A DNA stretch of 64,000 nt from an uncultured Gemmatimonadales bacterium. GTDB taxonomy: Bacteria; Gemmatimonadota; Gemmatimonadetes; Gemmatimonadales; Gemmatimonadaceae. Shown here in pieces: positions 1 to 64,000 of this stretch. A program made the translations under genes and the position numbers. Positions within the stretch are counted from its first letter, which is position 1, and each line of letters opens with the position of its first letter. The stretch lies in contig CAVPQB010000006.1 in the NCBI GenBank assembly GCA_963707505.1, positions 608,001 to 672,000 of the forward strand. The letters run 5' to 3'. The notes beneath the pieces were generated by a model. It was not told where the DNA came from. It ran no database searches and saw only the letters and a list, made by a program, of their open reading frames with translations.

Positions 1-1768
1 CCCATTTCTCGTGTCCCGGACCGCCAGTTGGCCACGCGCCGAGCGGTACCTCCCAACGTCGCGCTCCGGTGGACATGTCGATGGCGATGAGCGTGCCGAA
101 CGGCGGCTTGACGCAGGGCACAGTGTCCGGGCCCACGAGGAGTCTGCGTCGCATGACGTACGGAGTACCGTGCATATGCGTGTATTCGTAGCCAAGTCTC
201 GAGTCGGAGCTGCTGACACCATCGCGCATGTATTGACTCGAGTCGATGAGCTGCACCATCGACGGGACGCGATTCTCCGGCACGATGACAGTATTGGTGC
301 GAGCGTCGAACGCAACACCGCCCCACGCTGCACCACCTACATTGGATGGACGCTGGATGGTTCCGCGCAGACTTGGCGGTGTGTACACGCCGTCGTTGCG
401 CAACGTGCGCGTCATCGCGCGACAGGCGGCAAGACCTTCTGGCGTATCGCTCCAGATATCCGTCGAATCGATGCCCTGAGGCGTGAGTGGCGCGATGACT
501 GTATTGAACGGCTGCGTCGGCCAGCTCTGCTCGCCCGGAACGTCGCTGCGTGGGACGGGGCGTTCTTCCACCGGGAATACCGGCTTTCCGGTAGCCCGGT
601 CGAGTACGAACAACTGCCCCGTCTTGGTTGCCTCGACGACGACGTCGCGTTTGCGACCGTCCTTGGTGATCGTGATGAGTGCCGGCGGTGATGCGTTGTC
701 GTAATCCCACAGATCGTGATGCACCGTCTGAAATTCCCACACCACTTTGCCTGTAGATCCGCGCAACGCGACCAGTGAATTTGCGTATCGGTTGTCACCC
801 AACCGCTCGCCACCGTAGTAGTCGGGACTGGGACTCGTCGTTGGAAGAATGACGAGATCGCGCGCCGAGTCGACGCCGATCACCGACCATACATTCGCGG
901 CGCCGGTGTTGTGTCCATTGGGTCCGCCCCAGCTGCTGTAGCGCGGATCGGACGGATCCTGCGGAACCGGATCGAATGCCCACCGCATGGCGCCTGTACG
1001 GGCATCAAACGCGCGTACCTCGCCACTCGGTTTGTTGGCACGTCCGTTGTCGCCGATGCTGGAGCCGACAACTACCAGACCGTCGATGATCGCTGGCGGC
1101 GACGTCTCGACGTACTCTCCCCATTCGGTGAGCGGCGGATTGCGCAAGCCTTTCTTGAGGTCGATAGTGCCGTGATCGCCGAAATCGTCACACACCTTTC
1201 CGGTGTGACTATCGATCGCTATGAGACGCGCATCGACTGTCGCCAGGAAAATGCGCATCGCGCATGGAGCATCGTGGTTGGCTGTTGCATCGATCCATGC
1301 CGTGACACCGCGACTGGCGAAGTCACCGGGATCGACCGCGCGATCCACATGCGCGTCGAATACCCATGACTCAGAGCCGCTCGTCGGATCGAGCGCGATC
1401 ACCCTGCCGAGCGGCGTGTTGAGATACATGACTCCGTCGATCACGATCGGAGTCGTCTCGAACTCCGCGCGATTCTTCGCCGCGAGCTCAGGGCGTGTTT
1501 CGCCCGTGCGATAGGTCCAGGCAAGCGCGAGGGAATGTGCGTTCGCGGGAGTGATCTGCGCCGCTGGCGAGAATCGTGTACCGGCAGGATCGTAACCGTA
1601 CGATGGCCAATCGATCGCGCGGGACGCGGTACCAGGATCGGTACCGAGCTCTGCGGTCGTGTGCGGTGTCGTCACGCACGCAGAGAGAGCGAGTGCGCCG
1701 CCAAATGTCGCCGATGCGATCAACCGACCTAGCACGCGCGTTCTGAGACGAGATGCGATCTGCATCAT
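1..1768 (-). CDS. PQQ-dependent dehydrogenase, glucose/quinate/shikimate family (3' end runs off the window)
   Basis: Absent from the ORF track because it has no stop in the window; translated by hand on the minus strand from ATG at 1768: MMQIASRLR...ALSAC...[37 protein letters not shown]...[13 protein letters not shown]...SRGV...[11 protein letters not shown]...[43 protein letters not shown]...[16 protein letters not shown]. These are hallmark PQQ beta-propeller motifs, with a possible lipobox. Confidence 0.9.
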   Translation of the reverse strand, partial: [589 protein letters not shown]

Positions 1769-1904
1769 GAGTCGTGTCTGGTTTGAGTTTTTCGGCACTC
1801 CTCGAGCGCCCGTTATGGGGAAGCTCGTTGGAGTGCGTTTCGGCAGCAACGGAAGTGGGACAGACGGGACTGGGATGGGAGGACGGGGACCCAGGTACCA
1901 CATG

Positions 1905-1935
1905 TCGTCACCCTCGCCTGGGGCGAAGATGACGA
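1905..1935. repeat. Imperfect hairpin with CGTC/GACG ends (divergent REP-like)
   Basis: TCGTCACCCTCGCC-TGG-GGCGAAGATGACGA. Confidence 0.4.
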
Positions 1936-1947
1936 GCTCGCTGGCTC

Positions 1948-1976
1948 TTGACGACACTTAACCGTGGGTATAGACT
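1948..1976 (+). promoter_or_regulatory. Sigma70-type promoter of mntR-mntH
   Basis: TTGACG (1948-1953), 17-bp spacer, TAGACT (1971-1976); ATG at 2024. Confidence 0.7.
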
Positions 1977-1978
1977 AG

Positions 1979-1996
1979 AATTAACCAAGGTTAAAA
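1979..1996. promoter_or_regulatory. DtxR/MntR-family operator palindrome
   Basis: AA-TTAACC-AA-GGTTAA-AA over the predicted +1, in an AT-rich patch of a GC-rich genome, directly upstream of a DtxR-family repressor; a degenerate second copy TTAACC-GT-GGGTAT lies at 1958-1971 in the promoter spacer. Confidence 0.7.
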
Positions 1997-2023
1997 GATC
2001 AAATCGGGTCAATACACACAAAA

Positions 2024-2710
2024 ATGCTCTCGCCGTCCGTCGAAGACTATATAAAGGCTATCTACAAGGCACGCAGCGATAAAGGCAGCATCAAAGGCAC
2101 CATCACAACGCAGAACCTGGCTGACCGCCTGGGCGTAAGTGCGCCTGCGGTGAGCAAGATGATGCGGCGCCTGACGGACCTCCGGCTCATCTCGCATGCG
2201 CCATATCAGGCGGTCGAGCTGACTGAAGCCGGCGAGAAGATGGCACTCGAGATCATCCGGCATCACCGGCTGCTGGAGCTCTATCTCGTACAGGCGATGG
2301 GCTTCACGTGGGACAACGTGCACGAAGAAGCCGAACGGCTGGAGCATCACATCAGCGAGGAGTTCGAGGACAGGATCGACGAGCTGCTGGGCCATCCGGC
2401 TGCCTGTCCTCACGGCGATCCGATTCCGACGCGCACAGGCTCCATCGCACGCAGCTCCAATCGCTCGCTTGCGGTGCAGCGTGAGCCTGAGCGTCTGGTG
2501 GTCCAGCGCGTGAGCGACGAGGACGCTGAGTTGTTGCGTCACTTCAAGTCACTCGGCGTCGTGCCCGGCACGGCGTTCGAGTTCGTTCGACAGGAACCAT
2601 TCGAGGGACCGCTCGTGCTGCGGATCGGCGGTAAGCTCGTGCGCATCACGCCGCAGGCGGCGCGCGAGGTATTCGTCGACCCTGAATTGAGTGCGGATTC
2701 ACGCTCGTGA
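2024..2710 (+). CDS. mntR: DtxR/MntR-family metal-dependent repressor with C-terminal FeoA/SH3-like domain
   Basis: SVEDYIKAIY, HTH LADRLGVSAPAVSKM, RHHRLLELYL, EAERLEHHIS, CPHGDPIP, C-terminal FeoA domain (LGVVPG...EPFEGPL); coupled to mntH. Confidence 0.9.
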   Translation: MLSPSVEDYIKAIYKARSDKGSIKGTITTQNLADRLGVSAPAVSKMMRRLTDLRLISHAPYQAVELTEAGEKMALEIIRHHRLLELYLVQAMGFTWDNVHEEAERLEHHISEEFEDRIDELLGHPAACPHGDPIPTRTGSIARSSNRSLAVQREPERLVVQRVSDEDAELLRHFKSLGVVPGTAFEFVRQEPFEGPLVLRIGGKLVRITPQAAREVFVDPELSADSRS

Positions 2711-4074
2711 CCCTCACCTCGACGGAGCCCGAGCTCGATCCCGAAGACACTGGCGTAAGGAAGCACGGATGGAAGCGGCTCAGCGTCATACCGAGCCTTC
2801 CCGAAGTCAATCGCTCGATCCATGTACCGGGCAAGCAGTACATCTGGCGGCGCGCACTCGCGTTTGCGGGCCCGGGTTATCTCATTGCCGTCGGATACAT
2901 GGATCCCGGCAACTGGGCCACCGACATCGCGGCGGGAAGTCTATACAACTATTCGCTGCTGTCTGTAGTTCTCATCGCGAACTTCATAGCGATCTTCCTG
3001 CAGGCGCTCTCCGCCAAGCTCGGTATTGTATCGGAGCGCGATCTGGCGCAGGCGTGCCGTGACGCATATCCGCGTCCGGTATCGATCGGCTTGTGGCTCT
3101 CCGCCGAGATCGGGATCATAGCGTGCGACATCGCCGAGGTGCTTGGGGCCGCGATCGCGCTGAACTTGTTATTTCATCTGCCACTGGTGTGGGGAGTGGC
3201 GCTGACCGCACTGGACGTGCTGATAGTCCTCGCGCTGCAGAACAAGGGATTCCGACTGATCGAAGCCTTTGTCGTAACGCTGATCATAACGATGATGGTG
3301 ATATTCGGATTCGAGATCGCGTACTCGAAACCAGACTGGGCTGCGACGATGCGTGGCTTCATACCGACGTCGCAGATCGTGACCGATCCCAAGATGCTGT
3401 ACATCGCGCTCGGCATACTTGGCGCGACGGTGATGCCGCACAATCTGTATCTGCACTCGTCCATCGTGCAGACGCGACGGCATGGACGGAGCGTCTCCGA
3501 TCTGCGCGACGCGCTCAAGTATTCCTATACCGATTCCACGGTCGCGCTGATGCTCGCGCTCTTCGTGAACGCGGCGATTCTCGTGGTGTCGGCGGCGACA
3601 TTCTACAGAACCGGCCACCACGAAGTCGGGGAGATTCAGGATGCGTACAAGCTGTTGTCGCCGTTGCTCGGCGTCGCGGTCGCCACGCCGTTGTTCGCGG
3701 TCGCGCTGCTCGCGTCGGGGCAGAATTCCACACTCACCGGAACGCTCGCGGGCCAGATCGTGCTCGAAGGCTTTACCGAGTTTCGCATTCCGGCGTGGCT
3801 GCGCCGGATGATCTCTCGGATGCTCGCGATCGTTCCGTCGATCTTCGTTGTCGCGTGGTATGGAGACCGTGGAATGGGGGCACTCCTCCTGTTCAGCCAG
3901 GTGATACTCTCGGCGCAGCTCTCCTTCGCGGTGATTCCACTGGTCCAGTTCACGAGCGACCGTACCAAGATGGGCGAGTTCGTGAACGGGACGGTGACCA
4001 GATGGATCGGATGGGGTCTGGCGGCGGTGATCGCGGGTCTCAACGCGTATCTGATCGTTACGGCGCTGAAGTAG
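2707..4074 (+). CDS. mntH: Nramp-family Mn2+/Fe2+ transporter
   Basis: GYMDPGNWATD, MPHNLYLHSSIVQ, GQNSTLTGTLAGQIVLEGF; about 11 TM segments; GTGA overlap with mntR. Confidence 0.95.
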   Translation: MTLTSTEPELDPEDTGVRKHGWKRLSVIPSLPEVNRSIHVPGKQYIWRRALAFAGPGYLIAVGYMDPGNWATDIAAGSLYNYSLLSVVLIANFIAIFLQALSAKLGIVSERDLAQACRDAYPRPVSIGLWLSAEIGIIACDIAEVLGAAIALNLLFHLPLVWGVALTALDVLIVLALQNKGFRLIEAFVVTLIITMMVIFGFEIAYSKPDWAATMRGFIPTSQIVTDPKMLYIALGILGATVMPHNLYLHSSIVQTRRHGRSVSDLRDALKYSYTDSTVALMLALFVNAAILVVSAATFYRTGHHEVGEIQDAYKLLSPLLGVAVATPLFAVALLASGQNSTLTGTLAGQIVLEGFTEFRIPAWLRRMISRMLAIVPSIFVVAWYGDRGMGALLLFSQVILSAQLSFAVIPLVQFTSDRTKMGEFVNGTVTRWIGWGLAAVIAGLNAYLIVTALK

Positions 4075-4140
4075 GGGCGATGTATCGGGGTTCCATGGAA
4101 TCCTGATATCGCAATTTCCGACATCGAGCCGCCGGTACGC

Positions 4141-4194
4141 TTGACATAGGGGTAGGGGGTATATAACATTCAGGTAGATACCCGTCCAGGGTAT
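4141..4194 (+). promoter_or_regulatory. Sigma70 promoter of copZA-csoR with two CsoR-type operators
   Basis: TTGACA (4141-4146), 17 bp, TAACAT (4164-4169); G-tract operator ATAGGGGTAGGGGGTAT (4146-4162) and palindrome ATACCC-GTCCA-GGGTAT (4178-4194), matching the ATACCC-n-GGGTAT pattern of CsoR boxes. Confidence 0.8.
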
Positions 4195-4217
4195 GTCTCG
4201 TCAAACCTGGAGTTCCC

Positions 4218-4457
4218 ATGGCAGTAGCCGCTGCAAGCCACGATAATTCTCTCGTTCTCGACATCACGGGAATGAGCTGTGATCACTGTGTCGCCCGTGT
4301 CAAAAAGGCCGTCGACAGCATCGCCGGTGTTCAACATAGCGATGTCAAAATCGGAAGGGCCACCGTCGGCTTCGACCCATCCACCGTATCCGCGGATGAC
4401 ATAGCGGCGGCTGTCACACGCGCCGGTTATCCCGCTCGCGCCGAAGGCGCGGCGTAG
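4218..4457 (+). CDS. copZ: Copper chaperone (single HMA domain)
   Basis: 79 aa, GMSCDHC metal-binding motif, SD GGAG upstream, precedes copA. Confidence 0.85.
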   Translation: MAVAAASHDNSLVLDITGMSCDHCVARVKKAVDSIAGVQHSDVKIGRATVGFDPSTVSADDIAAAVTRAGYPARAEGAA

Positions 4458-4484
4458 AAAGGCGCGGTGTAGAGAGTTCTGGCC

Positions 4485-6908
4485 ATGACAAGCGCAACAC
4501 CTGTTGAGCCGATGCAGCGTGACCGTACCACCGCCGGCGCCGATCGTACCGCGATCCGAATACCCGTGTCGGGCATGACCTGCGCCGCGTGTCAGGCGCA
4601 CGTGCAGCGCGCGCTCGAGAGCGAGCCAGGTGTTCTCGACGCGTCCGTGAATCTCATGATGAACAGCGCCGATGTGCGATATGATCCGGCGGTCGTCACG
4701 CCCGACAGGCTCGTTGCCGCGATTGTCGACTCGGGATATGGCGCGGAGCTGGCCTCGCCGGATCAGACAGCGTTCGAGGAGCAGGAGGCGCGGGAGCTTG
4801 CGCAGGACGAGGAGTTTCGCGACCTGCGTCTCAAGGCGATAGTGAGCGGAGTCGTTGCCGTCATTGCGATGCTGCTGTCGATGCCGTTGATGCAGGCCAA
4901 CGCGATGATCGTACATGGTCCTGTCGCCGATCCGTTCATGCGCTGGGTGATGACGTCGCTCACTCCGGTGCTGCGGACGGTTGCGCCGTGGGCGTACGCG
5001 ATCGAGCCGCAGGTCCTGTCGTACACGCTGCTGCTCGTCACGCTCGTGATCATGATATGGGCGGGCCGCCGCTTCTACACGGGCGCATGGAACGGACTGC
5101 GTCATCGTACATCGGATATGAACACGCTGATCGCGGTTGGTACCGGCGCGGCATTCATTTATTCGACAATTGCAACGGTTACACCCGGATTCTTTATCAG
5201 TCATGGTGTCGCGCCCGACGTCTACTACGAAGCCGTCGTCTTCATCATTGCCTTGATTCTTACTGGCAACGCATTCGAGGCGCGCGCGAAACGGCAGACG
5301 GCGGGAGCGCTGCGCGCGCTCGTCGATCTCCAGCCAAAGAACGCCCGCGTTCTGCGGGGCGGCGAAGAGGTGGACGTTCCCGTCGATTCGATTCAGCATG
5401 GCGAGACGATAGTCGTACGCCCGGGCGAGCGCATCCCCGTCGACGGGCAGATAATCTCCGGCCACAGCGCGGTAGACGAATCGATGCTCACCGGTGAATC
5501 GTTGCCGGTCGAGAAGACGGCCGGAGATCGCGTGATCGGCGGTACCATCAACCGCACCGGCAGTTTCCGCTACGCCGCAACGTCACTGGGGCAGAACGGC
5601 GTCCTTGCGCAGATCGTGCGATTGATGCGCGATGCGCAGAGCTCGCGCGCGCCCATACAGCGTCTCGCGGATCGAGTCAGCGCAGTCTTCGTGCCGGTTG
5701 TGATAGCGCTTGCGATCGTGACGTTCATCACCTGGTTCGCGGTCGTGAGTGCACACGGCGGACCCGCGCCTCTGGTGCGCGCGTTCGCGGCATCCGTCGC
5801 GGTGCTGATCATTGCGTGTCCGTGTGCGATGGGACTCGCCGTCCCGACCGCTGTAATGGTCGCGAGCGGACGCGGCGCCGCGCTCGGAATTCTCATCAAG
5901 GGCGGTGAAGCATTGCAGCGCGCCGCGGATGTGACGACGGTCATCCTGGACAAGACGGGAACGGTGACCGAAGGGCGTCCATCCGTCACCGATGTAGTGC
6001 TGCGGCCGGCGAATGACCGTGGGGCAGCGATTGACGAAGCCGACTTTCTGAGGCTGGTGACGTCGATCGAAGCACAGTCGGAGCACCCGCTTGCGGAAGC
6101 GATAGTACGGCATGCGCGTGAGAAGACGATTCGCGGGACCACACCCGAGGCGTTCCAGTCCGTCACCGGACAGGGCGCGCTCGGCTCCGTAGGCGGCACA
6201 GCCGTGATTGTCGGTAACGAAACATTGATGCGCGAGTACGCGATAGACGTTTCGTCATTGCGTCCGGAAGCCCAGCGACTGTCGGGCGATGGCAAGACGT
6301 CGATCTATGTCGCTATCGATGGCAGATTGGCTGGTCTCATTGCAGTTGCAGATCGCGTCCGTGAAACATCACGCGAGGCGATCGCATCGCTCCGTCAAAT
6401 GGGACTGGAAGTGGCGATGTTGACGGGCGACGATCAACGCACGGCCGACGCAGTAGCTCGTGCAGCGGGGATATCGCGCGTCGTCGCAGGTGTTCTGCCT
6501 GATGGAAAGGTGGCGGAGATTAAACGGTTGCAGTCAGGCGGTGACGTCGTCGCGATGGTTGGCGACGGAATCAATGACGCGCCGGCGTTGAGCCAGGCCG
6601 ATATTTCGTTCGGCATCGGCACCGGTACTGACATCGCGATGGAAGCAGCCGACGTCGTGCTGATGCGCGGCGATCTGCGAAGCGTCGTCGATGCCATTCG
6701 TTTGTCGCGCCGTACACTTGCGACGATGAAGCAGAACCTGTTCTGGGCGTTCATCTACAATGTGGTCGGAATACCGATAGCTGCCGGAGTGCTCTATCCG
6801 AGCTTTGGAATTCTGCTCAGTCCCATTCTTGCGAGCGCCGCGATGGCGTTCAGCTCGGTGAGCGTGGTGAGCAACAGTCTCCGGTTGCGGCATGTGCGAA
6901 TCGCATGA
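4485..6908 (+). CDS. copA: Cu(I)-translocating P1B-type ATPase
   Basis: N-terminal GMTCAAC HMA domain, TGES, CPC in TM6, [19 protein letters not shown] and MAFSS Cu(I) signatures. Confidence 0.95.
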
Positions 6909-6947
6909 TACGAGTCGGTCAATAAATACATCAACAAAACTTGATCA

Positions 6948-7298
6948 ATGCCAACATCCACAAAAACATCCGGGAAGCCGCTGAAGGCCGCGGCCTCCCC
7001 GGCCCCTGAACGAAAGGCAGTCGGCGTGGACTCTGACACCAAAGCCAGAAATCTCCTGCGGCTGCGCAGAATCGAAGGCCAGGTACGCGGGCTGCAGAAG
7101 ATGGTCGAGGAAGATCGCTACTGCGCCGACATCATGACGCAGATCTCATCCACGCACGAGGCGTTGCGAGCTGTGGGCCGAGAATTGATGCGCAACCATC
7201 TCAAGCACTGCGCTACGGTGGCGATCAGGACAGGTGGCGAGGAAGCGTCAGAGATGTACGACGAATTGGTGGACATGATGTACAAGCACAGCCGGTGA
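6948..7298 (+). CDS. csoR: CsoR/RcnR-family copper-sensing repressor
   Basis: RLRRIEGQVRGLQKMVEEDRYC...HLKHC (Cys-His-Cys Cu ligands); follows copA. Confidence 0.9.
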   Translation: MPTSTKTSGKPLKAAASPAPERKAVGVDSDTKARNLLRLRRIEGQVRGLQKMVEEDRYCADIMTQISSTHEALRAVGRELMRNHLKHCATVAIRTGGEEASEMYDELVDMMYKHSR

Positions 7299-7463
7299 CG
7301 ACGCCGGATACCTGTCACATCGGCGCGCCGAATTGGTGGTCCTGCGTGGGGCGCGGATTCATCCGCGCGTGGCCCATCCAGGCGCAATCGGAATCGGATG
7401 CGCGCCGTGATTGTTGAACGCTGTGGTTGAAGCCTGGTTGAATGTCGTCGTCGCGTTGTAAAT

Positions 7464-7491
7464 CGTCATCCCGCCGAAGGCTGGGATCGAC
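7464..7491. repeat. CGTC-tagged REP-like palindrome
   Basis: CGTCATCCCGCCGAAGGCTGGGATCGAC, related to the copies at 21750, 32407, 49870 and 49907. Confidence 0.55.
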
Positions 7492-7538
7492 AGACGTCGT
7501 CGTCTTCCGCCACCCCTACCGCGCGTTAGAATATCACG

Positions 7539-9572
7539 ATGACCAGACTCGATCTCATCGTCGTCACCGCCATCATGTGCGCCACCGCACCCGGCATCGC
7601 TCGTGCCCAGGCACCGACCACGCTCAACCTGATGCCGGTCCCGGCCAGCGTCACGGTTCGTGACGGATCAATAAATATTGATTCGACATTCCGCGTCGCC
7701 GTCGTGCACGGTGACGATGCGCGACTGACGCGCGCTATCGAGCGAATGATACCGCGCCTCGAGTACCGCACCGGCATAGCGATGTCGCACACCGTCGCGC
7801 ATGATTCCACCGGCGCGACGCTCATGATCGATTGCCAGAGTCCAGGCGAACGAGTGCAGGGTATCGACGAGGATGAATCGTACACGCTCACAGCCGGCAA
7901 CGGGTCGTTGACATTGCATGCAGCAACGACCGTCGGTGTGATCCGCGGACTCGAGACCGTGCTCCAGCTCGTCGATGGCGACGCGCAGCACTACTTCATC
8001 CCCAACGTCAGCATCACCGACACGCCGCGCTTCAAGTGGCGCGGACTGCTCGTCGACGTCAGCCGTCACTTCGAGCCTGTCTCCGAGATCGAGCACACGC
8101 TGGACGGCATGTCGGCCGTCAAGCTCAACGTTCTGCACTGGCACCTGTCCGACGATCAGGGAATCCGTGTCGAGAGCAAGCGTTATCCCAAGCTGCAAGG
8201 TGTGGGATCGGATAGTCTGTACTATACACAGGCGCAGATCCGCGAAGTCGTAGCATACGCGCGCGATCGTGGCATTCGCGTGGTTCCCGAGTTCGACATG
8301 CCGGGACATTCGAGTGCGTGGTTCGTCGGATATCCGCAGTACGCGAGCGGACCCGGGCCATACGCGATCGGTCGTCGCTGGACAGGCTACGCCGGTGTGT
8401 TCGATCCAACGCGCGAGAGCGTCTACAGATTCATCGACGGCTTCATCGGCGAGATGTCCACGCTGTTCCCCGATGCGTACTGGCACATCGGCGGCGATGA
8501 AGTGAACTCGACACAGTGGAAGCAGAGTGCGCGCATCCAGAAGTTCATGGTCGCGCACCATCTTGCGGATCACGCTGCGCTGCAGGCGTACTTCAATCAG
8601 CGTCTGTCGCGCATTCTCACCAGGCATCACAAGCACATGATCGGTTGGGATGAAATCCTGCATCCCGACTTGCCGCGCACTACCGTCGTTCAGTCATGGC
8701 GCGGCACACAGTACCTCGGTCAGGCGGTCTCGCAGGGTTTCAGTGGAATTCTCTCGGCGCCGTACTATCTCGACGCGATGAAGTCATCGGAGCAGATGTA
8801 TCTCGCCGATCCACTCGCTGGCGACAGCACGCTTACTCCGGACCAGGTCGCGCGTGTGCTTGGTGGTGAGGCCTGCATGTGGTCCGAGCTCATCGCTCCT
8901 GAGAGCATCGACTCGCGCATCTGGCCGCGGTTGGCTGCGATCGCCGAGCGTTTCTGGTCACCGAGGAGCGTGACCGATGTGGGAGATATGTATCGCAGAC
9001 TCGCCATTCAGGACGTGCGCCTCGAGCAGCTCGGGCTCGGCCAGGAATCACACACCGACAGATTCCTGCGACGCATCATGAACGGTCCTGACATCGCTCC
9101 GTTGGCAGATCTGCTCGGTTTCGCAGAGCCGGTGACATTGGGCCAGCGCGTGCGCGGCGGGCCGACCACGCAGATGACGCCGCTGGTTCAGGTTGTCGAC
9201 GCGGCGCGCCCAGATCCACCGAACAGGTGGCGCATCCAGCAGTTGGTTGCAGACATCATTGCGTCGCCGAAGACAAGCGTTGCTGCGCACGATACACTTG
9301 CGCGATTGTTCACTGAGTGGCGCGGGCTCGCGCCGAGCGTTCATGAGGCCGCGAACCGGTCACCGCTGGCGCAGGGAGCGGTTCCAGCTGCGGATGCGCT
9401 CGCGAATGTGGGAGCGATCGGACTCGCGGCGCTCGAGGCGCGCAAGAGTGGTATGCCGTTATCGCAGCCATGGGCCGACTCGGCGAAGGCGACGCTGACT
9501 GCGGCTGACAAGCCGCAGGGGTTGTTGCATCTGGTTGTGGTGCCGGCGGTGCGGCGGTTGTTGATGCAGTAG
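7539..9572 (+). CDS. Beta-N-acetylhexosaminidase (GH20), exported
   Basis: Signal peptide; PRFKWRGLLVDVSRHF, KLNVLHWHLSDDQG, PEFDMPGH, catalytic HIGGDE, GGEACMWSE, WPRLAAIAERFWS. Confidence 0.93.
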   Translation: MTRLDLIVVTAIMCATAPGIARAQAPTTLNLMPVPASVTVRDGSINIDSTFRVAVVHGDDARLTRAIERMIPRLEYRTGIAMSHTVAHDSTGATLMIDCQSPGERVQGIDEDESYTLTAGNGSLTLHAATTVGVIRGLETVLQLVDGDAQHYFIPNVSITDTPRFKWRGLLVDVSRHFEPVSEIEHTLDGMSAVKLNVLHWHLSDDQGIRVESKRYPKLQGVGSDSLYYTQAQIREVVAYARDRGIRVVPEFDMPGHSSAWFVGYPQYASGPGPYAIGRRWTGYAGVFDPTRESVYRFIDGFIGEMSTLFPDAYWHIGGDEVNSTQWKQSARIQKFMVAHHLADHAALQAYFNQRLSRILTRHHKHMIGWDEILHPDLPRTTVVQSWRGTQYLGQAVSQGFSGILSAPYYLDAMKSSEQMYLADPLAGDSTLTPDQVARVLGGEACMWSELIAPESIDSRIWPRLAAIAERFWSPRSVTDVGDMYRRLAIQDVRLEQLGLGQESHTDRFLRRIMNGPDIAPLADLLGFAEPVTLGQRVRGGPTTQMTPLVQVVDAARPDPPNRWRIQQLVADIIASPKTSVAAHDTLARLFTEWRGLAPSVHEAANRSPLAQGAVPAADALANVGAIGLAALEARKSGMPLSQPWADSAKATLTAADKPQGLLHLVVVPAVRRLLMQ

Positions 9573-9603
9573 GTTGGGCCACGTGTGGTAGGCAATCACC
9601 TAC

Positions 9604-9730
9604 TGTCCGAAAATGGGACGGACTATCCCAATTCCGGACAATGACCCGTTGAATCCAAGGCTGTCATAATCGGCTAACTCATTGCTCCACAATGAGATAC
9701 GCGTAGATGACCGTGTGGCACGCTTGTTCC
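9604..9730 (+). promoter_or_regulatory. Probable sigma54 promoter module of the ABC export operon (enhancer + IHF-like dyad + -24/-12)
   Basis: Inverted repeat TGTCCGAAAATGGGA (9604-9618) / TCCCAATTCCGGACA (9626-9640), 13 of 15 pairs; TAACTCATTG-N5-CAATGAGATA (9675-9699); TGGCAC-GCTTG-TTCC (9716-9730), where -12 is CC rather than GC; an NtrC-type activator is encoded at the end of the operon. Confidence 0.6.
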
Positions 9731-9759
9731 CTTAGGGTGGGCACCACAACGGGGGCAAA

Positions 9760-12261
9760 ATGGGTTTGGCTGACTCGCTGAAGCATGAGATCGGGCGTGC
9801 AATCCGCTCGCTCGCGCGTAGTCCCGGCTTCACGCTGATCGTGGTAATCACGCTCGCGTTGGGGATCGGAGCGACGACGGCGATCTTCACAATGCTGGAT
9901 CGGGTTGTGTTGCACGCGCTGCCGTATGCGCATGCGGACAGGCTCGTGTGGCTGGATTCGCCCACCCCAGGGATCAATCCGAATTCGAGATGGGGGCTTT
10001 CAGCGGCTGGTTTCTTGTACTTCCAGAAGAACGCCCACACCATCGAAAATGCCGCCGCGCTCATGCCAGTGCGGATGACGATCACTGGAAAGCGTGCGGC
10101 GGAGCGTGTTCCGGCTGCACTGGCAAGTGCGAGCATCTTCGACGTTCTTCGCCTCCGTCCGATGCTAGGGCGCGCACTCAGCCAGGCGGATAATCTGCCG
10201 AATGCGCAACCTGTAACAGTGATCAGCTACAACTACTGGAAGACACGCCTAAACAGCGACCCACGCGCCGTTGGCTCGATGATCACTGTGGATGCGATCC
10301 CGATGCAGATAGTCGGAGTGATGGGTCCGGATGCTACGGTCCCCGACGTTACTTCTCCGAACGTTGATCTGTGGCTACCGGCGGAGCTCGATCCCAATGC
10401 GACACCTCAGAATCATCACTATCTCCCCGTAGTCGCACGCCTGGCACCCGGTGCGACGGTGGCTTCGGCGCAAGCGGAGCTCGCGCAGATAACGAAACGC
10501 TTTCCAGTTCTGTTCCCCAGTGCCTACAGCGATGACTTCCTGAAGAGCACGGGCTTTACTACCGCTGCCGTACCGCTTCGAGCGCGTATCATCGGCGACG
10601 TATCGACGCGCCTCTGGATCCTGCTCGGTGCCGTAGTGCTCGTGTTGGTAATCGCATGTGGGAACGTCGCGAATCTATTCCTCGTGCGTGCAGAATCGCG
10701 TCAGCGCGAAGTCGCGATCCGCACAGCTCTGGGAGCGAAGCGGGCCGACCTTGCACGGCACTACTTCACAGAGACGATTCTGCTCGCGTTGATCGGCGGC
10801 GCCGCAGCGTTTGGACTTGCTGCTATCGGATTGCGTGTGATAGTTGCGCTCGCCCCACCCGATCTGCCCCGAATGAGCGAGGTTCATCTTGGATGGCTGA
10901 GCTTGCTGTTCACGATGGGCGTGTCGGTAGCCGCCGGGATCCTGTTCGGAGCGCTGGCGCTGATGGGCGCGGAGTCCGCCGACGATGCGATGATGTTGCG
11001 TGAAGGCGGACGCGGCATGACGTCATCTGCGAGGCAACACTTCACGCGCGGTATGCTCGTTGCCGCGCAAACCGCCCTCGCGCTGGTGCTGCTCGCAGCC
11101 GCCGGCCTCATGTTGCAGAGCTTTCGAAATCTCCGTGGTGTTTCACCCGGATTCGACCCTTCGAACGTACTGACTGCTGAGTTGAGCCTGCCTGCCGCTC
11201 GGTACTCTACCATGGAGCAGGTAGAGGGCTTCTATCACGATCTGCTGACACGCGCCGCCGCGATCCCCGGAGTTCATGTCGCGGGTGCAGGCGAGGTGGT
11301 TCCGCTTGGTCCATCCAATGATGGTACCGCGATCGGCGGATTCAGCGGCTGCTCTGGAATGGCGATCGAAAATCCCGGTGAGGATAGGGGACGGTCGGTC
11401 GGTTGCATCGGTGCCAAGACGATCTCGCCGGGATATTTCGGTGCACTCGGAATCAAGCTGCGTGGCTCGGAGCCAGGCTGGAGCGACGTACAGGCGCACA
11501 CTGCTGGAGTCGTCGTCACCAAGGCGCTGGCTGCACGCCTGTGGCCCGGTCAGGACGCGATCGGCAAGGGGATCAAACTCGGTGGACGTAAGCCGCCGTT
11601 CTATCGCGTCGTAGGAATCAGTGACGACATCCACGGCTCGGCGTTGAGCGATCCACCCGCCGAGGCAGTCTTTTATCCGCTGCTCCCTATTGCAAATACG
11701 TACCTGGAAGGGCCGGTGAGAACGATGACCATCGTGCTTCGGTCCACTGGCGTTCCACCAACTGCACTGGCCGGATCGCTCCGACGCATCGTCCAGGACA
11801 TGGATCCCGATGTTCCACTCGGTAACGTCAGACCGATGGAAGACATAGTGGCGCGGTCGATGATCCGGCTCTCGTTCACGATGACGCTGCTCGCGATCGC
11901 AGCTTCGATGGCGTTGATCCTGAGCGCGATCGGTATCTACGGCGTGATCTCATACATCGTCGGCAGGCGTCGTGGCGAGATCGGAATTCGCATGGCACTC
12001 GGCGCACATGCGTCACGTGTTGGTACGATGGTGGTAAGACAGTCCGTACAGTTTGCCGTGGTTGGAATAATCATCGGGATTCTGGCGACGGTTGCGATCA
12101 CGCGCGTGCTCGGTTCGGTTCTGTACGGCGTGAGTCCGACCGATCCAACGACGTTGATCGTAGTCTCCATCATCATGCTGCTCATTGCAGTGCTCGCGAG
12201 CTACGTGCCAGCGCAGCGTGCAATGAGCGTCGATCCGGTCGAAGCACTTCGAGCGGATTAG
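9760..12261 (+). CDS. Duplicated MacB/FtsX-type ABC permease (ADOP-like)
   Basis: RSPGFTLIVVITLALGIGATTAIF, LVIACGNVANLFL..R.REVAIRTALGA, GIYGVISYIV.RR.GEIGIRMALGA, PAQRAMSVDPVEALRAD. Confidence 0.92.
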   Translation: MGLADSLKHEIGRAIRSLARSPGFTLIVVITLALGIGATTAIFTMLDRVVLHALPYAHADRLVWLDSPTPGINPNSRWGLSAAGFLYFQKNAHTIENAAALMPVRMTITGKRAAERVPAALASASIFDVLRLRPMLGRALSQADNLPNAQPVTVISYNYWKTRLNSDPRAVGSMITVDAIPMQIVGVMGPDATVPDVTSPNVDLWLPAELDPNATPQNHHYLPVVARLAPGATVASAQAELAQITKRFPVLFPSAYSDDFLKSTGFTTAAVPLRARIIGDVSTRLWILLGAVVLVLVIACGNVANLFLVRAESRQREVAIRTALGAKRADLARHYFTETILLALIGGAAAFGLAAIGLRVIVALAPPDLPRMSEVHLGWLSLLFTMGVSVAAGILFGALALMGAESADDAMMLREGGRGMTSSARQHFTRGMLVAAQTALALVLLAAAGLMLQSFRNLRGVSPGFDPSNVLTAELSLPAARYSTMEQVEGFYHDLLTRAAAIPGVHVAGAGEVVPLGPSNDGTAIGGFSGCSGMAIENPGEDRGRSVGCIGAKTISPGYFGALGIKLRGSEPGWSDVQAHTAGVVVTKALAARLWPGQDAIGKGIKLGGRKPPFYRVVGISDDIHGSALSDPPAEAVFYPLLPIANTYLEGPVRTMTIVLRSTGVPPTALAGSLRRIVQDMDPDVPLGNVRPMEDIVARSMIRLSFTMTLLAIAASMALILSAIGIYGVISYIVGRRRGEIGIRMALGAHASRVGTMVVRQSVQFAVVGIIIGILATVAITRVLGSVLYGVSPTDPTTLIVVSIIMLLIAVLASYVPAQRAMSVDPVEALRAD

Positions 12262-12298
12262 TGGCTGTTCAAACAATATGACAGAGCAAAGAATCTAA

Positions 12299-13558
12299 GT
12301 GGACATTCCGCGTGAACGGGCGCCGAACAGGCGGCGCTACATATATGGAGGCCTCGGGCTGCTCGCGATAATCGCGGTGATCGTCGGTGTCGCGAGTCTC
12401 AAGCCTGCTGCACCAGGCGTCGATAGGTCATCCGTCGTTATCGACTCGGTGCGTCGCGGCGACATGGTGATCGATGTGCGCGGTCCTGGCTCGTTGGTGC
12501 CGGAGCAGATTCGCTGGGTGTCGGCGATAACCGCCGGACGCGTGGATCGCATCGACGTGCGGCCAGGCGCAACGGTCACCGACACGACGACGCTGCTCGA
12601 GCTGAGCAATCCCGACGTGCAGCTCGAAGCGTTGAGCGCGCAACAGCAGCTGAATGCCGCCGAGGCTGCGCTCGTCACGCTCAGGATCAGCCTGTCGACG
12701 CAGAAGCTCGCGCAGGAAGGAGTCGTCGCAACGACGACGTCCGATTACAACGACGCGATGCGAAACGCAACCGCGTTCGATGAGCTGGAGAAGAAAGGAT
12801 TTCTTGCGAAGGGTCTTCTTGCCCCGATGGATGTCAGCAAGGCACGGGACAAGGCCGTCGAGCTCAAGGCGAGGATGGCAATCGAGCAGCAGCGGCTCGA
12901 GGTGATGTCACAATCAATTGCGCAGCAGATGGAGCTTCAGAAATCGCAGGTCGACAAGCTGCGCGACATCGCGCAGTTCCAGCAGAGTCGCATAGCGTCG
13001 ATGCAGGTTCGCGCCGGTGCCGCGGGCCAGGTGACTGAATTGTCACTCGAGCCCGGTCAGTACGTGCTCCCCGGAACCAATCTCGCGAAAGTCGCGCAGC
13101 CCGGCCGGTTGAAGGCGGTGCTCCACATCCCCGAGACGCAGGCGAAGGACATCCAGATCGGGCAGGTCGCTTCGATCGATACGCGTAACGGAATAATTCC
13201 CGGTCATGTCATACGCATCGATCCGGGTGCGGTGAATGGAACTGTCGAGGTGGACGTCGGGCTCGATGGCGCGCTGCCCAAGGGCGCCCGGCCCGATCTC
13301 AGCGTCGATGGCACGATCGAACTGGATCGTTTGCGCAATGTTCTCTATGTAGGACGTCCGGCGTACGGTGAGCCGGAGAGCACGGTGGGAATCTTCAAGC
13401 TGACTAACGGCGGCAAGGAAGCGCAGCGCGTGAACGTGAAGTTGGGACGCGCATCGGTCAACATGGTCGAGATCGTTCAGGGCCTGAATGCAGGAGACAG
13501 GATCATCACATCCGACATGTCCGGCTCGGATACACAGAGTCGGGTGAGGTTGCAATGA
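12299..13558 (+). CDS. Periplasmic adaptor (MacA/HlyD-like membrane fusion protein)
   Basis: GTG start, N-terminal TM, lipoyl half-motifs flanking a coiled coil, C-terminal VKLGRASVNMVEIVQGLNAGDRII. Confidence 0.9.
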   Translation: MDIPRERAPNRRRYIYGGLGLLAIIAVIVGVASLKPAAPGVDRSSVVIDSVRRGDMVIDVRGPGSLVPEQIRWVSAITAGRVDRIDVRPGATVTDTTTLLELSNPDVQLEALSAQQQLNAAEAALVTLRISLSTQKLAQEGVVATTTSDYNDAMRNATAFDELEKKGFLAKGLLAPMDVSKARDKAVELKARMAIEQQRLEVMSQSIAQQMELQKSQVDKLRDIAQFQQSRIASMQVRAGAAGQVTELSLEPGQYVLPGTNLAKVAQPGRLKAVLHIPETQAKDIQIGQVASIDTRNGIIPGHVIRIDPGAVNGTVEVDVGLDGALPKGARPDLSVDGTIELDRLRNVLYVGRPAYGEPESTVGIFKLTNGGKEAQRVNVKLGRASVNMVEIVQGLNAGDRIITSDMSGSDTQSRVRLQ

Positions 13559-15987
13559 CATCACATCCGGTAAACAGCGGTCACGATGGTTTGCTCGAAT
13601 CATTCGTGCGGGACCTGCGCTACGCCGCCCGCAGGTTGCGCAACAATTGGGGATTCACGTTACTCGCGGTGCTCACGCTCGCACTCGGCATCGGTGCCAC
13701 GACCGCAGTGTTCAGCGTCGTCAACGGCGTGCTGCTGAGACCGTTGCCATATCCCGAATCCGATCGGATAGTGACGCTTGCAGAGCGTACGAAGTCCGGT
13801 GGCCACATGCGCGTCGCTAATCCCAACTTTGCTGATCTAAGAGACCAGAGTCGAAGCTTCAACGGGTTCGCATTTTTCCGAAATGGTTCGGCGACGGTGG
13901 TTGGGGGAAGCGAGCCCGTGCTCGCCGATGTCGCGAATGTATCGACGGACTTCTTCCCTGTAATGCGTGTGCGGCCAGTGATGGGCCGTCCCTTCACGCG
14001 TGAGGAAACATCACCCGGCGGGCCGGCGACGGCGCTGGTGAGCTTCGATTACTGGCGCGACCATCTTGGCAGTGCGGCCAACCTCGGTGACCACACTCTC
14101 AAAATCGACGGTACGAGCTATCAGGTTGTCGGCGTGCTGCCTGGCGGCTTTCACTTCCCCGATGCAACCGATGTGTGGGTTCCTGAGGCGCTGGACGTGG
14201 GGCCGACAAGAACCGCTCACAATCTTCAGCTTGTCGCCCGACTTAAGGATGGTGTGACGGTCGCGCAGGCGCAGACCGACGTGAATCTCATCTACAAGCG
14301 CCTCAAGGACGCCTACGGCACCGGGATGGACGCGTATGGCTTCGATCTGACGACGTTGCACGATGATCTGGTTGGATCCGTGCGGAACCCGTTGCTGCTG
14401 CTGCTCGGCGCGGCTGCGCTCGTGCTGCTCGTCGCATGCACGAACGTCGCGAGCACGCTGCTGGCCGCCGGTGCCGCGCGACGCGGTGAGATAGCAATCC
14501 GCTCCGCGCTCGGTGCGAAGCGTGCGCGGATGTTGCGACAGCTCACCACCGAAGGATTGTTGCTGGCGATGCTCGGGGCCGCAGCTGGCCTCGCACTGGC
14601 GGCACTCGTGCTGAAGATGATGCAGCTGCTCGCACCGCCTGGTGCTCTACCGCAAACCGGTGATTTCACTCTGGACGGACGAGTAGTGGCGTTCGCGCTT
14701 GTGGTTGGAATCTTTTCCGCGGTCGTATCCAGTCTGTTTCCCGCATTTCGCACATCGCGCGCCAGTATCACGCATGATCTCGCCACACGTGGCGACGTCG
14801 GCGGTCACGGCAGAATCTGGGGCCTGCTCGTCGCGACAGAGGTGGCGATGGCGCTGCTGCTACTCGTCGGTTGCGGGTTGCTCGTGCGCAGCTTCGCCAA
14901 GGTGGCGAGCATCGATCCCGGCTTTCACTCCGACCACGTTCTGACGGCGGATATCGCGCTACCGGAAGCGAACTATCCGGATACGAACTCGGTCGCAACG
15001 TTCTACAGTCAGATCCTGCCGCAGCTGGCCCGGCTACCCGGCGTACAGCAGGCAGGCATGACGCACCACATTCCGCTCACCGGCGCGGCCGAGAACGGCG
15101 GCTTCGAGATAGAAGGCGTCGGCAAGCTCAAGGACTACACCGATTACGGCATAGCAACGAGCGGATATTTTCAGGCACTCAAGATTCCACTCAAGAGCGG
15201 CCGGCTGTTCGATGATCGAGACCGCGCTGGAACGGGCGATGTAGCGGTCGTGAATCAGACGTTCGCGAAGGAATTCTTCCCGGGTGTGAATCCAGTCGGA
15301 AAGCGAGTTCGCAATCTCGCCAACGACGATTGGATTTACGGCGCGAATCGTTGGGTCACCATCATCGGAGTCGTCGGCGACATCCACGAAGCGAGCCTTA
15401 CCGCGCCGCCGACGCCGGCCATCTTTGTGAATCCGCTCCAGCGTCCGTTCAAGGCGCGGTATGCGTCGCTCGTATTGCGAAGCACAGTCCCGCCGGAATC
15501 GCTCGTGCCGGCCATGCACGCAATCCTCAAGCAACGTGGTGTCCCTGCGATGTTCCTGACCATGGACGCGCGCATGTCGGACTCTGTTGCCGGCCGCAAG
15601 TTCAGCACGTCGGTGCTCAGCTTCTTTGCTGTCGTCGCACTGGTGCTCGCGGCGATCGGTATATACGGCGTGGTGTCGTACCAGGTTGTTCAGCGTACCC
15701 GTGAGATGGGTATCCGCATGGCACTCGGCGCACAGCCAGCGCAGGTGCGAGGGCTGATAGTCCGTAACTCGATGCGCGTCGTGGGGCTTGGCCTCGTCGT
15801 AGGTGTGCTCGCAACACCGCTGCTGACCCACGCGCTGCAGACCCTGTTGTTCGGAATCAGTACGACCGATCCCGACACGTTCGTGATTGTGTTGCTGATC
15901 TTCTCCGCAGTTGCGATGCTGGCGAGTCTCATACCGGCTCACCGCGCTACGCGTATAGATCCGGTATTGGCACTGAGAAGCGAATGA
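13555..15987 (+). CDS. Second duplicated MacB/FtsX-type ABC permease (ADOP-like)
   Basis: DLRYAARRLRNNWGFTLLAVLTLALGIGATTAVFS...REMGIRMALGA...RATRIDPVLALRSE; ATGA overlap with the adaptor gene. Confidence 0.92.
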   Translation: MTSHPVNSGHDGLLESFVRDLRYAARRLRNNWGFTLLAVLTLALGIGATTAVFSVVNGVLLRPLPYPESDRIVTLAERTKSGGHMRVANPNFADLRDQSRSFNGFAFFRNGSATVVGGSEPVLADVANVSTDFFPVMRVRPVMGRPFTREETSPGGPATALVSFDYWRDHLGSAANLGDHTLKIDGTSYQVVGVLPGGFHFPDATDVWVPEALDVGPTRTAHNLQLVARLKDGVTVAQAQTDVNLIYKRLKDAYGTGMDAYGFDLTTLHDDLVGSVRNPLLLLLGAAALVLLVACTNVASTLLAAGAARRGEIAIRSALGAKRARMLRQLTTEGLLLAMLGAAAGLALAALVLKMMQLLAPPGALPQTGDFTLDGRVVAFALVVGIFSAVVSSLFPAFRTSRASITHDLATRGDVGGHGRIWGLLVATEVAMALLLLVGCGLLVRSFAKVASIDPGFHSDHVLTADIALPEANYPDTNSVATFYSQILPQLARLPGVQQAGMTHHIPLTGAAENGGFEIEGVGKLKDYTDYGIATSGYFQALKIPLKSGRLFDDRDRAGTGDVAVVNQTFAKEFFPGVNPVGKRVRNLANDDWIYGANRWVTIIGVVGDIHEASLTAPPTPAIFVNPLQRPFKARYASLVLRSTVPPESLVPAMHAILKQRGVPAMFLTMDARMSDSVAGRKFSTSVLSFFAVVALVLAAIGIYGVVSYQVVQRTREMGIRMALGAQPAQVRGLIVRNSMRVVGLGLVVGVLATPLLTHALQTLLFGISTTDPDTFVIVLLIFSAVAMLASLIPAHRATRIDPVLALRSE

Positions 15988-16814
15988 GTCAAAACTACCC
16001 ACGACCCGAGAGCACCATGACAGACAAGGCCACCGCAGATTCGACGTCATCTTCCGCGACTACGAACGCACAATCGACGCAGTCGCTTATCAAGCTCGAC
16101 GGTGTCACGAAGGTCTACTACACCGACGAGCTCGAGACGCACGCGCTCTCCGGTATTCAGCTGGATATTCTGGAAGGCGAATATGTGGCAATCGCCGGTC
16201 CATCCGGCGGTGGCAAAACGACGCTCCTATCGATACTCGGATTGCTCGACTCGCCTACCAATGGCGTGTACCTGCTCGGTGGCCAGCCCGTGGAATCCCT
16301 GAGCCGATCCCAGCGCGCGGACGTTCGCAATCAGAGAATCGGTTTCATCTTCCAGGCGTTCAACCTGATCGGTGACCTCACCGTTTACGAGAACGTGGAG
16401 CTGCCACTCACGTATCGCGGAATGCCGTCCGACGAGCGCAGGCAGAGAGTGAATGCGGCGCTCGAACGAGTCGGGATGTCGCATCGCACCAATCACTATC
16501 CGGCGCAGCTGTCAGGTGGTCAGCAACAACGTGTCGCGGTTGCGCGCGCTGTGTCGGGAGATCCACTCATTCTTCTCGCCGATGAGCCGACGGGAAATCT
16601 CGACTCGGCGAACGGCGAAGCAATCATGGACCTGCTCGGCGAACTGCACGCCAACGGCGCCACGATCTGCATGGTGACGCACGATCCGCGCTTCGCACGA
16701 CATGCAGATCGCTCGGTGCATCTGTTCGACGGACGAATCGTGGAAGAGGAGCGCGGTGAGCGTGCGGCTACGGACCAGCGCGAGCTGCGTGAGAGTGGGT
16801 TCGGCGTTGCGTAA
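15984..16814 (+). CDS. ABC transporter ATP-binding protein (MacB/LolD-like)
   Basis: Walker A GPSGGGKT, signature LSGGQQQRV, Walker B ILLADEPTGNLD, VTHD; alternative start 16017. Confidence 0.95.
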   Translation: MSQNYPRPESTMTDKATADSTSSSATTNAQSTQSLIKLDGVTKVYYTDELETHALSGIQLDILEGEYVAIAGPSGGGKTTLLSILGLLDSPTNGVYLLGGQPVESLSRSQRADVRNQRIGFIFQAFNLIGDLTVYENVELPLTYRGMPSDERRQRVNAALERVGMSHRTNHYPAQLSGGQQQRVAVARAVSGDPLILLADEPTGNLDSANGEAIMDLLGELHANGATICMVTHDPRFARHADRSVHLFDGRIVEEERGERAATDQRELRESGFGVA

Positions 16815-16853
16815 TGAGCGCGTTGTTACAGGACATCGGGCTCCCCCTCCGCA

Positions 16854-18386
16854 ATGAATAGCTCCAACTCTCACCTACGCATCGTAATCGCACTTGGCGC
16901 GACGCTCCTTTACGGCGTCGTCATGCCATGCGCCGCTCACGCACAGATCCCCACCACGGGTCGCACCCAGCTCCCCGATGCGTCACCAACAACGTTGACG
17001 ATGGATCAGGCAGTTACTCTGGCCCACAAGAGCAATCCGGATTTCCTCACGACGCGCAACAACCGGCGCAATGCATCGGCGGAATTACGGACCGCGTATG
17101 GAGCGCTGCTTCCTCGATTCAGCGCATCGCTCTCGGGTCAGTACCAGCAGGGCGGACAGCAGTTCTTCAACGGCGTATCGCTGAGCTCCAGCAGCGACGT
17201 CATGCAATCACAGTACGACATCGGCCTCAACTACAGCATCAACGCGGCGACGTTCATCACGCCCCGGGTTCAGCGTGCGAACAGTGCCGCGGTGAATGCC
17301 GATATCGTCGGCGCATCTGAGAGCCTTACCGCGACTGTCAAGCAGGATTACCTGACCGCGCTTCAGAGCCTGGCTCAGGCGGAGCTGCAGGACTCACTCG
17401 TCGCAAATGCCAGGGCGCAACTGGAGCTGGCGCAGGCGCGATCGCAGGTCGGCACTGGCACACTGCTCGACGTGCGGCGGGCGGAAGTGGCGCTCAGCCA
17501 GCAGCAGGTAGCGCTGCTCAACGCACGCAATCAGAACGAGATCGACAAGCTGCGACTTTTCCAGCAGATGGGAGTGCCACAGCCGCAGAACGTTCAACTC
17601 GTCAGCAATCTGAAAGTGGGTGATCCATTGCCGCCACTGGATACCATCCTCGCGCTTGCGCACCGCCAGAATCCGGGCGTCGTCGCATTGAGAGCGCGCG
17701 AGCATGTTGCAGACCTGACCGTGGATCGCGAACGAACCGAATACACTCCCACACTCACGCTCAGTACCGGTATTGGCGGATACACGTATCAGTATCGTGA
17801 TCCAAACTTTCTCGTGAATCAGGCACAGGCGAGCACGGCCAACGCAAGGTCGAGCTGTATCGCAACCCAGGAGGTACGGCAGGCCGTCGGGCTTCCAAAC
17901 ACACTGGCTCAGTGCAGCACGATCCAGTTCACCGATGCCCAGGCCGCGCAGCTGCGAGCGCAGAATTCGCAGTTCCCCTTCTCGTTCACACCCGCACCGC
18001 GCAGCGTAACGGCGCAGATCTCGCTTCCCATCTTCGACGGCTTTGCCCGGGAACAGCGCCTGCAGGAGTCGGAGGTCGCGCGTGAGAACGCCCGCTACAA
18101 GGTCAAGTCGAGCGAGCTGGCGCTCAATGCCGACATCACAGCCGCGTATCTGTCGCTCCAGACTGCGCAGCAGACCGTCGCTCTTCAGGAGGCAAACGCC
18201 GCCAAGGCACGCCAGGAGCTGGACTTCGTGCAGAACGAATACGCGGTCGGTCTCTCCACCTTCATCGATCTGTCGACGTCGCGAACGGCGTATGCTCAAG
18301 CGCAGACCGATCGCATCAACGCGATCTACAGCTATCACAAGGCATTCGCGGTGCTGGAAAGCGCGGTGGGACGGCCGTTGCGATGA
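16854..18386 (+). CDS. TolC-family outer membrane efflux protein
   Basis: Signal peptide, two OEP repeats (ALLPRFSAS; YTPTLTLS...ISLPIFDGF; YAVGLSTFIDL), ends ESAVGRPLR. Confidence 0.9.
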   Translation: MNSSNSHLRIVIALGATLLYGVVMPCAAHAQIPTTGRTQLPDASPTTLTMDQAVTLAHKSNPDFLTTRNNRRNASAELRTAYGALLPRFSASLSGQYQQGGQQFFNGVSLSSSSDVMQSQYDIGLNYSINAATFITPRVQRANSAAVNADIVGASESLTATVKQDYLTALQSLAQAELQDSLVANARAQLELAQARSQVGTGTLLDVRRAEVALSQQQVALLNARNQNEIDKLRLFQQMGVPQPQNVQLVSNLKVGDPLPPLDTILALAHRQNPGVVALRAREHVADLTVDRERTEYTPTLTLSTGIGGYTYQYRDPNFLVNQAQASTANARSSCIATQEVRQAVGLPNTLAQCSTIQFTDAQAAQLRAQNSQFPFSFTPAPRSVTAQISLPIFDGFAREQRLQESEVARENARYKVKSSELALNADITAAYLSLQTAQQTVALQEANAAKARQELDFVQNEYAVGLSTFIDLSTSRTAYAQAQTDRINAIYSYHKAFAVLESAVGRPLR

Positions 18387-18402
18387 CTGCGCAAAAGTCC
18401 GC

Positions 18403-18438
18403 TGCGTAAATTTACGCAACAGGCATATACGGTATATT
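18403..18438 (+). promoter_or_regulatory. Perfect 16-bp palindrome overlapping a possible internal sigma70 promoter of the two-component genes
   Basis: TGCGTAAATTTACGCA (18403-18418); TTTACG, 16 bp, TATATT (18433-18438). Confidence 0.45.
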
Positions 18439-18472
18439 GCGAGAGCGAACTGTCGCCACCGCCGAATCCCCG

Positions 18473-19825
18473 ATGCCAACGATCCTCGTAGCCGACGACC
18501 AGCCGGACATCATCGAGGCCCTGCGCCTTCTGCTCAAGGGCGCCGGCTACAGCATCGAGACCGCGCGCTCCGTCGCTGGCATAATCGCGGCCGTGGAGAC
18601 CAAACCGCTCGACGTGGTTCTCATGGACCTGAACTACACGCGCGATACGACATCCGGGCGCGAAGGCCTGAGCGTCCTCGCCCACATAAAAGAGCTCGAT
18701 GACTCGCTCCCCATCATCGTCATGACTGCGTGGGGGAGTGTCAACGGCGCTGTGGACGCGATCCGCCATGGTGCATCGGATTACATCGAAAAGCCATGGG
18801 ACAACACCCGCCTCCTCACCACCATCAACACCCAGCTCGAGCTCAGCCGGGCCGTGCGTGCCGGCCGCCAACTCGAGCGTGAGAACCGCGCGCTCAAGCG
18901 GACCGGCATGCCTGAATTGATCGCCATGTCACCGCGCATGCGGCCGATCCTCGATCTCATGGAGCGCGTTGCTCCGTCGGACGCGAACGTGCTGATCACG
19001 GGCGAGCACGGGACCGGCAAGGAAGTGGTCGCACGTTGGCTGCACGCCGCATCACCACGCACACGCTCTGCGTTCGTCGCTGTCAACTTGGGAGGCCTGT
19101 CCGACGGAGTCTTCGAGAGCGAGCTGTTCGGTCACGTCAAGGGATCGTTCACTGACGCGAGGGCTGATCGCGCTGGGCGCTTCGAGCTTGCCGACGGCGG
19201 GACGTTGTTCCTCGATGAGGTGGCGAACGTCCCGCTTAATCTCCAGTCGAAGTTGTTGCGCGTGTTACAGACACGCGAAGTAGAGCGCGTGGGATCGTCG
19301 CGCCCGAAAGTCGTCAACGTGCGTGTGTTGTCTGCAACCAACGTCGATCCGCACAAGGAAGTATCGGCGGGCCGCTTTCGTGAAGACCTGCTGTTTCGTC
19401 TCAATACCATCGAGCTCAAGCTGCCTCCGCTGCGCGAGCGACGTGAAGACATCCCAGCGCTTGCCTCGCACTTTCTGAAACGGCAGTCCGTGCGTTACAG
19501 CAAACAGCTAGCCGGCTTCGACCAGGCGGCGATGCAGGCGCTCATGGATCATCTCTGGCCCGGCAACATCCGGGAATTGGAACATACCATCGAGCGTGCA
19601 GTGCTTCTCGCTACTGGCGAATTTGTGCGCACGTCCGATCTTGCGTTGAACGAGCGCGGTTCGGGCAACGCACAACGACTCGAAGAGCTGACCCTGAGCG
19701 AAGCGGAGCGCACACTCATAGAGAAGGCGCTCGCTCGCTTCGATGGGAATGTGAGCCACGCGGCGAAAGCGCTGGGCATCAGTCGCAGTGCGCTCTACCG
19801 GCGCATGTCGGCGCATGGCCTCTGA
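18473..19825 (+). CDS. Sigma54-dependent NtrC-family response regulator (REC-AAA+-Fis HTH)
   Basis: Start at MPTILVADD; LMDLNY phospho-Asp; GEHGTGKE; ESELFGHVKGSFTDA; FLDEV; FREDLLFRLN; WPGNIRELE; HTH AAKALGISRSALYRRM. Confidence 0.93.
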   Translation: MPTILVADDQPDIIEALRLLLKGAGYSIETARSVAGIIAAVETKPLDVVLMDLNYTRDTTSGREGLSVLAHIKELDDSLPIIVMTAWGSVNGAVDAIRHGASDYIEKPWDNTRLLTTINTQLELSRAVRAGRQLERENRALKRTGMPELIAMSPRMRPILDLMERVAPSDANVLITGEHGTGKEVVARWLHAASPRTRSAFVAVNLGGLSDGVFESELFGHVKGSFTDARADRAGRFELADGGTLFLDEVANVPLNLQSKLLRVLQTREVERVGSSRPKVVNVRVLSATNVDPHKEVSAGRFREDLLFRLNTIELKLPPLRERREDIPALASHFLKRQSVRYSKQLAGFDQAAMQALMDHLWPGNIRELEHTIERAVLLATGEFVRTSDLALNERGSGNAQRLEELTLSEAERTLIEKALARFDGNVSHAAKALGISRSALYRRMSAHGL

Positions 19826-21164
19826 CGACAGACTGATCGGATCTGAACGCGGCGCCGTGCATTTCGAACGGCGCGTCTTGTTGCTGGCAATCGCTGTCGC
19901 GCTACCTGGCATGTTGCTCGCGCTCGTACTGCTCTGGATGAGCGGCTACTCACTGGGCGCACGTGTTGCACTCACCCTGCTGACCGCGCTCGTATCGCTC
20001 GCGATCGCTGCCGCGTTACGCGCTTACGTGATCCATCCGCTTCGAACGGTCTCCAATCTCGCCGCCGCGCTGCGCGAAGGTGACTTTTCAGTGCGCGCGC
20101 GCGGTGAGAGCACCAGCGACGCACTTGGGCTCGCACTGCTCGAGTTCAACAGACTGGGCGCCATACTCCACACTCAGCGACTCACCGCACTCGACGCGTC
20201 GGCCCTTGCGCGGACAGTGATGCGCGAGATCAACGTCGCGGTCTTCGCGTTCGACGATGAAGACATCCTCCGCCTCGTCAACCGTGCCGGTGAGCGACTC
20301 ATCAACCTTCCATCGGAGCGCGCCATCGGTCGCTCGGCGACTGCACTCGGACTCGCCGATTGTCTCGTCGGTGATCCCGACCGTGCCTTCGAGGGAGAGT
20401 TCGTTCCCGGTGAGAATCGGTGGCAACTGCGCAGGACGACTTTTCGGCAGGGCGGGCGACCGCATCGGCTCGTAGTTCTCGCCGATCTGAGCCGCGCGCT
20501 GCGCGATGAAGAGCGCAGCGCATGGCAGCGATTGCTGCGCGTGCTCGGCCACGAGATCAACAATTCACTCGCGCCCATCCAATCGCTCTCCGCAACACTT
20601 CGCGAGCACGTCAGACGAACGCCGCGCGCGAACGATTGGGAAGAAGATCTCGATCGCGGACTGGAAGTGATTGGTGGCAGATCGGCGGCGCTCGCGCGCT
20701 TCATGGCGTCGTACACGCTGCTCGCGCGAATGCCGGCGCCCACACGAGCGCCAGTCGACGTTTCGGCATGGATTGGCCGCATGGTCCAGATGGAAACCCG
20801 CGTTCACATCGACGTCGAGCCCGGTCCGGAGCTGATGATAGATGCCGATGCGGATCAGCTGGATCAGATGCTCATCAACCTCATCCGCAACGCAGCCGAT
20901 GCGTCGCTCGAGACCGGCGGCGGGGTCACCGTCGCGTGGAGCGTCGATGAGTCGTTCATCGACATCTCGATACACGATGAAGGATTCGGTCTTCCTGAAA
21001 CCGCCAATCTCTTCGTCCCGTTCTTTACGACAAAGCCCGGCGGATCCGGAATAGGGCTCGTCCTCAGCCGGCAGATCGCCGAAGCGCATGGTGGCAGCCT
21101 TGCACTGATCGACGGGCAGGGCTGCGAGGCGCGGGTGCGCCTTCCGATCGCCCCCCTCTCATAG
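19815..21164 (+). CDS. Sensor histidine kinase (TM-HAMP-PAS-like-HisKA-HATPase)
   Basis: H box LGHEINNSL, N box LINLIRNA, G1 DEGFG, F box LFVPFFTTK, G2 GSGIGL; overlaps the regulator gene. Confidence 0.92.
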   Translation: MASDDRLIGSERGAVHFERRVLLLAIAVALPGMLLALVLLWMSGYSLGARVALTLLTALVSLAIAAALRAYVIHPLRTVSNLAAALREGDFSVRARGESTSDALGLALLEFNRLGAILHTQRLTALDASALARTVMREINVAVFAFDDEDILRLVNRAGERLINLPSERAIGRSATALGLADCLVGDPDRAFEGEFVPGENRWQLRRTTFRQGGRPHRLVVLADLSRALRDEERSAWQRLLRVLGHEINNSLAPIQSLSATLREHVRRTPRANDWEEDLDRGLEVIGGRSAALARFMASYTLLARMPAPTRAPVDVSAWIGRMVQMETRVHIDVEPGPELMIDADADQLDQMLINLIRNAADASLETGGGVTVAWSVDESFIDISIHDEGFGLPETANLFVPFFTTKPGGSGIGLVLSRQIAEAHGGSLALIDGQGCEARVRLPIAPLS

Positions 21165-21178
21165 AGGAAGATCCGTTG

Positions 21179-21194
21179 TCGAACGATCGTTCGA
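21179..21194. promoter_or_regulatory. Perfect 16-bp palindromic operator (GAAC-N4-GTTC type)
   Basis: TCGAACGATCGTTCGA in the intergenic region upstream of the yciI-ECF operon; cognate regulator unknown. Confidence 0.5.
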
Positions 21195-21222
21195 ATGACC
21201 ACCACGGCTTGTTCGAGCTCCG

Positions 21223-21249
21223 TGTCGATTCTCCCACACCTCGTTCGAC
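21223..21249 (+). promoter_or_regulatory. ECF42-type autoregulated promoter
   Basis: TGTCGA (21223-21228) and CGAC (21246-21249) match the TGTCGA / CG(A/T)C consensus described for ECF42, upstream of the DGPF-protein and ECF42 gene pair. Confidence 0.65.
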
Positions 21250-21329
21250 GTGTAGGTAGAGCCCGGATATTGCCGGGCGGACAACGGAGGCAGGCTCCTC
21301 CACACAAACGAACAATAGGAGATGGGACA

Positions 21330-21743
21330 ATGCGATTCATGATTATCGTAAAGGCGACGAAGGAGTCCGAAGCTGGCGTGATGCCGAACCGTGACCTGCT
21401 GGCAAGCATGGGCGCGTACAATGAAGAGCTTGTAAAGGCCGGCGTGATGCTGGCAGGTGACGGGCTCCTCTCCAGCGCGAAGGGCGCCCGTGTGAAGTTC
21501 GCGAACGGCAAGACTACCATCATCGACGGGCCGTTCACCGAGACCAAGGAGCTCGTTGCAGGCTTCTGGATATGGCAGGTCAAGTCGAGGGATGAAGCGA
21601 TAGCGTGGCTTCGGCGAGCGCCGTTCGACGACGCTGAGGTGGAGATCCGTCAGGTGGCCGAAGCCGAGGATTTCGGTGATGAATTCACACCGGAGCTGAG
21701 AGAGCAGGAAGACCAGCTGAGGGCACAGATCGCGCGCGGATAA
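21330..21743 (+). CDS. YciI-family (DGPF) protein
   Basis: MRFMIIVKATKESEAG...IIDGPFTETKELVAGFWIWQVKS; SD AGGAG upstream. Confidence 0.9.
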   Translation: MRFMIIVKATKESEAGVMPNRDLLASMGAYNEELVKAGVMLAGDGLLSSAKGARVKFANGKTTIIDGPFTETKELVAGFWIWQVKSRDEAIAWLRRAPFDDAEVEIRQVAEAEDFGDEFTPELREQEDQLRAQIARG

Positions 21744-21749
21744 GGGTAT

Positions 21750-21776
21750 CGTCATTCCAGCGAACGCGGGGATGAC
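21750..21776. repeat. CGTC-tagged REP palindrome
   Basis: CGTCATTCCAGCGAACGCGGGGATGAC directly after the yciI stop. Confidence 0.7.
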
Positions 21777-21822
21777 AACTCCCAGCTTGAACAACTGGTC
21801 GCGCATGCACTGATTTGTATGC

Positions 21823-23172
21823 GTGACGGAATCCGCTACGCATCGCGCAATCGACGCGGTCTGGAGAATCGAATCCGCGAAGCTCATCGCTGGCCTGGCA
21901 CGCATGGTGCGCGACGTCGGCCTCGCCGAGGACCTCGCGCAGGATGCACTTGTCGCCGCGCTCGAGCAGTGGCCGGAATCGGGAGTTCCCGACAACCCTG
22001 GCGCATGGCTCATGGCGACCGCAAAACGCCGCGCGATCGACGCCATGCGTCATGGTAAAGTCGTCGAGCGGAAGCAGGAGGACATCGGGCACGAGATCGA
22101 GGCGCAGCGCGATGCTACCGCTGTCGATCTCGACGCGGCCATCGATGACGATGTCGGTGATGACCTGCTTCGTCTCGTCTTCATCTCCTGTCATCCTGTC
22201 CTTTCATCCGAAGCGCGCGTCTCGCTTACGCTGCGTCTCCTCGGCGGACTCACCACTGACGAGATAGCCCGGGCCTTCCTCGTTGCAGAGCCGACGATCG
22301 CGCAGCGGATTGTTCGCGCCAAGCGCACACTTCGTGACGCCGGAGTGCCGTTCGAGCTCCCGCGTGGAGATGCGCGCGCCGCGCGGCTGGCATCCGTGCT
22401 CGAAGTCATCTACCTCGTCTTCAACGAAGGTTACTCGGCGACCGCCGGTGACGACTGGATGCGGCCTGCGCTGTGCGAGGATGCGCTGAGGCTTGGGCGC
22501 GTTCTGGCGGAGCTCGCACCGGAAGAGCCGGAAGTTCACGGATTGGTCGCTTTGATGGAGATCCAGGCCTCGCGCGCGCACGCGCGCGTCGATCAGGCCG
22601 GCGATCCGGTGCTTCTCCTGGAACAGAATCGCGCGCGCTGGGATCAGCTTCTCATTCATCGCGGCCTCGCCGCACTCGAGCGCGCCGAGCGACTCGGCGG
22701 CAGTCCCGGATCGTATACGTTGCAGGCCGCGATCGCAGCGTGTCATGCGCGCGCACGAACGCCCGGAGAGACGGACTGGCACCGCATCGCGTCGCTGTAC
22801 GCAGTACTGGTGCAACTCGTTCCATCTCCCGTCATCGAGCTCAATCGCGCAGTTGCTGTATCGATGGCGTCCGGTCCCGCCGCGGGTCTGGAAGTAGTTG
22901 ACACACTCATGTCTGAGCCGTCACTACGGAACTATCACCTGTTACCCGCGGTGCGCGGCGATCTGCTCGCCAAGCTTGACCGTCGCGACGAAGCAAGATC
23001 CGAATTCGAGCGCGCCGCTTCGCTCACGCGCAACATACGAGAGCGCAATCTGCTCAACGGCCGCGCGGCTGCGATGACGCCTTACGACAAGACACCCACC
23101 AGTTCTATTTCCCGCCCGCCAGCGCGTGCGTCAGTCGATACAAAAACTCCTGACCATCATAGTACGACCTGA
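21823..23172 (+). CDS. ECF sigma factor of group ECF42 (C-terminal TPR-like extension)
   Basis: Region 2 AEDLAQDAL...PDNPGAWL; DDLLRLVFISCHPVL; region 4 EIARAFLVAEPTIAQRIVRAK; YLVFNEGY; LQAAIAACH; linked to a DGPF protein. Confidence 0.9.
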   Translation: MTESATHRAIDAVWRIESAKLIAGLARMVRDVGLAEDLAQDALVAALEQWPESGVPDNPGAWLMATAKRRAIDAMRHGKVVERKQEDIGHEIEAQRDATAVDLDAAIDDDVGDDLLRLVFISCHPVLSSEARVSLTLRLLGGLTTDEIARAFLVAEPTIAQRIVRAKRTLRDAGVPFELPRGDARAARLASVLEVIYLVFNEGYSATAGDDWMRPALCEDALRLGRVLAELAPEEPEVHGLVALMEIQASRAHARVDQAGDPVLLLEQNRARWDQLLIHRGLAALERAERLGGSPGSYTLQAAIAACHARARTPGETDWHRIASLYAVLVQLVPSPVIELNRAVAVSMASGPAAGLEVVDTLMSEPSLRNYHLLPAVRGDLLAKLDRRDEARSEFERAASLTRNIRERNLLNGRAAAMTPYDKTPTSSISRPPARASVDTKTPDHHSTT

Positions 23173-24547
23173 TCCACATCCGCTCATCTCTCCCGTGAGC
23201 GTGCGAGTCGCCGTTGCTGAGAATGCCGCTCACGCCATATGTGGGAATTCCCGCCGCACGGAGGAATCGGCCGTCGGTCGCGCCAGTCGACATCACTGGT
23301 ACCACGAGCACATTTGAGCCGAACATGTCGTGAGTAATCTTCGTCACGGCGTTCATCAGCTCCGGCGTCAGAGGACTCGGTGCAGCCTTGGCCTTCGGCA
23401 GCGGAAACAGTGGCTTGATCTTGACGCCGGTGTCGGAGAATACCCTGGCAAGTGTCGCCTCGACCTCTTCCGGATCCTGGGTCGGGACGATGCGGCAATT
23501 CACGTTTGCAGTGGCGGTCTGTGGAAGTGCATTGTACGCGTGCCCACCGGCGAGCCTGGTCGCGACACAGGTGGTGCGCAACATCGAGTTGTAGCGGGGC
23601 TCCGCCGAGAGTGTCGCCGCTGCCGCACTGTCGTTTGTATTCGCGACTATTGCACGCATTGCCGCACCCGCCGCGGAAGTGTCCGACGCGCCCGTCTGAC
23701 TCAGGTATGCGCGCGACACCTCGTTCAATTCGACCGGAAACTGGAAGTGCTCGAGCTTGAGAAGCGCGTGCGCCAGCTCGTAGATCGCGTTGTCTGGACG
23801 CGGTACCGACGAGTGACCGCCGCTGTTGACCGTCGAAACGGTGAAGTGGACCGAGACTTTCTCGGCCGCCTGAATGCTGTTGGAGAACGGCTTGCCATTG
23901 CGAATGGACCCGCCGCCGCCCTCGTTTATCGCATAGGCCGCGTCGATCAGATCCTTGTGGTTCGCGACCAGCCATTCAACGCCGTTCGCGTCGCCGCTTT
24001 CCTCGTCCGCGGTGAGCGCCAGGATCACGTCACGATCCGGCTTCCATCCTGCCGCCTTGTCACGCAGAAGATTCGCGACGAAGATCGACGCCATCGCCTT
24101 GTCATCACTGCTGCCACGCCCGTAGTAGTAGCCGTCCTTCTCAGTGAGAACGAACGGATCCATGCTCCAGTCGGAGCGCAGTGCTGCAACGACGTCGAGA
24201 TGCGCCAACAGAAGCAGCGGCTTCTTGTCGTGCCCGGTTCCGTGATAACGCACGACGAGATTGGCCTTGGTCGGATGGCCGTCCGGCGTCAGGATCTGGA
24301 CATCAGCGGCGGGAAAGCCGGCGGCGCGAAAGCGAGCTGCCATCGCGTCGACCGCCCTTGTCACCGAGCCCACGCTGTCCGCAGTGTTGATCTCGATCAG
24401 CTGCTTGTAGATGTCGTGCGCCTGGGCCTGAACCGGCGTGAGTGGAGTCTGTTGGGCGCGGACCGGGGTGGGGCTGAGTGCGGCCAGGACCGCTCCAGAT
24501 ACTGCCGCGGATACCATGGTCGTCGTACGAATGAAGAGAGAGCGCAT
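23105..24547 (-). CDS. M20/M25/M40-family metallopeptidase, exported
   Basis: Start at MRSLFIR; signal peptide; LLAHLDVV, GRGSSDDK, ADEE, INEGG, GGHSS, GATDG, HGRDER. Confidence 0.9.
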   Translation of the reverse strand: MRSLFIRTTTMVSAAVSGAVLAALSPTPVRAQQTPLTPVQAQAHDIYKQLIEINTADSVGSVTRAVDAMAARFRAAGFPAADVQILTPDGHPTKANLVVRYHGTGHDKKPLLLLAHLDVVAALRSDWSMDPFVLTEKDGYYYGRGSSDDKAMASIFVANLLRDKAAGWKPDRDVILALTADEESGDANGVEWLVANHKDLIDAAYAINEGGGGSIRNGKPFSNSIQAAEKVSVHFTVSTVNSGGHSSVPRPDNAIYELAHALLKLEHFQFPVELNEVSRAYLSQTGASDTSAAGAAMRAIVANTNDSAAAATLSAEPRYNSMLRTTCVATRLAGGHAYNALPQTATANVNCRIVPTQDPEEVEATLARVFSDTGVKIKPLFPLPKAKAAPSPLTPELMNAVTKITHDMFGSNVLVVPVMSTGATDGRFLRAAGIPTYGVSGILSNGDSHAHGRDERMWIRSYYDGQEFLYRLTHALAGGK

Positions 24548-24677
24548 CGTGGTTTCCCTATGTGAGCCGCGGATGTAGCGAGAGAGGGTAATGTTGATCG
24601 TGCGGGTCGGGTTGTCAAACGACCGCCTAACGATCAGCTTGCGACAGGATACCAATTCGATCAAACCAGAGATTCCA

Positions 24678-25736
24678 ATGCCCGCAACTCGTGGCTACGC
24701 TGCAAAATCTGCAACTCTTCCGCTTGAACCGTTCTCATTCGATCGCCGCGAGCCTCGCGCACACGATGTGGTCATCGACATCGCATACTGTGGCGTCTGT
24801 CATAGCGACATCCATACAGCACGCAACGAGTGGGGCGGCACGAGCTATCCAGTCGTTCCAGGTCACGAGATAGTCGGCCGCATCGTACAGACTGGGTCAG
24901 AGGTCAAGCGATTCGCGGTCGGTGATCTTGCGGGCGTCGGGTGCTTTGTGGACTCGTGCAGGAAATGCGATAGCTGCCGCGATGGCGAGGAGCAATTCTG
25001 CGAGCGGCACCTCGTGATGACGTACAACAGCTTCGAGCATGACGGAAAGACTCCGACTTACGGCGGCTACTCGTCCCGAATCGTCGTCGACGAGAATTAC
25101 CTCCTCACGATTCCGGACAATCTTCCGCTTGAAGGAGTTGCACCGCTCTTGTGCGCGGGGATCACGACGTATTCGCCACTTCGTCGCTTCAACGTCGGGC
25201 CCGGCCAGAGGGTCGGCGTGGTTGGACTTGGTGGCCTCGGTCACATGGCTGTCAAGCTTGCCTCTGCGATGGGCGCGCACGTGACGGTGTTGAGCACGTC
25301 CAAATCAAAAGAAGAAGATGCGCGCCGGCTCGGCGCCGATGACTTCGTCGTGACCAAGGACTCGAAGAATCTGGCGCCGCTGGCCGCGACTTTCGATTTC
25401 ATAATCGACACGGTATCGGCGCCGCACGATCTGAACATGTACCTCGGCCTTCTCAAGCGCCGTGCGGTGATGGTACTGGTCGGTGCACCGCCAGAGCCAA
25501 CCGCGGTTGCGTCGTTCTCACTCATCATGAAAGGCCGGGTGCTGGCAGGCTCGCTCATAGGCGGAATTCGCGAGACGCAGGAGATGCTTGATTACTGTGC
25601 GCAACACAGAATCACGTCCGACGTCGAAGTGATTCCGATTCAGGAGATCGAGCGCGCGTACGAGCGCACTGTCAAGGGTGACGTCCGGTATCGATTCGTG
25701 ATCGACATGAAGTCGCTGGCGTCGCTACCGGCCTAG
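24678..25736 (+). CDS. Zn-dependent NAD(P) alcohol dehydrogenase (cinnamyl-alcohol DH/YahK-like)
   Basis: Start at MPATRG; CGVCHSD, GHEIVG, structural Zn cysteines, APLLCAGIT, GLGGLGH, VRYRFVID. Confidence 0.93.
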   Translation: MPATRGYAAKSATLPLEPFSFDRREPRAHDVVIDIAYCGVCHSDIHTARNEWGGTSYPVVPGHEIVGRIVQTGSEVKRFAVGDLAGVGCFVDSCRKCDSCRDGEEQFCERHLVMTYNSFEHDGKTPTYGGYSSRIVVDENYLLTIPDNLPLEGVAPLLCAGITTYSPLRRFNVGPGQRVGVVGLGGLGHMAVKLASAMGAHVTVLSTSKSKEEDARRLGADDFVVTKDSKNLAPLAATFDFIIDTVSAPHDLNMYLGLLKRRAVMVLVGAPPEPTAVASFSLIMKGRVLAGSLIGGIRETQEMLDYCAQHRITSDVEVIPIQEIERAYERTVKGDVRYRFVIDMKSLASLPA

Positions 25737-25748
25737 CCGTCAGTGTAG

Positions 25749-26411
25749 TTATCGCTTGCAGTAACCAACAGATATTGCCTGAATCGTTTCCGGCTTTTTT
25801 GCCGGCTCTCGTGCCGGCTTTCGGGCGGTACTGTCGGGACTCAGCGCAATCGAATCGGTCGCGAACTCGACGCCACACAGGCGGCTGAGTGTTGCTACGC
25901 TTGCGGTGCCGCGCTTGACGACTGTTGCTCCCGAATCGGCAGCAACAGTCGAGAATGGCATCCCGACGGCTATGCCGCCGGTGGTGTGTGGCCCCGTGTG
26001 CGTGACGAATACCCTTCGCAGCGTATCGTTCTGGAACGTGAGCGTCACTGTATCCTTTCCCATTCCACGAACGACAATGATATCCTCACTGTCGCGACCG
26101 GCGCGCGCGCTGATCGCGTACACGAACGACATCACGGGCCGTCTCCACTCGCCGACGTGTAGCGGGCCAACGGCTTCCTGTCGGATGATCGAATGATCAC
26201 CTTCCATCAGAGGTCCTTCATCTGCCGGCTTCGCGGCTGCGGTCGTGTCCGTTGCGCGTTGCGCAACGGTCTGTCCCGGTGGAGTCGATGATGCGTCTTT
26301 TGTAACGTCTTTCGCCCCGCCGCCGCACGCCACAAATCCAAGCACGGCTGCCGATGCAATACCTATCGACGATAGCCTGGCGTGTACAACTGCGTGCATC
26401 ATTCCCGTCAT
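25749..26411 (-). CDS. Hypothetical lipoprotein
   Basis: ATGA overlap with the upstream gene at 26408-26411; hydrophobic stretch ending GFVAC (lipobox), low-complexity linker, then a globular domain. Confidence 0.6.
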   Translation of the reverse strand: MTGMMHAVVHARLSSIGIASAAVLGFVACGGGAKDVTKDASSTPPGQTVAQRATDTTAAAKPADEGPLMEGDHSIIRQEAVGPLHVGEWRRPVMSFVYAISARAGRDSEDIIVVRGMGKDTVTLTFQNDTLRRVFVTHTGPHTTGGIAVGMPFSTVAADSGATVVKRGTASVATLSRLCGVEFATDSIALSPDSTARKPAREPAKKPETIQAISVGYCKR

Positions 26412-26788
26412 GCTCGCTCGCGCGCCTTCTGTGCACGCTCGGCGCCATACTGGCGTCCATAATTCGACAGCGCCCAGATGATCAACAGGATCACGCCGAC
26501 CGTAACGTAGTAAGTCCTCGCGACTCCGCTCCACTTCACAATCCATGGCAGGACTATCAGCACGATTCCGACCACCAGCTCTATCAGCCCATGATATCGG
26601 AGCGATAGCGGCTTGTGCCCGGTATCAGGGAATTTCGTCGATAGCGTGACGATCAGGTGGATTGCCGCCAGAACATACGACACGATAGCCGGAGGCCCGC
26701 TCATGCCGAGCAGGATAGGAGCCGCGATCAGGCCGATCACGGAGACCATGTCGAGGGAACGGTGCACGGACGCCGGTATGACTTTCAT
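26408..26788 (-). CDS. Small four-TM membrane protein (SPW-repeat-like)
   Basis: MKVIPASVHRSLD...APILLG...YHGLIELVVG...LPWIV; two H-x3-D/E...PW half repeats. Confidence 0.65.
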   Translation of the reverse strand: MKVIPASVHRSLDMVSVIGLIAAPILLGMSGPPAIVSYVLAAIHLIVTLSTKFPDTGHKPLSLRYHGLIELVVGIVLIVLPWIVKWSGVARTYYVTVGVILLIIWALSNYGRQYGAERAQKARERA

Positions 26789-26895
26789 CTGAAATCCTGG
26801 TGGAGACGCTTCCAACATACCAAATCTGCGCCGAGCTGGTGCGGCCGGCCGCCACACCGACTTGTGGCGGCTCATTCCGGCAGGCACGTTACGGC

Positions 26896-28365
26896 ATGTC
26901 AGAATCCTTCGACCTACGTGCCGCGGCGCATCAGGCAATGCTGGATAACGGCTTCATCCCCGACGTCCCCGCTCAGGTTACTGCCGAGGTTGCCGCCGCG
27001 ATCGAACCGAACGGCGCGGTGGCGGCTGGTGTGTGTGACCTTCGAGACCTCCCATGGTCCTCGATCGACAACGATGACTCCAGAGATCTGGACCAGCTGG
27101 AGATCGCGGAAAAACTTCCCGACGGAACGGTGCGCGTGCGTGTCGCTATCGCGGACGTCGATACGACTGTGCCGAAGGACTCCGCCACCGATCGCTTTGC
27201 GAGCGCCAACTCTACGTCTGTGTACACCGGCATCGTCACGTACCCGATGCTCCCGGAGCGGCTGTCGACCGATCTCACCTCGCTCGGTCAGGGCGACGAT
27301 CGCGCATCGGTGGTAATCGAATTCGTCGTTGCGGCGGATGGGAGCATCGTGTCGCACGACGTGTACATGGCGCGCGTCCGTAATCACGCCAAGCTCGCTT
27401 ACAACGACGTCGGTGCGTGGCTCGACGGCGGCGCGATCCTGCCGGCCAGCGGCACAGCAGTAATTCAGGATCAACTTCGCCTTCAGGACAAAGTTGCACA
27501 GGCGCTCCGGGCCGTTCGCGCGCGCAATGGCGCACTTGATCTCGAGACGATCGAAGCGCAGTCCGTGGTGCGTCCGGACAACTCGGTGGACATCGAGCTC
27601 GTGCAGAAGACTCGCGCCAGCCGCCTGATCGAGGATTTCATGATCGCCGCCAACGTGGCGATGGCGCAATTTCTGGATGAGCACAATTCGCCGACGATCC
27701 GACGCATTGTGCGATCGCCGGAACGATGGAATCGTATTGTAGCCCTCGCCGCCAAGCTTGGATCGACGCTTCCCGACCAGCCCGATTCCCTGGCGCTGTC
27801 AGCATTCCTCGCCGCGCAACGTAATGCCGATCCTGACCACTTCGCCGATCTGTCGCTCGCAGTCGTCAAGCTGATCGGTCCCGGTGAGTACGCCGCTCAT
27901 GAGCCGGGCGAGACGGACGTCGGTCATTTCGGGCTCGCAACCAATGACTACACCCACTCGACCGCACCCAACCGCCGCTTCGCCGACCTCGTTACGCAGC
28001 GACTTCTCAAGGCCGCCCTGGCCGGAAAGCCGTCGCCGTACACGCGGGATGAGCTCGTGGCGATTGCCGCGCACAGCACCGAGCGCGAGGATGCCGCGCG
28101 CAAGGTCGAGCGTCAGGTCCGAAAGTCCGCCGCCGCGGTATCGATGTCGTCCCACGTAGGCGAGGAATTCGATGCGATAGTAACAGGCGTCAATCCGAAT
28201 GGCACCTTCGTCCGCCTGATCCACCCGCCCGTGGAAGGACGGGTGCTTCGCGGTGAGAAGAATCTGGACGTCGGAGACAGGGTCCGGGTCCGCCTCCTGG
28301 CCACCGATCCGAAGCGTGGTTTCATCGACTTTTCGGCGGAATCCCGTAACGGCGCCGCTCACTGA
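26896..28365 (+). CDS. RNB-domain exoribonuclease (RNase II/R family, short form)
   Basis: Start at MSESFDL; SIDNDDSRDLDQ, VAIADV, LIEDFMIAAN, HFGLATNDYTHSTAPNRRFADL, C-terminal S1-like domain. Confidence 0.9.
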   Translation: MSESFDLRAAAHQAMLDNGFIPDVPAQVTAEVAAAIEPNGAVAAGVCDLRDLPWSSIDNDDSRDLDQLEIAEKLPDGTVRVRVAIADVDTTVPKDSATDRFASANSTSVYTGIVTYPMLPERLSTDLTSLGQGDDRASVVIEFVVAADGSIVSHDVYMARVRNHAKLAYNDVGAWLDGGAILPASGTAVIQDQLRLQDKVAQALRAVRARNGALDLETIEAQSVVRPDNSVDIELVQKTRASRLIEDFMIAANVAMAQFLDEHNSPTIRRIVRSPERWNRIVALAAKLGSTLPDQPDSLALSAFLAAQRNADPDHFADLSLAVVKLIGPGEYAAHEPGETDVGHFGLATNDYTHSTAPNRRFADLVTQRLLKAALAGKPSPYTRDELVAIAAHSTEREDAARKVERQVRKSAAAVSMSSHVGEEFDAIVTGVNPNGTFVRLIHPPVEGRVLRGEKNLDVGDRVRVRLLATDPKRGFIDFSAESRNGAAH

Positions 28366-28441
28366 TGGCTCCGGTCTGGTCACCCGACTGACCCGGAGTT
28401 ACGATATCCAGCTACTCCTCAGACCTCCGAACAACTCAGCG

Positions 28442-30562
28442 ATGCCAAACACACGCATCTCGGCCGTTGCCGCGCACTTTGCGAGCGCACGCACCGTAAC
28501 CGCGCTCACGCTTACCGTAATCGCGACTGGAGTCGGTGCGCCTTTACTGCGCGCACAAACGACGACCGCCGGTTCTGCGGTACCGATTCCGCCAGTACTC
28601 AAGGTCTTCGATCCGTCATACATCGATACGACCGCTCACGCGTGTCGTGACTTCTTCGCGTTCGCAAACGGCGCGTGGCTAAAGCGCGATACGATTCCTG
28701 CTGCATTCTCGACGTCGGGTGTCGGCAAGGAGATGACCGACGCGAACGAGCTGGTGGTGCGATCGGTTCTCGACGAGGCGATGGCCTCGCGCCACAGCGA
28801 GCCGGCGAACAGCACCCGCGCGAAGCTCGGAACTTTCTACGCGACATGCATGGACTCGACACTCGCCGAGAAACAGGGCGTGAGCCCTATCCGCGCACAG
28901 CTCGATGGCATCTCTGCGATCAAAACGCGCACCGAGCTCGTACGACAGATTGGCGCGCTGCAAAAATCAGGCGTCGGAGCTCTCTTCGAGTTTGGCCCCG
29001 GTGCGGATCCGAAAGACGCTGACCACTATATAGCGTGGATCGGCCAGGGCGGACTCGGCATGCCGGACCGCGACTACTACACCAAAACCGATCCCGCATC
29101 TGATTCACTCCGCAAGAAATACGTGGCGCACGTCGAGCGATCGCTGGTGCTCGCCGGTGAATCAGCAGCTGATGCAGCGACCGACGCGCAGCGTGTGATG
29201 ACACTGGAAACGGAGCTGGCCAGAGCATCGATGACGCGCGTGGCGATGCGCGATCCGAATGCGACATACCACAAGACGTCGCTCGCGGACCTCGAGCGTA
29301 CAGCGCCGGCTATCGGGTGGCCGAGTTATTTCCGTACGGTTGGACTCACCGTTCCGGTGCAGTTCGTCAACGTCGCGCAGCCGGAATTCATTCAGAAGGC
29401 GAGCGCCCTCGTACAGACCGCGCCGATGGAAGAATGGCGCGCGTATCTCAGGTACCATCTCGTCTCGAGTGCGTCGCCATGGCTCAGCTCGCCATTCGCG
29501 AACGAGAGCTTCGCCTACTCGTCGCTCTACAGCGGCGCGAAGCAGATGCTACCGCGCTGGAAGCGCTGCCTCCGTGCCACCGATCGCCAGATCGGCGAGG
29601 CGCTGGGCCAGGCGTACGTCGACAAAACGTTCCCTCCGGCGGCCAAGGCCGCAGCGAAGCAGGTCATCGATGACATCCGCTCGTCGTTCCACGATCGGCT
29701 TCTCGCGCTCACCTGGATGTCGGATTCCACGCGAAAGTATGCACTTGGCAAGCTCGCGAAGATGAACGAAAAGGTCGGATATCCGGACCACTGGCGCGAC
29801 TATACCACGCTGCACGTCTCCGACGGCGCATTCGTGCACAACGTGTTCAATGCGAACGCGTTCGAGTGGGACCGCGTCATCAATCGCCCCGGAAAGGCTG
29901 TCGACAAGACCGAGTGGGGAATGACGGTGCCGACGGTCAATGCGTACTACGATCCGTCAGTGAATGAAATGGTCTTCCCTGCGGGTGCACTTCTCCCGCA
30001 GACGTTCGACGCGAGCGGCGACATGGCCGCCAACTACGGCGCGCTTGGCGGAAGCTGGGCCGGTCACGAGCTCACGCATGGCTTCGACGACGAGGGTCGC
30101 CACTACGACGCCGATGGCAACCTGCGCGACTGGTGGGTTGCGAGCGACACGTCGCGGTTCGACGAACAGGCACAACGCATCGTCGATCAGTTCGACGGCT
30201 ACATCCAGGTCGATACGACGCACGTGAATGGCAAGCTCACGCTCGGCGAGAACATCGCTGATTACGGCGGGCTGCTCACTGCGTACGACGCGATGGAACG
30301 CGCGCTCAACCGTACCGGAAAGCGCGAAACGATCGACGGCTACACTCCGGAGCAGCGCTTCTTCATTGCCTACGCGCAGACCTGGCGCGAGCACTCTCGG
30401 CCCCAGACGATGCTAACGAGAGTAACAGTCGACCCGCACGCACCCGCGGAATGGCGCACCAACGGTCCGGTTTCGAACATGCCGGCCTTCGCAAAGGCGT
30501 TCAACTGCCAGCCGGGCGATCCCATGGTCCGCCCGAAGGACGTCGTGCCGCAAATCTGGTGA
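28442..30562 (+). CDS. M13-family (neprilysin/PepO-like) zinc metallopeptidase, exported
   Basis: Start at MPNTRIS; signal peptide; CRDFFAFANG, VNAYY, HELTHGFDD, GENIADYGG, DPHAP. Confidence 0.93.
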   Translation: MPNTRISAVAAHFASARTVTALTLTVIATGVGAPLLRAQTTTAGSAVPIPPVLKVFDPSYIDTTAHACRDFFAFANGAWLKRDTIPAAFSTSGVGKEMTDANELVVRSVLDEAMASRHSEPANSTRAKLGTFYATCMDSTLAEKQGVSPIRAQLDGISAIKTRTELVRQIGALQKSGVGALFEFGPGADPKDADHYIAWIGQGGLGMPDRDYYTKTDPASDSLRKKYVAHVERSLVLAGESAADAATDAQRVMTLETELARASMTRVAMRDPNATYHKTSLADLERTAPAIGWPSYFRTVGLTVPVQFVNVAQPEFIQKASALVQTAPMEEWRAYLRYHLVSSASPWLSSPFANESFAYSSLYSGAKQMLPRWKRCLRATDRQIGEALGQAYVDKTFPPAAKAAAKQVIDDIRSSFHDRLLALTWMSDSTRKYALGKLAKMNEKVGYPDHWRDYTTLHVSDGAFVHNVFNANAFEWDRVINRPGKAVDKTEWGMTVPTVNAYYDPSVNEMVFPAGALLPQTFDASGDMAANYGALGGSWAGHELTHGFDDEGRHYDADGNLRDWWVASDTSRFDEQAQRIVDQFDGYIQVDTTHVNGKLTLGENIADYGGLLTAYDAMERALNRTGKRETIDGYTPEQRFFIAYAQTWREHSRPQTMLTRVTVDPHAPAEWRTNGPVSNMPAFAKAFNCQPGDPMVRPKDVVPQIW

Positions 30563-30707
30563 TGACTGCCGGTGCTACTGGCGCCGGTAGGCCGCTCGCG
30601 CCACGTTATCCGTTCGCCCGGCGTATGTAGGGCAATGATCCGGGCGCGCCCATCGCGCCCACAGACCGCCCGCTCGAATGAGCGGGCTCACTCCAGCTCT
30701 GGTCAGC

Positions 30708-32333
30708 ATGCTTCGTAAGACACTGTTCTTTGGCGCCCTGCTACTCGCGCCGTACATCCCACTGCACGCACAATCGTTCCCGACCAACGACCCGATCATC
30801 AAGCGAATCTGGGCGCTCGGCATGGACAGCACTCACGTTTATGAGCTGTCCCAGGCGCTCTTCGATTCTGTAGGCCCGCGACTGCAGGGCGGCGACGAGC
30901 TTCGCGCTGGCAACGACTGGCTCCTGAGCACGTACAAGTCGTGGGGAATCGAAGCCCACAACGAGCAGTATGGCACCTGGCGCGGATGGCGTCGCGGCTA
31001 CTCCCACATCGACCTGATCTCACCACGCGTCCGCTCGCTCGAAGGACAGATGGTGGGCTACAGCCCCGGCACCGGCAAGAAGGACCTCACGGCGACCACG
31101 ATCATCCTGCCTCGCTTTGCCGACAGCACCGAGTTCGTCAAATGGCTCCCGAACGCGCGAGGGAAGTTCGTCCTTGTCTCCGCGCCACAGCCGACCTGCC
31201 GTCCCCGCGAGGACTGGGCAACCAATGCGACGCCCGAGTCCAGGGCGCGCATGGATAGTCTCCGTACGGCGATCAACGCCGAGTGGGGCGGACGTAACGT
31301 TCGCGGCACCGGCTACAGTCTGGCACTCGGCGGCGGTGAGCTCGGCAAGCGTCTTGAAGAAGGCGGAGTGGCCGGCCTCATCACCTCGCGCCCGAAGGAC
31401 GGCTGGGGGACGATCGAGGTCTTCGAGACCTACAACACCAAGGCGCCAACCGTCGCGCTGAGCTGCGAAGACTACGGCCTCGTCTTCCGTCTTACGGAGA
31501 ACAAGCAGAACCCGCAGGTTCGGATGAACCTCGACGCCGATCTGCTCGGCGAGCAGCCGGTGTTCAACACGATCGCCGAGATCAAGGGAACGGAGAAGCC
31601 GAACGAGTACGTGATGCTCTCCGCGCACTTCGATTCGTGGGACGGCTCGTCCGGCGCAACCGACAACGGCACCGGCACCATCACCATGCTGGAGGCGATG
31701 CGGATTCTCAAGCAGGTGTATCCGCACCCGAAGCGCACGATTCTCGTCGGGCACTGGAGCGGCGAGGAGGAGGGCGAAGTAGGCTCCAAGGCCTTCACCG
31801 AAGATCATCCTGAAGTCCTGAAGGGACTCCAGGCGCTGTTCAACCAGGACAACGGAACAGGTCGCATCGTTCGTATGGGCGGCGCTGGTCTTCCGAATGC
31901 CGCTGTCCACATCGAGCAGTGGCTGTCCAAGGTTCCGACGGTGTTCCAGGAGCAGGTCAAGTTCGGCGGACCTGGCTTCCCGGCAGGCGGCGGAAGCGAT
32001 GACTTCTCCTTCGGTTGCAATGGTCTGCCCGCCTTCGGACTCGGCGCCCTCAACTGGGATTACGGGAACTACACGTGGCACACCAACCGCGACACGTACG
32101 ACAAGATCGTCTTCGACGACCTCAAGTCCAACGCGACGCTCACGGCGATGCTGGCCTACCTCGCCTCGGAAGACCCGACGATGATCACGCGCGAGCGCGT
32201 CGATCTCGCCGCCGAGGCAGCTCGCATGGCAGCGCAGAATCCGGCAGCTACCGGCAATGGCCGGTTCCGTGCGCCGACGACCTGGCCCGCGTGCGTCAAG
32301 GCGCCGCGGACGACGAACCCGCGTCTCAAGTAG
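30708..32333 (+). CDS. M28-family peptidase (carboxypeptidase Q-like), exported
   Basis: Start at MLRKTLF; signal peptide; SAHFDSWD, GATDNGTG, WSGEEEG, NQDNG, GSDDFSF, WHTNRDT. Confidence 0.88.
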   Translation: MLRKTLFFGALLLAPYIPLHAQSFPTNDPIIKRIWALGMDSTHVYELSQALFDSVGPRLQGGDELRAGNDWLLSTYKSWGIEAHNEQYGTWRGWRRGYSHIDLISPRVRSLEGQMVGYSPGTGKKDLTATTIILPRFADSTEFVKWLPNARGKFVLVSAPQPTCRPREDWATNATPESRARMDSLRTAINAEWGGRNVRGTGYSLALGGGELGKRLEEGGVAGLITSRPKDGWGTIEVFETYNTKAPTVALSCEDYGLVFRLTENKQNPQVRMNLDADLLGEQPVFNTIAEIKGTEKPNEYVMLSAHFDSWDGSSGATDNGTGTITMLEAMRILKQVYPHPKRTILVGHWSGEEEGEVGSKAFTEDHPEVLKGLQALFNQDNGTGRIVRMGGAGLPNAAVHIEQWLSKVPTVFQEQVKFGGPGFPAGGGSDDFSFGCNGLPAFGLGALNWDYGNYTWHTNRDTYDKIVFDDLKSNATLTAMLAYLASEDPTMITRERVDLAAEAARMAAQNPAATGNGRFRAPTTWPACVKAPRTTNPRLK

Positions 32334-32348
32334 ATCGGGTACGAATGA

Positions 32349-32390
32349 AACGATCCCCGGCTGCGCATCGATGCGCAGCCGGGGATCGTT
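32349..32390. terminator. Perfect 42-bp palindrome, probable bidirectional terminator
   Basis: AACGATCCCCGGCTGCGCATCGATGCGCAGCCGGGGATCGTT equals its own reverse complement; lies between convergent genes and is followed by GTTT. Confidence 0.7.
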
Positions 32391-32406
32391 GTTTCTGCTA
32401 CAGAAT

Positions 32407-32436
32407 CATCATCCCCGCAAAAGCGGGAACGATGAC
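32407..32436. repeat. REP-like palindrome (CGTC-family variant)
   Basis: CATCATCCCCGCAAAAGCGGGAACGATGAC. Confidence 0.6.
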
Positions 32437-32442
32437 CCTGTA

Positions 32443-32709
32443 CTAGCCGGTTTCCTGTGTCGCGTCAGGATGTGGCTGGGCAGGGCCATCGATCAGCGCC
32501 AGTAGCGCCCGATCACTCAGCTCTTGCCAGCCAGCCGGAAAGCTCCAGAAACGGCGGATCACCATCTCGTTGACGGCAATCAGCGACTTTCGTGCTGCAG
32601 ACCCGTCGCTCTCCGCCATCTCCATCTCCCGCACTCGCCATTTCTTCCCGTTGGCATCGGCCACATCGCGGCACGCTCCCTGATGCTGGATGCTCACTGT
32701 TTGACGCAT
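32443..32709 (-). CDS. Small hypothetical protein
   Basis: 88 aa, DANGKKWRVRE...SLIAVNEMVIRRFWSFPAGWQELSDRALLALID; protein-like composition, fills an otherwise empty gap, converges on the palindrome. Confidence 0.6.
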   Translation of the reverse strand: MRQTVSIQHQGACRDVADANGKKWRVREMEMAESDGSAARKSLIAVNEMVIRRFWSFPAGWQELSDRALLALIDGPAQPHPDATQETG

Positions 32710-32960
32710 GATGTAGCGGACGACTGGACCATCAGAACCCACGTTTCAGAGATAGCTGCGTTATCCACGGCGATTTTGGGATGAGTAGTTCGCCAAAAGC
32801 ACTACTGCTCTGACAAACTCACCGCGAATTGTGAGCCACCTTGGTCCGATGCGCGGCGATCAGTCCTGCTTTGATTATCGGAGTGCGACACCCGGAACGA
32901 ATGTTCGAGTCGGTGAATTACAAGCGATACACGGCTAGTTTTGGATGACAGTTGCATTTT

Positions 32961-32977
32961 TTGGCACTTTCATAGCA
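32961..32977 (+). promoter_or_regulatory. Sigma54 -24/-12 promoter of yajQ
   Basis: TTGGCAC-TTTCA-TAGCA, GG-N10-GC. Confidence 0.6.
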
Positions 32978-32989
32978 ACCCAACCCACA

Positions 32990-33490
32990 ATGGCACAACT
33001 GAATTCATTCGACGTTACGACAGGCGTCGACATGCAGGAAGTCGACAACGCCGTCAATCAGTCGCAGAAGGAGATCGGGCAGCGCTATGATTTCAAAGGC
33101 TCCAAATCAACGATGGAGTTCAAGCGCGCCGAGGAGATGTTGGTGCTTGTTGCCGACAGCGAGTATCAGATGAAGGCACTTACCGATGTGTTGTGGGGAA
33201 AGCTCGTGAAGCGCGGCGTTCCGGTAAAGAATCTCGACATCGGTGAAGTGAAGCCCGCCGGCGGTGATACTGTGCGTTGCGAGATAAAGCTCAAGACCGC
33301 GCTCGACAGCGACACGGCGAAGAAAGTCGCTGCAGCAATCAAGGAAGCAAAGATTCCAAAAGTTCAGGCAGCGATTCAGGCGGACCAGGTGCGCGTGAGC
33401 TCACCATCGCGCGACGATCTGCAGAACGCCATGGGCGTGCTTCGCGCTGGCGACTTCGGCGTCGAGCTCAAGTTCGGCAACTATCGCTGA
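32990..33490 (+). CDS. yajQ: YajQ-family nucleotide/c-di-GMP-binding protein
   Basis: SFDVTTGVDMQEVDNAVNQSQKEIGQRYDFKGS...KVQAAIQADQVRVSSPSRDDLQ...FGNYR. Confidence 0.92.
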   Translation: MAQLNSFDVTTGVDMQEVDNAVNQSQKEIGQRYDFKGSKSTMEFKRAEEMLVLVADSEYQMKALTDVLWGKLVKRGVPVKNLDIGEVKPAGGDTVRCEIKLKTALDSDTAKKVAAAIKEAKIPKVQAAIQADQVRVSSPSRDDLQNAMGVLRAGDFGVELKFGNYR

Positions 33491-33493
33491 GCG

Positions 33494-34042
33494 GTGGCAT
33501 CGCCGGTCGCAAGAACTGATGAGATGACAATTCGCGCTGCGACATGCGAAGACGCCGCCGCGCTCGCTGAATTCGCAGAGCGATCGTTTCGCGATACATT
33601 CGGGCGCGACAATGCGCAGTCGGACATGGCGCAGTATATCGCGAGTGCATTCAGTGAGGAGATGCAGCGTGCCGAGATCGCCGACTCGCGACGCGTCGTC
33701 CTGTTGGCGGAGAGGGGCGGGGCAATTGCAGGCTATGCGCAGCTACTGACCGACTCCGCGCCTGCCGAGATCGCGATGGAGCTGCCGGTCGTCGAGCTTG
33801 AACGGTTTTATGTCGCGCACGAGTGGCATGGACGCGGGATCGCGCAGCAACTCATGGCGCGCGCGACCGAGGCAGCATCTCAGTCGAATGCCGCGACTTT
33901 ATGGCTGGCCGTGTGGGAGCGTAATCCGAGAGCGATAGCGTTCTATCGCAAGTCTGGATTTGTGGACGTCGGCTCCAAGCTTTTTGTGCTTGGCAGCGAC
34001 CGTCAGACAGATCGTGTCATGAGCCGGCCACTGCGGAAGTGA
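33494..34042 (+). CDS. GNAT-family N-acetyltransferase (PaiA-like)
   Basis: ELERFYVAHEWHGRGIAQQLM, LWLAVWERNPRAIAFYRKSGF; start may be 33524. Confidence 0.88.
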   Translation: MASPVARTDEMTIRAATCEDAAALAEFAERSFRDTFGRDNAQSDMAQYIASAFSEEMQRAEIADSRRVVLLAERGGAIAGYAQLLTDSAPAEIAMELPVVELERFYVAHEWHGRGIAQQLMARATEAASQSNAATLWLAVWERNPRAIAFYRKSGFVDVGSKLFVLGSDRQTDRVMSRPLRK

Positions 34043-34056
34043 CCTGCCGCAGATCG

Positions 34057-34455
34057 TCAGTTGCATGCGGGCGCGCCGTCGAACACCGCCGGTGCAACAG
34101 GAGCCGTTCCGACAAAGATCGCGCATGTATGACCCGGCGCGTTGAGGTGCGTCGCCTTGGCACTCCAGCCGGACACTCCGGAAGCCGTCGCGACGACGGT
34201 GACATTCTGCGATGCACCGAAGGTGTTTGCCGAGTCGCTTGGTGTCGTGTAGGTGTGTGAGAAGTACGCGCCTGCGTTGGCGGATGCGTACGCCTCTTCC
34301 GATATCTCGAGATTCTTCAGATCGGTCTTGACCGCGGCAAGGTAAGCCCGCTCCTTGACCGCGCTGTATTGAGGAATTGCGATCGCCGCCAGAATGCCGA
34401 TGATCACGATCACAATCAGCAGCTCGATGAGGGTAAAGCCTCTGTTGACTCTCAT
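34057..34455 (-). CDS. Type IVa pilin / prepilin
   Basis: MRVNRG|FTLIELLIVIVIIGILAAIAIP class III signal with E5; C-terminal Cys pair; SD GAGGG. Confidence 0.9.
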   Translation of the reverse strand: MRVNRGFTLIELLIVIVIIGILAAIAIPQYSAVKERAYLAAVKTDLKNLEISEEAYASANAGAYFSHTYTTPSDSANTFGASQNVTVVATASGVSGWSAKATHLNAPGHTCAIFVGTAPVAPAVFDGAPACN

Positions 34456-34520
34456 TGGGTTTGCCCTCACGTCGACAGGTTTCCAGTAGGTGCTTCGTCC
34501 TGATGGACACGATCGGACTT

Positions 34521-34578
34521 GGCAACGCCCGCGCCACGTTGTGGCACTGACCGTAAGGTCTTGCTGCGTAACGGCTTA
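34521..34578 (-). promoter_or_regulatory. Sigma54 promoter of the pilin gene with IHF-like dyad
   Basis: Minus strand TGGCGC-GGGCG-TTGCC (34536-34521); TAAGGTCTTG-N5-TAACGGCTTA (34554-34578). Confidence 0.7.
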
Positions 34579-34666
34579 CGTCTCTACCATGCCTGGGCGA
34601 AACGTTTGGTGCCCGTTGTAATCCGCAACCATTATTGCGTTTCGCGGCTGTGGCGGCCGGGATTCG

Positions 34667-35845
34667 TCAGCTGGCTGCAGGTACCTTGACCGGCTTGATC
34701 GCGTGACCGTCGCGGATGTCGTCCGAGGGGTTGAGCGCGACCGTCGCTCCCTCGTCCACACCCGATAGTATCTCTACTGTGGCGCCGTAATCACGCCCAA
34801 CAGCGACCTTGTGATAGTGCGCGATGTTATGGTCATCGATCACTATTACCTGAGTGCCGCCAGCATTGAAGAGAAGTGCGTTGGCCGGTACGACAACCGG
34901 CGCGACCATTCCGCCGGTGGCAAGATTTACCTGCACGAAGCTCCCAGAGAGCAGGGAATGATCGGTATTCGCGACGTCCACTTCTACGAGAAGAGTCCGC
35001 GTGCCGGGATCGAGTGCCGCAGCAGTGCGTGCAACCTTGCCGGTAAATACGCGGTCGTGCTGCTCTGCCAGCGATACACTTGCCTTCTGTCCGATCTTGA
35101 TAGAAGGCGCCAGCGATTGCGGCACGGTCACGTAAACGCGCATCGTATCTGTCTGCGACACGCGAAAGAGTCCAAGTCCGCCGGTGCCGGCACCGCTGGT
35201 TCCGGGACTCACGAGGGTGCCGACGTCGACGTTGCGTGCGGTAACCACGCCAGCGAATGGCGCAGCGACCTTGCTGAATCCCTGCACGCTCGTGAGGCGC
35301 TGAACGTTGGCACGTTGTGCATTGGCTGTAGCCGCGCTCGCCTCGTAGGCCGCTGTTTTCTCGTCCAGTTCCTGCTGGCTCACTGCACTGTCGCGCGCGA
35401 GTGACTTCCACCGATCCAGGTCGCTCCTTGCGAGCGCGAGTGACGCGTTTGCCTGACTCAGCTGCGCCCGTGCTTGCTGTACTTCCTGATCCACTTCGGG
35501 TGCTTCTATGGTCGCGAGCACCTGTCCGTCCTTTACATTGGCACCGATGTCGGCATACCAGCGACGCACGTATCCAGCGGAGCGCGCGTAGACGACGGCC
35601 TCGTGCAGTGGCTGAAGCGTTCCAGGCAGAACGAGCGGCGAGCTCTTTGCTCGCACAGCTGTCGAGACCGACGTCGGCATCGCGGTGTCGGAAACCGCGC
35701 GGACTTCGTCAGCCAGCGCGCGGCGCTGTGTGATCCGGGGAACGATTCCGATCGCAAGCAAGATCGCGATGATGCCGGCGAACACCGGCACTGTCGCGCG
35801 CGAGCGGCGTCGCGGGGCGGGGGGATGGGATGAAGAGTGCGTCAT
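34667..35845 (-). CDS. RND efflux periplasmic adaptor subunit
   Basis: N-terminal TM, YARSAGYV..DIG, APFAGVVTARNVDVG, LDPGTRTLLVEVD, VGRDYG. Confidence 0.92.
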   Translation of the reverse strand: MTHSSSHPPAPRRRSRATVPVFAGIIAILLAIGIVPRITQRRALADEVRAVSDTAMPTSVSTAVRAKSSPLVLPGTLQPLHEAVVYARSAGYVRRWYADIGANVKDGQVLATIEAPEVDQEVQQARAQLSQANASLALARSDLDRWKSLARDSAVSQQELDEKTAAYEASAATANAQRANVQRLTSVQGFSKVAAPFAGVVTARNVDVGTLVSPGTSGAGTGGLGLFRVSQTDTMRVYVTVPQSLAPSIKIGQKASVSLAEQHDRVFTGKVARTAAALDPGTRTLLVEVDVANTDHSLLSGSFVQVNLATGGMVAPVVVPANALLFNAGGTQVIVIDDHNIAHYHKVAVGRDYGATVEILSGVDEGATVALNPSDDIRDGHAIKPVKVPAAS

Positions 35846-38800
35846 GAGTGCAACAGTGGGTCGTCCACGCCACCCGGCGGCCGGGTGCGCAGAACGCTGT
35901 AAACAACGGGAACGAGCACGAGTGTCGCAACTGTCGCGATGATCAATCCACCTATCACCGCTCTGCCAAGTGGTGCATTCTGCTCACCGCCCTCACCGAA
36001 CCCGAGCGCCATCGGGAGCATCCCGATAATCATCGCGAGCGCGGTCATGAGTACAGGGCGAAGGCGTGTCCTGCCTGCATCGAGGGCTGCCTCGACAGCA
36101 TTGAGCCCGTCTGCCCGGCGTGAATTCGCAAAAGTCACGACGAGGATACTATTGGCAGTCGCAACGCCCATCGCCATCACTGCACCCATGAGCGACGGGA
36201 CACTGAAGGTCGTGCGCGTTACGAAGAGCATCCACACGATTCCGACCAGCGCCGCTGGAAGCGCCATGATGATGATGAAGGGATCCAGCCACGACTGAAA
36301 GTTCACGACCATCAGGAAGTACACAAGCAGGATGGCGAAGGCAAGGCCGAAGCCCAGTCCTGTGAACGCATCGCGCATGCTCGACACCTGTCCCCGCATC
36401 ACGATGGTCGTACCGATGGGCATCCTTTTCTGTATTTGTGCGACGACGTGATCGATGTCGCGCGCGACGCTGCCAAGGTCGCGGCCTTCCGCACCGGCGT
36501 AAACATCATACACGCGCTGCACATTATAGTGGTCCACCACTGCTACGCCACTGCGCCGCGACTCGGTGGCGAGGTTGCCGAAGAGTTGCGGTGCCACACC
36601 TGCGGCAATCACTGGCGTCGATTCCAGATCGCTGAGCGACGACAGTCGATATTCCGGCGTCTGAACGGCAACCTTGTATGACACGCCGTTCTGCGGATTG
36701 AGGAAGAAATTCGGTGCTGTCTGGCCGCTCGAGCTGAGCGAGATCAGAAGACTGTTCGCAACGTCGCGTTGCGTGAGACCGAGCTGCGACGCTCGCGTAC
36801 GGTCGACGGTGAAGTAGAGCTCCGGCGCGTCGATCACCTGTTGCTGGCGCACGTCCACCGCTCCCGGGATGTGCCGCATCGAGTCTGCGATCTGGCTCGC
36901 GATCGCGTAGCCATCGACGTTCTTGCCGGGCACCACCTGCACATCGATCGCCGCAGGAAGACCAAGATTGAGTATGCGATTGACTATGTCGGCGGGCTGG
37001 AATGCGAACGTGACGCCGGGAAACCGCTGTCTGAAGTCGTCACGAAGCACGTTCATGTATTCGGCGGTCGAGCGAGCGCGGCCCTCATTGAGCGAGATCA
37101 GCAGCTCGGCATCGGCCGGCCCGATCGTCGCGTTGTCGCCCGTCGACAGGTTGATGCTGCTGGACGGAACTCCGACGTTAGCGAGGATCAGCCCGAGATC
37201 GCTGGGCGGAACGTCTTCGCGAATTGCATGCTCGACCTGCGCTATGATGGCGTCCGTCTGCTCGAGCCGCGTTCCCGCCGGAGCACGGACATGTACCCGA
37301 AACTGGCCCGCGTCGACACGCGGAAAGAAATCCTGACCCACGAAGGGGAGCAATACCACCGATGCGAGCACGGCACCCACTGCTCCCAGCGCGACGCGAC
37401 GCCGATGCTGGAGCGCCGTCGTCAGCAGGTTGCTGTACCATGCGCGCATGCGGTCGAAATGCGTCTCGAACCAGCGATTCACCCGCCAGAAGATGTCCGA
37501 TACGGCCTCGCCGCCATGGTGCGCCGCGTACATCGTTACTTCGGCCGGCAGGAGATACCGCACCATCAACGGTACGAGAGTACGCGACAGCACGTACGAC
37601 GCGAGCATCGCGAATATGACTGCCATCGCGAGTGGTTGAAACAGCGCGCCCGTGACGCCGCCGAGGAAGAACACCGGCGTGAACACGACACAGATGGCGA
37701 GCGTCGAGACAAATGCGGGGACAGCGATCTCGTCGGCACCATCGAGGATCGCCTGCATGAGCGGTTTGCCCGTTCCCAGGTTTCGATGAATGCTTTCTAT
37801 CGTGACCGTGGCGTCATCCACCAGAATTCCGACTGCAAGCGCGAAACCGCCAAGAGTCATGACGTTGAGACTCTGACCGAGTGCGGCAAGGCATATGATC
37901 GAGACGAGGATGGACAGCGGGATCGACGTGGCCACCACCAGCGTGCTGCGCCAACTGCCGAGAAAGAGCAGTATCATCGCCGCGGTCAGCAGTCCGGCTA
38001 TGATCGCTTCGCGAAGTACCCCGTGCAACGAGGCGCGCACGTACAGCGACTCGTCCAGCATGAGATTGAGCGAGACATCCGCGGGAAGCGCCGCCTTGAC
38101 GGCTGGCAACGCAGCCTTGATGCGCGCAACTACGTCCAGTGTCGACGCGTTGCCGTTCTTGACGACGCTCTGATAGACGCCGCGATGCCCGTTCTCCCGA
38201 ACGAGGTTCGTCTGTACTGCATAGCCATCGCGAACCTGTGCGACGTCCTTGATGTAGACTGTGGTTCCGTGCACCGTCTTGATCGGCATGTCGTTGAGCA
38301 TCGACGCAACGGTGGGGCTCGAGTTCAGTCTTACGTAATACTCCCGGCTGCCAAACTTCGCCGTACCCGACGGTAACACGAGATTTTGCGCGTTGATCGC
38401 ATCGCTGACATCCGACGGTGAAACGCCCTTGGCGTACATCGCTTCCGGATTCAGATCGACCATGATCTGACGTGCCTTTCCACCGTATGGTGCTGGCAGC
38501 GACGCGCCCTGAACCGTCGCGAGCTGCAGTCGCATCGTGTTGGTCGCAAGATCGTAGAGCTCGGTCTCCGATAGTGTCTTGCTATCGACGCCGATCTGTA
38601 GAACGGGGACATCGGTCGCGTTGAAGCGAAGGATGATCGGCGGCTGGATTCCGGGCGGCAGATTCTTGACGGCGGTCTGCGACGCGGAGGTGATCTCCGC
38701 GAGCGCGGTCGGTATGTCTGTGCCGGGCTGGAAATAGACCTTGATGACGCCAACGCCGTTGATCGACTGCGATTCGATGTGCTCGATGCTTCCTACGGTC

Positions 38801-39018
38801 GCGCTGTAGTAGCGTTCCGCTGTCGAGACGATCCGGCGTTCCATCTCTTCCGGCGGCATTCCGCCGTACTGCCACACCACGGTCACCAGCGGGATGTTGA
38901 TCGCGGGGAAGATGTCGGTCGGCATCTTGAGCGCCGAAACGACTCCGAACAGCGCGATCAGTATCGAGACCACGACGAAGGTGTACGGCCTGCGAAGCGC
39001 GAGTTTGACGATCCACAT
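35842..39018 (-). CDS. RND efflux permease subunit (AcrB/CusA superfamily)
   Basis: 1058 aa; MWIVKLALRRPYTF, GILVDDATV, RLRPVLMTALAMIIG, PLGRAVIGG. Confidence 0.95.
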   Translation of the reverse strand: MWIVKLALRRPYTFVVVSILIALFGVVSALKMPTDIFPAINIPLVTVVWQYGGMPPEEMERRIVSTAERYYSATVGSIEHIESQSINGVGVIKVYFQPGTDIPTALAEITSASQTAVKNLPPGIQPPIILRFNATDVPVLQIGVDSKTLSETELYDLATNTMRLQLATVQGASLPAPYGGKARQIMVDLNPEAMYAKGVSPSDVSDAINAQNLVLPSGTAKFGSREYYVRLNSSPTVASMLNDMPIKTVHGTTVYIKDVAQVRDGYAVQTNLVRENGHRGVYQSVVKNGNASTLDVVARIKAALPAVKAALPADVSLNLMLDESLYVRASLHGVLREAIIAGLLTAAMILLFLGSWRSTLVVATSIPLSILVSIICLAALGQSLNVMTLGGFALAVGILVDDATVTIESIHRNLGTGKPLMQAILDGADEIAVPAFVSTLAICVVFTPVFFLGGVTGALFQPLAMAVIFAMLASYVLSRTLVPLMVRYLLPAEVTMYAAHHGGEAVSDIFWRVNRWFETHFDRMRAWYSNLLTTALQHRRRVALGAVGAVLASVVLLPFVGQDFFPRVDAGQFRVHVRAPAGTRLEQTDAIIAQVEHAIREDVPPSDLGLILANVGVPSSSINLSTGDNATIGPADAELLISLNEGRARSTAEYMNVLRDDFRQRFPGVTFAFQPADIVNRILNLGLPAAIDVQVVPGKNVDGYAIASQIADSMRHIPGAVDVRQQQVIDAPELYFTVDRTRASQLGLTQRDVANSLLISLSSSGQTAPNFFLNPQNGVSYKVAVQTPEYRLSSLSDLESTPVIAAGVAPQLFGNLATESRRSGVAVVDHYNVQRVYDVYAGAEGRDLGSVARDIDHVVAQIQKRMPIGTTIVMRGQVSSMRDAFTGLGFGLAFAILLVYFLMVVNFQSWLDPFIIIMALPAALVGIVWMLFVTRTTFSVPSLMGAVMAMGVATANSILVVTFANSRRADGLNAVEAALDAGRTRLRPVLMTALAMIIGMLPMALGFGEGGEQNAPLGRAVIGGLIIATVATLVLVPVVYSVLRTRPPGGVDDPLLHS

Positions 39019-40353
39019 CTATCTGAGCTCCCGGCCAAGCACGCGCTCGAGCGTGGCTCGCGCGATCTGATAATCGTAGCGTGCCTGCACGAGCGAAGTC
39101 TCTGCCTGCGCGAGATTGAGCTGCGACGTTACTTCGTCGAGAAAGGTCGACGCGCCGGCTCTGTAGCGCAGCTCCTGCACGCGTAGATCTTCGCGCGCGG
39201 CATCCACTGCCTCGCGCGCGAATCCGATCCTCTGTGCCGCCACAGTCGCGTCGTCGTACGACTTCACCGCATCGGCGCGCACACCGCGCTCGGTATCCAC
39301 TGCGGCTGAGTGCGCTGCCGCAGCGTCCGCCTCTGCGCGCGTTACGGAGGCACCGCGCTGGAACCCGTTGAAGAGAGGATACGAAATCCCAAGCTGCAAT
39401 GTCCATCCGCCGACCGGGCGCGGACTCACCGACCGTTGCTCCAGCCATCCGTAACCGCCGCTCGCAAGAACCGTAGGCAGGTACTGTGCGCGCGCTGCTG
39501 TAATAGCGGCGTCCGCCGATTGCGCTGCGGCCGTCGCTGCGCGCGCCACCGGCGCTGCGCTCACTGCATTCCGCACCAGCGAATCACGAGAGACCGGAAG
39601 CGGAAGCGAATCATCATCGGGAACGGGTGCGGCACCGACAGGCACGTCGCTCCCGATTGTGCGGGCCAACGCGAACTGGCTTGCTGTCTTCTGCGATCCA
39701 GCCGTTGCAAGTGCGTCCCGCGCCGTGGCGAGGGCGACCCGCGCTCGAAGTACGTCGGAGCGTGTCGTCGTGCCCGCTCGCAGGCGGCTGTCGGCATCCC
39801 GCATTGCCAGCTGTGCCTGCGTAACCTGTGCTGTAGCGACGTCGACGAGCTCGCTCGCTCGCAACACGTTGAAGTAAGCCTGCTTGGTCGCGAGCCGCAC
39901 ATCGTATTCAGTCGCGTTCAGACCCGCATCGGCAGCGACCTGTTGCGCATCGGCGCTCTCACGCTCCGCACCCCGTCGTCCACCGGTGAAGACCGGAACC
40001 GCTGCCGAGATCCCGGAGCCGTAGATATCGTCCAGCGGCCTGACCGAAGACGACACCGGAATTCCGTTAGTGACGCTACTTCCACCTTGAACGGTCGTTC
40101 CACGACCGGCGCTGGAGGCGACGCCGAGTGATGGCAGGTATTCGCCGGTAACGACGCGGCGGTTTGCTCGGGCGGTTGTGACCGCTGCCTTGCCCGCGGC
40201 GAGCGCCGGGTTTACACGCGCGGCCATCGCCAACGCCTCGGGCAGTGTTACGGTGCGAAGCGAGTCGGCAGGCTGCTGGGCGCGCATCAGCGCAGGTAAC
40301 ATCACGGCGGCGGCGAGAAACGCGCGCAGCCTTAAAAAAAGTGGAACCGGAAT
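39019..40353 (-). CDS. TolC-family outer membrane efflux protein (start codon uncertain)
   Basis: OEP repeats (EYLPSL; QYLPTV...ISYPLFNGF; RYRAGASTFLD); stop abuts the permease ATG; the apparent signal peptide has no ATG/GTG/TTG immediately upstream. Confidence 0.8.
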   Translation of the reverse strand: MPVPLFLRLRAFLAAAVMLPALMRAQQPADSLRTVTLPEALAMAARVNPALAAGKAAVTTARANRRVVTGEYLPSLGVASSAGRGTTVQGGSSVTNGIPVSSSVRPLDDIYGSGISAAVPVFTGGRRGAERESADAQQVAADAGLNATEYDVRLATKQAYFNVLRASELVDVATAQVTQAQLAMRDADSRLRAGTTTRSDVLRARVALATARDALATAGSQKTASQFALARTIGSDVPVGAAPVPDDDSLPLPVSRDSLVRNAVSAAPVARAATAAAQSADAAITAARAQYLPTVLASGGYGWLEQRSVSPRPVGGWTLQLGISYPLFNGFQRGASVTRAEADAAAAHSAAVDTERGVRADAVKSYDDATVAAQRIGFAREAVDAAREDLRVQELRYRAGASTFLDEVTSQLNLAQAETSLVQARYDYQIARATLERVLGRELR

Positions 40354-40508
40354 GTTGGTTGGAGCTGGGATGGTACGACTTGATGTCGACTTGAGCGTTG
40401 GCGGCGTCCTGCCAGGACAGATACGCCCTGGTGCCCCCGCCTGTTGCGGCGGGTGGCGGCTGGAGTTCCGATCTGCTAAGCTACGCGTTCCATGACATTG
40501 TGTCTTCC

Positions 40509-41345
40509 ATGAGTGTTCTTGCCATGACGGGGCTGGTCGCGATCGGTTCATTCGCGGCGGGCATGCTTGGAGCACTCACGGGGCTCGGCGGTGGCATGAT
40601 CATCGTACCCATGCTCACTCTGGTGTTCGGTGTGGATATCAGGTATGCGATCGGCGCTTCACTGATTTCAGTGATAGCGACGTCGTCCGGTGCGGCTGCT
40701 GCGTATGTGCGCGAGGGCTACACCAACATTCGAATTGGAATGTTCCTGGAAGTCGCGACTACGGTCGGCGCGCTCGGGGGAGCCTACATCGCCGGACTCA
40801 TCTCGACGAGCGCCATAGCGGTAATCTTCTCGCTGGTCCTCGCATACTCGGCGTACCGGTCGTTTCAGCCGCGTGAAGAACATTCCATCGACGGCCCGCC
40901 GGACAAGTGGGCCACGCGGCTCAGAATGGACGGCACATATCCGACGGCTGAGGGTCTGCAGTCCTACACCGTCCACGCAGTGCCGACCGGCTTCTCGCTC
41001 ATGTTCCTCGCGGGAATCCTCTCGGGACTGCTCGGCATCGGATCGGGAGCGGTGAAGGTGCTCGCAATGGATCAGGCGATGCGTCTTCCATTCAAGGTTT
41101 CCACGACGACGAGCAACTTCATGATCGGCGTGACCGCGGCAGCCAGCGCGGGCGTCTATCTGCATCGCGGGTACATCGATCCTGTGCTCGCGTTTCCCGT
41201 CATGCTGGGTGTGCTTGCCGGTGCGCTTACCGGTGCACGAGTTCTTGCCGGCGCCAAGGTGCGTGCACTGCGCACCGTGTTCACCGTCGTCATAGTGTTT
41301 CTCGCCGTTGAGATGGCGTACAAGGGTCTGCGAGGCGGCATATGA
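40509..41345 (+). CDS. TauE/SafE-family (TSUP) membrane transporter
   Basis: GALTGLGGGMIIVP, SGLLGIGSG, KVSTTTSNFMIGVTAAASA. Confidence 0.9.
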   Translation: MSVLAMTGLVAIGSFAAGMLGALTGLGGGMIIVPMLTLVFGVDIRYAIGASLISVIATSSGAAAAYVREGYTNIRIGMFLEVATTVGALGGAYIAGLISTSAIAVIFSLVLAYSAYRSFQPREEHSIDGPPDKWATRLRMDGTYPTAEGLQSYTVHAVPTGFSLMFLAGILSGLLGIGSGAVKVLAMDQAMRLPFKVSTTTSNFMIGVTAAASAGVYLHRGYIDPVLAFPVMLGVLAGALTGARVLAGAKVRALRTVFTVVIVFLAVEMAYKGLRGGI

Positions 41346-41740
41346 GCGAGCCGCTGTGGCGCACCGGTCGTTGGAGCGACGAGCACGTAGAGCTCTTCGT
41401 CGGAAATCTCCTGCGTTGGGGAGTGATCATAGCCGCGGCTGTGACTGTTGTCGGTGGCGCGCTCTTTCTCTCGTTGCATGGCGGGAGAATCGCGGATTAT
41501 CACGTATTCCATGGACAACCCGACGCACTCAAATCCGTCTCCGACGTCGTGGCCAACGCGCTCCGGTTCCAGCCGGAGGCGGTGATCCAGCTCGGGCTGC
41601 TGTTGTTGATCGCAACGCCGATAGCTCGTGTCGCACTCTCCCTGCTCGCATTCGTGAAGCAGCACGACGGTACCTACATTGTAGTTACGGCGATCGTGCT
41701 GGGCTTGCTTCTCTACAGCTTGACTGGAGCGGGCGCCTAG
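41342..41740 (+). CDS. DUF1634-family membrane protein
   Basis: LLRWGV...IQLGLLLLIATPIARV; usual partner of TauE; ATGA overlap. Confidence 0.85.
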   Translation: MSEPLWRTGRWSDEHVELFVGNLLRWGVIIAAAVTVVGGALFLSLHGGRIADYHVFHGQPDALKSVSDVVANALRFQPEAVIQLGLLLLIATPIARVALSLLAFVKQHDGTYIVVTAIVLGLLLYSLTGAGA

Positions 41741-41779
41741 CCTGCCCACCCAAACCGTTCTCCGTAACTGGTTACGTCA

Positions 41780-43357
41780 ATGTTAGCATCGATTGTTACC
41801 CTCCTGGCGTTGCTCGGCACGGCATCGCCTGCGCACGTCGCTCCGGCGCCGGTCCAGCAGATCCACTACACTGTAGCGATGCCGGATCCGGCGTCGCACC
41901 TGTACACCGTCACCATCGACGTTGGTGGCGTGAAGGGATCCGTTTTGAAGCTACAGATGCCGGTGTGGTCGCCCGGACGGTACGCGCGCATGGATTTCGC
42001 GAAGAACGTACAGGAGTTCTCCGTAACTGACGGTAACGGCAGGGAGCTCAGATGGGATCGCGAGAACGGATCGCTCTGGCGCGTTTACCCCGGCACTGCA
42101 CATCGCGTTGTGGCTCACTATCGCGTCTTCGGCGACGATCTGTCCGGAACATTCAGCGTGCTGGACACGTTGCACGCGAACTGGAATGGCGCATCGCTCT
42201 TCATGTACGTCGAGGGCCGCAAGCCATCGCCGGTTACGTTGCATGTCGATGCGCCAGATGGGTGGCACATCATCAACGGCGACGCCCAGAAGCTCGATCA
42301 GACCGATTATTCATTCGAGAATTACGACCGCCTGATCGACACACCTACCGAAGTCGCGCCCAGTTTCATGGTCGATTCATTCACGGTCGACAACAGACTG
42401 TATCGCACCGTCGTCCACCACAACGGACCGACCACCCCTGAAGAGCGCGCGCGATTCGTCGCCTCGGTTCGCAGGATCGTCGAGGCGCACAATCGCGTGA
42501 TCGGGCCGCCGCCGCTCCGGATGTACACATTCCTCTTCCACATCGGCTTTCCCGGTGGCGATGGCATGGAGCACCTGTACTCCACGCAGATCATCGATCG
42601 CAAACCGTGGGTGGACACTGCGTCCGTTCTCGCGGGAGTAGAAACCGCAGCGCACGAGTACTTCCACGTGTGGAACGTCAAGCGCATCCGCCCGTTCGCG
42701 CTCGGGCCGTTCGACTACACGCGCGAGCAGTATCAACCCAGTCTGTGGGTGGCGGAGGGCTGGACGCAGTACTACGGCGAGATGGCGACATCGCGCGCGA
42801 AACTTGGCTCGACAGAAGACACGTATGCGATGATCGCGGGAATCGTCCAGGCGAATCTCACCGCGCCGGGCCGCAAGGAAGTCTCCGCGCGCATGGCCTC
42901 ATTCGAGGCTCCGTTCTTCGATGGTGCACCGCGCGCACAGAAGACAAATGCATCACAGACATACTTCACGTATTACTTCAAGGGCGCCGGCATCGCGCTC
43001 GCGCTCGATCTCATGATCCGCGACCACAGCAACAACGTGCGCTCGCTGGACGATGCGCTGCGTGCGCTCAAGAAGCTTTCGTGGGATCAGCCGAACGCGT
43101 CGTACTACCTGCAGGGACGCGGCTACACCGAAGCCGACGTGGAGCATGCGATATCACAGGTGATGGGCAAGGACATGCATTCCTGGTTCGAGCGTTATGT
43201 AGGCGGGACGGAAGACATAAACTTCGACGACATCCTCGCCCTCGCCGGGCTGAAGCTGAACCGCGACACCACGCGCTGGACGGTCACTGCCAATCCGGAC
43301 GCATCGTCCAGACAGCTCGCGATACGCGACTCGTGGCTGGCGGATTCACAGCAATAG
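41780..43357 (+). CDS. M61-family (glycyl aminopeptidase-like) metallopeptidase
   Basis: Signal peptide; MPVWSPGRY, GMEHLYS, AHEYFHVWNVKRIRP, LWVAEGWTQYY, YYFKG. Confidence 0.9.
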   Translation: MLASIVTLLALLGTASPAHVAPAPVQQIHYTVAMPDPASHLYTVTIDVGGVKGSVLKLQMPVWSPGRYARMDFAKNVQEFSVTDGNGRELRWDRENGSLWRVYPGTAHRVVAHYRVFGDDLSGTFSVLDTLHANWNGASLFMYVEGRKPSPVTLHVDAPDGWHIINGDAQKLDQTDYSFENYDRLIDTPTEVAPSFMVDSFTVDNRLYRTVVHHNGPTTPEERARFVASVRRIVEAHNRVIGPPPLRMYTFLFHIGFPGGDGMEHLYSTQIIDRKPWVDTASVLAGVETAAHEYFHVWNVKRIRPFALGPFDYTREQYQPSLWVAEGWTQYYGEMATSRAKLGSTEDTYAMIAGIVQANLTAPGRKEVSARMASFEAPFFDGAPRAQKTNASQTYFTYYFKGAGIALALDLMIRDHSNNVRSLDDALRALKKLSWDQPNASYYLQGRGYTEADVEHAISQVMGKDMHSWFERYVGGTEDINFDDILALAGLKLNRDTTRWTVTANPDASSRQLAIRDSWLADSQQ

Positions 43358-43470
43358 GATGGTAGTGGGGTAGTGCCGGCTCGGGTTTGGATCTCACCGT
43401 GCCGATCCTTTGAGTGTGGACGTGACACTGCCGTCGCAGGATCGTCATTTGTCAACCTCAACGACGTTTA

Positions 43471-44745
43471 ATGCAATCTGGGTCCCCTTCACCTGCGCGG
43501 TCATGGCGCGCTGCGCTGGTAGTAGCCTGCCTTGCCGGCACGACGGTGGTGTGCGCCATCCTTGCCACGGAAGTACGCCAGGCCAACGCCGCGCTCGAGG
43601 CGACGACGTCGCAGACACTCCGGGACTACGCGACCGCGGCGGGCCGGATCCTGGGCACGGAGGCGATCCGGCGTTCGGAGGGATTCAGGTCGAGACTTTA
43701 CGGTCCGTTGATGGGCACCATAGTCGTGGATGGAGCGGCGCCGCCTTTGACCACCTTCGCGCACCGCGCCGACTCACTCTACGCCGCCGAGAAATACCAG
43801 CCTGATTCGCTTCGCGGCTATATCCGCGTCGACGTGCGAACCCGCAACTGGGAAGGCGTGCGCTCGATGGCCGATTCCAGCCGCGCGGCTGCGGTTGTGG
43901 CCAAAGCCCTCGCGCGAGCAAGACTGGATACCGCACGAACGCCGCTCCTCATGCTTCCCGGCGCACACGAGCCGATAATCGTCTCGGCTGCTGCGGTCGC
44001 CGACTCGAACGGCCATCAGTACATGTATATCGTCGTCCAGGCGCGCGCAACGAATTTTCGCCACGCGATGCAGGCGACGATGGACTCAGTGCCGCTCCTG
44101 CCGCCGTCATTTGCGGGATCTGCGTGGAACCTGGACAAGTCCGCCGGTGCCAACCACGTCTCGAACGACTCTCTGATCGGTGTGCGGATCACGGCAGTCG
44201 ACGGAACGGTGCTCTACGTATCACCCCATTCGTACAACGGACCCTACCGCGGCGAGTACCACTTCCAGAGCGGACGGGACGGCTTCACCATCGAAACTGT
44301 CCTGCGCCCGAGTCTCGCTACGGCACTCGTGCCCGCAGTCGTTCGCACTGCCAGCCGGTCGCTCTACATCGGCCTCGGCCTGGTAGGCTGCTTCCTGCTG
44401 GCTGTTTCCTTCATCGCATTCTGGGGTGAGATGTCGCATCAGACGGCGGAGCGTGCCAAGTCGATGCAACAACTCACAACAGGCCTCCGGCATGAGCTGA
44501 ACAACGCGCTCGCGAGCGTAATGCTCGAGTCACAGATGCTCGCGGCGTCCGATGACGCATCGCTCGATGCGCGCTATGCCGGTGCTGCGATCGCTGAACA
44601 GGCGGAGCGGATGCGGAAGGCTCTGCGGCGGCTCGACAACATCGATCGCCTGCCGGTGGTCGACTACTTCGAAGGAAAGTCGATGCTGGATCTCACCGGC
44701 TCGCATCCCACCCAGCAGGAGCAGGAAACCGCGCGCGCTAGCTGA
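43471..44745 (+). CDS. Membrane sensor-like protein with HisKA (DHp) domain but no HATPase domain
   Basis: Two TM helices flanking an extracytoplasmic domain of about 260 aa; H-box LRHELNNALASV; protein ends about 80 aa after the His with no N/G1/F/G2 boxes. Confidence 0.75.
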   Translation: MQSGSPSPARSWRAALVVACLAGTTVVCAILATEVRQANAALEATTSQTLRDYATAAGRILGTEAIRRSEGFRSRLYGPLMGTIVVDGAAPPLTTFAHRADSLYAAEKYQPDSLRGYIRVDVRTRNWEGVRSMADSSRAAAVVAKALARARLDTARTPLLMLPGAHEPIIVSAAAVADSNGHQYMYIVVQARATNFRHAMQATMDSVPLLPPSFAGSAWNLDKSAGANHVSNDSLIGVRITAVDGTVLYVSPHSYNGPYRGEYHFQSGRDGFTIETVLRPSLATALVPAVVRTASRSLYIGLGLVGCFLLAVSFIAFWGEMSHQTAERAKSMQQLTTGLRHELNNALASVMLESQMLAASDDASLDARYAGAAIAEQAERMRKALRRLDNIDRLPVVDYFEGKSMLDLTGSHPTQQEQETARAS

Positions 44746-44763
44746 CGGAGCTTTCGCGCGGCG

Positions 44764-47307
44764 TTACTCACCCCTCCGCTTTGCCCTCGCGGTGGGCGCT
44801 GCAGTTAGTGGATCTTCCGGCCAGACATGCTTTGGATACCGTCCGCGCAGCTCCTTCCGCACCTCGAAATAACTCCCACGCCAGAATCCTTCCAGATCAC
44901 GCGTGACCTGCACCGGCCTGCGCGCTGGGGACAGCAGCTCCAGCGTCAAGGGAACCCTTCCGGCATCGACAGTCGGTGTCTGTTTCACGCCGAACATCTC
45001 CTGTAGTCTCACGGAAATACTCGGCGCATCCGGATTGCTGTAGTCAATTGCGACACGCGTACCGGTCGGTGCGGCATAATGAAGTGGCGCGAGTTTGTCG
45101 AGATCGCTACGCTGTCGCCAGTCCATCATCGCAATCAGCGCACGGTGGAGATCGTCGCCCAGATCGCGCAGAGACGTGCGGCCATCCAGTATTGGCGCGA
45201 GCCAGTCGTCGAGCGTCGCTGTGAGGAATTCATCGGACGGGTCCGGCCAACCCGGATGTCGCCCTCGCACGAATGTAACGCGCTCGCGCGTTATCTTCGC
45301 GACATCGCTCCATGGAAGTGTCTGAATCCCTTCCCGGCGCACGACGTTCAGCATCAGTTCCGTCGCGCCTTTCATCCCCGGCTCGGCAACGATCGATTCG
45401 CGCAGTGTGATCGCGCCTAGCCGCGTGCGCATTCGCGCGCGAACGCTTCGCGTCCGATCATCCCACTCCAGAACTTCTTCGATCTCCATCTGATCTGCAA
45501 ACTGCGCATCGATCTCCGATTGCGTCAACGATGCACCAAGAAATATTCGCGACGATCGCGCATCACCGTCGAGCTCGGCGGCTACCATGTATTGGGCTGA
45601 TGAGAGTCCCTGCGGGTGAGTGAGCGCTGCGCCGCGTCCGTTTCGAAGTAGAAAGCGCCCGTCCATGTTACCCCCGCGCGTCTGGCCGATGCGATCGGGA
45701 TATGCAAGCGCCAGAACTACTCCGGCGTTCGCTGTCTCCGTTGCGGAATCACCAGCAACCCCCAGCTGCCGTCTGAGCGCCGCACTTTCTAGCGCAATCC
45801 GTCGCAGCAGCGCTGCATCGACGTGCGCGCCATGCAACGCAACGCGAGCAACCGGCGCGTGCAGCAACTCCAGACGAATCCCGATGTCGGCGTCGGCAGG
45901 TCCGTTGACGCCACGTACGAAGTCTCGTTCGCCCAGTATCGCGGCAACGTCGCATGCCACCGCAGCCGCACCGAGAGCTATGGATCCTATCAGCATGTGC
46001 GCAATGCGCGGATGAACCGGCAGTGCCGCCATCGCACGACCATGATCCGTGATGATACCAGACTGATCGAGCGCGCCGAGCATCGTCAGCAATTGAGTCC
46101 CTTGCTCCAGTGCCGGTGGTGGCGGAGCATCGAGCCAGCGAAGCTCGTCCACGCTCCTTATTCCAGCAACTGCAAGCTCGAGCACGAGCGGCGCGAGATC
46201 AGCCTGAAGGATTTCCGGACTTGTGTGTTCCAGAAGATGATGCTGCTCGTGCTCCGGCCAGAGGCGGTAGCACCTGCCAGGCGCAGTCCGTCCCGCGCGC
46301 CCCGCGCGCTGGTCAGCCGACGAACGTGAAATGCGGACGGTTTCGAGGCGCGTCATTCCGCTTCGCGGCGAAAAGCGCGGTGCGCGCGCGAGCCCGCTGT
46401 CGATCACGACTCGGACACCTTCGATCGTGAGACTCGTTTCCGCGATCGGCGTCGAGAGCACGACCTTACGCGACCCGAATGGCGCTGGTGCAATCGCCGC
46501 ATCCTGTGACTGCTGCGACAGATCGCCATATAACTGCTCCACGTGCACGTTGGCCGGAACGCGTCCCCCAAGTAGCGCGGCAACGCGACGTATCTCCGCT
46601 CCACCCGGGAGAAATACCAGAACGTCACCGTCGTTATCGCCGAGTGCAGCTACGACTCTGGATGCAACTGTCGCTGCCAACCCGCGCACATCCGGCCGCG
46701 CAGAGTACGACAGCTCGACAGGAAAGAGCCGCCCTTCGCTTCTGATGACGGGCGCATCATCCAGAAGCGTTGCGACTCGCGCGCCGTCCAGCGTGGCTGA
46801 CATGACGAGTATTCTTAGATCGGGTCGCACCAGTGACTGCGATTGCAGCGCGAGTGCGAGTCCCGTGTCGGCGTGAATGCTGCGCTCGTGAAACTCGTCG
46901 AAAATGAGGAGGCCCACGCCCTCCAGCGTTGCATCACTCTGCAACATTCGCGTGAGGATTCCCTCCGTCACGACTTCGATTTTCGTTCTCGGTCCTGTTC
47001 GCGCGTCACGCCGCACTCTGTATCCCACAGTGTCGCCAGCGCGCTCGCCGAGTAGGTGAGACATGCGATGGGTTACCGCGCGCGTGGCCAGTCGACGCGG
47101 CTCCAGCATCACGATCTTGGAATCTCCGAGCCACGGCTCGTCGAGCAGCGCGAGAGGGACGTGAGTCGTCTTTCCGGCTCCGGGAGGGGCCTGCAGAACA
47201 GCGCCGTTCCCGCTCGCCAGCGCCGCGCGCAGGGCGGGGATGGCCTCGTCAACGGGAAGCCGCGCTCCAGGTAGTTCTGCGCCGGTGGCGTCCACTGGTG
47301 GAGTCAT
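44764..47307 (-). CDS. hrpB: ATP-dependent RNA helicase HrpB
   Basis: APPGAGKTT, EPRRLA, DEFHERS, MSAT, QRAGRAGR, LALAYPDRI, C-terminal LLSPARRPVQVTRDLEGFW...YPKHVWPEDP. Confidence 0.95.
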   Translation of the reverse strand: MTPPVDATGAELPGARLPVDEAIPALRAALASGNGAVLQAPPGAGKTTHVPLALLDEPWLGDSKIVMLEPRRLATRAVTHRMSHLLGERAGDTVGYRVRRDARTGPRTKIEVVTEGILTRMLQSDATLEGVGLLIFDEFHERSIHADTGLALALQSQSLVRPDLRILVMSATLDGARVATLLDDAPVIRSEGRLFPVELSYSARPDVRGLAATVASRVVAALGDNDGDVLVFLPGGAEIRRVAALLGGRVPANVHVEQLYGDLSQQSQDAAIAPAPFGSRKVVLSTPIAETSLTIEGVRVVIDSGLARAPRFSPRSGMTRLETVRISRSSADQRAGRAGRTAPGRCYRLWPEHEQHHLLEHTSPEILQADLAPLVLELAVAGIRSVDELRWLDAPPPPALEQGTQLLTMLGALDQSGIITDHGRAMAALPVHPRIAHMLIGSIALGAAAVACDVAAILGERDFVRGVNGPADADIGIRLELLHAPVARVALHGAHVDAALLRRIALESAALRRQLGVAGDSATETANAGVVLALAYPDRIGQTRGGNMDGRFLLRNGRGAALTHPQGLSSAQYMVAAELDGDARSSRIFLGASLTQSEIDAQFADQMEIEEVLEWDDRTRSVRARMRTRLGAITLRESIVAEPGMKGATELMLNVVRREGIQTLPWSDVAKITRERVTFVRGRHPGWPDPSDEFLTATLDDWLAPILDGRTSLRDLGDDLHRALIAMMDWRQRSDLDKLAPLHYAAPTGTRVAIDYSNPDAPSISVRLQEMFGVKQTPTVDAGRVPLTLELLSPARRPVQVTRDLEGFWRGSYFEVRKELRGRYPKHVWPEDPLTAAPTARAKRRGE

Positions 47308-47537
47308 TCACAGTTGAAGTTAATAACACCCGGCATGTTCCTGGTCGGAGCTCTTGCGCGTGCGCGAGCAACGGCGCGACCGGGAACATGCTGGTTGGTC
47401 TGAGTGAAGCCGTATGGACATGCCTTCGAACGCGTGATCCGACAATCGGTCCGCCTGTCCGTCCACGCCGACGACCTGTGAACCGTATATTCGGCGACTG
47501 GCTCGTGTCGGTCGTCAACCACTGCTGTGAGGGGTAC

Positions 47538-49793
47538 ATGCGATTTTTCAGTCTCCCGCTTCTCGTCTCGCTTGGCGTGCTCGCCGTCCCGCTGGTCGCG
47601 GCGTCTCCGCCTCCATCCGGCGACATCCTCGGCTTCACTCCAGCGTCGTCGCGCGTCCAACGCGACTGGGAGAACAAATTCCGCGCGTTACCCGATCCTG
47701 CGCATATGCGCGCCGACATGAAACTGCTTTCCGCGCGTCCACACCACGTCGGCTCGCCGTACGACAAGCAGAATGCGGAATGGATCCTCAAACAATTCAA
47801 GGATGCCGGATGGGATGCGCACATCGAGACGTTCAACGTGCTTTTCCCGACACCAAAGCAGCGCCTCGTCGAGCTTGTTGCGCCGACACGCTTCACCGCG
47901 AAGCTCCAGGAACCGCCGGTGCCAGGAGACCCGACGTCGTCCCAGACGTCCGAGCAGCTTCCGACCTATAACGCATATTCGATCGACGGTGACGTCACGG
48001 GCCCGCTCGTGTACGTCAACTATGGAATTCCGTCGGACTACGATGAGCTTGCACGACGCGGTGTATCGGTCAAGGGCGCGATAGTCATCGCGCGTTACGG
48101 CCAGTCGTGGAGAGGGATCAAGCCGAAAGTCGCCGCGGAACATGGCGCAATTGGTTGTCTGATCTATTCCGATCCTGGCGATGACGGTTACAACGATGGT
48201 GACGTCTTTCCCAAAGGACCGATGCGTCCGGCCGACGGTGTCCAACGTGGAAGTGTGATGGACATGCCAACGTATCCGGGTGATCCGTTGACTCCGGGTG
48301 TCGGTGCCACGAAGGATGCAAAGCGTCTCGCACTCAAGGACGTGAAGGTATTCACCAAGATCCCCGTGCTCCCCATCTCGTACGGTGATGCGAAGCCATT
48401 ACTCGCGGCCATCGGCGGGGATGTTGCGCCGAGCGGCTGGCGTGGCGCGCTCCCGATCACCTACAAGGTTGGGCCCGGACCTGCGCGAGTCCATCTCGTC
48501 GTCAAGTCCAACTGGGACATCAAGCCGATTTACGACGTGATCGGCCAGTTGCGGGGAAGCTCATCACCCGATGAATGGGTAGTTCGCGGAAACCACCACG
48601 ACGCGTGGGTGAACGGCGCCGACGATCCGATCGCCGGCCAGGTTGCGCTGCTGGAGGAAGTCCGCGCAATGGGGGCGCTCGTCAAGCAGGGTTGGCATCC
48701 CAAGCGAACGATCATCTACGCCGCCTGGGATGGAGAGGAGCCGGGTCTGTTGGGTTCGACCGAGTGGGCTGAAACACACGCAGCGGAACTCGCGGCACAT
48801 GCAGTTGCGTATCTCAACAGCGACACGAACGGACGCGGTTACCTCGGCGCCAGTGGCTCGCACGTGTTGGAGAAGTTCATCAACGGAGTGATGCGCGACA
48901 TAACCGATCCCGAAACCGGCGCAAGCGTTGCAAGCCGGTCTCGCGCACGTTCGCTCCTGCATGCGTCCGCCGCCACGCGCAAGGACATTCGCAACCGCGC
49001 CGACCTTCACATCGGCGCACTTGGCTCCGGCTCCGATTACACTGCGTTCCTGCAGCACGTCGGCGTTCCATCGATGAACCTCGGTTTCGGGGGCGAGGAT
49101 CAGGGTGGTGTGTACCATTCAGTGTATGATGATTTCTACTGGTACACGCACTTCTCCGATACGTCGTTCGTATATGGCAAGGCGCTCGCGCAAACTGCTG
49201 GAACGGCAGTGATGCGTCTCGCTGACGCAGACGTAATCCCATATGATTTCACCGATCTTGCGGAGACTGTCGGTACCTATGTGACCGAGCTCAAGACGCT
49301 TCACAAGAACATGACGTCCGATGCCGTCGAGCATAATCGCGAAGTTGCCGATAGCGGATTCTTTCTTACGACCGACCCGCGTCATCCCATGGCGCTTCCG
49401 AAGGATGAAGCGACGGTTCCACCTCTCGACTTCTCACCGCTCGACAGCGCAACAGCTGCGTTGTCTCGCGCGGCGCAACGGTACCAGACAGCGTTCACAC
49501 AATCAATGGATGGTGCGGCGACCGCGAGCTTCGTCAAGCTCAACACCGACCTGCTTCAGAGCGAGCGCGTGCTGCTATCCGACGCCGGTCTCCCAAACCG
49601 CCCCTGGTTCAAGCATCTCCTCTATGCGCCAGGTTACTACACCGGCTACGGTGTGAAGACGATCCCCGGCGTGCGCGAGGCAATCGAGCAGAAGGAGTGG
49701 CCGCTTGCAACAACCGAGATCGGACGTGTGTCAGCGGCACTCAACGCTGAGGCTGCGCTCGTGGACCGTGCCGCAACGGACCTGGGTCACTGA
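47538..49793 (+). CDS. M28B glutamate carboxypeptidase II-like peptidase (PA and TfR-dimerisation domains)
   Basis: Start at MRFFSLP; YVNYG, RYGQSWRGIK, GNHHDAW, WDGEEPGLLGSTEW, LGSGSDY, YHSVYD, RPWFKHLLYAPG. Confidence 0.92.
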   Translation: MRFFSLPLLVSLGVLAVPLVAASPPPSGDILGFTPASSRVQRDWENKFRALPDPAHMRADMKLLSARPHHVGSPYDKQNAEWILKQFKDAGWDAHIETFNVLFPTPKQRLVELVAPTRFTAKLQEPPVPGDPTSSQTSEQLPTYNAYSIDGDVTGPLVYVNYGIPSDYDELARRGVSVKGAIVIARYGQSWRGIKPKVAAEHGAIGCLIYSDPGDDGYNDGDVFPKGPMRPADGVQRGSVMDMPTYPGDPLTPGVGATKDAKRLALKDVKVFTKIPVLPISYGDAKPLLAAIGGDVAPSGWRGALPITYKVGPGPARVHLVVKSNWDIKPIYDVIGQLRGSSSPDEWVVRGNHHDAWVNGADDPIAGQVALLEEVRAMGALVKQGWHPKRTIIYAAWDGEEPGLLGSTEWAETHAAELAAHAVAYLNSDTNGRGYLGASGSHVLEKFINGVMRDITDPETGASVASRSRARSLLHASAATRKDIRNRADLHIGALGSGSDYTAFLQHVGVPSMNLGFGGEDQGGVYHSVYDDFYWYTHFSDTSFVYGKALAQTAGTAVMRLADADVIPYDFTDLAETVGTYVTELKTLHKNMTSDAVEHNREVADSGFFLTTDPRHPMALPKDEATVPPLDFSPLDSATAALSRAAQRYQTAFTQSMDGAATASFVKLNTDLLQSERVLLSDAGLPNRPWFKHLLYAPGYYTGYGVKTIPGVREAIEQKEWPLATTEIGRVSAALNAEAALVDRAATDLGH

Positions 49794-49829
49794 GTTTGGC
49801 GTTGCCAACATGATGTGTTGTAAACGATA

Positions 49830-49860
49830 AACGGCACGCACCCATCTGGTGCGTGCCGTT
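49830..49860. terminator. Intrinsic terminator-like hairpin between convergent genes
   Basis: AACGGCACGCACC-CATCT-GGTGCGTGCCGTT, 13-bp perfect stem. Confidence 0.7.
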
Positions 49861-49869
49861 GCTATTGAT

Positions 49870-49934
49870 CGTCATTCCCGCGAACGCGGGAATCCATGTT
49901 ATCCGCCGTCATTCCCGCGTTCGCGGGAATGACG
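49870..49934. repeat. Inverted pair of CGTC-tagged REP palindromes (BIME/REPIN-like)
   Basis: CGTCATTCCCGCGAACGCGGGAATCCAT (49870-49897) and CGTCATTCCCGCGTTCGCGGGAATGACG (49907-49934), whose reverse complement has the GAAC loop. Confidence 0.8.
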
Positions 49935-49957
49935 AGTCGATGGCGCAGTGTCCTTGC

Positions 49958-51550
49958 TCAGAGACCCGACGTCTTGTCGATGAAAGCCGCGACATTGGTC
50001 TTGAACTGCGCAAGTGATGGCACATGAACGTAGATCATGTGCCCCGACATGTACTCGGCTTCGGTGATCTGACTGCGCACCTGCTTGGGTACACCAAGAT
50101 GATCCATCGTCCATTCAGCGGCGAAGTAAGGCGTCGCAAGATCGAAGAGACCGCTGTTGAGCATCACGTGCAGCTTGGGATTCGTGCTCAATGTGTTCGC
50201 GAGATCTACAGCGACGTTGGTATGCCCTGGCCATCCGCGTCTGTCGCCATGCGTCCAATCCCACGGATTCACCCTGCCAGAGATCGTGTAGAGCTTGTCG
50301 CGGCCGTAGTTGAGGTCTTCGTGCATGTACTGGTTGAACAGCGACACATACGCCGAGCTGATGTCCGCTGACTGCGGATCGTACTCGGCATTTTCGGCGA
50401 GCAGGTCCCCGGTCTCACCGACAAAACGCGCATCGAGACGACCGACTGTCTGACCGTGCTCGCGTAGCAGCTCCTTCTCGAACTGCCCCGCGTTCACGCG
50501 CAGGTTCGCCTTGTCGATGTACGCGCTGTTGAGTCCCGTGTACTGCTGCAGCCTGGTGATGATCCTCGTGCGATCGGCACTCGAGAGATTGTCGCCGGCC
50601 ATGAGAGCCTGTGCATAGTCAGTCGTTGCGAAGTGCTCGACCTCCTTGAGAAACGAGCGCAGATCGGCCGGTCGATTCGCCAGTGCGTTGTGATACCACG
50701 CAACGGCAGCGTACGATGGCAGATACATGATGTACGGCACATCGTTCCCGGCGTCGAACGTGATTGTCTGGAAGTCCAGGACCGACGACAACAGAATCAC
50801 ACCGTTCAGATCGATGTTGTAGCGATTCTGCAAGACGGCCGACAGCGCCGCGGAGCGCGTGGTGCCATAACTCTCGCCCATCAGATAGCGCGGCGAGTTC
50901 CATCGCCCCGACTCACTCAGGTAACGGCTCACAAATTCGCCGAGAGAGTTGGCGTCCTGATCCACGCCCCAGAAATTCTTCCCCGTCGCCTTGCCGACCG
51001 GCTTGCTGTATCCCGTTCCCACCGGGTCGATGAAAACCAGATCCGCCTTGTCCAGCATGCTGTACTGATTGTCCACCAGATGATACGGTGGCGGCGCTGA
51101 ATGCGCGGTATCGGGGATGTCAACGCGCCTGGGCCCCAGCAACCCCATGTGAACCCACACCGACGACGATCCCGGTCCGCCGTTGTACGCGAACATGATC
51201 GGTCTGCGTGACCGGTCAGTTACGCCACGCTGCGTATACGCTGTGTAATAAATCTCCGCCGTCGGCTCGTCCGTGCTGTCGCGGAGAATTATGGTGCCAA
51301 CCGTGGCGTCGTAATCGATTCGCTTGCCGCCGATCATCGCCGAGTGATGTGTGACGACGTGCACCTCTCTCGCAGGTGCTGGAGCGCGGGGGCCTTGAAG
51401 GATGGTGGTTTCGACCGTCGTGTCGGCGCGACCGCGAATCGTCGTGTCGCGGCTACTGTCCGGGCGTGCTTCCGGGCGTCGCGTGGCACGTTGACCGAAC
51501 GCGCCGGCTGGAATCAAAACTGCCGCGACAAGAAAGGCGGCTCTCTTCAT
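49958..51550 (-). CDS. S10-family serine carboxypeptidase, exported
   Basis: Start at MKRAAFL; NGGPGSSS, FIDPVGTGYS, GESYG, GLFDLATP, SGHMIY. Confidence 0.92.
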   Translation of the reverse strand: MKRAAFLVAAVLIPAGAFGQRATRRPEARPDSSRDTTIRGRADTTVETTILQGPRAPAPAREVHVVTHHSAMIGGKRIDYDATVGTIILRDSTDEPTAEIYYTAYTQRGVTDRSRRPIMFAYNGGPGSSSVWVHMGLLGPRRVDIPDTAHSAPPPYHLVDNQYSMLDKADLVFIDPVGTGYSKPVGKATGKNFWGVDQDANSLGEFVSRYLSESGRWNSPRYLMGESYGTTRSAALSAVLQNRYNIDLNGVILLSSVLDFQTITFDAGNDVPYIMYLPSYAAVAWYHNALANRPADLRSFLKEVEHFATTDYAQALMAGDNLSSADRTRIITRLQQYTGLNSAYIDKANLRVNAGQFEKELLREHGQTVGRLDARFVGETGDLLAENAEYDPQSADISSAYVSLFNQYMHEDLNYGRDKLYTISGRVNPWDWTHGDRRGWPGHTNVAVDLANTLSTNPKLHVMLNSGLFDLATPYFAAEWTMDHLGVPKQVRSQITEAEYMSGHMIYVHVPSLAQFKTNVAAFIDKTSGL

Positions 51551-51713
51551 GTTGGAATCCCGATTTTGGCTGAATTTCATGGTTGTGTCAGATTCGCACG
51601 CAGGCGCGTAACAGAGGCAGATATTACACGCACGACCGCTCTCCGCTAGCCGCCATCTCCCAGCAACCGGAATACCCAGCTCGGCTCATTACCTATATTT
51701 CAGTCCTACGCCC

Positions 51714-52205
51714 ATGAAGACCGCATTCATATATACGGCTACAGTCGCCGCTCTCGTCGCCTGCTCCCAGACGCCACCGGTTGCCGCACAAACACCTGTT
51801 CACTGGGCAATCGCCCCGGTTCATGGTGTGATCGGCAATGGTACGGTATCGAACGTAAGGATCGACGGGACCATTCAGGCTGGCTGGCACATCTACTCTA
51901 TCACCCAGCCGCCTGGCGGACCGTACGCCACACGGATCTCAGTCCCGGATGGTCAGTCGTTCGTCGCCGCTGGCAACCCCAAGGCAATCCTGGCGCCGCA
52001 CGTCGCATTCGACAGCGCCTTCAAGATGAATGTCCAGTTGCACGAAAAAGCGGCAAGTTTCGACGTCCCCGTGCGCTTCACTGGAAAGGTCGCCGCTGGC
52101 GACTCTGTCCACGTCAACGTCAGATACCAGGTCTGCAATGCCTCGCTCTGCCTCCCGCCCCAGACCGCGAAGCTCGTGGCCCCAGTTGTACCAACGGCCA
52201 GATAG
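51714..52205 (+). CDS. Stand-alone DsbD N-terminal (alpha) domain, probable lipoprotein
   Basis: LVAC lipobox; GWHIYS; YQVCNASLCLPP (C-x4-C). Confidence 0.8.
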   Translation: MKTAFIYTATVAALVACSQTPPVAAQTPVHWAIAPVHGVIGNGTVSNVRIDGTIQAGWHIYSITQPPGGPYATRISVPDGQSFVAAGNPKAILAPHVAFDSAFKMNVQLHEKAASFDVPVRFTGKVAAGDSVHVNVRYQVCNASLCLPPQTAKLVAPVVPTAR

Positions 52206-52239
52206 CCGCAGTCGATGATACTGTGCGTGGGATGAATCC

Positions 52240-53610
52240 GTGATCCAGACAGCAGCGGGAATTTCGCCCGCTTTTCTCTGGCTCGCTGCGACCGCAGGTG
52301 CATTGTCGCTGCTCACACCGTGCGTATTCCCCATGGTGCCGATCACGGTGTCGTATTTCCTGCGTCACGCACAAACGAGCCGAGCCCGAGCGTTCACTGC
52401 CGTCGCGATCTTCGGACTTGGCATCATCGTCACGTTCACGGCACTCGGCGTTACCGTCGCAGCGCTCGTTGGTGCTGCAGGGCTGACGCGATTCGCTGCC
52501 AATGCATGGGTGAATCTCGCGATTGCCGCAATCTTCCTCGGTCTCGCGCTCAACCTGCTCGGTTTCTATCAGTTGAACGTCTCGAGCCGAGTGCTGAGCG
52601 GCATCGATTCGGTCACGCGCGGCAGGAAAGAATCCGACGCCACGAGCGCGCTGCTCATGGGTGTGCTCTTCACGCTCACGAGCTTCACGTGCACCGCACC
52701 GTTCATTGGAACGCTGCTGGTCGCTGCATCACAGGGCGAATGGCAACGGCCGATCGTCGGAATGCTGGTTTATGCCGTTGTATTCGCGCTTCCATTCATC
52801 GTCCTCGCGACCGTCCCGCGCTGGATCAACAGTCTGCCCAGCTCCGGCGCCTGGCTGAATCGCATCAAGGTCGTGATGGGCTTCGTCGAGCTCGCCGCCG
52901 TGGCGAAGTTCATATCCAACGCGGATCTGGTCTGGCACTGGAACATCTTCACTCACGATGTCGTGCTCGCGATCTGGGTAGTGCTCGCGCTGATCGCGAC
53001 GTTCTACCTGTTGGGCGCATTTCGTCTGCCGCACGAGCCGCAGCTGGAGCGTACGGAAGCGACCAGAGCATCGCAGCGCGCATTACCGCACATCGGCGCC
53101 TCGCAGGCTGTCCCGGCACTGATTTTTCTTGCGCTCGGTATGTGGCTGGCCACCGGCCTCACGGGCGGTACGCTTGGTACGCTTGAATCGTTCCTCCCTC
53201 CCGTGGGTGGCGCACCGGCCGCGGTCAACGCCGCGGACGTCCCGGCCGAGCTCCACTGGCGGCTCAATGATCTTCCAGCGGCTCTCGCCGTCGCGCGCCA
53301 GCAGAACAGGCGTGTATTCATCGATTTTACCGGATACACGTGCACCAACTGCCGTTGGATGGAATCCAACATGTTCAGTCGGCCCGAGATAAAAGTCGCG
53401 ATGAACCGGTTCGTCCTCGCGCGTCTCTACACCGACGGCGACGGTGACATCTATGACAAGCAGCAGATGATGCAACAGCAGCGCTTCGGAACCATCGCCC
53501 TGCCGCTTTATGCGATAGTCGATCCTGACGGTAAAACAGTCACGACATTCGCCGGGCTTACACGCAGCCCAAATGATTTTCTTTCGTTCCTGTCCGCCGG
53601 GCTGAATTAG
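52240..53610 (+). CDS. dsbD: DsbD/CcdA transmembrane domain plus thioredoxin domain
   Basis: LLTPCVFPMVP, SFTCTAP, GAWLNRIKVVMGF, FIDFTGYTCTNCRWME. Confidence 0.85.
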   Translation: MIQTAAGISPAFLWLAATAGALSLLTPCVFPMVPITVSYFLRHAQTSRARAFTAVAIFGLGIIVTFTALGVTVAALVGAAGLTRFAANAWVNLAIAAIFLGLALNLLGFYQLNVSSRVLSGIDSVTRGRKESDATSALLMGVLFTLTSFTCTAPFIGTLLVAASQGEWQRPIVGMLVYAVVFALPFIVLATVPRWINSLPSSGAWLNRIKVVMGFVELAAVAKFISNADLVWHWNIFTHDVVLAIWVVLALIATFYLLGAFRLPHEPQLERTEATRASQRALPHIGASQAVPALIFLALGMWLATGLTGGTLGTLESFLPPVGGAPAAVNAADVPAELHWRLNDLPAALAVARQQNRRVFIDFTGYTCTNCRWMESNMFSRPEIKVAMNRFVLARLYTDGDGDIYDKQQMMQQQRFGTIALPLYAIVDPDGKTVTTFAGLTRSPNDFLSFLSAGLN

Positions 53611-53809
53611 CTTTTCGTGTCGATTTGTCCGGTACGGATCGTACCATGCTATAAGTCAGATGTTGTATTTCTTGCCAGGCGAAAATTGCCGATTACCAAG
53701 TCATAAGCGGCTCGTCCTAATGGGACGCACGCGACCGCGTGCTGAGAAATTCGGGCGGAATCAGCTGTATGGGATACGTCCCTGTGGCGCACCTTTTGGA
53801 GGCTCGACC

Positions 53810-55444
53810 ATGTTGTCCCATCGCTCGTTGTGCATTGGGCTCCTGCTGTTGCCGGCGCTTCCTGCGTTCGGTCAGAAACCCGCCGCGTCGCATCGTCCTG
53901 CGCAGGCGCGCTCGCAACAAACGTCGGCATCTCTTGCTGCCCCGCAGGTACGTGCAGTCGTGCTTCCGGTCGACGGACTCGAGAGTGATTCGGTGCAGAC
54001 GATCATCTCGCGCGATCTGAATTTCGGCGATCGCGTACAGGTTGTATCCGATCTGACACCTGTCGTACCGTCCACCAAAAAGACGCAGCAGCCAACCGCT
54101 GTGGTCAGGACAGTCGCAACTGCGGCCGGAGTGACCGTATCACTTGTCGATCCGCTGAGCGGTACAGTCAGGCAGCAGCATGACTTTGCGCTCCCGCAGG
54201 TGTCGCGTCGTACGGAACAGGCAATTGCCGATTCGCTGAACCAGGCATTCGACGCGCGCGACCTCATGCGTCGCACACGCATCGTTCGCGCAGAGACAGT
54301 TCGCGATTCGCTCCAGGCCGAGATGGCCAAAAAGGCGCCCAAGCTGCGCAACAAGGAGGCGAAGGCGCAATACGCCGAGCTCGTGACACAGCGCAACAAC
54401 ATGCTCATCGGCGCGCTGGGGGAGCTGGCGACAATCCGTGGCGAGCGTGAGCGTGATGAAGCCGCCCGCGCCGGGGTTCAGCACGATGCCATCGCACGCG
54501 AAGCAGTGATTCGCGATTCGGCGACCGCGGCCCGCCGCTGGGCAATCCACGGTGTTTCTGATGCCGTTGAGGAGTGGATGACCGGACATCGCGGCATCGC
54601 ACAGTCGCGCGTCGCGTACGTATCGAACGGTGTGATTCGTGTCGTCGATTTCGATGGGGCCAACGATCATCCGGTAACGCGTATCGACAAGGATGGAGAC
54701 AAGGCCATGTCGCCCGCGTGGCGCCGGGATGGCACCGCCATCGTTTACAGCGAGATGAGTGATGCAGGCACGCAGATCGCCGTGGTCGATCTCGTCACCG
54801 GAACGACTCGCGCATTGGCTGCAACACCGCGCGGGCTCAACATCACGCCGATCTTCTCCGCTGATGACAAGTCAGTCATCTACGCGAACGGCTCCGATTT
54901 CCACACCAGTCTTGTCTCGGTCCAGCTTGACGCCGCCACGACGGCCAAGCCGCTTCCGGTAAACCGCGCCTTCGACGTGGATGAGCCGATTCTGAGCCCC
55001 GACGGCACGCGCATCGCCTACGTGTCGTCCCGCCCCAAGACCCCGCAGATCTATTCCGCCAATCTTGACGGAACAGACGAGCGTGTCGAAGCACCTGCAC
55101 CTCCAAAGACGCGTGTCTATCACACCAGCCCGGACTGGAGCCCCGACGGACGGATGATCGCGTACCAGCAGCAGAATGGCGATTTCCAGGTCTGGGTGGT
55201 GAACCGGGATAGCCGCAGCGTCCGCCGTCTCACCTCAGTTGGCGAGAACGAGGATCCGTCGTGGGCACCGGACGCGCGCCACATCGCTCTCACGTCCAAC
55301 CGTGGCGGTGCCAAGGCAATCTGGGTTCTGGATATCCAGACCGGTCGATTCCGGCAGCTCACGGCAGCCGGCGACGCTCGTCTGGCGGCCTGGTCTGGCC
55401 CGCTCGGCTCCAGAGCTCCAGCACCCCTGGCGATCGCTCGATAG
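53810..55444 (+). CDS. TolB-like periplasmic beta-propeller (PD40 repeats) with helical insertion
   Basis: Start at MLSHRSL with SD GGAGG; IISRDLNFGDR; HGVSDAVEEWMTGHRGIAQSRVAYV; SPAWRRDG, PILSPDG, SPDWSPDG, NEDPSWAPD. Confidence 0.8.
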   Translation: MLSHRSLCIGLLLLPALPAFGQKPAASHRPAQARSQQTSASLAAPQVRAVVLPVDGLESDSVQTIISRDLNFGDRVQVVSDLTPVVPSTKKTQQPTAVVRTVATAAGVTVSLVDPLSGTVRQQHDFALPQVSRRTEQAIADSLNQAFDARDLMRRTRIVRAETVRDSLQAEMAKKAPKLRNKEAKAQYAELVTQRNNMLIGALGELATIRGERERDEAARAGVQHDAIAREAVIRDSATAARRWAIHGVSDAVEEWMTGHRGIAQSRVAYVSNGVIRVVDFDGANDHPVTRIDKDGDKAMSPAWRRDGTAIVYSEMSDAGTQIAVVDLVTGTTRALAATPRGLNITPIFSADDKSVIYANGSDFHTSLVSVQLDAATTAKPLPVNRAFDVDEPILSPDGTRIAYVSSRPKTPQIYSANLDGTDERVEAPAPPKTRVYHTSPDWSPDGRMIAYQQQNGDFQVWVVNRDSRSVRRLTSVGENEDPSWAPDARHIALTSNRGGAKAIWVLDIQTGRFRQLTAAGDARLAAWSGPLGSRAPAPLAIAR

Positions 55445-55477
55445 TCGGATGTTTATCATGGGCTGAAGCGTTGCACC

Positions 55478-55574
55478 TGTAACGCTACGTTACAACCATT
55501 TCGTTTCGCAAACCGGCGGGTCACACTGTAAGTCGTTGGTATCCAACGATTTAACTTGTGGCCCGCCGGTTGCT
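55478..55574 (+). promoter_or_regulatory. Sigma54 promoter module: enhancer palindrome, IHF-like dyad, -24/-12 box
   Basis: TGTAACG-CTA-CGTTACA (55478-55494); TAAGTCGTTG-N5-CAACGATTTA (55529-55553); TGGCCC-GCCGG-TTGCT (55559-55574). Confidence 0.8.
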
Positions 55575-55620
55575 TTAGGGCTGTGTGCAAGAACCTTCGC
55601 ACATTACTGGAGCCAAGCAC

Positions 55621-56334
55621 ATGTTTCGTACTTCGATCGTTCGCTCTACCATATTCGGTCTGGGCGTCGCGCTCATCGCGACGGGGTGCACACCGGAGAA
55701 CCTTTCCGGACCCCAGGTATCGCTGACCCCACCGAATGCAGCAGTCACGGCACCAGCCGTAGCTGCACCGCGGGCAGGAACGCCTGGAGCCAACGCCAAC
55801 CTGCTTGGCGGAGTCCTCAATCTTACTGGAGCAGTCGTCCAGACAGTCGTTCAAACGGTGAATGACCTGCTTTACCCGGTCGTTCAGCGCCAGCAGGCCC
55901 TGGCTCATCCGATCACGGTCACGCACACGATCGGCACTGCTGGCGGATCGATCTCAATTCCGCAGGCAGGTCTCACCATAACGTTCGCCCGCGGTGCGGT
56001 GCTAAGGTCCACGCCGATCACGGTTACCGCCGACTCTGGCAAGGCGGTTTCATACGAGTTTGGTCCACACGGCACGCAGTTCTACGCGCCGGTAACGATC
56101 GCGCAGGACATGAGCCTGACGACGCTGGCGGACAAGCCCGGCGCCGCTTCCGGCATCCACGGCGGTTACACCGCGAACGGCCTGCAAGACATAATCGGCG
56201 GATTGCTGGCACGTGTCGCCGAGCTCCTCGATGCGACGACAACGGTCATAATCGGCCGCGATGGCAAGGCCCACCTCGGTACTTCCAGCTTCATAATCAA
56301 GCACTTCTCGGGCTACATCCTGATCAGCACCTGA
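55621..56334 (+). CDS. Lipoprotein with ZU5-like beta-sandwich domain ending in an HFS motif
   Basis: SD GGAG; lipobox IATG-C23; IGTAGGSISIPQAGLTITFARGAV..TPITVT..YEFGPHGTQFYAPVTI resembles ZU5 domains; C-terminus IIKHFSGYILIST. Confidence 0.65.
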   Translation: MFRTSIVRSTIFGLGVALIATGCTPENLSGPQVSLTPPNAAVTAPAVAAPRAGTPGANANLLGGVLNLTGAVVQTVVQTVNDLLYPVVQRQQALAHPITVTHTIGTAGGSISIPQAGLTITFARGAVLRSTPITVTADSGKAVSYEFGPHGTQFYAPVTIAQDMSLTTLADKPGAASGIHGGYTANGLQDIIGGLLARVAELLDATTTVIIGRDGKAHLGTSSFIIKHFSGYILIST

Positions 56335-56342
56335 GGCGCGCA

Positions 56343-57392
56343 ATGAACTCCGAAGCGATGCACTTTCCACCCACACCGTTCGATGAGCTGCGCGCACGCG
56401 CAGCTCAGTTCATCGACAAGGCCAAGACAGCTCAACGTCATGGTGATGCGGACAGTGCGTTGGCGCACTACGATGACGCGCTCTCGTTGATGGAGGATGA
56501 GGGCGATTCCCCCATGGCTGCCGATGTGCTCAGATGGAAGGGCTGGGTGTTGAGCGAACGAGGGGATACACCCGCAGCGTACCGGTTCTTCAATCGAAGT
56601 CTCGCAATGGCCGAACGGCTCGATTACGTGAATGGCCAGGCACATGCGCTCAACTGTCTTGGCACAATTGCACAGCGTCGAGGAGAGCTGAAAAATGCCG
56701 AGCGGTTGTACAGCCAGGCCGCGTTTCGCGCTGAAGCGAGCGCCGACCGTCGGTTGCTCGGAATGGTCGAGCTGAATCAGGGAGTGATCGCATCGTCGCT
56801 GGGAGACTGGGACACTTCGATAGTGCGGTTGCGGCTGAGTCTCAAGGCATTCGAGAGCGTCGGCGACAAGGAGGGAGCGTCCTACGCGCACAACAACATC
56901 GGACTGCATTACGCCGCAAGGAAGCGTTATGCACAGGCTGTCGAATCGTTTGAAATGGCTCTCGCGATCGCGTACTCGCGAGAAGACATGGTGGTCGAGG
57001 CAACGGTCGAGCTGAACCTCGGCGACGTTCGAATACGGCAGGCGGAGCTTGACAGCGCGACGCGGTCGGTTGCCCGGGCGCTCAAGATCGCTGAGATCCG
57101 GCGGGACCGCCTTCGCATGGCCGAGGCGCTGCGGCTCAAGGCACGGATCGAGAGGTTGCGCGGACAGTTGGCGACAGCCGTGGAGACGCTGCGGCAGGCA
57201 CGCTATCAGGCTCGGGAGGGCGAAGATGCCCTGCTTCAGCTGGAGCTTCTGACCGAGCTCGGCGAGCTCTGCCGCGAGCAGGGCGATTCGGAGCGGACCA
57301 GAGACGTTCTTCGAGAAGCCCTGGTCGGTTTTACCGAGATAGGCGCGATCAGACGAGCCGAGGCAATTGCGGAGGAATTGGCCGCTTTGTAG
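56343..57392 (+). CDS. Stand-alone cytoplasmic tetratricopeptide-repeat protein
   Basis: About eight 40-aa helical repeats (AHALNCLG, VELNQG, AHNNIG, VELNLG); no signal peptide or catalytic domain. Confidence 0.85.
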   Translation: MNSEAMHFPPTPFDELRARAAQFIDKAKTAQRHGDADSALAHYDDALSLMEDEGDSPMAADVLRWKGWVLSERGDTPAAYRFFNRSLAMAERLDYVNGQAHALNCLGTIAQRRGELKNAERLYSQAAFRAEASADRRLLGMVELNQGVIASSLGDWDTSIVRLRLSLKAFESVGDKEGASYAHNNIGLHYAARKRYAQAVESFEMALAIAYSREDMVVEATVELNLGDVRIRQAELDSATRSVARALKIAEIRRDRLRMAEALRLKARIERLRGQLATAVETLRQARYQAREGEDALLQLELLTELGELCREQGDSERTRDVLREALVGFTEIGAIRRAEAIAEELAAL

Positions 57393-57424
57393 GCCTTTGC
57401 AGGGGCGTCAGTTGGTTACAGCTT

Positions 57425-57470
57425 GATGCGAGGTTGGCCGACACTCTGAGGGTGTCACCAACCTCGCATC
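57425..57470 (+). other. Strong intergenic hairpin between the TPR and activator genes
   Basis: GATGCGAGGTTGG-CC-GACACTC-TGA-GGGTGTC-A-CCAACCTCGCATC: 13-bp plus 7-bp stem, no U-tract. Confidence 0.7.
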
Positions 57471-57474
57471 CGCA

Positions 57475-58563
<1,089 letters not shown>

Positions 58564-58574
58564 CGACAGCGACA

Positions 58575-60188
58575 ATGACGCAGATTGGCGGAGTCTCGCG
58601 TCCTGATTCTCCTGTTTCGTTCGACGACGTGGTCGGCGAGGCGCGGAGTCTCGAGCGGAATGGCAGATGGACGGAGGCACGCTCCTGCTATGAGCGTCTA
58701 TTGGGTGACGATACACTCACCGCGGCGGCGCGCTCATCGGTATTACGCTGGATCGGCCGCACGCACGCCGAGGAAGGGAATCCGGACACAGCGTTCTCCG
58801 TGCTCGAGCGGGCCGTTGCGGCCGCGCAGGAATCAGGTGAGGTGGGCGTGGAAGCGCACGCGCTCAACGGGCTCGCGGTAATCGAGCAGACGCTGGGCAA
58901 CCTCGACCGTTCCGAGGAGTTGTATGTACGCGCGCGAAGCCGTGCCGCCGAAGCCGACGATGAGCTGCTGGTGGCGATACTGGACCAGAATCTCGCAACC
59001 GTGGCGAACATTCGCGGTAATCTGGAGCTCGCGCTCGAGTCGTATGGATCGAGCCGGAAGCGCTTCCATGCGCTGGGCCGTTCATCATACGAAGCACACG
59101 TGCTCAATAATGTCGGGATGGTGCTGACAGATCTTGGACGGTGGGAAGACGCCGAAGCGGCGTATTGCTCCGCGTGCGAAGCGTGTGCAAGCAGCGACGA
59201 CAGAGAGCTGCTGCGCAGGATCGAGGTGAATCAGGCCGAGCTCTGGATTGCACGTAACGATCTGCCCAAGGCGCGCGAGCGGTGCGAGCGGTTGCTGAAC
59301 GATGCACAGCGTGAAAAAAATGTATCAGCGCCATGGCTCGGCGAGGTTTACAAGCACTACGGCGTCGTGTGCCGGGAACAGCGTCAGCTTGATCGTGCTG
59401 AAGGTTGGTTTGCACAGGCAGCAAGGATCGCGGATAACTCGCATGACCTGCTCCTTGCCGCTGAAACGGCGCGCGAGCAGGCCGAGCTTTACTGGATTCA
59501 GGCGCGAAACAGCGACACGCTGCAGGCGCTGAACGCAGCACACGGCTGGTTTTCACAACTGCGCGCGGAGCGTGACCTCGATGCGATCGCACGGCGCAAC
59601 GGACGTCTGGAAGAGCGTTTTCTCGAAGTAGTGCGGAAGTGGGGCGAATCGATCGAAAGCAAGGACTGTTACACGCAAGGGCACTGCGTACGTGTCGCAG
59701 ACGTAGCGTGCATGCTCGCCGAGCGTATGGGGTTCGACTCGAAAACATTGTTCTGGTTCCGCATTGGCGCTCTGCTGCACGACGTTGGCAAGTTGATAGT
59801 TCCGCAGGAAGTGCTCAACAAGCCAGGCAAGCTCGATGACGATGAGTGGCGCATCATGAAGCGTCACCCCGAAGCCGGTGTCGAGCTGCTGGCCGACATC
59901 GAATTTCCGTGGGATGTGAGGCCCATGGTGCGCAACCATCACGAGCGCTGGGACGGCGCAGGATATCCGGATGAGCTGGCGGGTGAAGCGATACCGCTTT
60001 CGGCGCGCATTCTCTGCATCGCCGATGTGTACGACGCTCTCACGACGAATCGCTCGTACCGTAAGGGGTTCGATCATGAACGGGCTGTGGCCGTAATGAC
60101 CGAGAACAATGCGAACGGTCACTTCGATCCGGCGATATTCGATCTCTTCCTCGAATGGGCTGCGACGCACAACACACAGGTGGGATGA
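58575..60188 (+). CDS. TPR-repeat HD-GYP cyclic-dinucleotide phosphodiesterase
   Basis: N-terminal TPR array; C-terminal KDCYTQGHCVRV, LLHDVGK, LNKPGKL, HHERWDGAGYP, IADVYDALTTNRSYRK, all motifs intact. Confidence 0.92.
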   Translation: MTQIGGVSRPDSPVSFDDVVGEARSLERNGRWTEARSCYERLLGDDTLTAAARSSVLRWIGRTHAEEGNPDTAFSVLERAVAAAQESGEVGVEAHALNGLAVIEQTLGNLDRSEELYVRARSRAAEADDELLVAILDQNLATVANIRGNLELALESYGSSRKRFHALGRSSYEAHVLNNVGMVLTDLGRWEDAEAAYCSACEACASSDDRELLRRIEVNQAELWIARNDLPKARERCERLLNDAQREKNVSAPWLGEVYKHYGVVCREQRQLDRAEGWFAQAARIADNSHDLLLAAETAREQAELYWIQARNSDTLQALNAAHGWFSQLRAERDLDAIARRNGRLEERFLEVVRKWGESIESKDCYTQGHCVRVADVACMLAERMGFDSKTLFWFRIGALLHDVGKLIVPQEVLNKPGKLDDDEWRIMKRHPEAGVELLADIEFPWDVRPMVRNHHERWDGAGYPDELAGEAIPLSARILCIADVYDALTTNRSYRKGFDHERAVAVMTENNANGHFDPAIFDLFLEWAATHNTQVG

Positions 60189-61783
60189 CAATGTCGTTCA
60201 TACGTCGCGAAGATGTTGGCGCATCGCTGCGATCGGTCGCGCTTGCAGGATTGATCATCATCGCTGTCGCTGCGTGCGCGGGAGAGGCGAGGGTCGGGAA
60301 GGCGAGTGGTGCAGGAGGGACACTCGTTGTCGCCACAGCCGGCGACGCCGACAACCTCTTTCCACCGCTTACACTGACCAGTCAGGGGCGCCAGGTGGTG
60401 GATCAGATATTCGATTATCTGGCGGACATCGGCCCCGACTTGAATACGATTGGCGATGGAGGCTTCACGCCCAGGCTGGCCGATTCCTGGCGCTGGGCTC
60501 CGGATTCGTCGTGGATAGCGTTCCACATCAATCCGCGTGCACGCTGGCACGACGGGCAGCCGGTTCGCGCCGGCGACGTCCGCTTCACATTCAAATTGCT
60601 GACGGACTCGACGCTTGCATCGCCGATTGCAGCGACATTGCGCGGGATCGATTCGGTAAGTGTGCGCGATTCACTTACTGCGGTCGTGTGGTACTCGAGA
60701 CGGACGCCGGAGCAGTTCTTCAATTTCGTGTACAACGTCGCGATACTGCCTGAGCATCTTCTGCACGATGTTCCGGTGAAGTCACTTGCATCGTCACAGT
60801 TTGCGCGGCATCCAGTGGGCAGTGGCCGGTTCAGGTTTGGCAGATGGGACGGCGGGTCGCGCATCGAGATCGTGACTGACAGTAATAACTATCGCGGACG
60901 CGCACGGCTCGATCGCGTTGTGTGGTTGGTGTCGCCGGACATGCAGGCAGCGACGACGCGGTTGCTGGCGGGCGAGGCGGACTTCCTCGAGGTCGTGCGT
61001 GGTCCCGCAGTGGATCAGGTTGTCGCATCGCCGCGCGTACGACTGTTGACGTCGCCGAGTCTCGATTACGGCTTTCTGGGGTTCAACGTTCGGCGTGCGC
61101 CGTTCAATGACAGGGAAGTACGGCGTGCGTTGAGCATGGCCGTGGATCGGTCGGCGATGGCCCGGAACGTGTTCGACACGCTGGCGCTCCCGGGGCTCGG
61201 CCCCGTGACGCGCGCGTTACCGGTCAGCAGGAACGTTGTTGCACTTTCGTATGATTCCGCGGCAGCGGTGAAGATACTTGCCGCGCACGGTCCGATCTCC
61301 TTCCGGTTGCTCGTTCCCACGTCGAGCGCCGTGCGCATGAAGTACGCAACGCTGCTTCAGGAGCAGTACCGTCGCTTCGGAGTGAACGTGACCATCGAGC
61401 CGCTCGAGGTCAACGCATTCGTTCGGCGACTCACAAGAAGCGACTTCGATGCGGTGCTCAATGCATGGCATTCCGACCCCAGTCCTGCCGCCGTTGTTCA
61501 GGCATGGGGGACGGCCGGCGCGCCGCCCGAGGGTGCGAATTTTGTCGGGTACACGAGTCAGCGCTTCGACGCGCTGGTGGATAGCGGCGCACGGTCATTC
61601 GATCCGGCGCGTGCGCGTGACTTTTATGCGCGGGCCTATGAGGAGATCGATGGCGACGCTCCGGCGGTGTGGCTGTACGACGCCCGGAACGCGAGCGGGG
61701 TGAGCCGTCGGGTGCACGTAGCTGGCACGAGGGCGGACGCCTGGTGGTCCGATCTTCCAGACTGGACAGTCGGCAAGCGCTGA
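60185..61783 (+). CDS. Peptide ABC transporter substrate-binding lipoprotein (SBP family 5, OppA/DppA-like)
   Basis: ATGA overlap with the HD-GYP stop; lipobox VAAC; PRLADSW, RWHDGQPVRAGDVRFT, PVGSGRFRF, PFNDREVRRALSMAVDR. Confidence 0.88.
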   Translation: MTMSFIRREDVGASLRSVALAGLIIIAVAACAGEARVGKASGAGGTLVVATAGDADNLFPPLTLTSQGRQVVDQIFDYLADIGPDLNTIGDGGFTPRLADSWRWAPDSSWIAFHINPRARWHDGQPVRAGDVRFTFKLLTDSTLASPIAATLRGIDSVSVRDSLTAVVWYSRRTPEQFFNFVYNVAILPEHLLHDVPVKSLASSQFARHPVGSGRFRFGRWDGGSRIEIVTDSNNYRGRARLDRVVWLVSPDMQAATTRLLAGEADFLEVVRGPAVDQVVASPRVRLLTSPSLDYGFLGFNVRRAPFNDREVRRALSMAVDRSAMARNVFDTLALPGLGPVTRALPVSRNVVALSYDSAAAVKILAAHGPISFRLLVPTSSAVRMKYATLLQEQYRRFGVNVTIEPLEVNAFVRRLTRSDFDAVLNAWHSDPSPAAVVQAWGTAGAPPEGANFVGYTSQRFDALVDSGARSFDPARARDFYARAYEEIDGDAPAVWLYDARNASGVSRRVHVAGTRADAWWSDLPDWTVGKR

Positions 61784-61956
61784 TGTCCGATTCCGTACCG
61801 AATCGGTACGGCGCGTGCGGTCTGACGAGGCGATGAATACAATTCAGGGAGTCCAACCTGTTCGGTCAGCTCCGTGACTGACCATTTTGGATAGCCGCTG
61901 GCACCGCGCTGCGGCTCCGCGGGTCACGAGATTCCATTCTTTCGGAGTAATCAGAA

Positions 61957-63912
61957 ATGCTTCAGCCAAGATCGGCCGCTGCGGTGGTCGTTCTCTTCAG
62001 CGCGCTTGCGGCAGGTGCGCAGCAGCCGACTCCACAGCAGACAGAAGCGACCCGCAGAGGAGCTGGTGACACGTCGATCTTTGCACCGCTGGATCTGTAT
62101 CCGTCGCCCAACGTTTACAGGACCGGTGACGGCCGGCCCGGCGCTCATTACTGGCAGCAGCGCGCCGATTACGATCTGCACGCGACGCTGGATACGACGA
62201 ACAAATCGCTGAGCGCATCGATGACGTTGCGATACACGAACAACTCGCCAGATACCCTGCGATTCATCTGGGTTCAGACCGAGCAGAACGCATTCCGGCC
62301 GGGTTCGCTCAACACGCTCGTATTCGCACCCGACAGTCGCTTCGGATCGCGCAGCTTTGTGGGTGGCGATGTGATCGATCACTTCAATCAAGTCGTCAAC
62401 GGACGTGCGACTCCACTCAAGTTGCGCGACAACGGAACTGTGACCAAGGTCGATCTGGCCCAGCCACTGGCGCCTGGCAAGACGGCTACATTCGACGCAG
62501 CATGGCACTTTCTGATTCCGGAGCATGGCGCTGATCGCATGGGCCGCGATGGTTCGCTGTTCGAGCTCGCCCAGTGGTATCCACGTGTGAACGTGTATGA
62601 CGACGTCCGCGGCTGGAACACGGAGCCGTATCTCGGACAGGGCGAGTTCTATCTGGAGTACGGTGATTTCAATCTGAGCGTCACGGTTCCATCGGGCTAC
62701 ATCGTGGCCGCGACGGGAACGCTCGCGAATCCGCACGACGTGCTGACGCCGACCGAGATCGCCCGTCTTGCGAAGGCGGCCAGGTCCGACACACCAGTAC
62801 CGATCATCACGGCATCGGATCTCACCAGCGGGGCAGCGCGGCCACGGACTACCGGCACGATGACGTGGCGCTTCAAGGCACACAACGTGCGCGACGTGGC
62901 GTGGGCGGCATCGCCCGAATACCAGTGGGATGCATCGAGCTGGAAGGGAATTCTGGCGCAGGCGTACTATCGGCCGAGCGCGGCAATCAACTGGGACGAT
63001 GCGGCGGACCAGGCGCGCATGTCGATTCAGGAGTATTCGGAGCGCTGGTTCATGTATCCGTATCCTCAGATCACCGCCGTCGAAGGTCCGATCAGCGGAA
63101 TGGAGTACCCGATGCTCGCGATGGAGACCAAGAGTCGCGACAAGCCGGATCTGTACAACGTCGTGACTCATGAGATCGGACACAACTGGTTCCCGATGAT
63201 CGTCGGCTCCAACGAGCGCGTACAGTTCTGGCAGGACGAAGGTTTCAACACGTTCATCAACACCTTCAGCGAAGCGCGTCGCTATCCGCAGAACGGCGAC
63301 CAGATGCAGCGAGCAGCCGAGGAGCGTGCACAGGTCGAGCAGACGCAGAAGTTGAACATCGACGTTCCGATCATCACGAATCCGGATCGTATCGACCCGC
63401 GCAAGCTCGGCTTCACAGAATACGTCAAGACGTCTGTCGGCCTTCAGCTTCTGCGCCAGGAGATCATGGGGCCTGCGGCCTTCGACGACGCGTTCAAGGA
63501 ATACACGCGCCGTTGGGCGTTCAAGCATCCAACGCCGACTGATTTCTTCCGTACGATGGAATCGGTTGGCGGGCAGCGGCTGGACTGGTTCTGGCGCGAG
63601 TGGTTCTATGAAGATCCACATTTCGATCAGGCCATCGAGTCGGTGCAGGCGACTGATTCGAGTGGGGTGCAGCACGTCACGGTCGTGTATGGCAATCGTG
63701 CACGCGGTGTGCTGCCGATACGCGCGCACTTCACCTTCAGCGACGGCACAACGCAGGATTTCGAGTATCCCGCGCTGGTCTGGAGTACCAACAGTGTCCG
63801 CTATGTTCGGGAATACGACTTCACCGGCAAGACTGTGAAGCGGATCGATCTCGATCCCGATCGGCGTCTTGTGGATGTCGATCGGACGAACAACAGCTGG
63901 ATGGCGCAGTGA
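61957..63912 (+). CDS. M1-family zinc aminopeptidase, exported
   Basis: Signal peptide; YWQQRADY, AQWYPR, GMEYP, HEIGHNWF...DEGFN, WAFKHPTP. Confidence 0.92.
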   Translation: MLQPRSAAAVVVLFSALAAGAQQPTPQQTEATRRGAGDTSIFAPLDLYPSPNVYRTGDGRPGAHYWQQRADYDLHATLDTTNKSLSASMTLRYTNNSPDTLRFIWVQTEQNAFRPGSLNTLVFAPDSRFGSRSFVGGDVIDHFNQVVNGRATPLKLRDNGTVTKVDLAQPLAPGKTATFDAAWHFLIPEHGADRMGRDGSLFELAQWYPRVNVYDDVRGWNTEPYLGQGEFYLEYGDFNLSVTVPSGYIVAATGTLANPHDVLTPTEIARLAKAARSDTPVPIITASDLTSGAARPRTTGTMTWRFKAHNVRDVAWAASPEYQWDASSWKGILAQAYYRPSAAINWDDAADQARMSIQEYSERWFMYPYPQITAVEGPISGMEYPMLAMETKSRDKPDLYNVVTHEIGHNWFPMIVGSNERVQFWQDEGFNTFINTFSEARRYPQNGDQMQRAAEERAQVEQTQKLNIDVPIITNPDRIDPRKLGFTEYVKTSVGLQLLRQEIMGPAAFDDAFKEYTRRWAFKHPTPTDFFRTMESVGGQRLDWFWREWFYEDPHFDQAIESVQATDSSGVQHVTVVYGNRARGVLPIRAHFTFSDGTTQDFEYPALVWSTNSVRYVREYDFTGKTVKRIDLDPDRRLVDVDRTNNSWMAQ

Positions 63913-63962
63913 GGTAGAGAGTGAATTCGTCCGTACCTCCGGAATTCGAGCATCGGTACATC

Positions 63963-63986
63963 GCCGGCGAGGGCAGCCTCGCCGGC
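63963..63986. terminator. GC-rich hairpin after the M1 peptidase gene
   Basis: GCCGGCGAGG-GCAG-CCTCGCCGGC; no clear U-tract. Confidence 0.45.
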
Positions 63987-64000
63987 CTCACCGTGTTGCT

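Follow-up and report, generated by a model that had tools for sequence, protein, structure and literature searches.

A candidate peptide-signalling operon with a ZU5-fold lipoprotein, TPR proteins and a sigma-54 activator in Gemmatimonadota

Five neighbouring genes in a 64,000-nt stretch of DNA from an uncultured Gemmatimonadales bacterium (the window) encode an exported lipoprotein, a protein of tetratricopeptide repeats (TPRs), a sigma-54 activator, a TPR-HD-GYP protein and a solute-binding protein (SBP). What signal might this set of proteins read, and how might the signal reach the activator? The initial annotation proposed that an exported precursor gives rise to a peptide or envelope signal, but it did not identify the peptide. 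We can now name the most likely candidate: the tail that the lipoprotein would lose by cleavage at an HFS motif. The full mechanism that we propose, in which self-cleavage, release and import of the tail would allow the TPR proteins to gate a phosphodiesterase and the activator, with feedback on the operon, falls slightly short of an even chance in our judgment.

Gene order and conservation across Gemmatimonadota

All five genes, identified from open reading frames and Pfam domains, lie on the + strand and are as tightly spaced as initially described. The lipoprotein gene (55621 to 56334) is followed after 8 nt by the standalone TPR gene (56343 to 57392) and, after another 82 nt, by the activator gene (57475 to 58563), which has a TTG start. 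The TPR-HD-GYP gene (58560 to 60188) overlaps the activator gene by 4 nt when read from a GTG start, or follows it after 11 nt if the ATG at 58575 is used, and it overlaps the SBP gene (60185 to 61783) by 4 nt. Pfam detected TPR_12 in the standalone TPR, TPRs and HD_5 in the TPR-HD-GYP protein, and SBP_bac_5 in the SBP. A weak terminator-like hairpin on the + strand, 3' of the SBP gene (61864 to 61883), is not above chance because five such sites were found against 4.8 expected.

The neighbourhood is conserved. The five-gene order is kept in 14 of the 16 loci of the genus, three of them cut by contig ends, and a TPR-family gene lies within 600 nt of the lipoprotein gene (here, called the ZU5 gene after the fold of its product) in 49 of 60 loci. 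Among independently fetched loci, a TPR-family gene was present in 55 of 67, and in 32 of the 36 with full flanks. In the reverse test, a ZU5 gene was found within 6 kb of 89 of 120 TPR-family matches and, in genomes outside our alignments, of 33 of 58. Of 25 TPR loci without a listed ZU5 gene that were fetched, however, 16 again showed none, which speaks against the link. Long ZU5-containing proteins gave 1 of 25 in the same linkage test. Of 151 genomes sampled from across Gemmatimonadota, 76 encode the lipoprotein family. In this phylum, genes for such lipoproteins adjoin TPR or TPR-HD-GYP genes with a conserved Asn ladder and sometimes a full oligopeptide importer; the ZU5-TPR adjacency extends across families and recurs in the form of tandem modules. 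Only 23 of 60 loci have an SBP gene close to the ZU5 gene, and in the second locus set only 4 of 67 do. The unit that is conserved is the ZU5-TPR(-HD-GYP) pair rather than the five-gene set first put forward; the activator and the SBP are additions to it.

The activator, its promoter and its TPR neighbour

Both the sigma-54 promoter and the palindromic enhancer reported ahead of the operon are present in the sequence. The promoter is a -24/-12 element, TGGC-N7-TTGCT (55559 to 55574, + strand), that is conserved in the genus loci, and the same genome carries rpoN. The palindrome TGTAAC-N5-GTTACA (55478 to 55494) is the sole match in the window at one mismatch or fewer (0.01 expected) and the single match in the whole 3.66 Mb assembly. 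Where the palindrome recurs beside this activator, its arms are conserved, the spacer is free, and the site sits 80 to 82 bp before the sigma-54 element. The enhancer-promoter pair accompanies this activator in 16 of 20 loci, 13 of the 16 being from one genus, and was present in none of 53 loci without it; another 14 activator loci, from more distant relatives, yielded no such pair. This co-occurrence ties the enhancer to the activator, and we consider the palindrome a likely binding site of the operon's own activator. Between enhancer and promoter, an IHF-like site on the - strand (55529 to 55541) differs at one position from the IHF consensus WATCAANNNNTTR. Most of the aligned promoters have such a site at the corresponding place, and a match lies somewhere in 16 of 23 enhancer-promoter segments.

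The operon does encode a sigma-54 activator, and this protein has no input domain. Pfam places Sigma54_activat at residues 41 to 207, together with lid and HTH_8 domains, and only about 40 residues, not conserved beyond the genus, precede the AAA+ domain. Walker A and B motifs, a GAFTGA-type loop, an arginine finger and a Fis-type HTH are all present; the loop reads GAFTDA, which is among the variants expected to stay active (PMC4641369). The closest solved sequences are ZraR, NifA and NtrC-type proteins, with PspF lower. In the tree, a single branch (SH-aLRT 96) sets the input-less activators apart, and in each of the 36 loci where a TPR or ZU5 gene adjoins the activator gene, the AAA+ domain begins 109 to 301 nt downstream of the preceding stop codon.

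Input-less sigma-54 activators such as PspF and HrpR/S are controlled in trans, by PspA and HrpV, respectively. Here, a TPR-family gene neighbours the input-less activator in 38 of 38 loci: a standalone TPR lies directly upstream in 29, and the other nine adjoin a TPR-HD-GYP gene. From the TPR side, the pairing involves a dedicated clade of standalone TPRs (35 rows, support 99), with the activator directly downstream in 27 of 32. Whether the standalone TPR controls the activator is, in our view, an even call; its most likely role would be that of an anti-activator, relieved by the peptide. The activator, acting at the palindrome, would then provide positive feedback and more precursor.

Alternatively, the peptide arm may work as proposed, but without any gating of the activator by the standalone TPR. 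The activator might be constitutive or controlled by its level, or it might read the cyclic dinucleotide set by the HD-GYP protein, as FleQ and BerB do, and the standalone TPR might buffer the peptide or partner the HD-GYP protein. This would fit the nine activator loci without a standalone TPR, all of which keep a TPR-HD-GYP neighbour; one locus (L016) that lacks the standalone TPR, yet has a perfect enhancer and promoter; and the standalone TPRs of other clades, which precede TPR-HD genes and not activators. It would also fit the count of TPR-activator fusions, as a sigma-54 activator domain was found in 0 of the 22 longer relatives listed, though such a blank is weak evidence. Against these observations stands the dedicated clade, and we consider an ungated activator unlikely. 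Of the earlier claim that the TPR gates the activator, the pairing holds in 29 of 38 activator loci, and the nine without a standalone TPR do not fit it.

The lipoprotein tail, the TPR grooves and the import route

The lipoprotein (237 aa) consists of a signal peptide, the lipobox IATGC with Cys23, a flexible linker with one helix and, from about residue 82 to 237 of the structure model, a ZU5/GAIN-fold domain. A Cys occurs at positions 11 to 45 in 223 of 233 homologues. The Pfam ZU5 match is sub-threshold (E 0.019), and at E up to 0.01 Pfam detects ZU5 in 22 of 61 family members; structure prediction (pLDDT >90 for 148 residues) and fold search both support the fold. The top matches of the model are ZU5, GAIN and FIIND domains, the best being the ankyrin-B ZU5 domain (Z 11.6, rmsd 2.4, 115 aligned), and GAIN structures reach Z 8.1 to 8.2; a Foldseek search supported the fold at E 2.5e-5.

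A predicted self-cleavage motif, H228-F229-S230, and the tail SGYILIST (56308 to 56331) are encoded at 56302 to 56331 on the + strand. In the model, the motif occupies the turn between strands 217-228 and 231-236, and the tail is the last strand. HF followed by S or T is found in 231 of 233 homologues, and H, F, S and Y are invariant in alignments A1 and A2. Alignments of cleaved N-fragments to the model stop at F229, which superposes on residue 1212, the last of the NLRP1 N-fragment, and on the point where the chain stops in five GAIN structures. In NLRP1, S1213 is the nucleophile (PMC3210808). Cleavage between F and S of a bacterial HFS motif, with retention of the fragments, has been shown for MAIN domains (bioRxiv 10.64898/2026.05.12.724683). 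By its fold and the position of its Hx(S/T) motif, the lipoprotein belongs to the ZU5/GAIN/MAIN superfamily, with self-cleavage itself predicted. Once the protein is exported and lipidated at Cys23, its folded domain would very probably cut itself at the F229-S230 bond, with the tail held in place as the last beta-strand. Among 204 ZU5 proteins taken from loci, 190 have H(F/L)(S/T), with tails of 7 to 8 residues in 113 and of more than 8 in 77, for which trimming would be needed. Many tails bear C-terminal extensions, and the Ser end is fixed. Fourteen of the 204 lack the motif, and some without the Ser still keep a tail-like end, which, like the longer tails, argues against the proposed mechanism.

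The standalone TPR (349 aa) has 40-residue repeats and no hydrophobic segment, which fits a cytoplasmic protein. Its ladder comprises R64 and the asparagines N104, N145, N185 and N225, the latter at one register in the first helix of each repeat; in 67 TPRs, N104 and N185 are invariant and N145, N225 and R64 are conserved in at least 90%. The same ladder recurs in the TPR part of the TPR-HD-GYP protein (26% identity), which upholds the initial view of two paralogous TPR proteins with Asn-lined grooves. In RRNPP receptors, a conserved Asn anchors the peptide backbone, and in AimR an Arg holds the C-terminal carboxylate (PMC6458997). The TPR-HD-GYP protein is a predicted phosphodiesterase with intact HD and HHExxDGxGYP motifs; its nearest solved relative is V-cGAP3 (5z7c), a 3'3'-cGAMP phosphodiesterase, followed by HD-GYP enzymes including 4mcw, and the cyclic dinucleotide that it turns over is probably c-di-GMP.

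Complex prediction for the standalone TPR with the last 30 residues of the uncut lipoprotein favoured the pair weakly (score 0.39; best of three controls 0.03), with contact agreement of at least 55% and partner pLDDT of at least 35. The mark for this score was reached by 116 of 157 solved pairs and 2 of 215 mismatched pairs, and the range up to 0.60 holds only 18 of the 157 solved pairs, yet both mismatches that reach the mark. Because TPR-peptide complexes have already been solved, the score may reflect mere likeness. Covariation between tail and pocket vanished after tree correction, which left at most five independent pairs, none significant. On balance, we lean slightly towards a reading in which SGYILIST would bind the Asn-lined groove of both TPRs and change cyclic-dinucleotide turnover.

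The SBP is a family-5, AppA-like lipoprotein (nearest solved protein, oligopeptide-binding AppA 1xoc, E 3.7e-40); in sequence it is closest to peptide binders, and its ligand is predicted. It was described as an orphan, which is accurate locally, as no permease gene is adjacent, but a paralogue with 46% identity heads a permease and ATPase operon elsewhere in the genome (G000:C3:467175). Of 48 loci with both ZU5 and SBP genes, 13 also encode oppB/oppC-like permeases and have a complete SBP-permease set beside the ZU5-TPR pair; in the Gemmatimonas-type arrangement, the SBP and permease genes separate the ZU5 gene from the TPR-HD gene. Together with the AppA likeness and the paralogue's operon, these loci make an import route plausible. 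Unfolding, pulling or proteolysis of the envelope domain would free the unanchored 8-mer for capture by the SBP and uptake through a borrowed oppBCDF-type transporter encoded elsewhere in the genome, and for release, capture and import taken jointly we lean slightly towards this course. Because the proposed ligand is one specific octapeptide, every step could be tested at low cost.

Conservation of SGYILIST could be explained by folding alone, as a buried beta-strand. The lipoprotein may then be an output, for example a releasable surface or adhesion protein, with a structural tail, and the TPRs would read another peptide or protein imported through the SBP. The position of the tail as the final strand (E231-236 in the model), the nonsignificant covariation, the TPR-family genes without a ZU5 neighbour and the tight association of MAIN fragments unless denatured (bioRxiv 10.64898/2026.05.12.724683) are consistent with this. 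However, the lipoprotein has no cargo domain to release, because its anchor is N-terminal and only 7 to 8 residues follow the cut, and the phylum-wide adjacency, the tandem modules and the absence of TPR linkage for long ZU5 proteins also make an output role improbable. Least probable is that the TPRs monitor export by binding the C-terminal tail of precursor that has misfolded or was not exported, thus reporting secretion or envelope-assembly stress: such binding in the cytoplasm would need neither cleavage nor import and agrees with the tail-like ends of variants without His or Ser, the lack of an SBP in most loci and the weak complex pass with an uncut 30-mer, but the strong conservation of both lipobox Cys and HFS, the 13 loci with complete SBP-permease sets and the C-terminal extensions beyond a fixed Ser end argue against it.

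Comparison with known systems

Returning to the peptide mechanism, we tentatively suggest that the operon is a free-peptide version, in Gemmatimonadota, of the adhesion-GPCR tethered agonist, with the ZU5 lipoprotein storing a signal of 7 to 8 residues and serving as an envelope tripwire. If the fold were pulled apart or degraded, the peptide would be imported and the TPRs would set c-di-GMP; in this lineage, a TPR would also release a sigma-54 activator, which would amplify the circuit, and tandem arrays with different tails would constitute a peptide code. Our literature search found no description of such a system. In adhesion GPCRs, the agonist strand of the GAIN domain is tethered to a 7TM receptor, whereas here the strand is predicted to be free and the receptor cytoplasmic. 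In both, self-cleavage, here predicted, leaves a short hydrophobic last strand as the would-be signal (bioRxiv 10.64898/2026.05.12.724683). If the mechanism is correct, the operon would offer a bacterial parallel to the switch by which a tethered peptide activates adhesion receptors in animals.

MAIN proteins (Brogan and Rudner, bioRxiv 10.64898/2026.05.12.724683) are likewise secreted bacterial beta-sandwiches, cut between F and S of HFS with the fragments associated, but they are large, with a C-terminal anchor and a released N-terminal cargo. The lipoprotein described here was not assigned to them, given its 237 aa, N-terminal lipobox and lipid anchor, and 8 residues after the motif; it has no cargo, its predicted C-fragment is a free 7-8-mer, and its gene is TPR-linked. 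The preprint gives no known signalling for the C-fragment, and a term search of its main text found no ZU5, TPR, lipoprotein, HD-GYP or Gemmatimonad; our mechanism, if true, would answer its open point of whether a bacterial GAIN-like C-terminal fragment can signal. PIDD, the NLRP1/CARD8 FIIND, Nup98 and bacterial toxin-associated ZU5 proteins share the fold and cleavage after HF or SF, before S, but as described their C-fragment is a folded domain or large protein, with no peptide import or TPR receptor (PMC3482391, PMC3210808). In NLRP1/CARD8, release of the C-fragment is the regulated step (PMC12575685).

The RRNPP systems (Rap, NprR, PlcR, PrgX, Rgg and AimR) also combine an adjoining precursor and a cytoplasmic TPR protein with an Asn-anchored extended peptide and oligopeptide import, the last two being predicted here, but they are described from Firmicutes, with small secreted propeptides cut by other proteases (PMC6458997, PMC10075063). 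We did not class the standalone TPR with them: its nearest folds are peptide-bound LGN/Pins TPRs, with the Rap protein 4gyo ranking 48th, no RRNPP model is among its NCBIfam matches, and its relatives are found in Gemmatimonadota. No adjacent small secreted propeptide gene was found among listed ORFs (80 aa or longer); the genes are tightly packed, and the exported neighbour is the 237-aa lipoprotein. RRNPP receptors have an N-terminal effector and C-terminal TPRs, whereas this diderm phylum has N-terminal TPRs on the HD-GYP protein, a predicted self-cleaving lipoprotein as candidate precursor and a sigma-54 output. If true, the mechanism would extend peptide signalling through TPR receptors in the cytoplasm, until now associated with Firmicutes, to a diderm phylum, and it would require no processing protease. 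Finally, the activator resembles PspF with PspA and HrpR/S with HrpV in consisting of AAA+ and HTH domains only and in having a candidate partner gene nearby and its own enhancer; the candidate partner here differs in being a TPR of the peptide-binding type, which, if the mechanism is correct, would be a new way of gating a sigma-54 activator.

Operon layout, promoter and activator arm

The five genes of the operon lie on the + strand and encode a ZU5 lipoprotein (55621-56334), a standalone TPR protein (56343-57392), a sigma-54 activator (57475-58563), a TPR-HD-GYP protein (58560-60188), and a family-5 solute-binding protein (SBP; 60185-61783). Their domains and gaps (8, 82, 11 or -4, and -4 bp) match the initial annotation, which had also claimed a sigma-54 promoter with a palindromic enhancer. 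We located both: a sigma-54 element at 55559-55574 and the palindrome TGTAAC-N5-GTTACA at 55478-55494, a single copy in both the assembly and the window (0.01 expected in the window). Between them lies an IHF-like site, judged by the IHF consensus. The same genome encodes rpoN. A regulon search of the assembly (83% complete) found no second enhancer with up to one mismatch, the sigma-70 scan returned 0 sites, and the terminator scan was at chance level.

Named relatives belong to Gemmatimonadota, mainly Gemmatimonadaceae. An activator orthologue (72-98% identity) occurs in 16 of 21 same-genus genomes; the ordered five-gene set is complete at 11 of these 16 loci, and three more are consistent with it but cut by contig ends. 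One of the remaining two loci lacks the TPR and SBP genes, and the other retains the TPR and activator genes only. Two rows in the genus, promoter, and activator counts (loci L011 and L012) belong to genomes with unpublished status (G007 and G017), and no claim depends on them alone. Locus L007 (1289-3800) holds a decaying copy in which the lipoprotein is a short remnant, the HD-GYP and SBP genes are lost, the -24 element is altered, and the TPR and activator genes are retained. In locus L014 (751-4241), a lipoprotein copy lies on each side of an unrelated gene, and the second copy seems to be frameshifted; there is a second enhancer-like site, and other frameshifts there may be assembly errors.

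The flanking TolB-like beta-propeller gene (53810-55444, upstream) and M1 peptidase gene (61957-63912, downstream) were rejected as operon parts because their linkage is confined to the genus; at the wider fetched ZU5 loci the M1 gene had no match, and propeller matches were weak and unrelated. The M1 peptidase could degrade the peptide. Further upstream (47298-53610), judging by their sequences, two genes probably encode secreted peptidase-like proteins and another two form a DsbD-like pair.

The activator has intact AAA+ motifs and the loop GAFTDA, a variant that PMC4641369 lists as compatible with activity. Its description as input-less holds, and the gene spacing of its relatives leaves no room for an input domain. 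These relatives were defined by E <1e-84 to the window activator, which makes their grouping partly circular; in the tree they occupy one side of a branch (41 of 66 rows, SH-aLRT 96). The standalone TPRs adjoining them form one clade (35 rows, support 99). Where clade members have flanking sequence, the activator is directly next in 27 of 32 (26 from the main table plus locus L217). Of 20 loci with this activator, 16 have the palindrome, with up to two mismatches, 80 to 82 bp ahead of a sigma-54 element, compared with 0 of 53 loci that lack the activator. Thirteen of the 16 are from the window's genus and three from another; the enhancer-promoter pair was not found at 14 additional activator loci of more distant kinship. 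At the sequence level, this co-occurrence supports autoregulation by the activator in the close group. The activator arm is specific to the window's lineage. At loci L061 and L063, a direct repeat, AAGATTCTTGTC, replaces the palindrome upstream of the ZU5 gene, together with a GAFTGA-type activator; it is possibly a different enhancer.

Because the TPR gene can be lost with the promoter kept (locus L016), we infer that the standalone TPR is an inhibitor of the activator rather than an essential cofactor. Among longer proteins, no TPR-activator fusion appeared in the 22 matches listed of 8000 scored, which weighs little. Of 38 activators with flanking sequence, 29 come after the standalone TPR gene, 7 after a ZU5 gene, and 2 after neither, and the latter 9 all have a TPR-HD-GYP neighbour. 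We consider it unlikely that the activator is instead constitutive or read by c-di-GMP.

The ZU5 lipoprotein and its C-terminal tail

In the 237-residue lipoprotein, C23 and the motif H228-F229-S230-x-Y232, eight residues before the C-terminus, are invariant (alignment, 36/85 homologues). The structure model is confident over approximately residues 82 to 237. Fold searches returned the ankyrin and UNC5b ZU5 domains first, followed by GAIN and FIIND domains, and the fold comparison gave Z 11.6 and rmsd 2.4 over 115 aligned residues. Alignments to NLRP1 (6x6c, ending at 1212, and 7crv) terminate at model F229, as do those to five GAIN structures (6v55, 8hc0, 5kvm, 8vti, and 7qu8), whose chain ends we take to be cleavage sites. 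The NLRP1 nucleophile is reported as S1213 (PMC3210808), and bacterial MAIN domains are described as cut at HF|S with the fragments remaining together (bioRxiv 10.64898/2026.05.12.724683). HF[ST] is present in 231 of 233 homologous proteins, and H[FL][ST] is kept in 190 of 204 distinct ZU5 matches from the loci. Of these 190, 66 have a tail of 7 residues, 47 one of 8, and 77 a longer one; tails at other loci include SRYAVAW and SRYMLASG. Given the fold match, the points at which the NLRP1 and GAIN alignments end, MAIN cutting at HF|S, and conservation of the motif, self-cleavage is therefore likely, and its only free product would be a short peptide, which here reads SGYILIST.

Most homologues also have a conserved LLGG-containing segment and a helix (residues 66 to 81) before the ZU5 domain (approximately residues 54 to 81; window 55780-55863); this stretch might act as a tether that binds the membrane, or as a second signal. 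The ZU5 homologues of loci L118, L123, L124, L126, L127, L128, L132, L080, L087, and L091 have lost the His or Ser with a tail-like end retained and are possibly non-cleaving variants; in Nup98, loss of the His need not block cleavage (PMC3210808).

Linkage of ZU5 and TPR genes across the phylum

The gene grouping of the initial annotation held in part across the fetched loci: linkage of ZU5 to TPR and TPR-HD-GYP genes is maintained, but the SBP and activator are absent from most loci. Among 201 genomes of the order, 79 had a match to the ZU5 lipoprotein family; a wider alignment detected it in 76 of 151 genomes from the phylum. A cut-off of E 0.001 gives 4137 matching representatives. The ESM Atlas yielded nothing but unnamed Gemmatimonadota clusters; in one of these, 55% of members carried ZU5. 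In 60 regions hand-picked from 105 order-level matches, favouring short frames and long contigs, and with distances from stop-to-stop frames, a TPR-family gene lay within 600 nt of ZU5 in 49 and anywhere in the region in 56. TPR-HD-GYP was present in 49 regions, the SBP in 23, and a sigma-54 activator in 13. Loci found independently by ZU5 pattern had a TPR-family gene in 55 of 67 cases (32 of 36 where both flanks exceeded 2.5 kb). In the reverse test, which took the best 120 of 271 TPR-family matches (at least 200 bits), a listed ZU5 lay within 6 kb of 89; in genomes outside the alignments the figure was 33 of 58. Of the 31 matches without a listed ZU5, 25 were fetched, with a divergent ZU5 nearby in 9 and none in 16. 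Chance adjacency is approximately 1% by rough arithmetic. The ZU5-TPR counts include kin and are not independent; nonetheless, the link spans several families. Long ZU5 proteins, excluding two split ZU5 pieces, had TPR-family linkage in 1 of 25 cases; these open frames of over 460 aa are possibly conventional release-type surface proteins.

Loci L140 (4813-8897) and L144 (5216-10797) each carry six tandem ZU5 lipoproteins whose 7-residue tails differ slightly; TPR genes and a sigma-54 activator flank these arrays. Loci L050, L051, and L052 have duplicated modules, ZU5-ZU5-TPR-TPR/HD and then (ZU5)-TPR-activator-TPR/HD-SBP. Fusions of approximately 1600 aa occur in L053-L056, L059, L060, L062, L064, L067, and L068; two that we scanned read TPR-HD-GYP-GGDEF-STAND NTPase-TPR, and several of the fusions follow an SBP gene and two permease genes, in divergent orientation to ZU5.

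Proposed peptide recognition and mechanism, and comparison with known systems

The nearest solved relative of the SBP is the oligopeptide-binding AppA. A same-genome paralogue, 46% identical, heads two permease genes and ATPase-like genes (transporter at C3:468757-472868). Permeases occur in 13 of 48 loci having both ZU5 and SBP, and several loci have an SBP-permease-permease-TPR/HD set divergent from the ZU5 gene. In the TPR-HD-GYP protein, the HD-GYP motifs are intact, and the best solved match hydrolyses 3'3'-cGAMP.

The standalone TPR and TPR-HD-GYP proteins are 26% identical and both have 40-residue repeats; R64, N104, N145, N185, and N225 fall at one register and are retained whether the TPR stands alone or is fused to HD. 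The concave face of a TPR superhelix is made up of the first helices of its repeats. The closest folds are peptide-bound LGN/Pins TPRs. In RRNPP receptors, conserved Asn is reported to anchor the peptide backbone (PMC6458997). When the standalone TPR was paired with the final 30 residues of the lipoprotein, complex prediction scored 0.39, versus 0.03 for the best control, with contact agreement of at least 55% and partner pLDDT of at least 35. Among benchmark pairs, 116 of 157 solved ones and 2 of 215 mismatched ones reached the mark, but at scores up to 0.60 only 18 of the 157 solved pairs did, along with both mismatches. The predicted complex lends weak support to binding, and its score may reflect likeness because similar complexes are solved. 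We rejected tail-pocket covariation as support: mutual information pointed at the groove (tail position 4 with residue 141), but this was lost after tree correction, which left at most 5 independent pairs, none significant. The ZU5 protein might instead be mere output, which seems improbable to us, and we give still less credence to the TPR system as a cytoplasmic export monitor.

In the mechanism we propose, the lipoprotein would be exported, lipidated, and then self-cleaved, with the octapeptide stored as the last strand of its fold. Freed by unfolding or proteolysis and then imported, the octapeptide would bind both TPRs, altering cyclic-dinucleotide turnover and relieving the activator, with positive feedback. 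We put the whole chain, from self-cleavage through import to TPR gating of phosphodiesterase and activator, at slightly less than an even chance.

The operon is real and conserved, with a defined candidate ligand; its mechanism is what we infer. It is undescribed in the searchable literature, a scope that takes in few subscription papers: full-text search found no description of the system, although these proteins could be among the 15,000 listed in the supplement of the MAIN preprint. The main text of that preprint makes no mention of ZU5, TPR, or this phylum and gives signalling by the C-fragment as not known (bioRxiv 10.64898/2026.05.12.724683). Previously described bacterial ZU5 autoproteases occur within toxins and within large proteins of the cell surface (PMC3482391). 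By fold and motif the window lipoprotein belongs to the ZU5/GAIN superfamily; by architecture it is not a MAIN protein. The RRNPP-like logic suggested initially survives as a similarity of proposed working and not as membership, a Rap protein ranking only 48th among the TPR fold matches: the operon would work like an RRNPP system, yet it is not one.

Follow-up and report, generated by a model that had tools for sequence, protein, structure and literature searches.

The window, a stretch of 64,000 nucleotides from an uncultured Gemmatimonadales bacterium, carries an operon that opens with a lipoprotein gene, followed on the same strand by genes for a stand-alone TPR protein, a sigma-54 activator, a TPR protein fused to an HD-GYP domain, a family-5 solute-binding lipoprotein and an M1 aminopeptidase (Table 1). 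The ATG of the lipoprotein gene has GGAG 12 nt upstream. Its product has the lipobox LIATG↓C23 (Cys codon TGC at 55687), an Ala/Pro-rich linker of low model confidence (AlphaFold2 pLDDT <50 at residues 17-29 and 32-79), a beta domain that begins with high confidence at about residue 85, and the C-terminus KHF↓SGYILIST followed directly by the stop codon; the TPR gene starts 8 nt past this stop. The original prediction had described the lipobox, the Ala/Pro linker and a terminal HFS with seven residues after it, and the reading frame and the AlphaFold2 model confirm all three.

Table 1. Coordinates of the genes and sites discussed in the text, in positions of the window.
Feature	Position	Strand	Description or basis
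Palindrome TGTAAC-N5-GTTACA, candidate enhancer (UAS) for the sigma-54 activator	55478-55494	+	perfect
Possible IHF-type bending site between enhancer and promoter	55530-55556	.	weak
Sigma-54 -24/-12 promoter-like site TGGC-N7-TTGC	55559-55573	+	62 nt before start codon
Lipoprotein gene, 237 aa	55621-56334	+	signal peptide, lipobox Cys23, disordered linker, ZU5/GAIN-type domain (about aa 88-237)
His228-Phe229-Ser230, predicted self-cleavage site F↓S	56302-56310	+	turn position; NLRP1 alignment
Tail SGYILIST, last strand and likely ligand of adjacent TPR	56308-56331	+	couplings of +5, +4, +2, +7 to A-helices; held-out prediction
8-repeat stand-alone TPR protein, likely peptide receptor	56343-57392	+	Pfam TPR; no signal peptide
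Sigma-54 activator, AAA+ and Fis-type HTH, no N-terminal sensor	57475-58563	+	Pfam Sigma54_activat from aa 41, HTH_8
TPR + HD-GYP, predicted cyclic-di-GMP phosphodiesterase	58575-60188	+	Pfam TPR, HD_5; HD, HHE, GYP motifs
Family-5 (Opp/Dpp-type) solute-binding lipoprotein, candidate peptide importer	60191-61783	+	Pfam SBP_bac_5
M1 aminopeptidase, N-terminal signal-like stretch	61957-63912	+	Pfam Peptidase_M1

The candidate enhancer is the sole perfect copy of this palindrome in the genome, with none at one mismatch. Counting the window, 21 of 23 close relatives keep it, at a distance of 81-82 bp on the upstream side of a -24/-12 box that is itself present in 23 of 23 close relatives among the matches listed. 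Across the family, the strict sigma-54 motif occurs in 54 of 269 upstream regions, the reverse strand having it in 0 of 269; a relaxed box is found at 49 of 67 loci with an activator gene compared with 91 of 202 loci lacking one; RpoN is encoded in the genome. Upstream sequences of relatives also share a conserved TAAGTCGTTG...TCAACGACTT pattern of IHF type, and the strict IHF consensus has no match in the window itself. The activator itself, whose start codon is uncertain, has intact Walker A, GAFTDA, Walker B and R-finger motifs, and an activator is the commonest gene after a stand-alone TPR gene (38 of 135 cases, with 33 at an edge). We infer that it would bind the palindrome and act on the operon's own promoter. 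RNA runs covering the operon were looked for and none is listed, which bears neither way on its expression. PspA controls PspF in trans, and by analogy the TPR protein might control the sigma-54 activator in a similar manner.

Directly upstream of the module, at 51714-55444, lie DsbD-N-like, DsbD-TM/thioredoxin and TolB-like genes, whose synteny extends among close relatives only. This synteny is local, and we rejected the TolB and DsbD-like genes as parts of the system.

Fold and predicted cut site of the lipoprotein

The lipoprotein gene is single copy, in a genome without a paralogue, and the named homologues of its product belong to Gemmatimonadota. A PDB sequence search returned nothing meaningful (best E 0.18), NCBIfam has no family matching the protein, 0 of 17 candidate stretches in viral contigs were confirmed as relatives, and an Atlas search yielded unnamed clusters and one ZU5-labelled lead at 0.88, nothing else. 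Pfam ZU5 (PF00791) stays under its gathering threshold on this protein (E 0.019, 15.7 bits, cut-off 21), and a precomputed Pfam ZU5 match is carried by two homologues. Despite the sub-threshold Pfam score, the ZU5-type fold that had been predicted is borne out by the AlphaFold2 model (84 sequences; domain pLDDT above 90), for which Foldseek gives E 2e-5 to a ZU5-type fold. In VIA, the ZU5 domains of ankyrins, UNC5b and ZO-1 come first (Z 11.7 to 8.1; best for ankyrin and UNC5b, with Z 11.7, rmsd 2.4 Å and 115 aligned residues), followed by GAIN domains, which align at Z 6-8, and by the FIIND of CARD8/NLRP1. The model shows the ZU5/GAIN-B beta-sandwich with the H-x-S/T/C of the superfamily at the homologous position, in the turn before the last strand: strands 217-228 and 231-236 are predicted to flank a turn holding the HFS at 228-230, with 231-236 as the last strand.

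Residue 229 is the exact end of several alignments to cleaved GAIN and FIIND chains, and the NLRP1 alignment ends with model residue 229 opposite NLRP1 residue 1212, which places the F↓S bond of the lipoprotein at the cut site of self-cleaving relatives, as the original prediction had supposed. The ZU5 domain of UNC5CL also has HF↓S as its autoproteolytic site. For PIDD and Nup98, the assignment of HFS as the site agrees with the accessible text of PMC3210808, which also reports that NLRP1 autocleavage requires Ser1213 and that Nup98 cleavage is only slightly slowed by loss of the His. In the bacterial MAIN domain, the HF↓S cut was shown by Edman sequencing, according to the accessible part of the preprint (bioRxiv 10.64898/2026.05.12.724683). 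Considering the fold, the alignment of residue 229 with NLRP1 and the HF↓S precedent in MAIN, we think it very probable that the lipoprotein cleaves itself between Phe229 and Ser230.

What would happen after the cut is a separate matter. Because the tail forms the last strand of the fold, its release would need some trigger. The caution that a cleaved strand normally stays bound was well placed: in the accessible part of the same preprint (bioRxiv 10.64898/2026.05.12.724683) the MAIN cleavage products co-purify, their release being shown with SDS or 95 °C, and the cleaved parts of CARD8 stay together as well (accessible text of PMC3210808); the accessible portion of PMC11148069 contains no data on strand release. 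Release of the strand from the fold is the weakest step of the model considered below.

HFS is kept in 84 of the 85 proteins found, the exception looking frameshifted, and none of the 84 aligned sequences departs from H, F, S or the Tyr at +3; judged from the sequences, the motif is not there by chance. Tail length among the HFS keepers is 8 residues in 65 and 10-19 in 19, and family-wide it is 7 in 161 and 8 in 87 of 343 tails. Conservation of HFS among homologues, one of the expectations set out beforehand, thus extends from the close relatives to the wider family, in which 343 of 371 domain ORFs end in HFS or HFC plus 7-27 further residues. The companion expectation of a fixed tail length held roughly, in that lengths of 7 or 8 dominate; a strictly fixed length was rejected in view of the range of 7-27 residues among the 343 relatives.

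Several departures from the common pattern were seen. Several large internal-domain relatives are without the His. GF followed by T or S stands in place of HFS, with a canonical tail and an adjacent TPR kept, at L070:7112-7756, L094:2236-2919, L357:767-1393 and L333:4945-5658; the L070 and L094 variants lie behind a sigma-54 activator and face a normal module. A paralogue at L146:842-1699 has HFC, with Cys replacing the nucleophilic Ser, and a protein at L052:7986-9728 (minus strand) has two tandem domains, both with HFS and the second with a short tail. At L057:3935-4483 a shortened precursor without HFS ends in the tail-like RGYAVASG and is followed by TPR, activator and TPR-HD-GYP genes. 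In a divergent subgroup (L088, L148 and L112), the sigma-54 activator lies upstream of the lipoprotein, the tails end in TLIVGG(G) or YLLAGG, and the TPRs have N104 replaced and, in one case, E301 replaced.

Probable pairing of the tail with the adjacent TPR protein

With the first alignment, the phylum gave matches in 124 of 301 genomes; the wider alignment matched 271 of 401 genomes of the order, a tally that includes one unpublished genome, G370, which enters no other result; 950 cluster representatives were obtained at E up to 1e-10. Gene linkage was counted over 326 stretches holding 371 non-redundant domain ORFs: the window, 120 of 150 listed first-alignment places, 60 regions around wider-alignment places not already in the sample, 65 genome loci and 80 metagenome loci. 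The loci come from similarity searches, and many of them are related to one another. A TPR gene (135) or TPR-HD-GYP gene (143) follows on the same strand, directly or through tandem paralogues, in 278 of the 343 genes with the terminal motif and tail; among the remainder, 27 lie within 900 nt of a stretch end and 38 have another or no recognised neighbour. Among the 16 internal-domain relatives a single one, L057, has a TPR behind it, and this short gene was put into that class wrongly by the sorting rule. A second phylum, centred on L239 (Fibrella) and presumably Bacteroidota, has matches in 23 of 201 genomes. There, within the 30 loci returned and flanks of about 1.5 kb, the same TPR class stands beside 9 of 13 genes whose domain lies within 31 residues of the end, and the 17 internal-domain loci have no neighbour of this class except for one 17.6-bit match.

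Some loci are arranged differently. L037, L038, L039 and L043 have long acidic tails, no adjacent TPR and a divergent family-5 binder, and their receptor may lie elsewhere. GAF-histidine kinases adjoin the module at L395:1914-3248, L396:1952-3298 and L199:806-2911, and may be another output.

The model of the adjacent TPR protein (pLDDT 97.8) consists of TPR helices throughout, with MalT III, APPBP2, Rap, LGN and NprR as its closest folds. The A-helices of TPR proteins line the peptide groove, and Asn ladders bind peptide backbones; in the family, N104, N145, N185, N225 and E301 are conserved in 201-216 of 217 TPRs. A lipobox-like motif is present in 282 of 310 precursors and a hydrophobic N-terminal stretch in 2 of 217 TPRs, so that the inner membrane is likely to separate the partners. 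Ranked by score within the genome, the top two proteins of this TPR class are both encoded in the operon (372 and 269 bits; next 107).

Covariation was analysed with 228 directly adjacent pairs, reduced to 225 by near-duplicate removal and to 217 by leaving out 8 in which a second peptide seems to be present. Of 41,168 inter-protein pairs, the three that mean-field direct coupling analysis puts at the top all involve the tail, namely +5 with V148 (z 11.2), +5 with T108 (8.4) and +4 with T221 (6.6), and the tail takes part in 10 of the top 50 couplings as against 3.2 expected; the highest z among partner shuffles within clades (n = 50) was 8.8. In the TPR model, the A-helices make up 136 of 332 TPR columns (41%). 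All ten of the best tail couplings and 17 of the best 20 fall on them; for body couplings the figures are 4 of 10 and 8 of 20. The tail positions follow the repeats in rough order (repeat 2 for +7, repeats 3-4 for +5, repeat 6 for +4, repeats 6-8 and 3 for +2), and the chemistry is complementary: +2 Arg occurs with Glu or Asp at 112 in at least 67 cases versus 6 with Arg, and a small +4 Ala with Leu221 in 104. Phylogenetically independent pairs were drawn from a tree built without the tail and the key columns. For +5 they put V148 at the top of the 295 TPR columns, with 9.5 agreeing and 0 opposing pairs and a median p of 0.004; for +4 the top column is T221 (4.6 versus 0, p 0.06); and for +5 Ile versus Val, T108 takes third place. 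Among the matches listed, +2 with 112 reaches just 3 to 0 in the same test, and +2 with 258, +2 with 224, +7 with 71 and +5 Leu with 108 receive no support.

Split by tail length, the 123 pairs with 7 tail residues show the top couplings strongly, and the 94 longer-tail pairs, the window's among them, show them weakly (ranks 173 and 98 of 41,168). In a partial-correlation test (partial Mantel) the tail comes first overall (0.31 versus at most 0.27), and in four subsets 3, 46, 69 and 15 of 110 body windows match or beat it; plain mutual information is led by body columns, not by the tail. As both are too confounded by clade structure, we give neither of them weight. Inside the lipoprotein domain, +2 also shows a coupling to a body residue. 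Covariation of the tail with the groove of the adjacent TPR, as had been proposed, is nevertheless upheld by the top three couplings, by their standing above within-clade shuffles, by their place on the A-helices and, for +5 and +4, by the independent pairs. Since the tail changes in step with the adjacent TPR across relatives, it is likely to be the peptide signal of this TPR, and we hold recognition of the tail by the adjacent TPR to be highly likely, perhaps through a pairing code of +5 with 148/108, +4 with 221 and +2 with 112, as read from the alignments.

When a six-link model of the pairing was trained without the window's clade (197 pairs), SGYILIS came out 5th of 84 tails for the adjacent TPR (the rounded score ties ranks 2-6) and 44th of 84 for the window's TPR-HD-GYP, the groove residues of which differ from those of the adjacent TPR and mismatch SGYILIST by the inferred code. 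The original prediction had both TPRs reading the peptide; in view of this rank and this mismatch, we rejected the TPR-HD-GYP of the window as a reader of the same peptide, and across relatives the locus peptide is in the top 10 of 84 for 20 of 54 second TPRs only. The window's TPR-HD-GYP keeps groove residues of its own across the clade (e.g. A-E-V-T-T-R-V at the code positions), and may therefore read a different ligand. In the second phylum, Glu112 is present in 4 of 4 full-length TPRs paired with a +2 Arg, and the partner of a +2 Ile has Ser.

Longer tails offer a further check. A second canonical copy of the peptide is found in 5 of 60 tails of 12 or more residues, compared with a mean of 0.56 in shuffled tails (0 of 2,000 shuffles reach 5), by a pattern that was chosen after seeing the cases. 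The second copy lies outside the fold and can therefore not be the strand next to the cut. Trained with the duplicated tails left out, the six-link model preferred the out-of-fold copy in 5 of 6 and the first copy in one; in the clearest case, SGYVLRSK-SRYAVAY, the first copy scored -15.1 and the second +3.9.

Tails with second copies were seen at L080:7893-8552 (minus strand), L128:7428-8150 (minus strand), L194:6764-7531, L054:7959-8765 (minus strand), L380:2-184 and L317:2555-3187. In the duplicated tails the first copy has drifted and the second is canonical-looking, several second copies coming after Arg or Lys. Three or more tandem precursors, mostly of low body identity (18-55% in most pairs), occur at L376, L245, L147 and L094. 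Apart from L094, which has one tail, these arrays have two or three different tails and may be multi-signal loci.

A proposed peptide circuit and its rivals

We propose the following scenario. The ZU5/GAIN-type domain of the lipoprotein, which is predicted to be exported, would cut itself between Phe229 and Ser230. Freed from the fold, the octapeptide SGYILIST would return to the cytoplasm, likely by a peptide ABC transporter, and there occupy the groove of the TPR protein encoded beside it. This TPR would control the sensorless sigma-54 activator behind it, and the activator would in turn act on the conserved enhancer and promoter of the operon, closing a feedback loop. In most relatives, the receptor TPR is fused to an HD-GYP phosphodiesterase instead and would tune cyclic di-GMP. 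Of this scenario, the sequence, the gene linkage, the conservation of the promoter and the tail-TPR covariation are observed, the fold and the place of the cut are predicted, and the later steps, down to direct binding and the sign of regulation, are inferred, as is cleavage itself. We put the probability of this reading, in which the tail is cut off by its own domain, released, taken up and read by the adjacent TPR and feeds back on its own promoter, at roughly 0.6, and consider the export-release-import route of the peptide, taken whole, moderately likely. The peptide may either pass between cells in a quorum-like manner or report envelope damage in the same cell; true cell-to-cell signalling is a tentative idea that we would not yet favour. 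Equally tentative, when all its parts are taken jointly, is the wider view of a widespread Gram-negative system with many specificity groups in Gemmatimonadota and Bacteroidota, in which a GAIN/ZU5 lipoprotein might self-cleave its own pheromone (a free 'Stachel'), which would leave its fold, be imported and be read by cognate TPR receptors through a residue code, coupled to sigma-54 auto-induction and cyclic-di-GMP turnover. Compared with the original prediction as a whole, the fold, the position of the cut site, the HFS and the tail-TPR covariation are retained, and two readers and a strictly constant tail length are given up.

As for import, the best NCBIfam match of the family-5 binder is Opp4A, below cut-off. 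The gene is without an adjoining permease, and the protein is 46% identical to another family-5 binder that lies beside permease genes in the same genome. Annotation of 15 neighbours at loci of the family revealed no recognisable permease cluster. The M1 aminopeptidase, present at the locus for 13 of 156 genes with at least 5.5 kb downstream, is weakly linked and might be a trimming or clearing enzyme.

The strongest competing explanation, though an unlikely one in our estimation, has the tail bind the TPR in the cytoplasm before export, an unsecreted precursor exposing or shedding its tail so that the pair monitors export or folding. Such an arrangement accounts for the covariation equally well, requires neither extraction of a buried strand in the envelope nor import, and is in keeping with the 117 of 156 loci that have no binder nearby. 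It leaves unexplained, however, the repeated recruitment of family-5 binders, which are at the locus for 39 of those 156 genes (three such genes exist in the 3.66-Mb genome) and span 24 tail types and both orientations. Furthermore, same-locus paralogues have an identical 7-mer in 24 of 67 pairs as against about 4.5 expected at matched body identity, a result that holds with or without a shared receptor in pairs that are not independent; these same-tail tandem precursors resemble the multi-propeptide loci of RRNPPA systems (accessible text of PMC9765709), and so speak against a purely cytoplasmic role.

Let us suppose instead that the peptide is indeed the TPR ligand but is freed by envelope proteases, HFS being a motif of the fold and self-cleavage dispensable. 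The four TPR-linked relatives with GF and S or T in place of HFS would fit this supposition, as would the out-of-fold copies, several of them after Arg or Lys, which would need another protease or an N-terminally extended reading. Yet 84 of 85 close relatives retain H, F and S, the His is lost in several large internal-domain relatives, the Cys that replaces Ser in one relative would keep the nucleophile, and loss of the His might cost little, as it does in Nup98 (PMC3210808, accessible text); we regard release by proteases as slightly less probable still than binding before export. Weakest of the three, by a small step, is the notion that the tail is a mere structural strand of a MAIN-like surface domain, the TPR linkage being real, the covariation a matter of ancestry and the lipoprotein acting otherwise: the tail does complete the beta-sandwich, +2 does couple to a body residue, clade structure dominates mutual information, the partial-correlation results are mixed and the signal is weak in the window's subset, but the couplings exceed within-clade shuffles, survive independent contrasts (+5, +4) and concentrate on A-helices, out-of-fold canonical copies fitted by the receptor occur in 5 of 60 long tails versus 0.56, and a fragment of 7-8 residues has nothing to anchor or release.

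If the self-cleaved and re-imported peptide proves to be real, it would give the strand freed by a GAIN/ZU5-type cut a signalling role in bacteria, link the tethered agonists of adhesion GPCRs to soluble peptide receptors, and place RRNPP-like peptide signalling in diderm phyla, with the breadth indicated by the domain matches in the order (271/401 genomes). The inferred code makes the system testable, and could provide orthogonal peptide-receptor pairs.

Comparison with known systems

MAIN is a close known counterpart in being a secreted bacterial beta-sandwich with HFS in the turn and F↓S cleavage, which has been shown for MAIN, and a profile of the lipoprotein family reaches an S-layer-anchored Paenibacillus protein at E 1e-8. 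According to the accessible text of the preprint by Brogan and Rudner (bioRxiv 10.64898/2026.05.12.724683), MAIN proteins average 158 kDa and consist of a signal peptide, cargo domains, MAIN and a C-terminal surface anchor, the N-terminal ectodomain being released, and no signalling is known for the C-terminal fragment; its main text, as accessible, makes no mention of TPR, lipoprotein, HD-GYP or Gemmatimonad. The lipoprotein, in contrast, has an N-terminal lipid anchor, no cargo and nothing after the strand, its C-terminal fragment being that strand of 7-8 residues. The same fold and HF↓S chemistry are shared with PIDD, the FIIND of NLRP1/CARD8, Nup98 and the bacterial ZU5 domains on toxins and surface proteins, which were proposed as autopeptidases in 2012 (PMC3482391). 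In these proteins, however, the cut separates large domains, and the accessible texts of PMC3210808 and PMC3482391 do not describe a stand-alone lipoprotein paired with a soluble receptor. In the adhesion-GPCR GAIN domain, too, the strand after the cut, the Stachel, is the signal itself (accessible text of PMC13062082). The Stachel stays tethered to its own membrane receptor, whereas SGYILIST would be a free peptide and would act on a different protein, the TPR receptor of the cytoplasm.

Enterococcal pheromones are likewise hydrophobic peptides of 7-8 residues from lipoprotein precursors, and PrgZ is a dedicated binder that borrows the chromosomal Opp permease, much as the window's binder is without a permease of its own; in enterococci, signal peptidase II and Eep produce the peptide from the N-terminal signal sequence (accessible text of PMC7117660), whereas here it would arise at the C-terminus by predicted self-cleavage. 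In its proposed logic, the present system resembles RRNPPA (Rap/Phr, NprR, PlcR, AimR), in which a precursor gene and a gene for a cytoplasmic TPR receptor are adjacent, the peptide is C-terminal, import is by Opp (only a candidate here), and peptides are duplicated and precursor genes multiple (accessible text of PMC9765709). A cytoplasmic TPR gene beside the precursor is what we find as well (278/343, with hydrophobic N-termini in 2/217), and the TPR model aligns with Rap at Z 24.4 and NprR at Z 22.9. It is nearer by fold to MalT III (Z 30) and APPBP2 (Z 28), and by sequence to LGN/Pins among the matches listed; RRNPPA proteins are absent from the 60 of 154 TPR sequence matches listed. Neither an N-terminal HTH nor a Rap-type three-helix effector is present, Pfam recognising TPR only, and HD in addition in the second TPR protein. 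RRNPPA systems are described for Firmicutes, with small unstructured propeptides and separate proteases (PMC9765709, accessible text), unlike the folded, predicted self-cutting 237-aa lipoprotein of diderm bacteria considered here, the outputs of which would be HD-GYP and a sigma-54 activator.

A literature search, with most subscription journals outside its scope, returned no description of a ZU5-lipoprotein/TPR system, and the messaging system appears to be undescribed so far, its parts being known and their combination not found. As proposed here, it works like RRNPPA with a GAIN-style maturation step, yet it has the architecture of neither the MAIN surface proteins nor the RRNPPA family.
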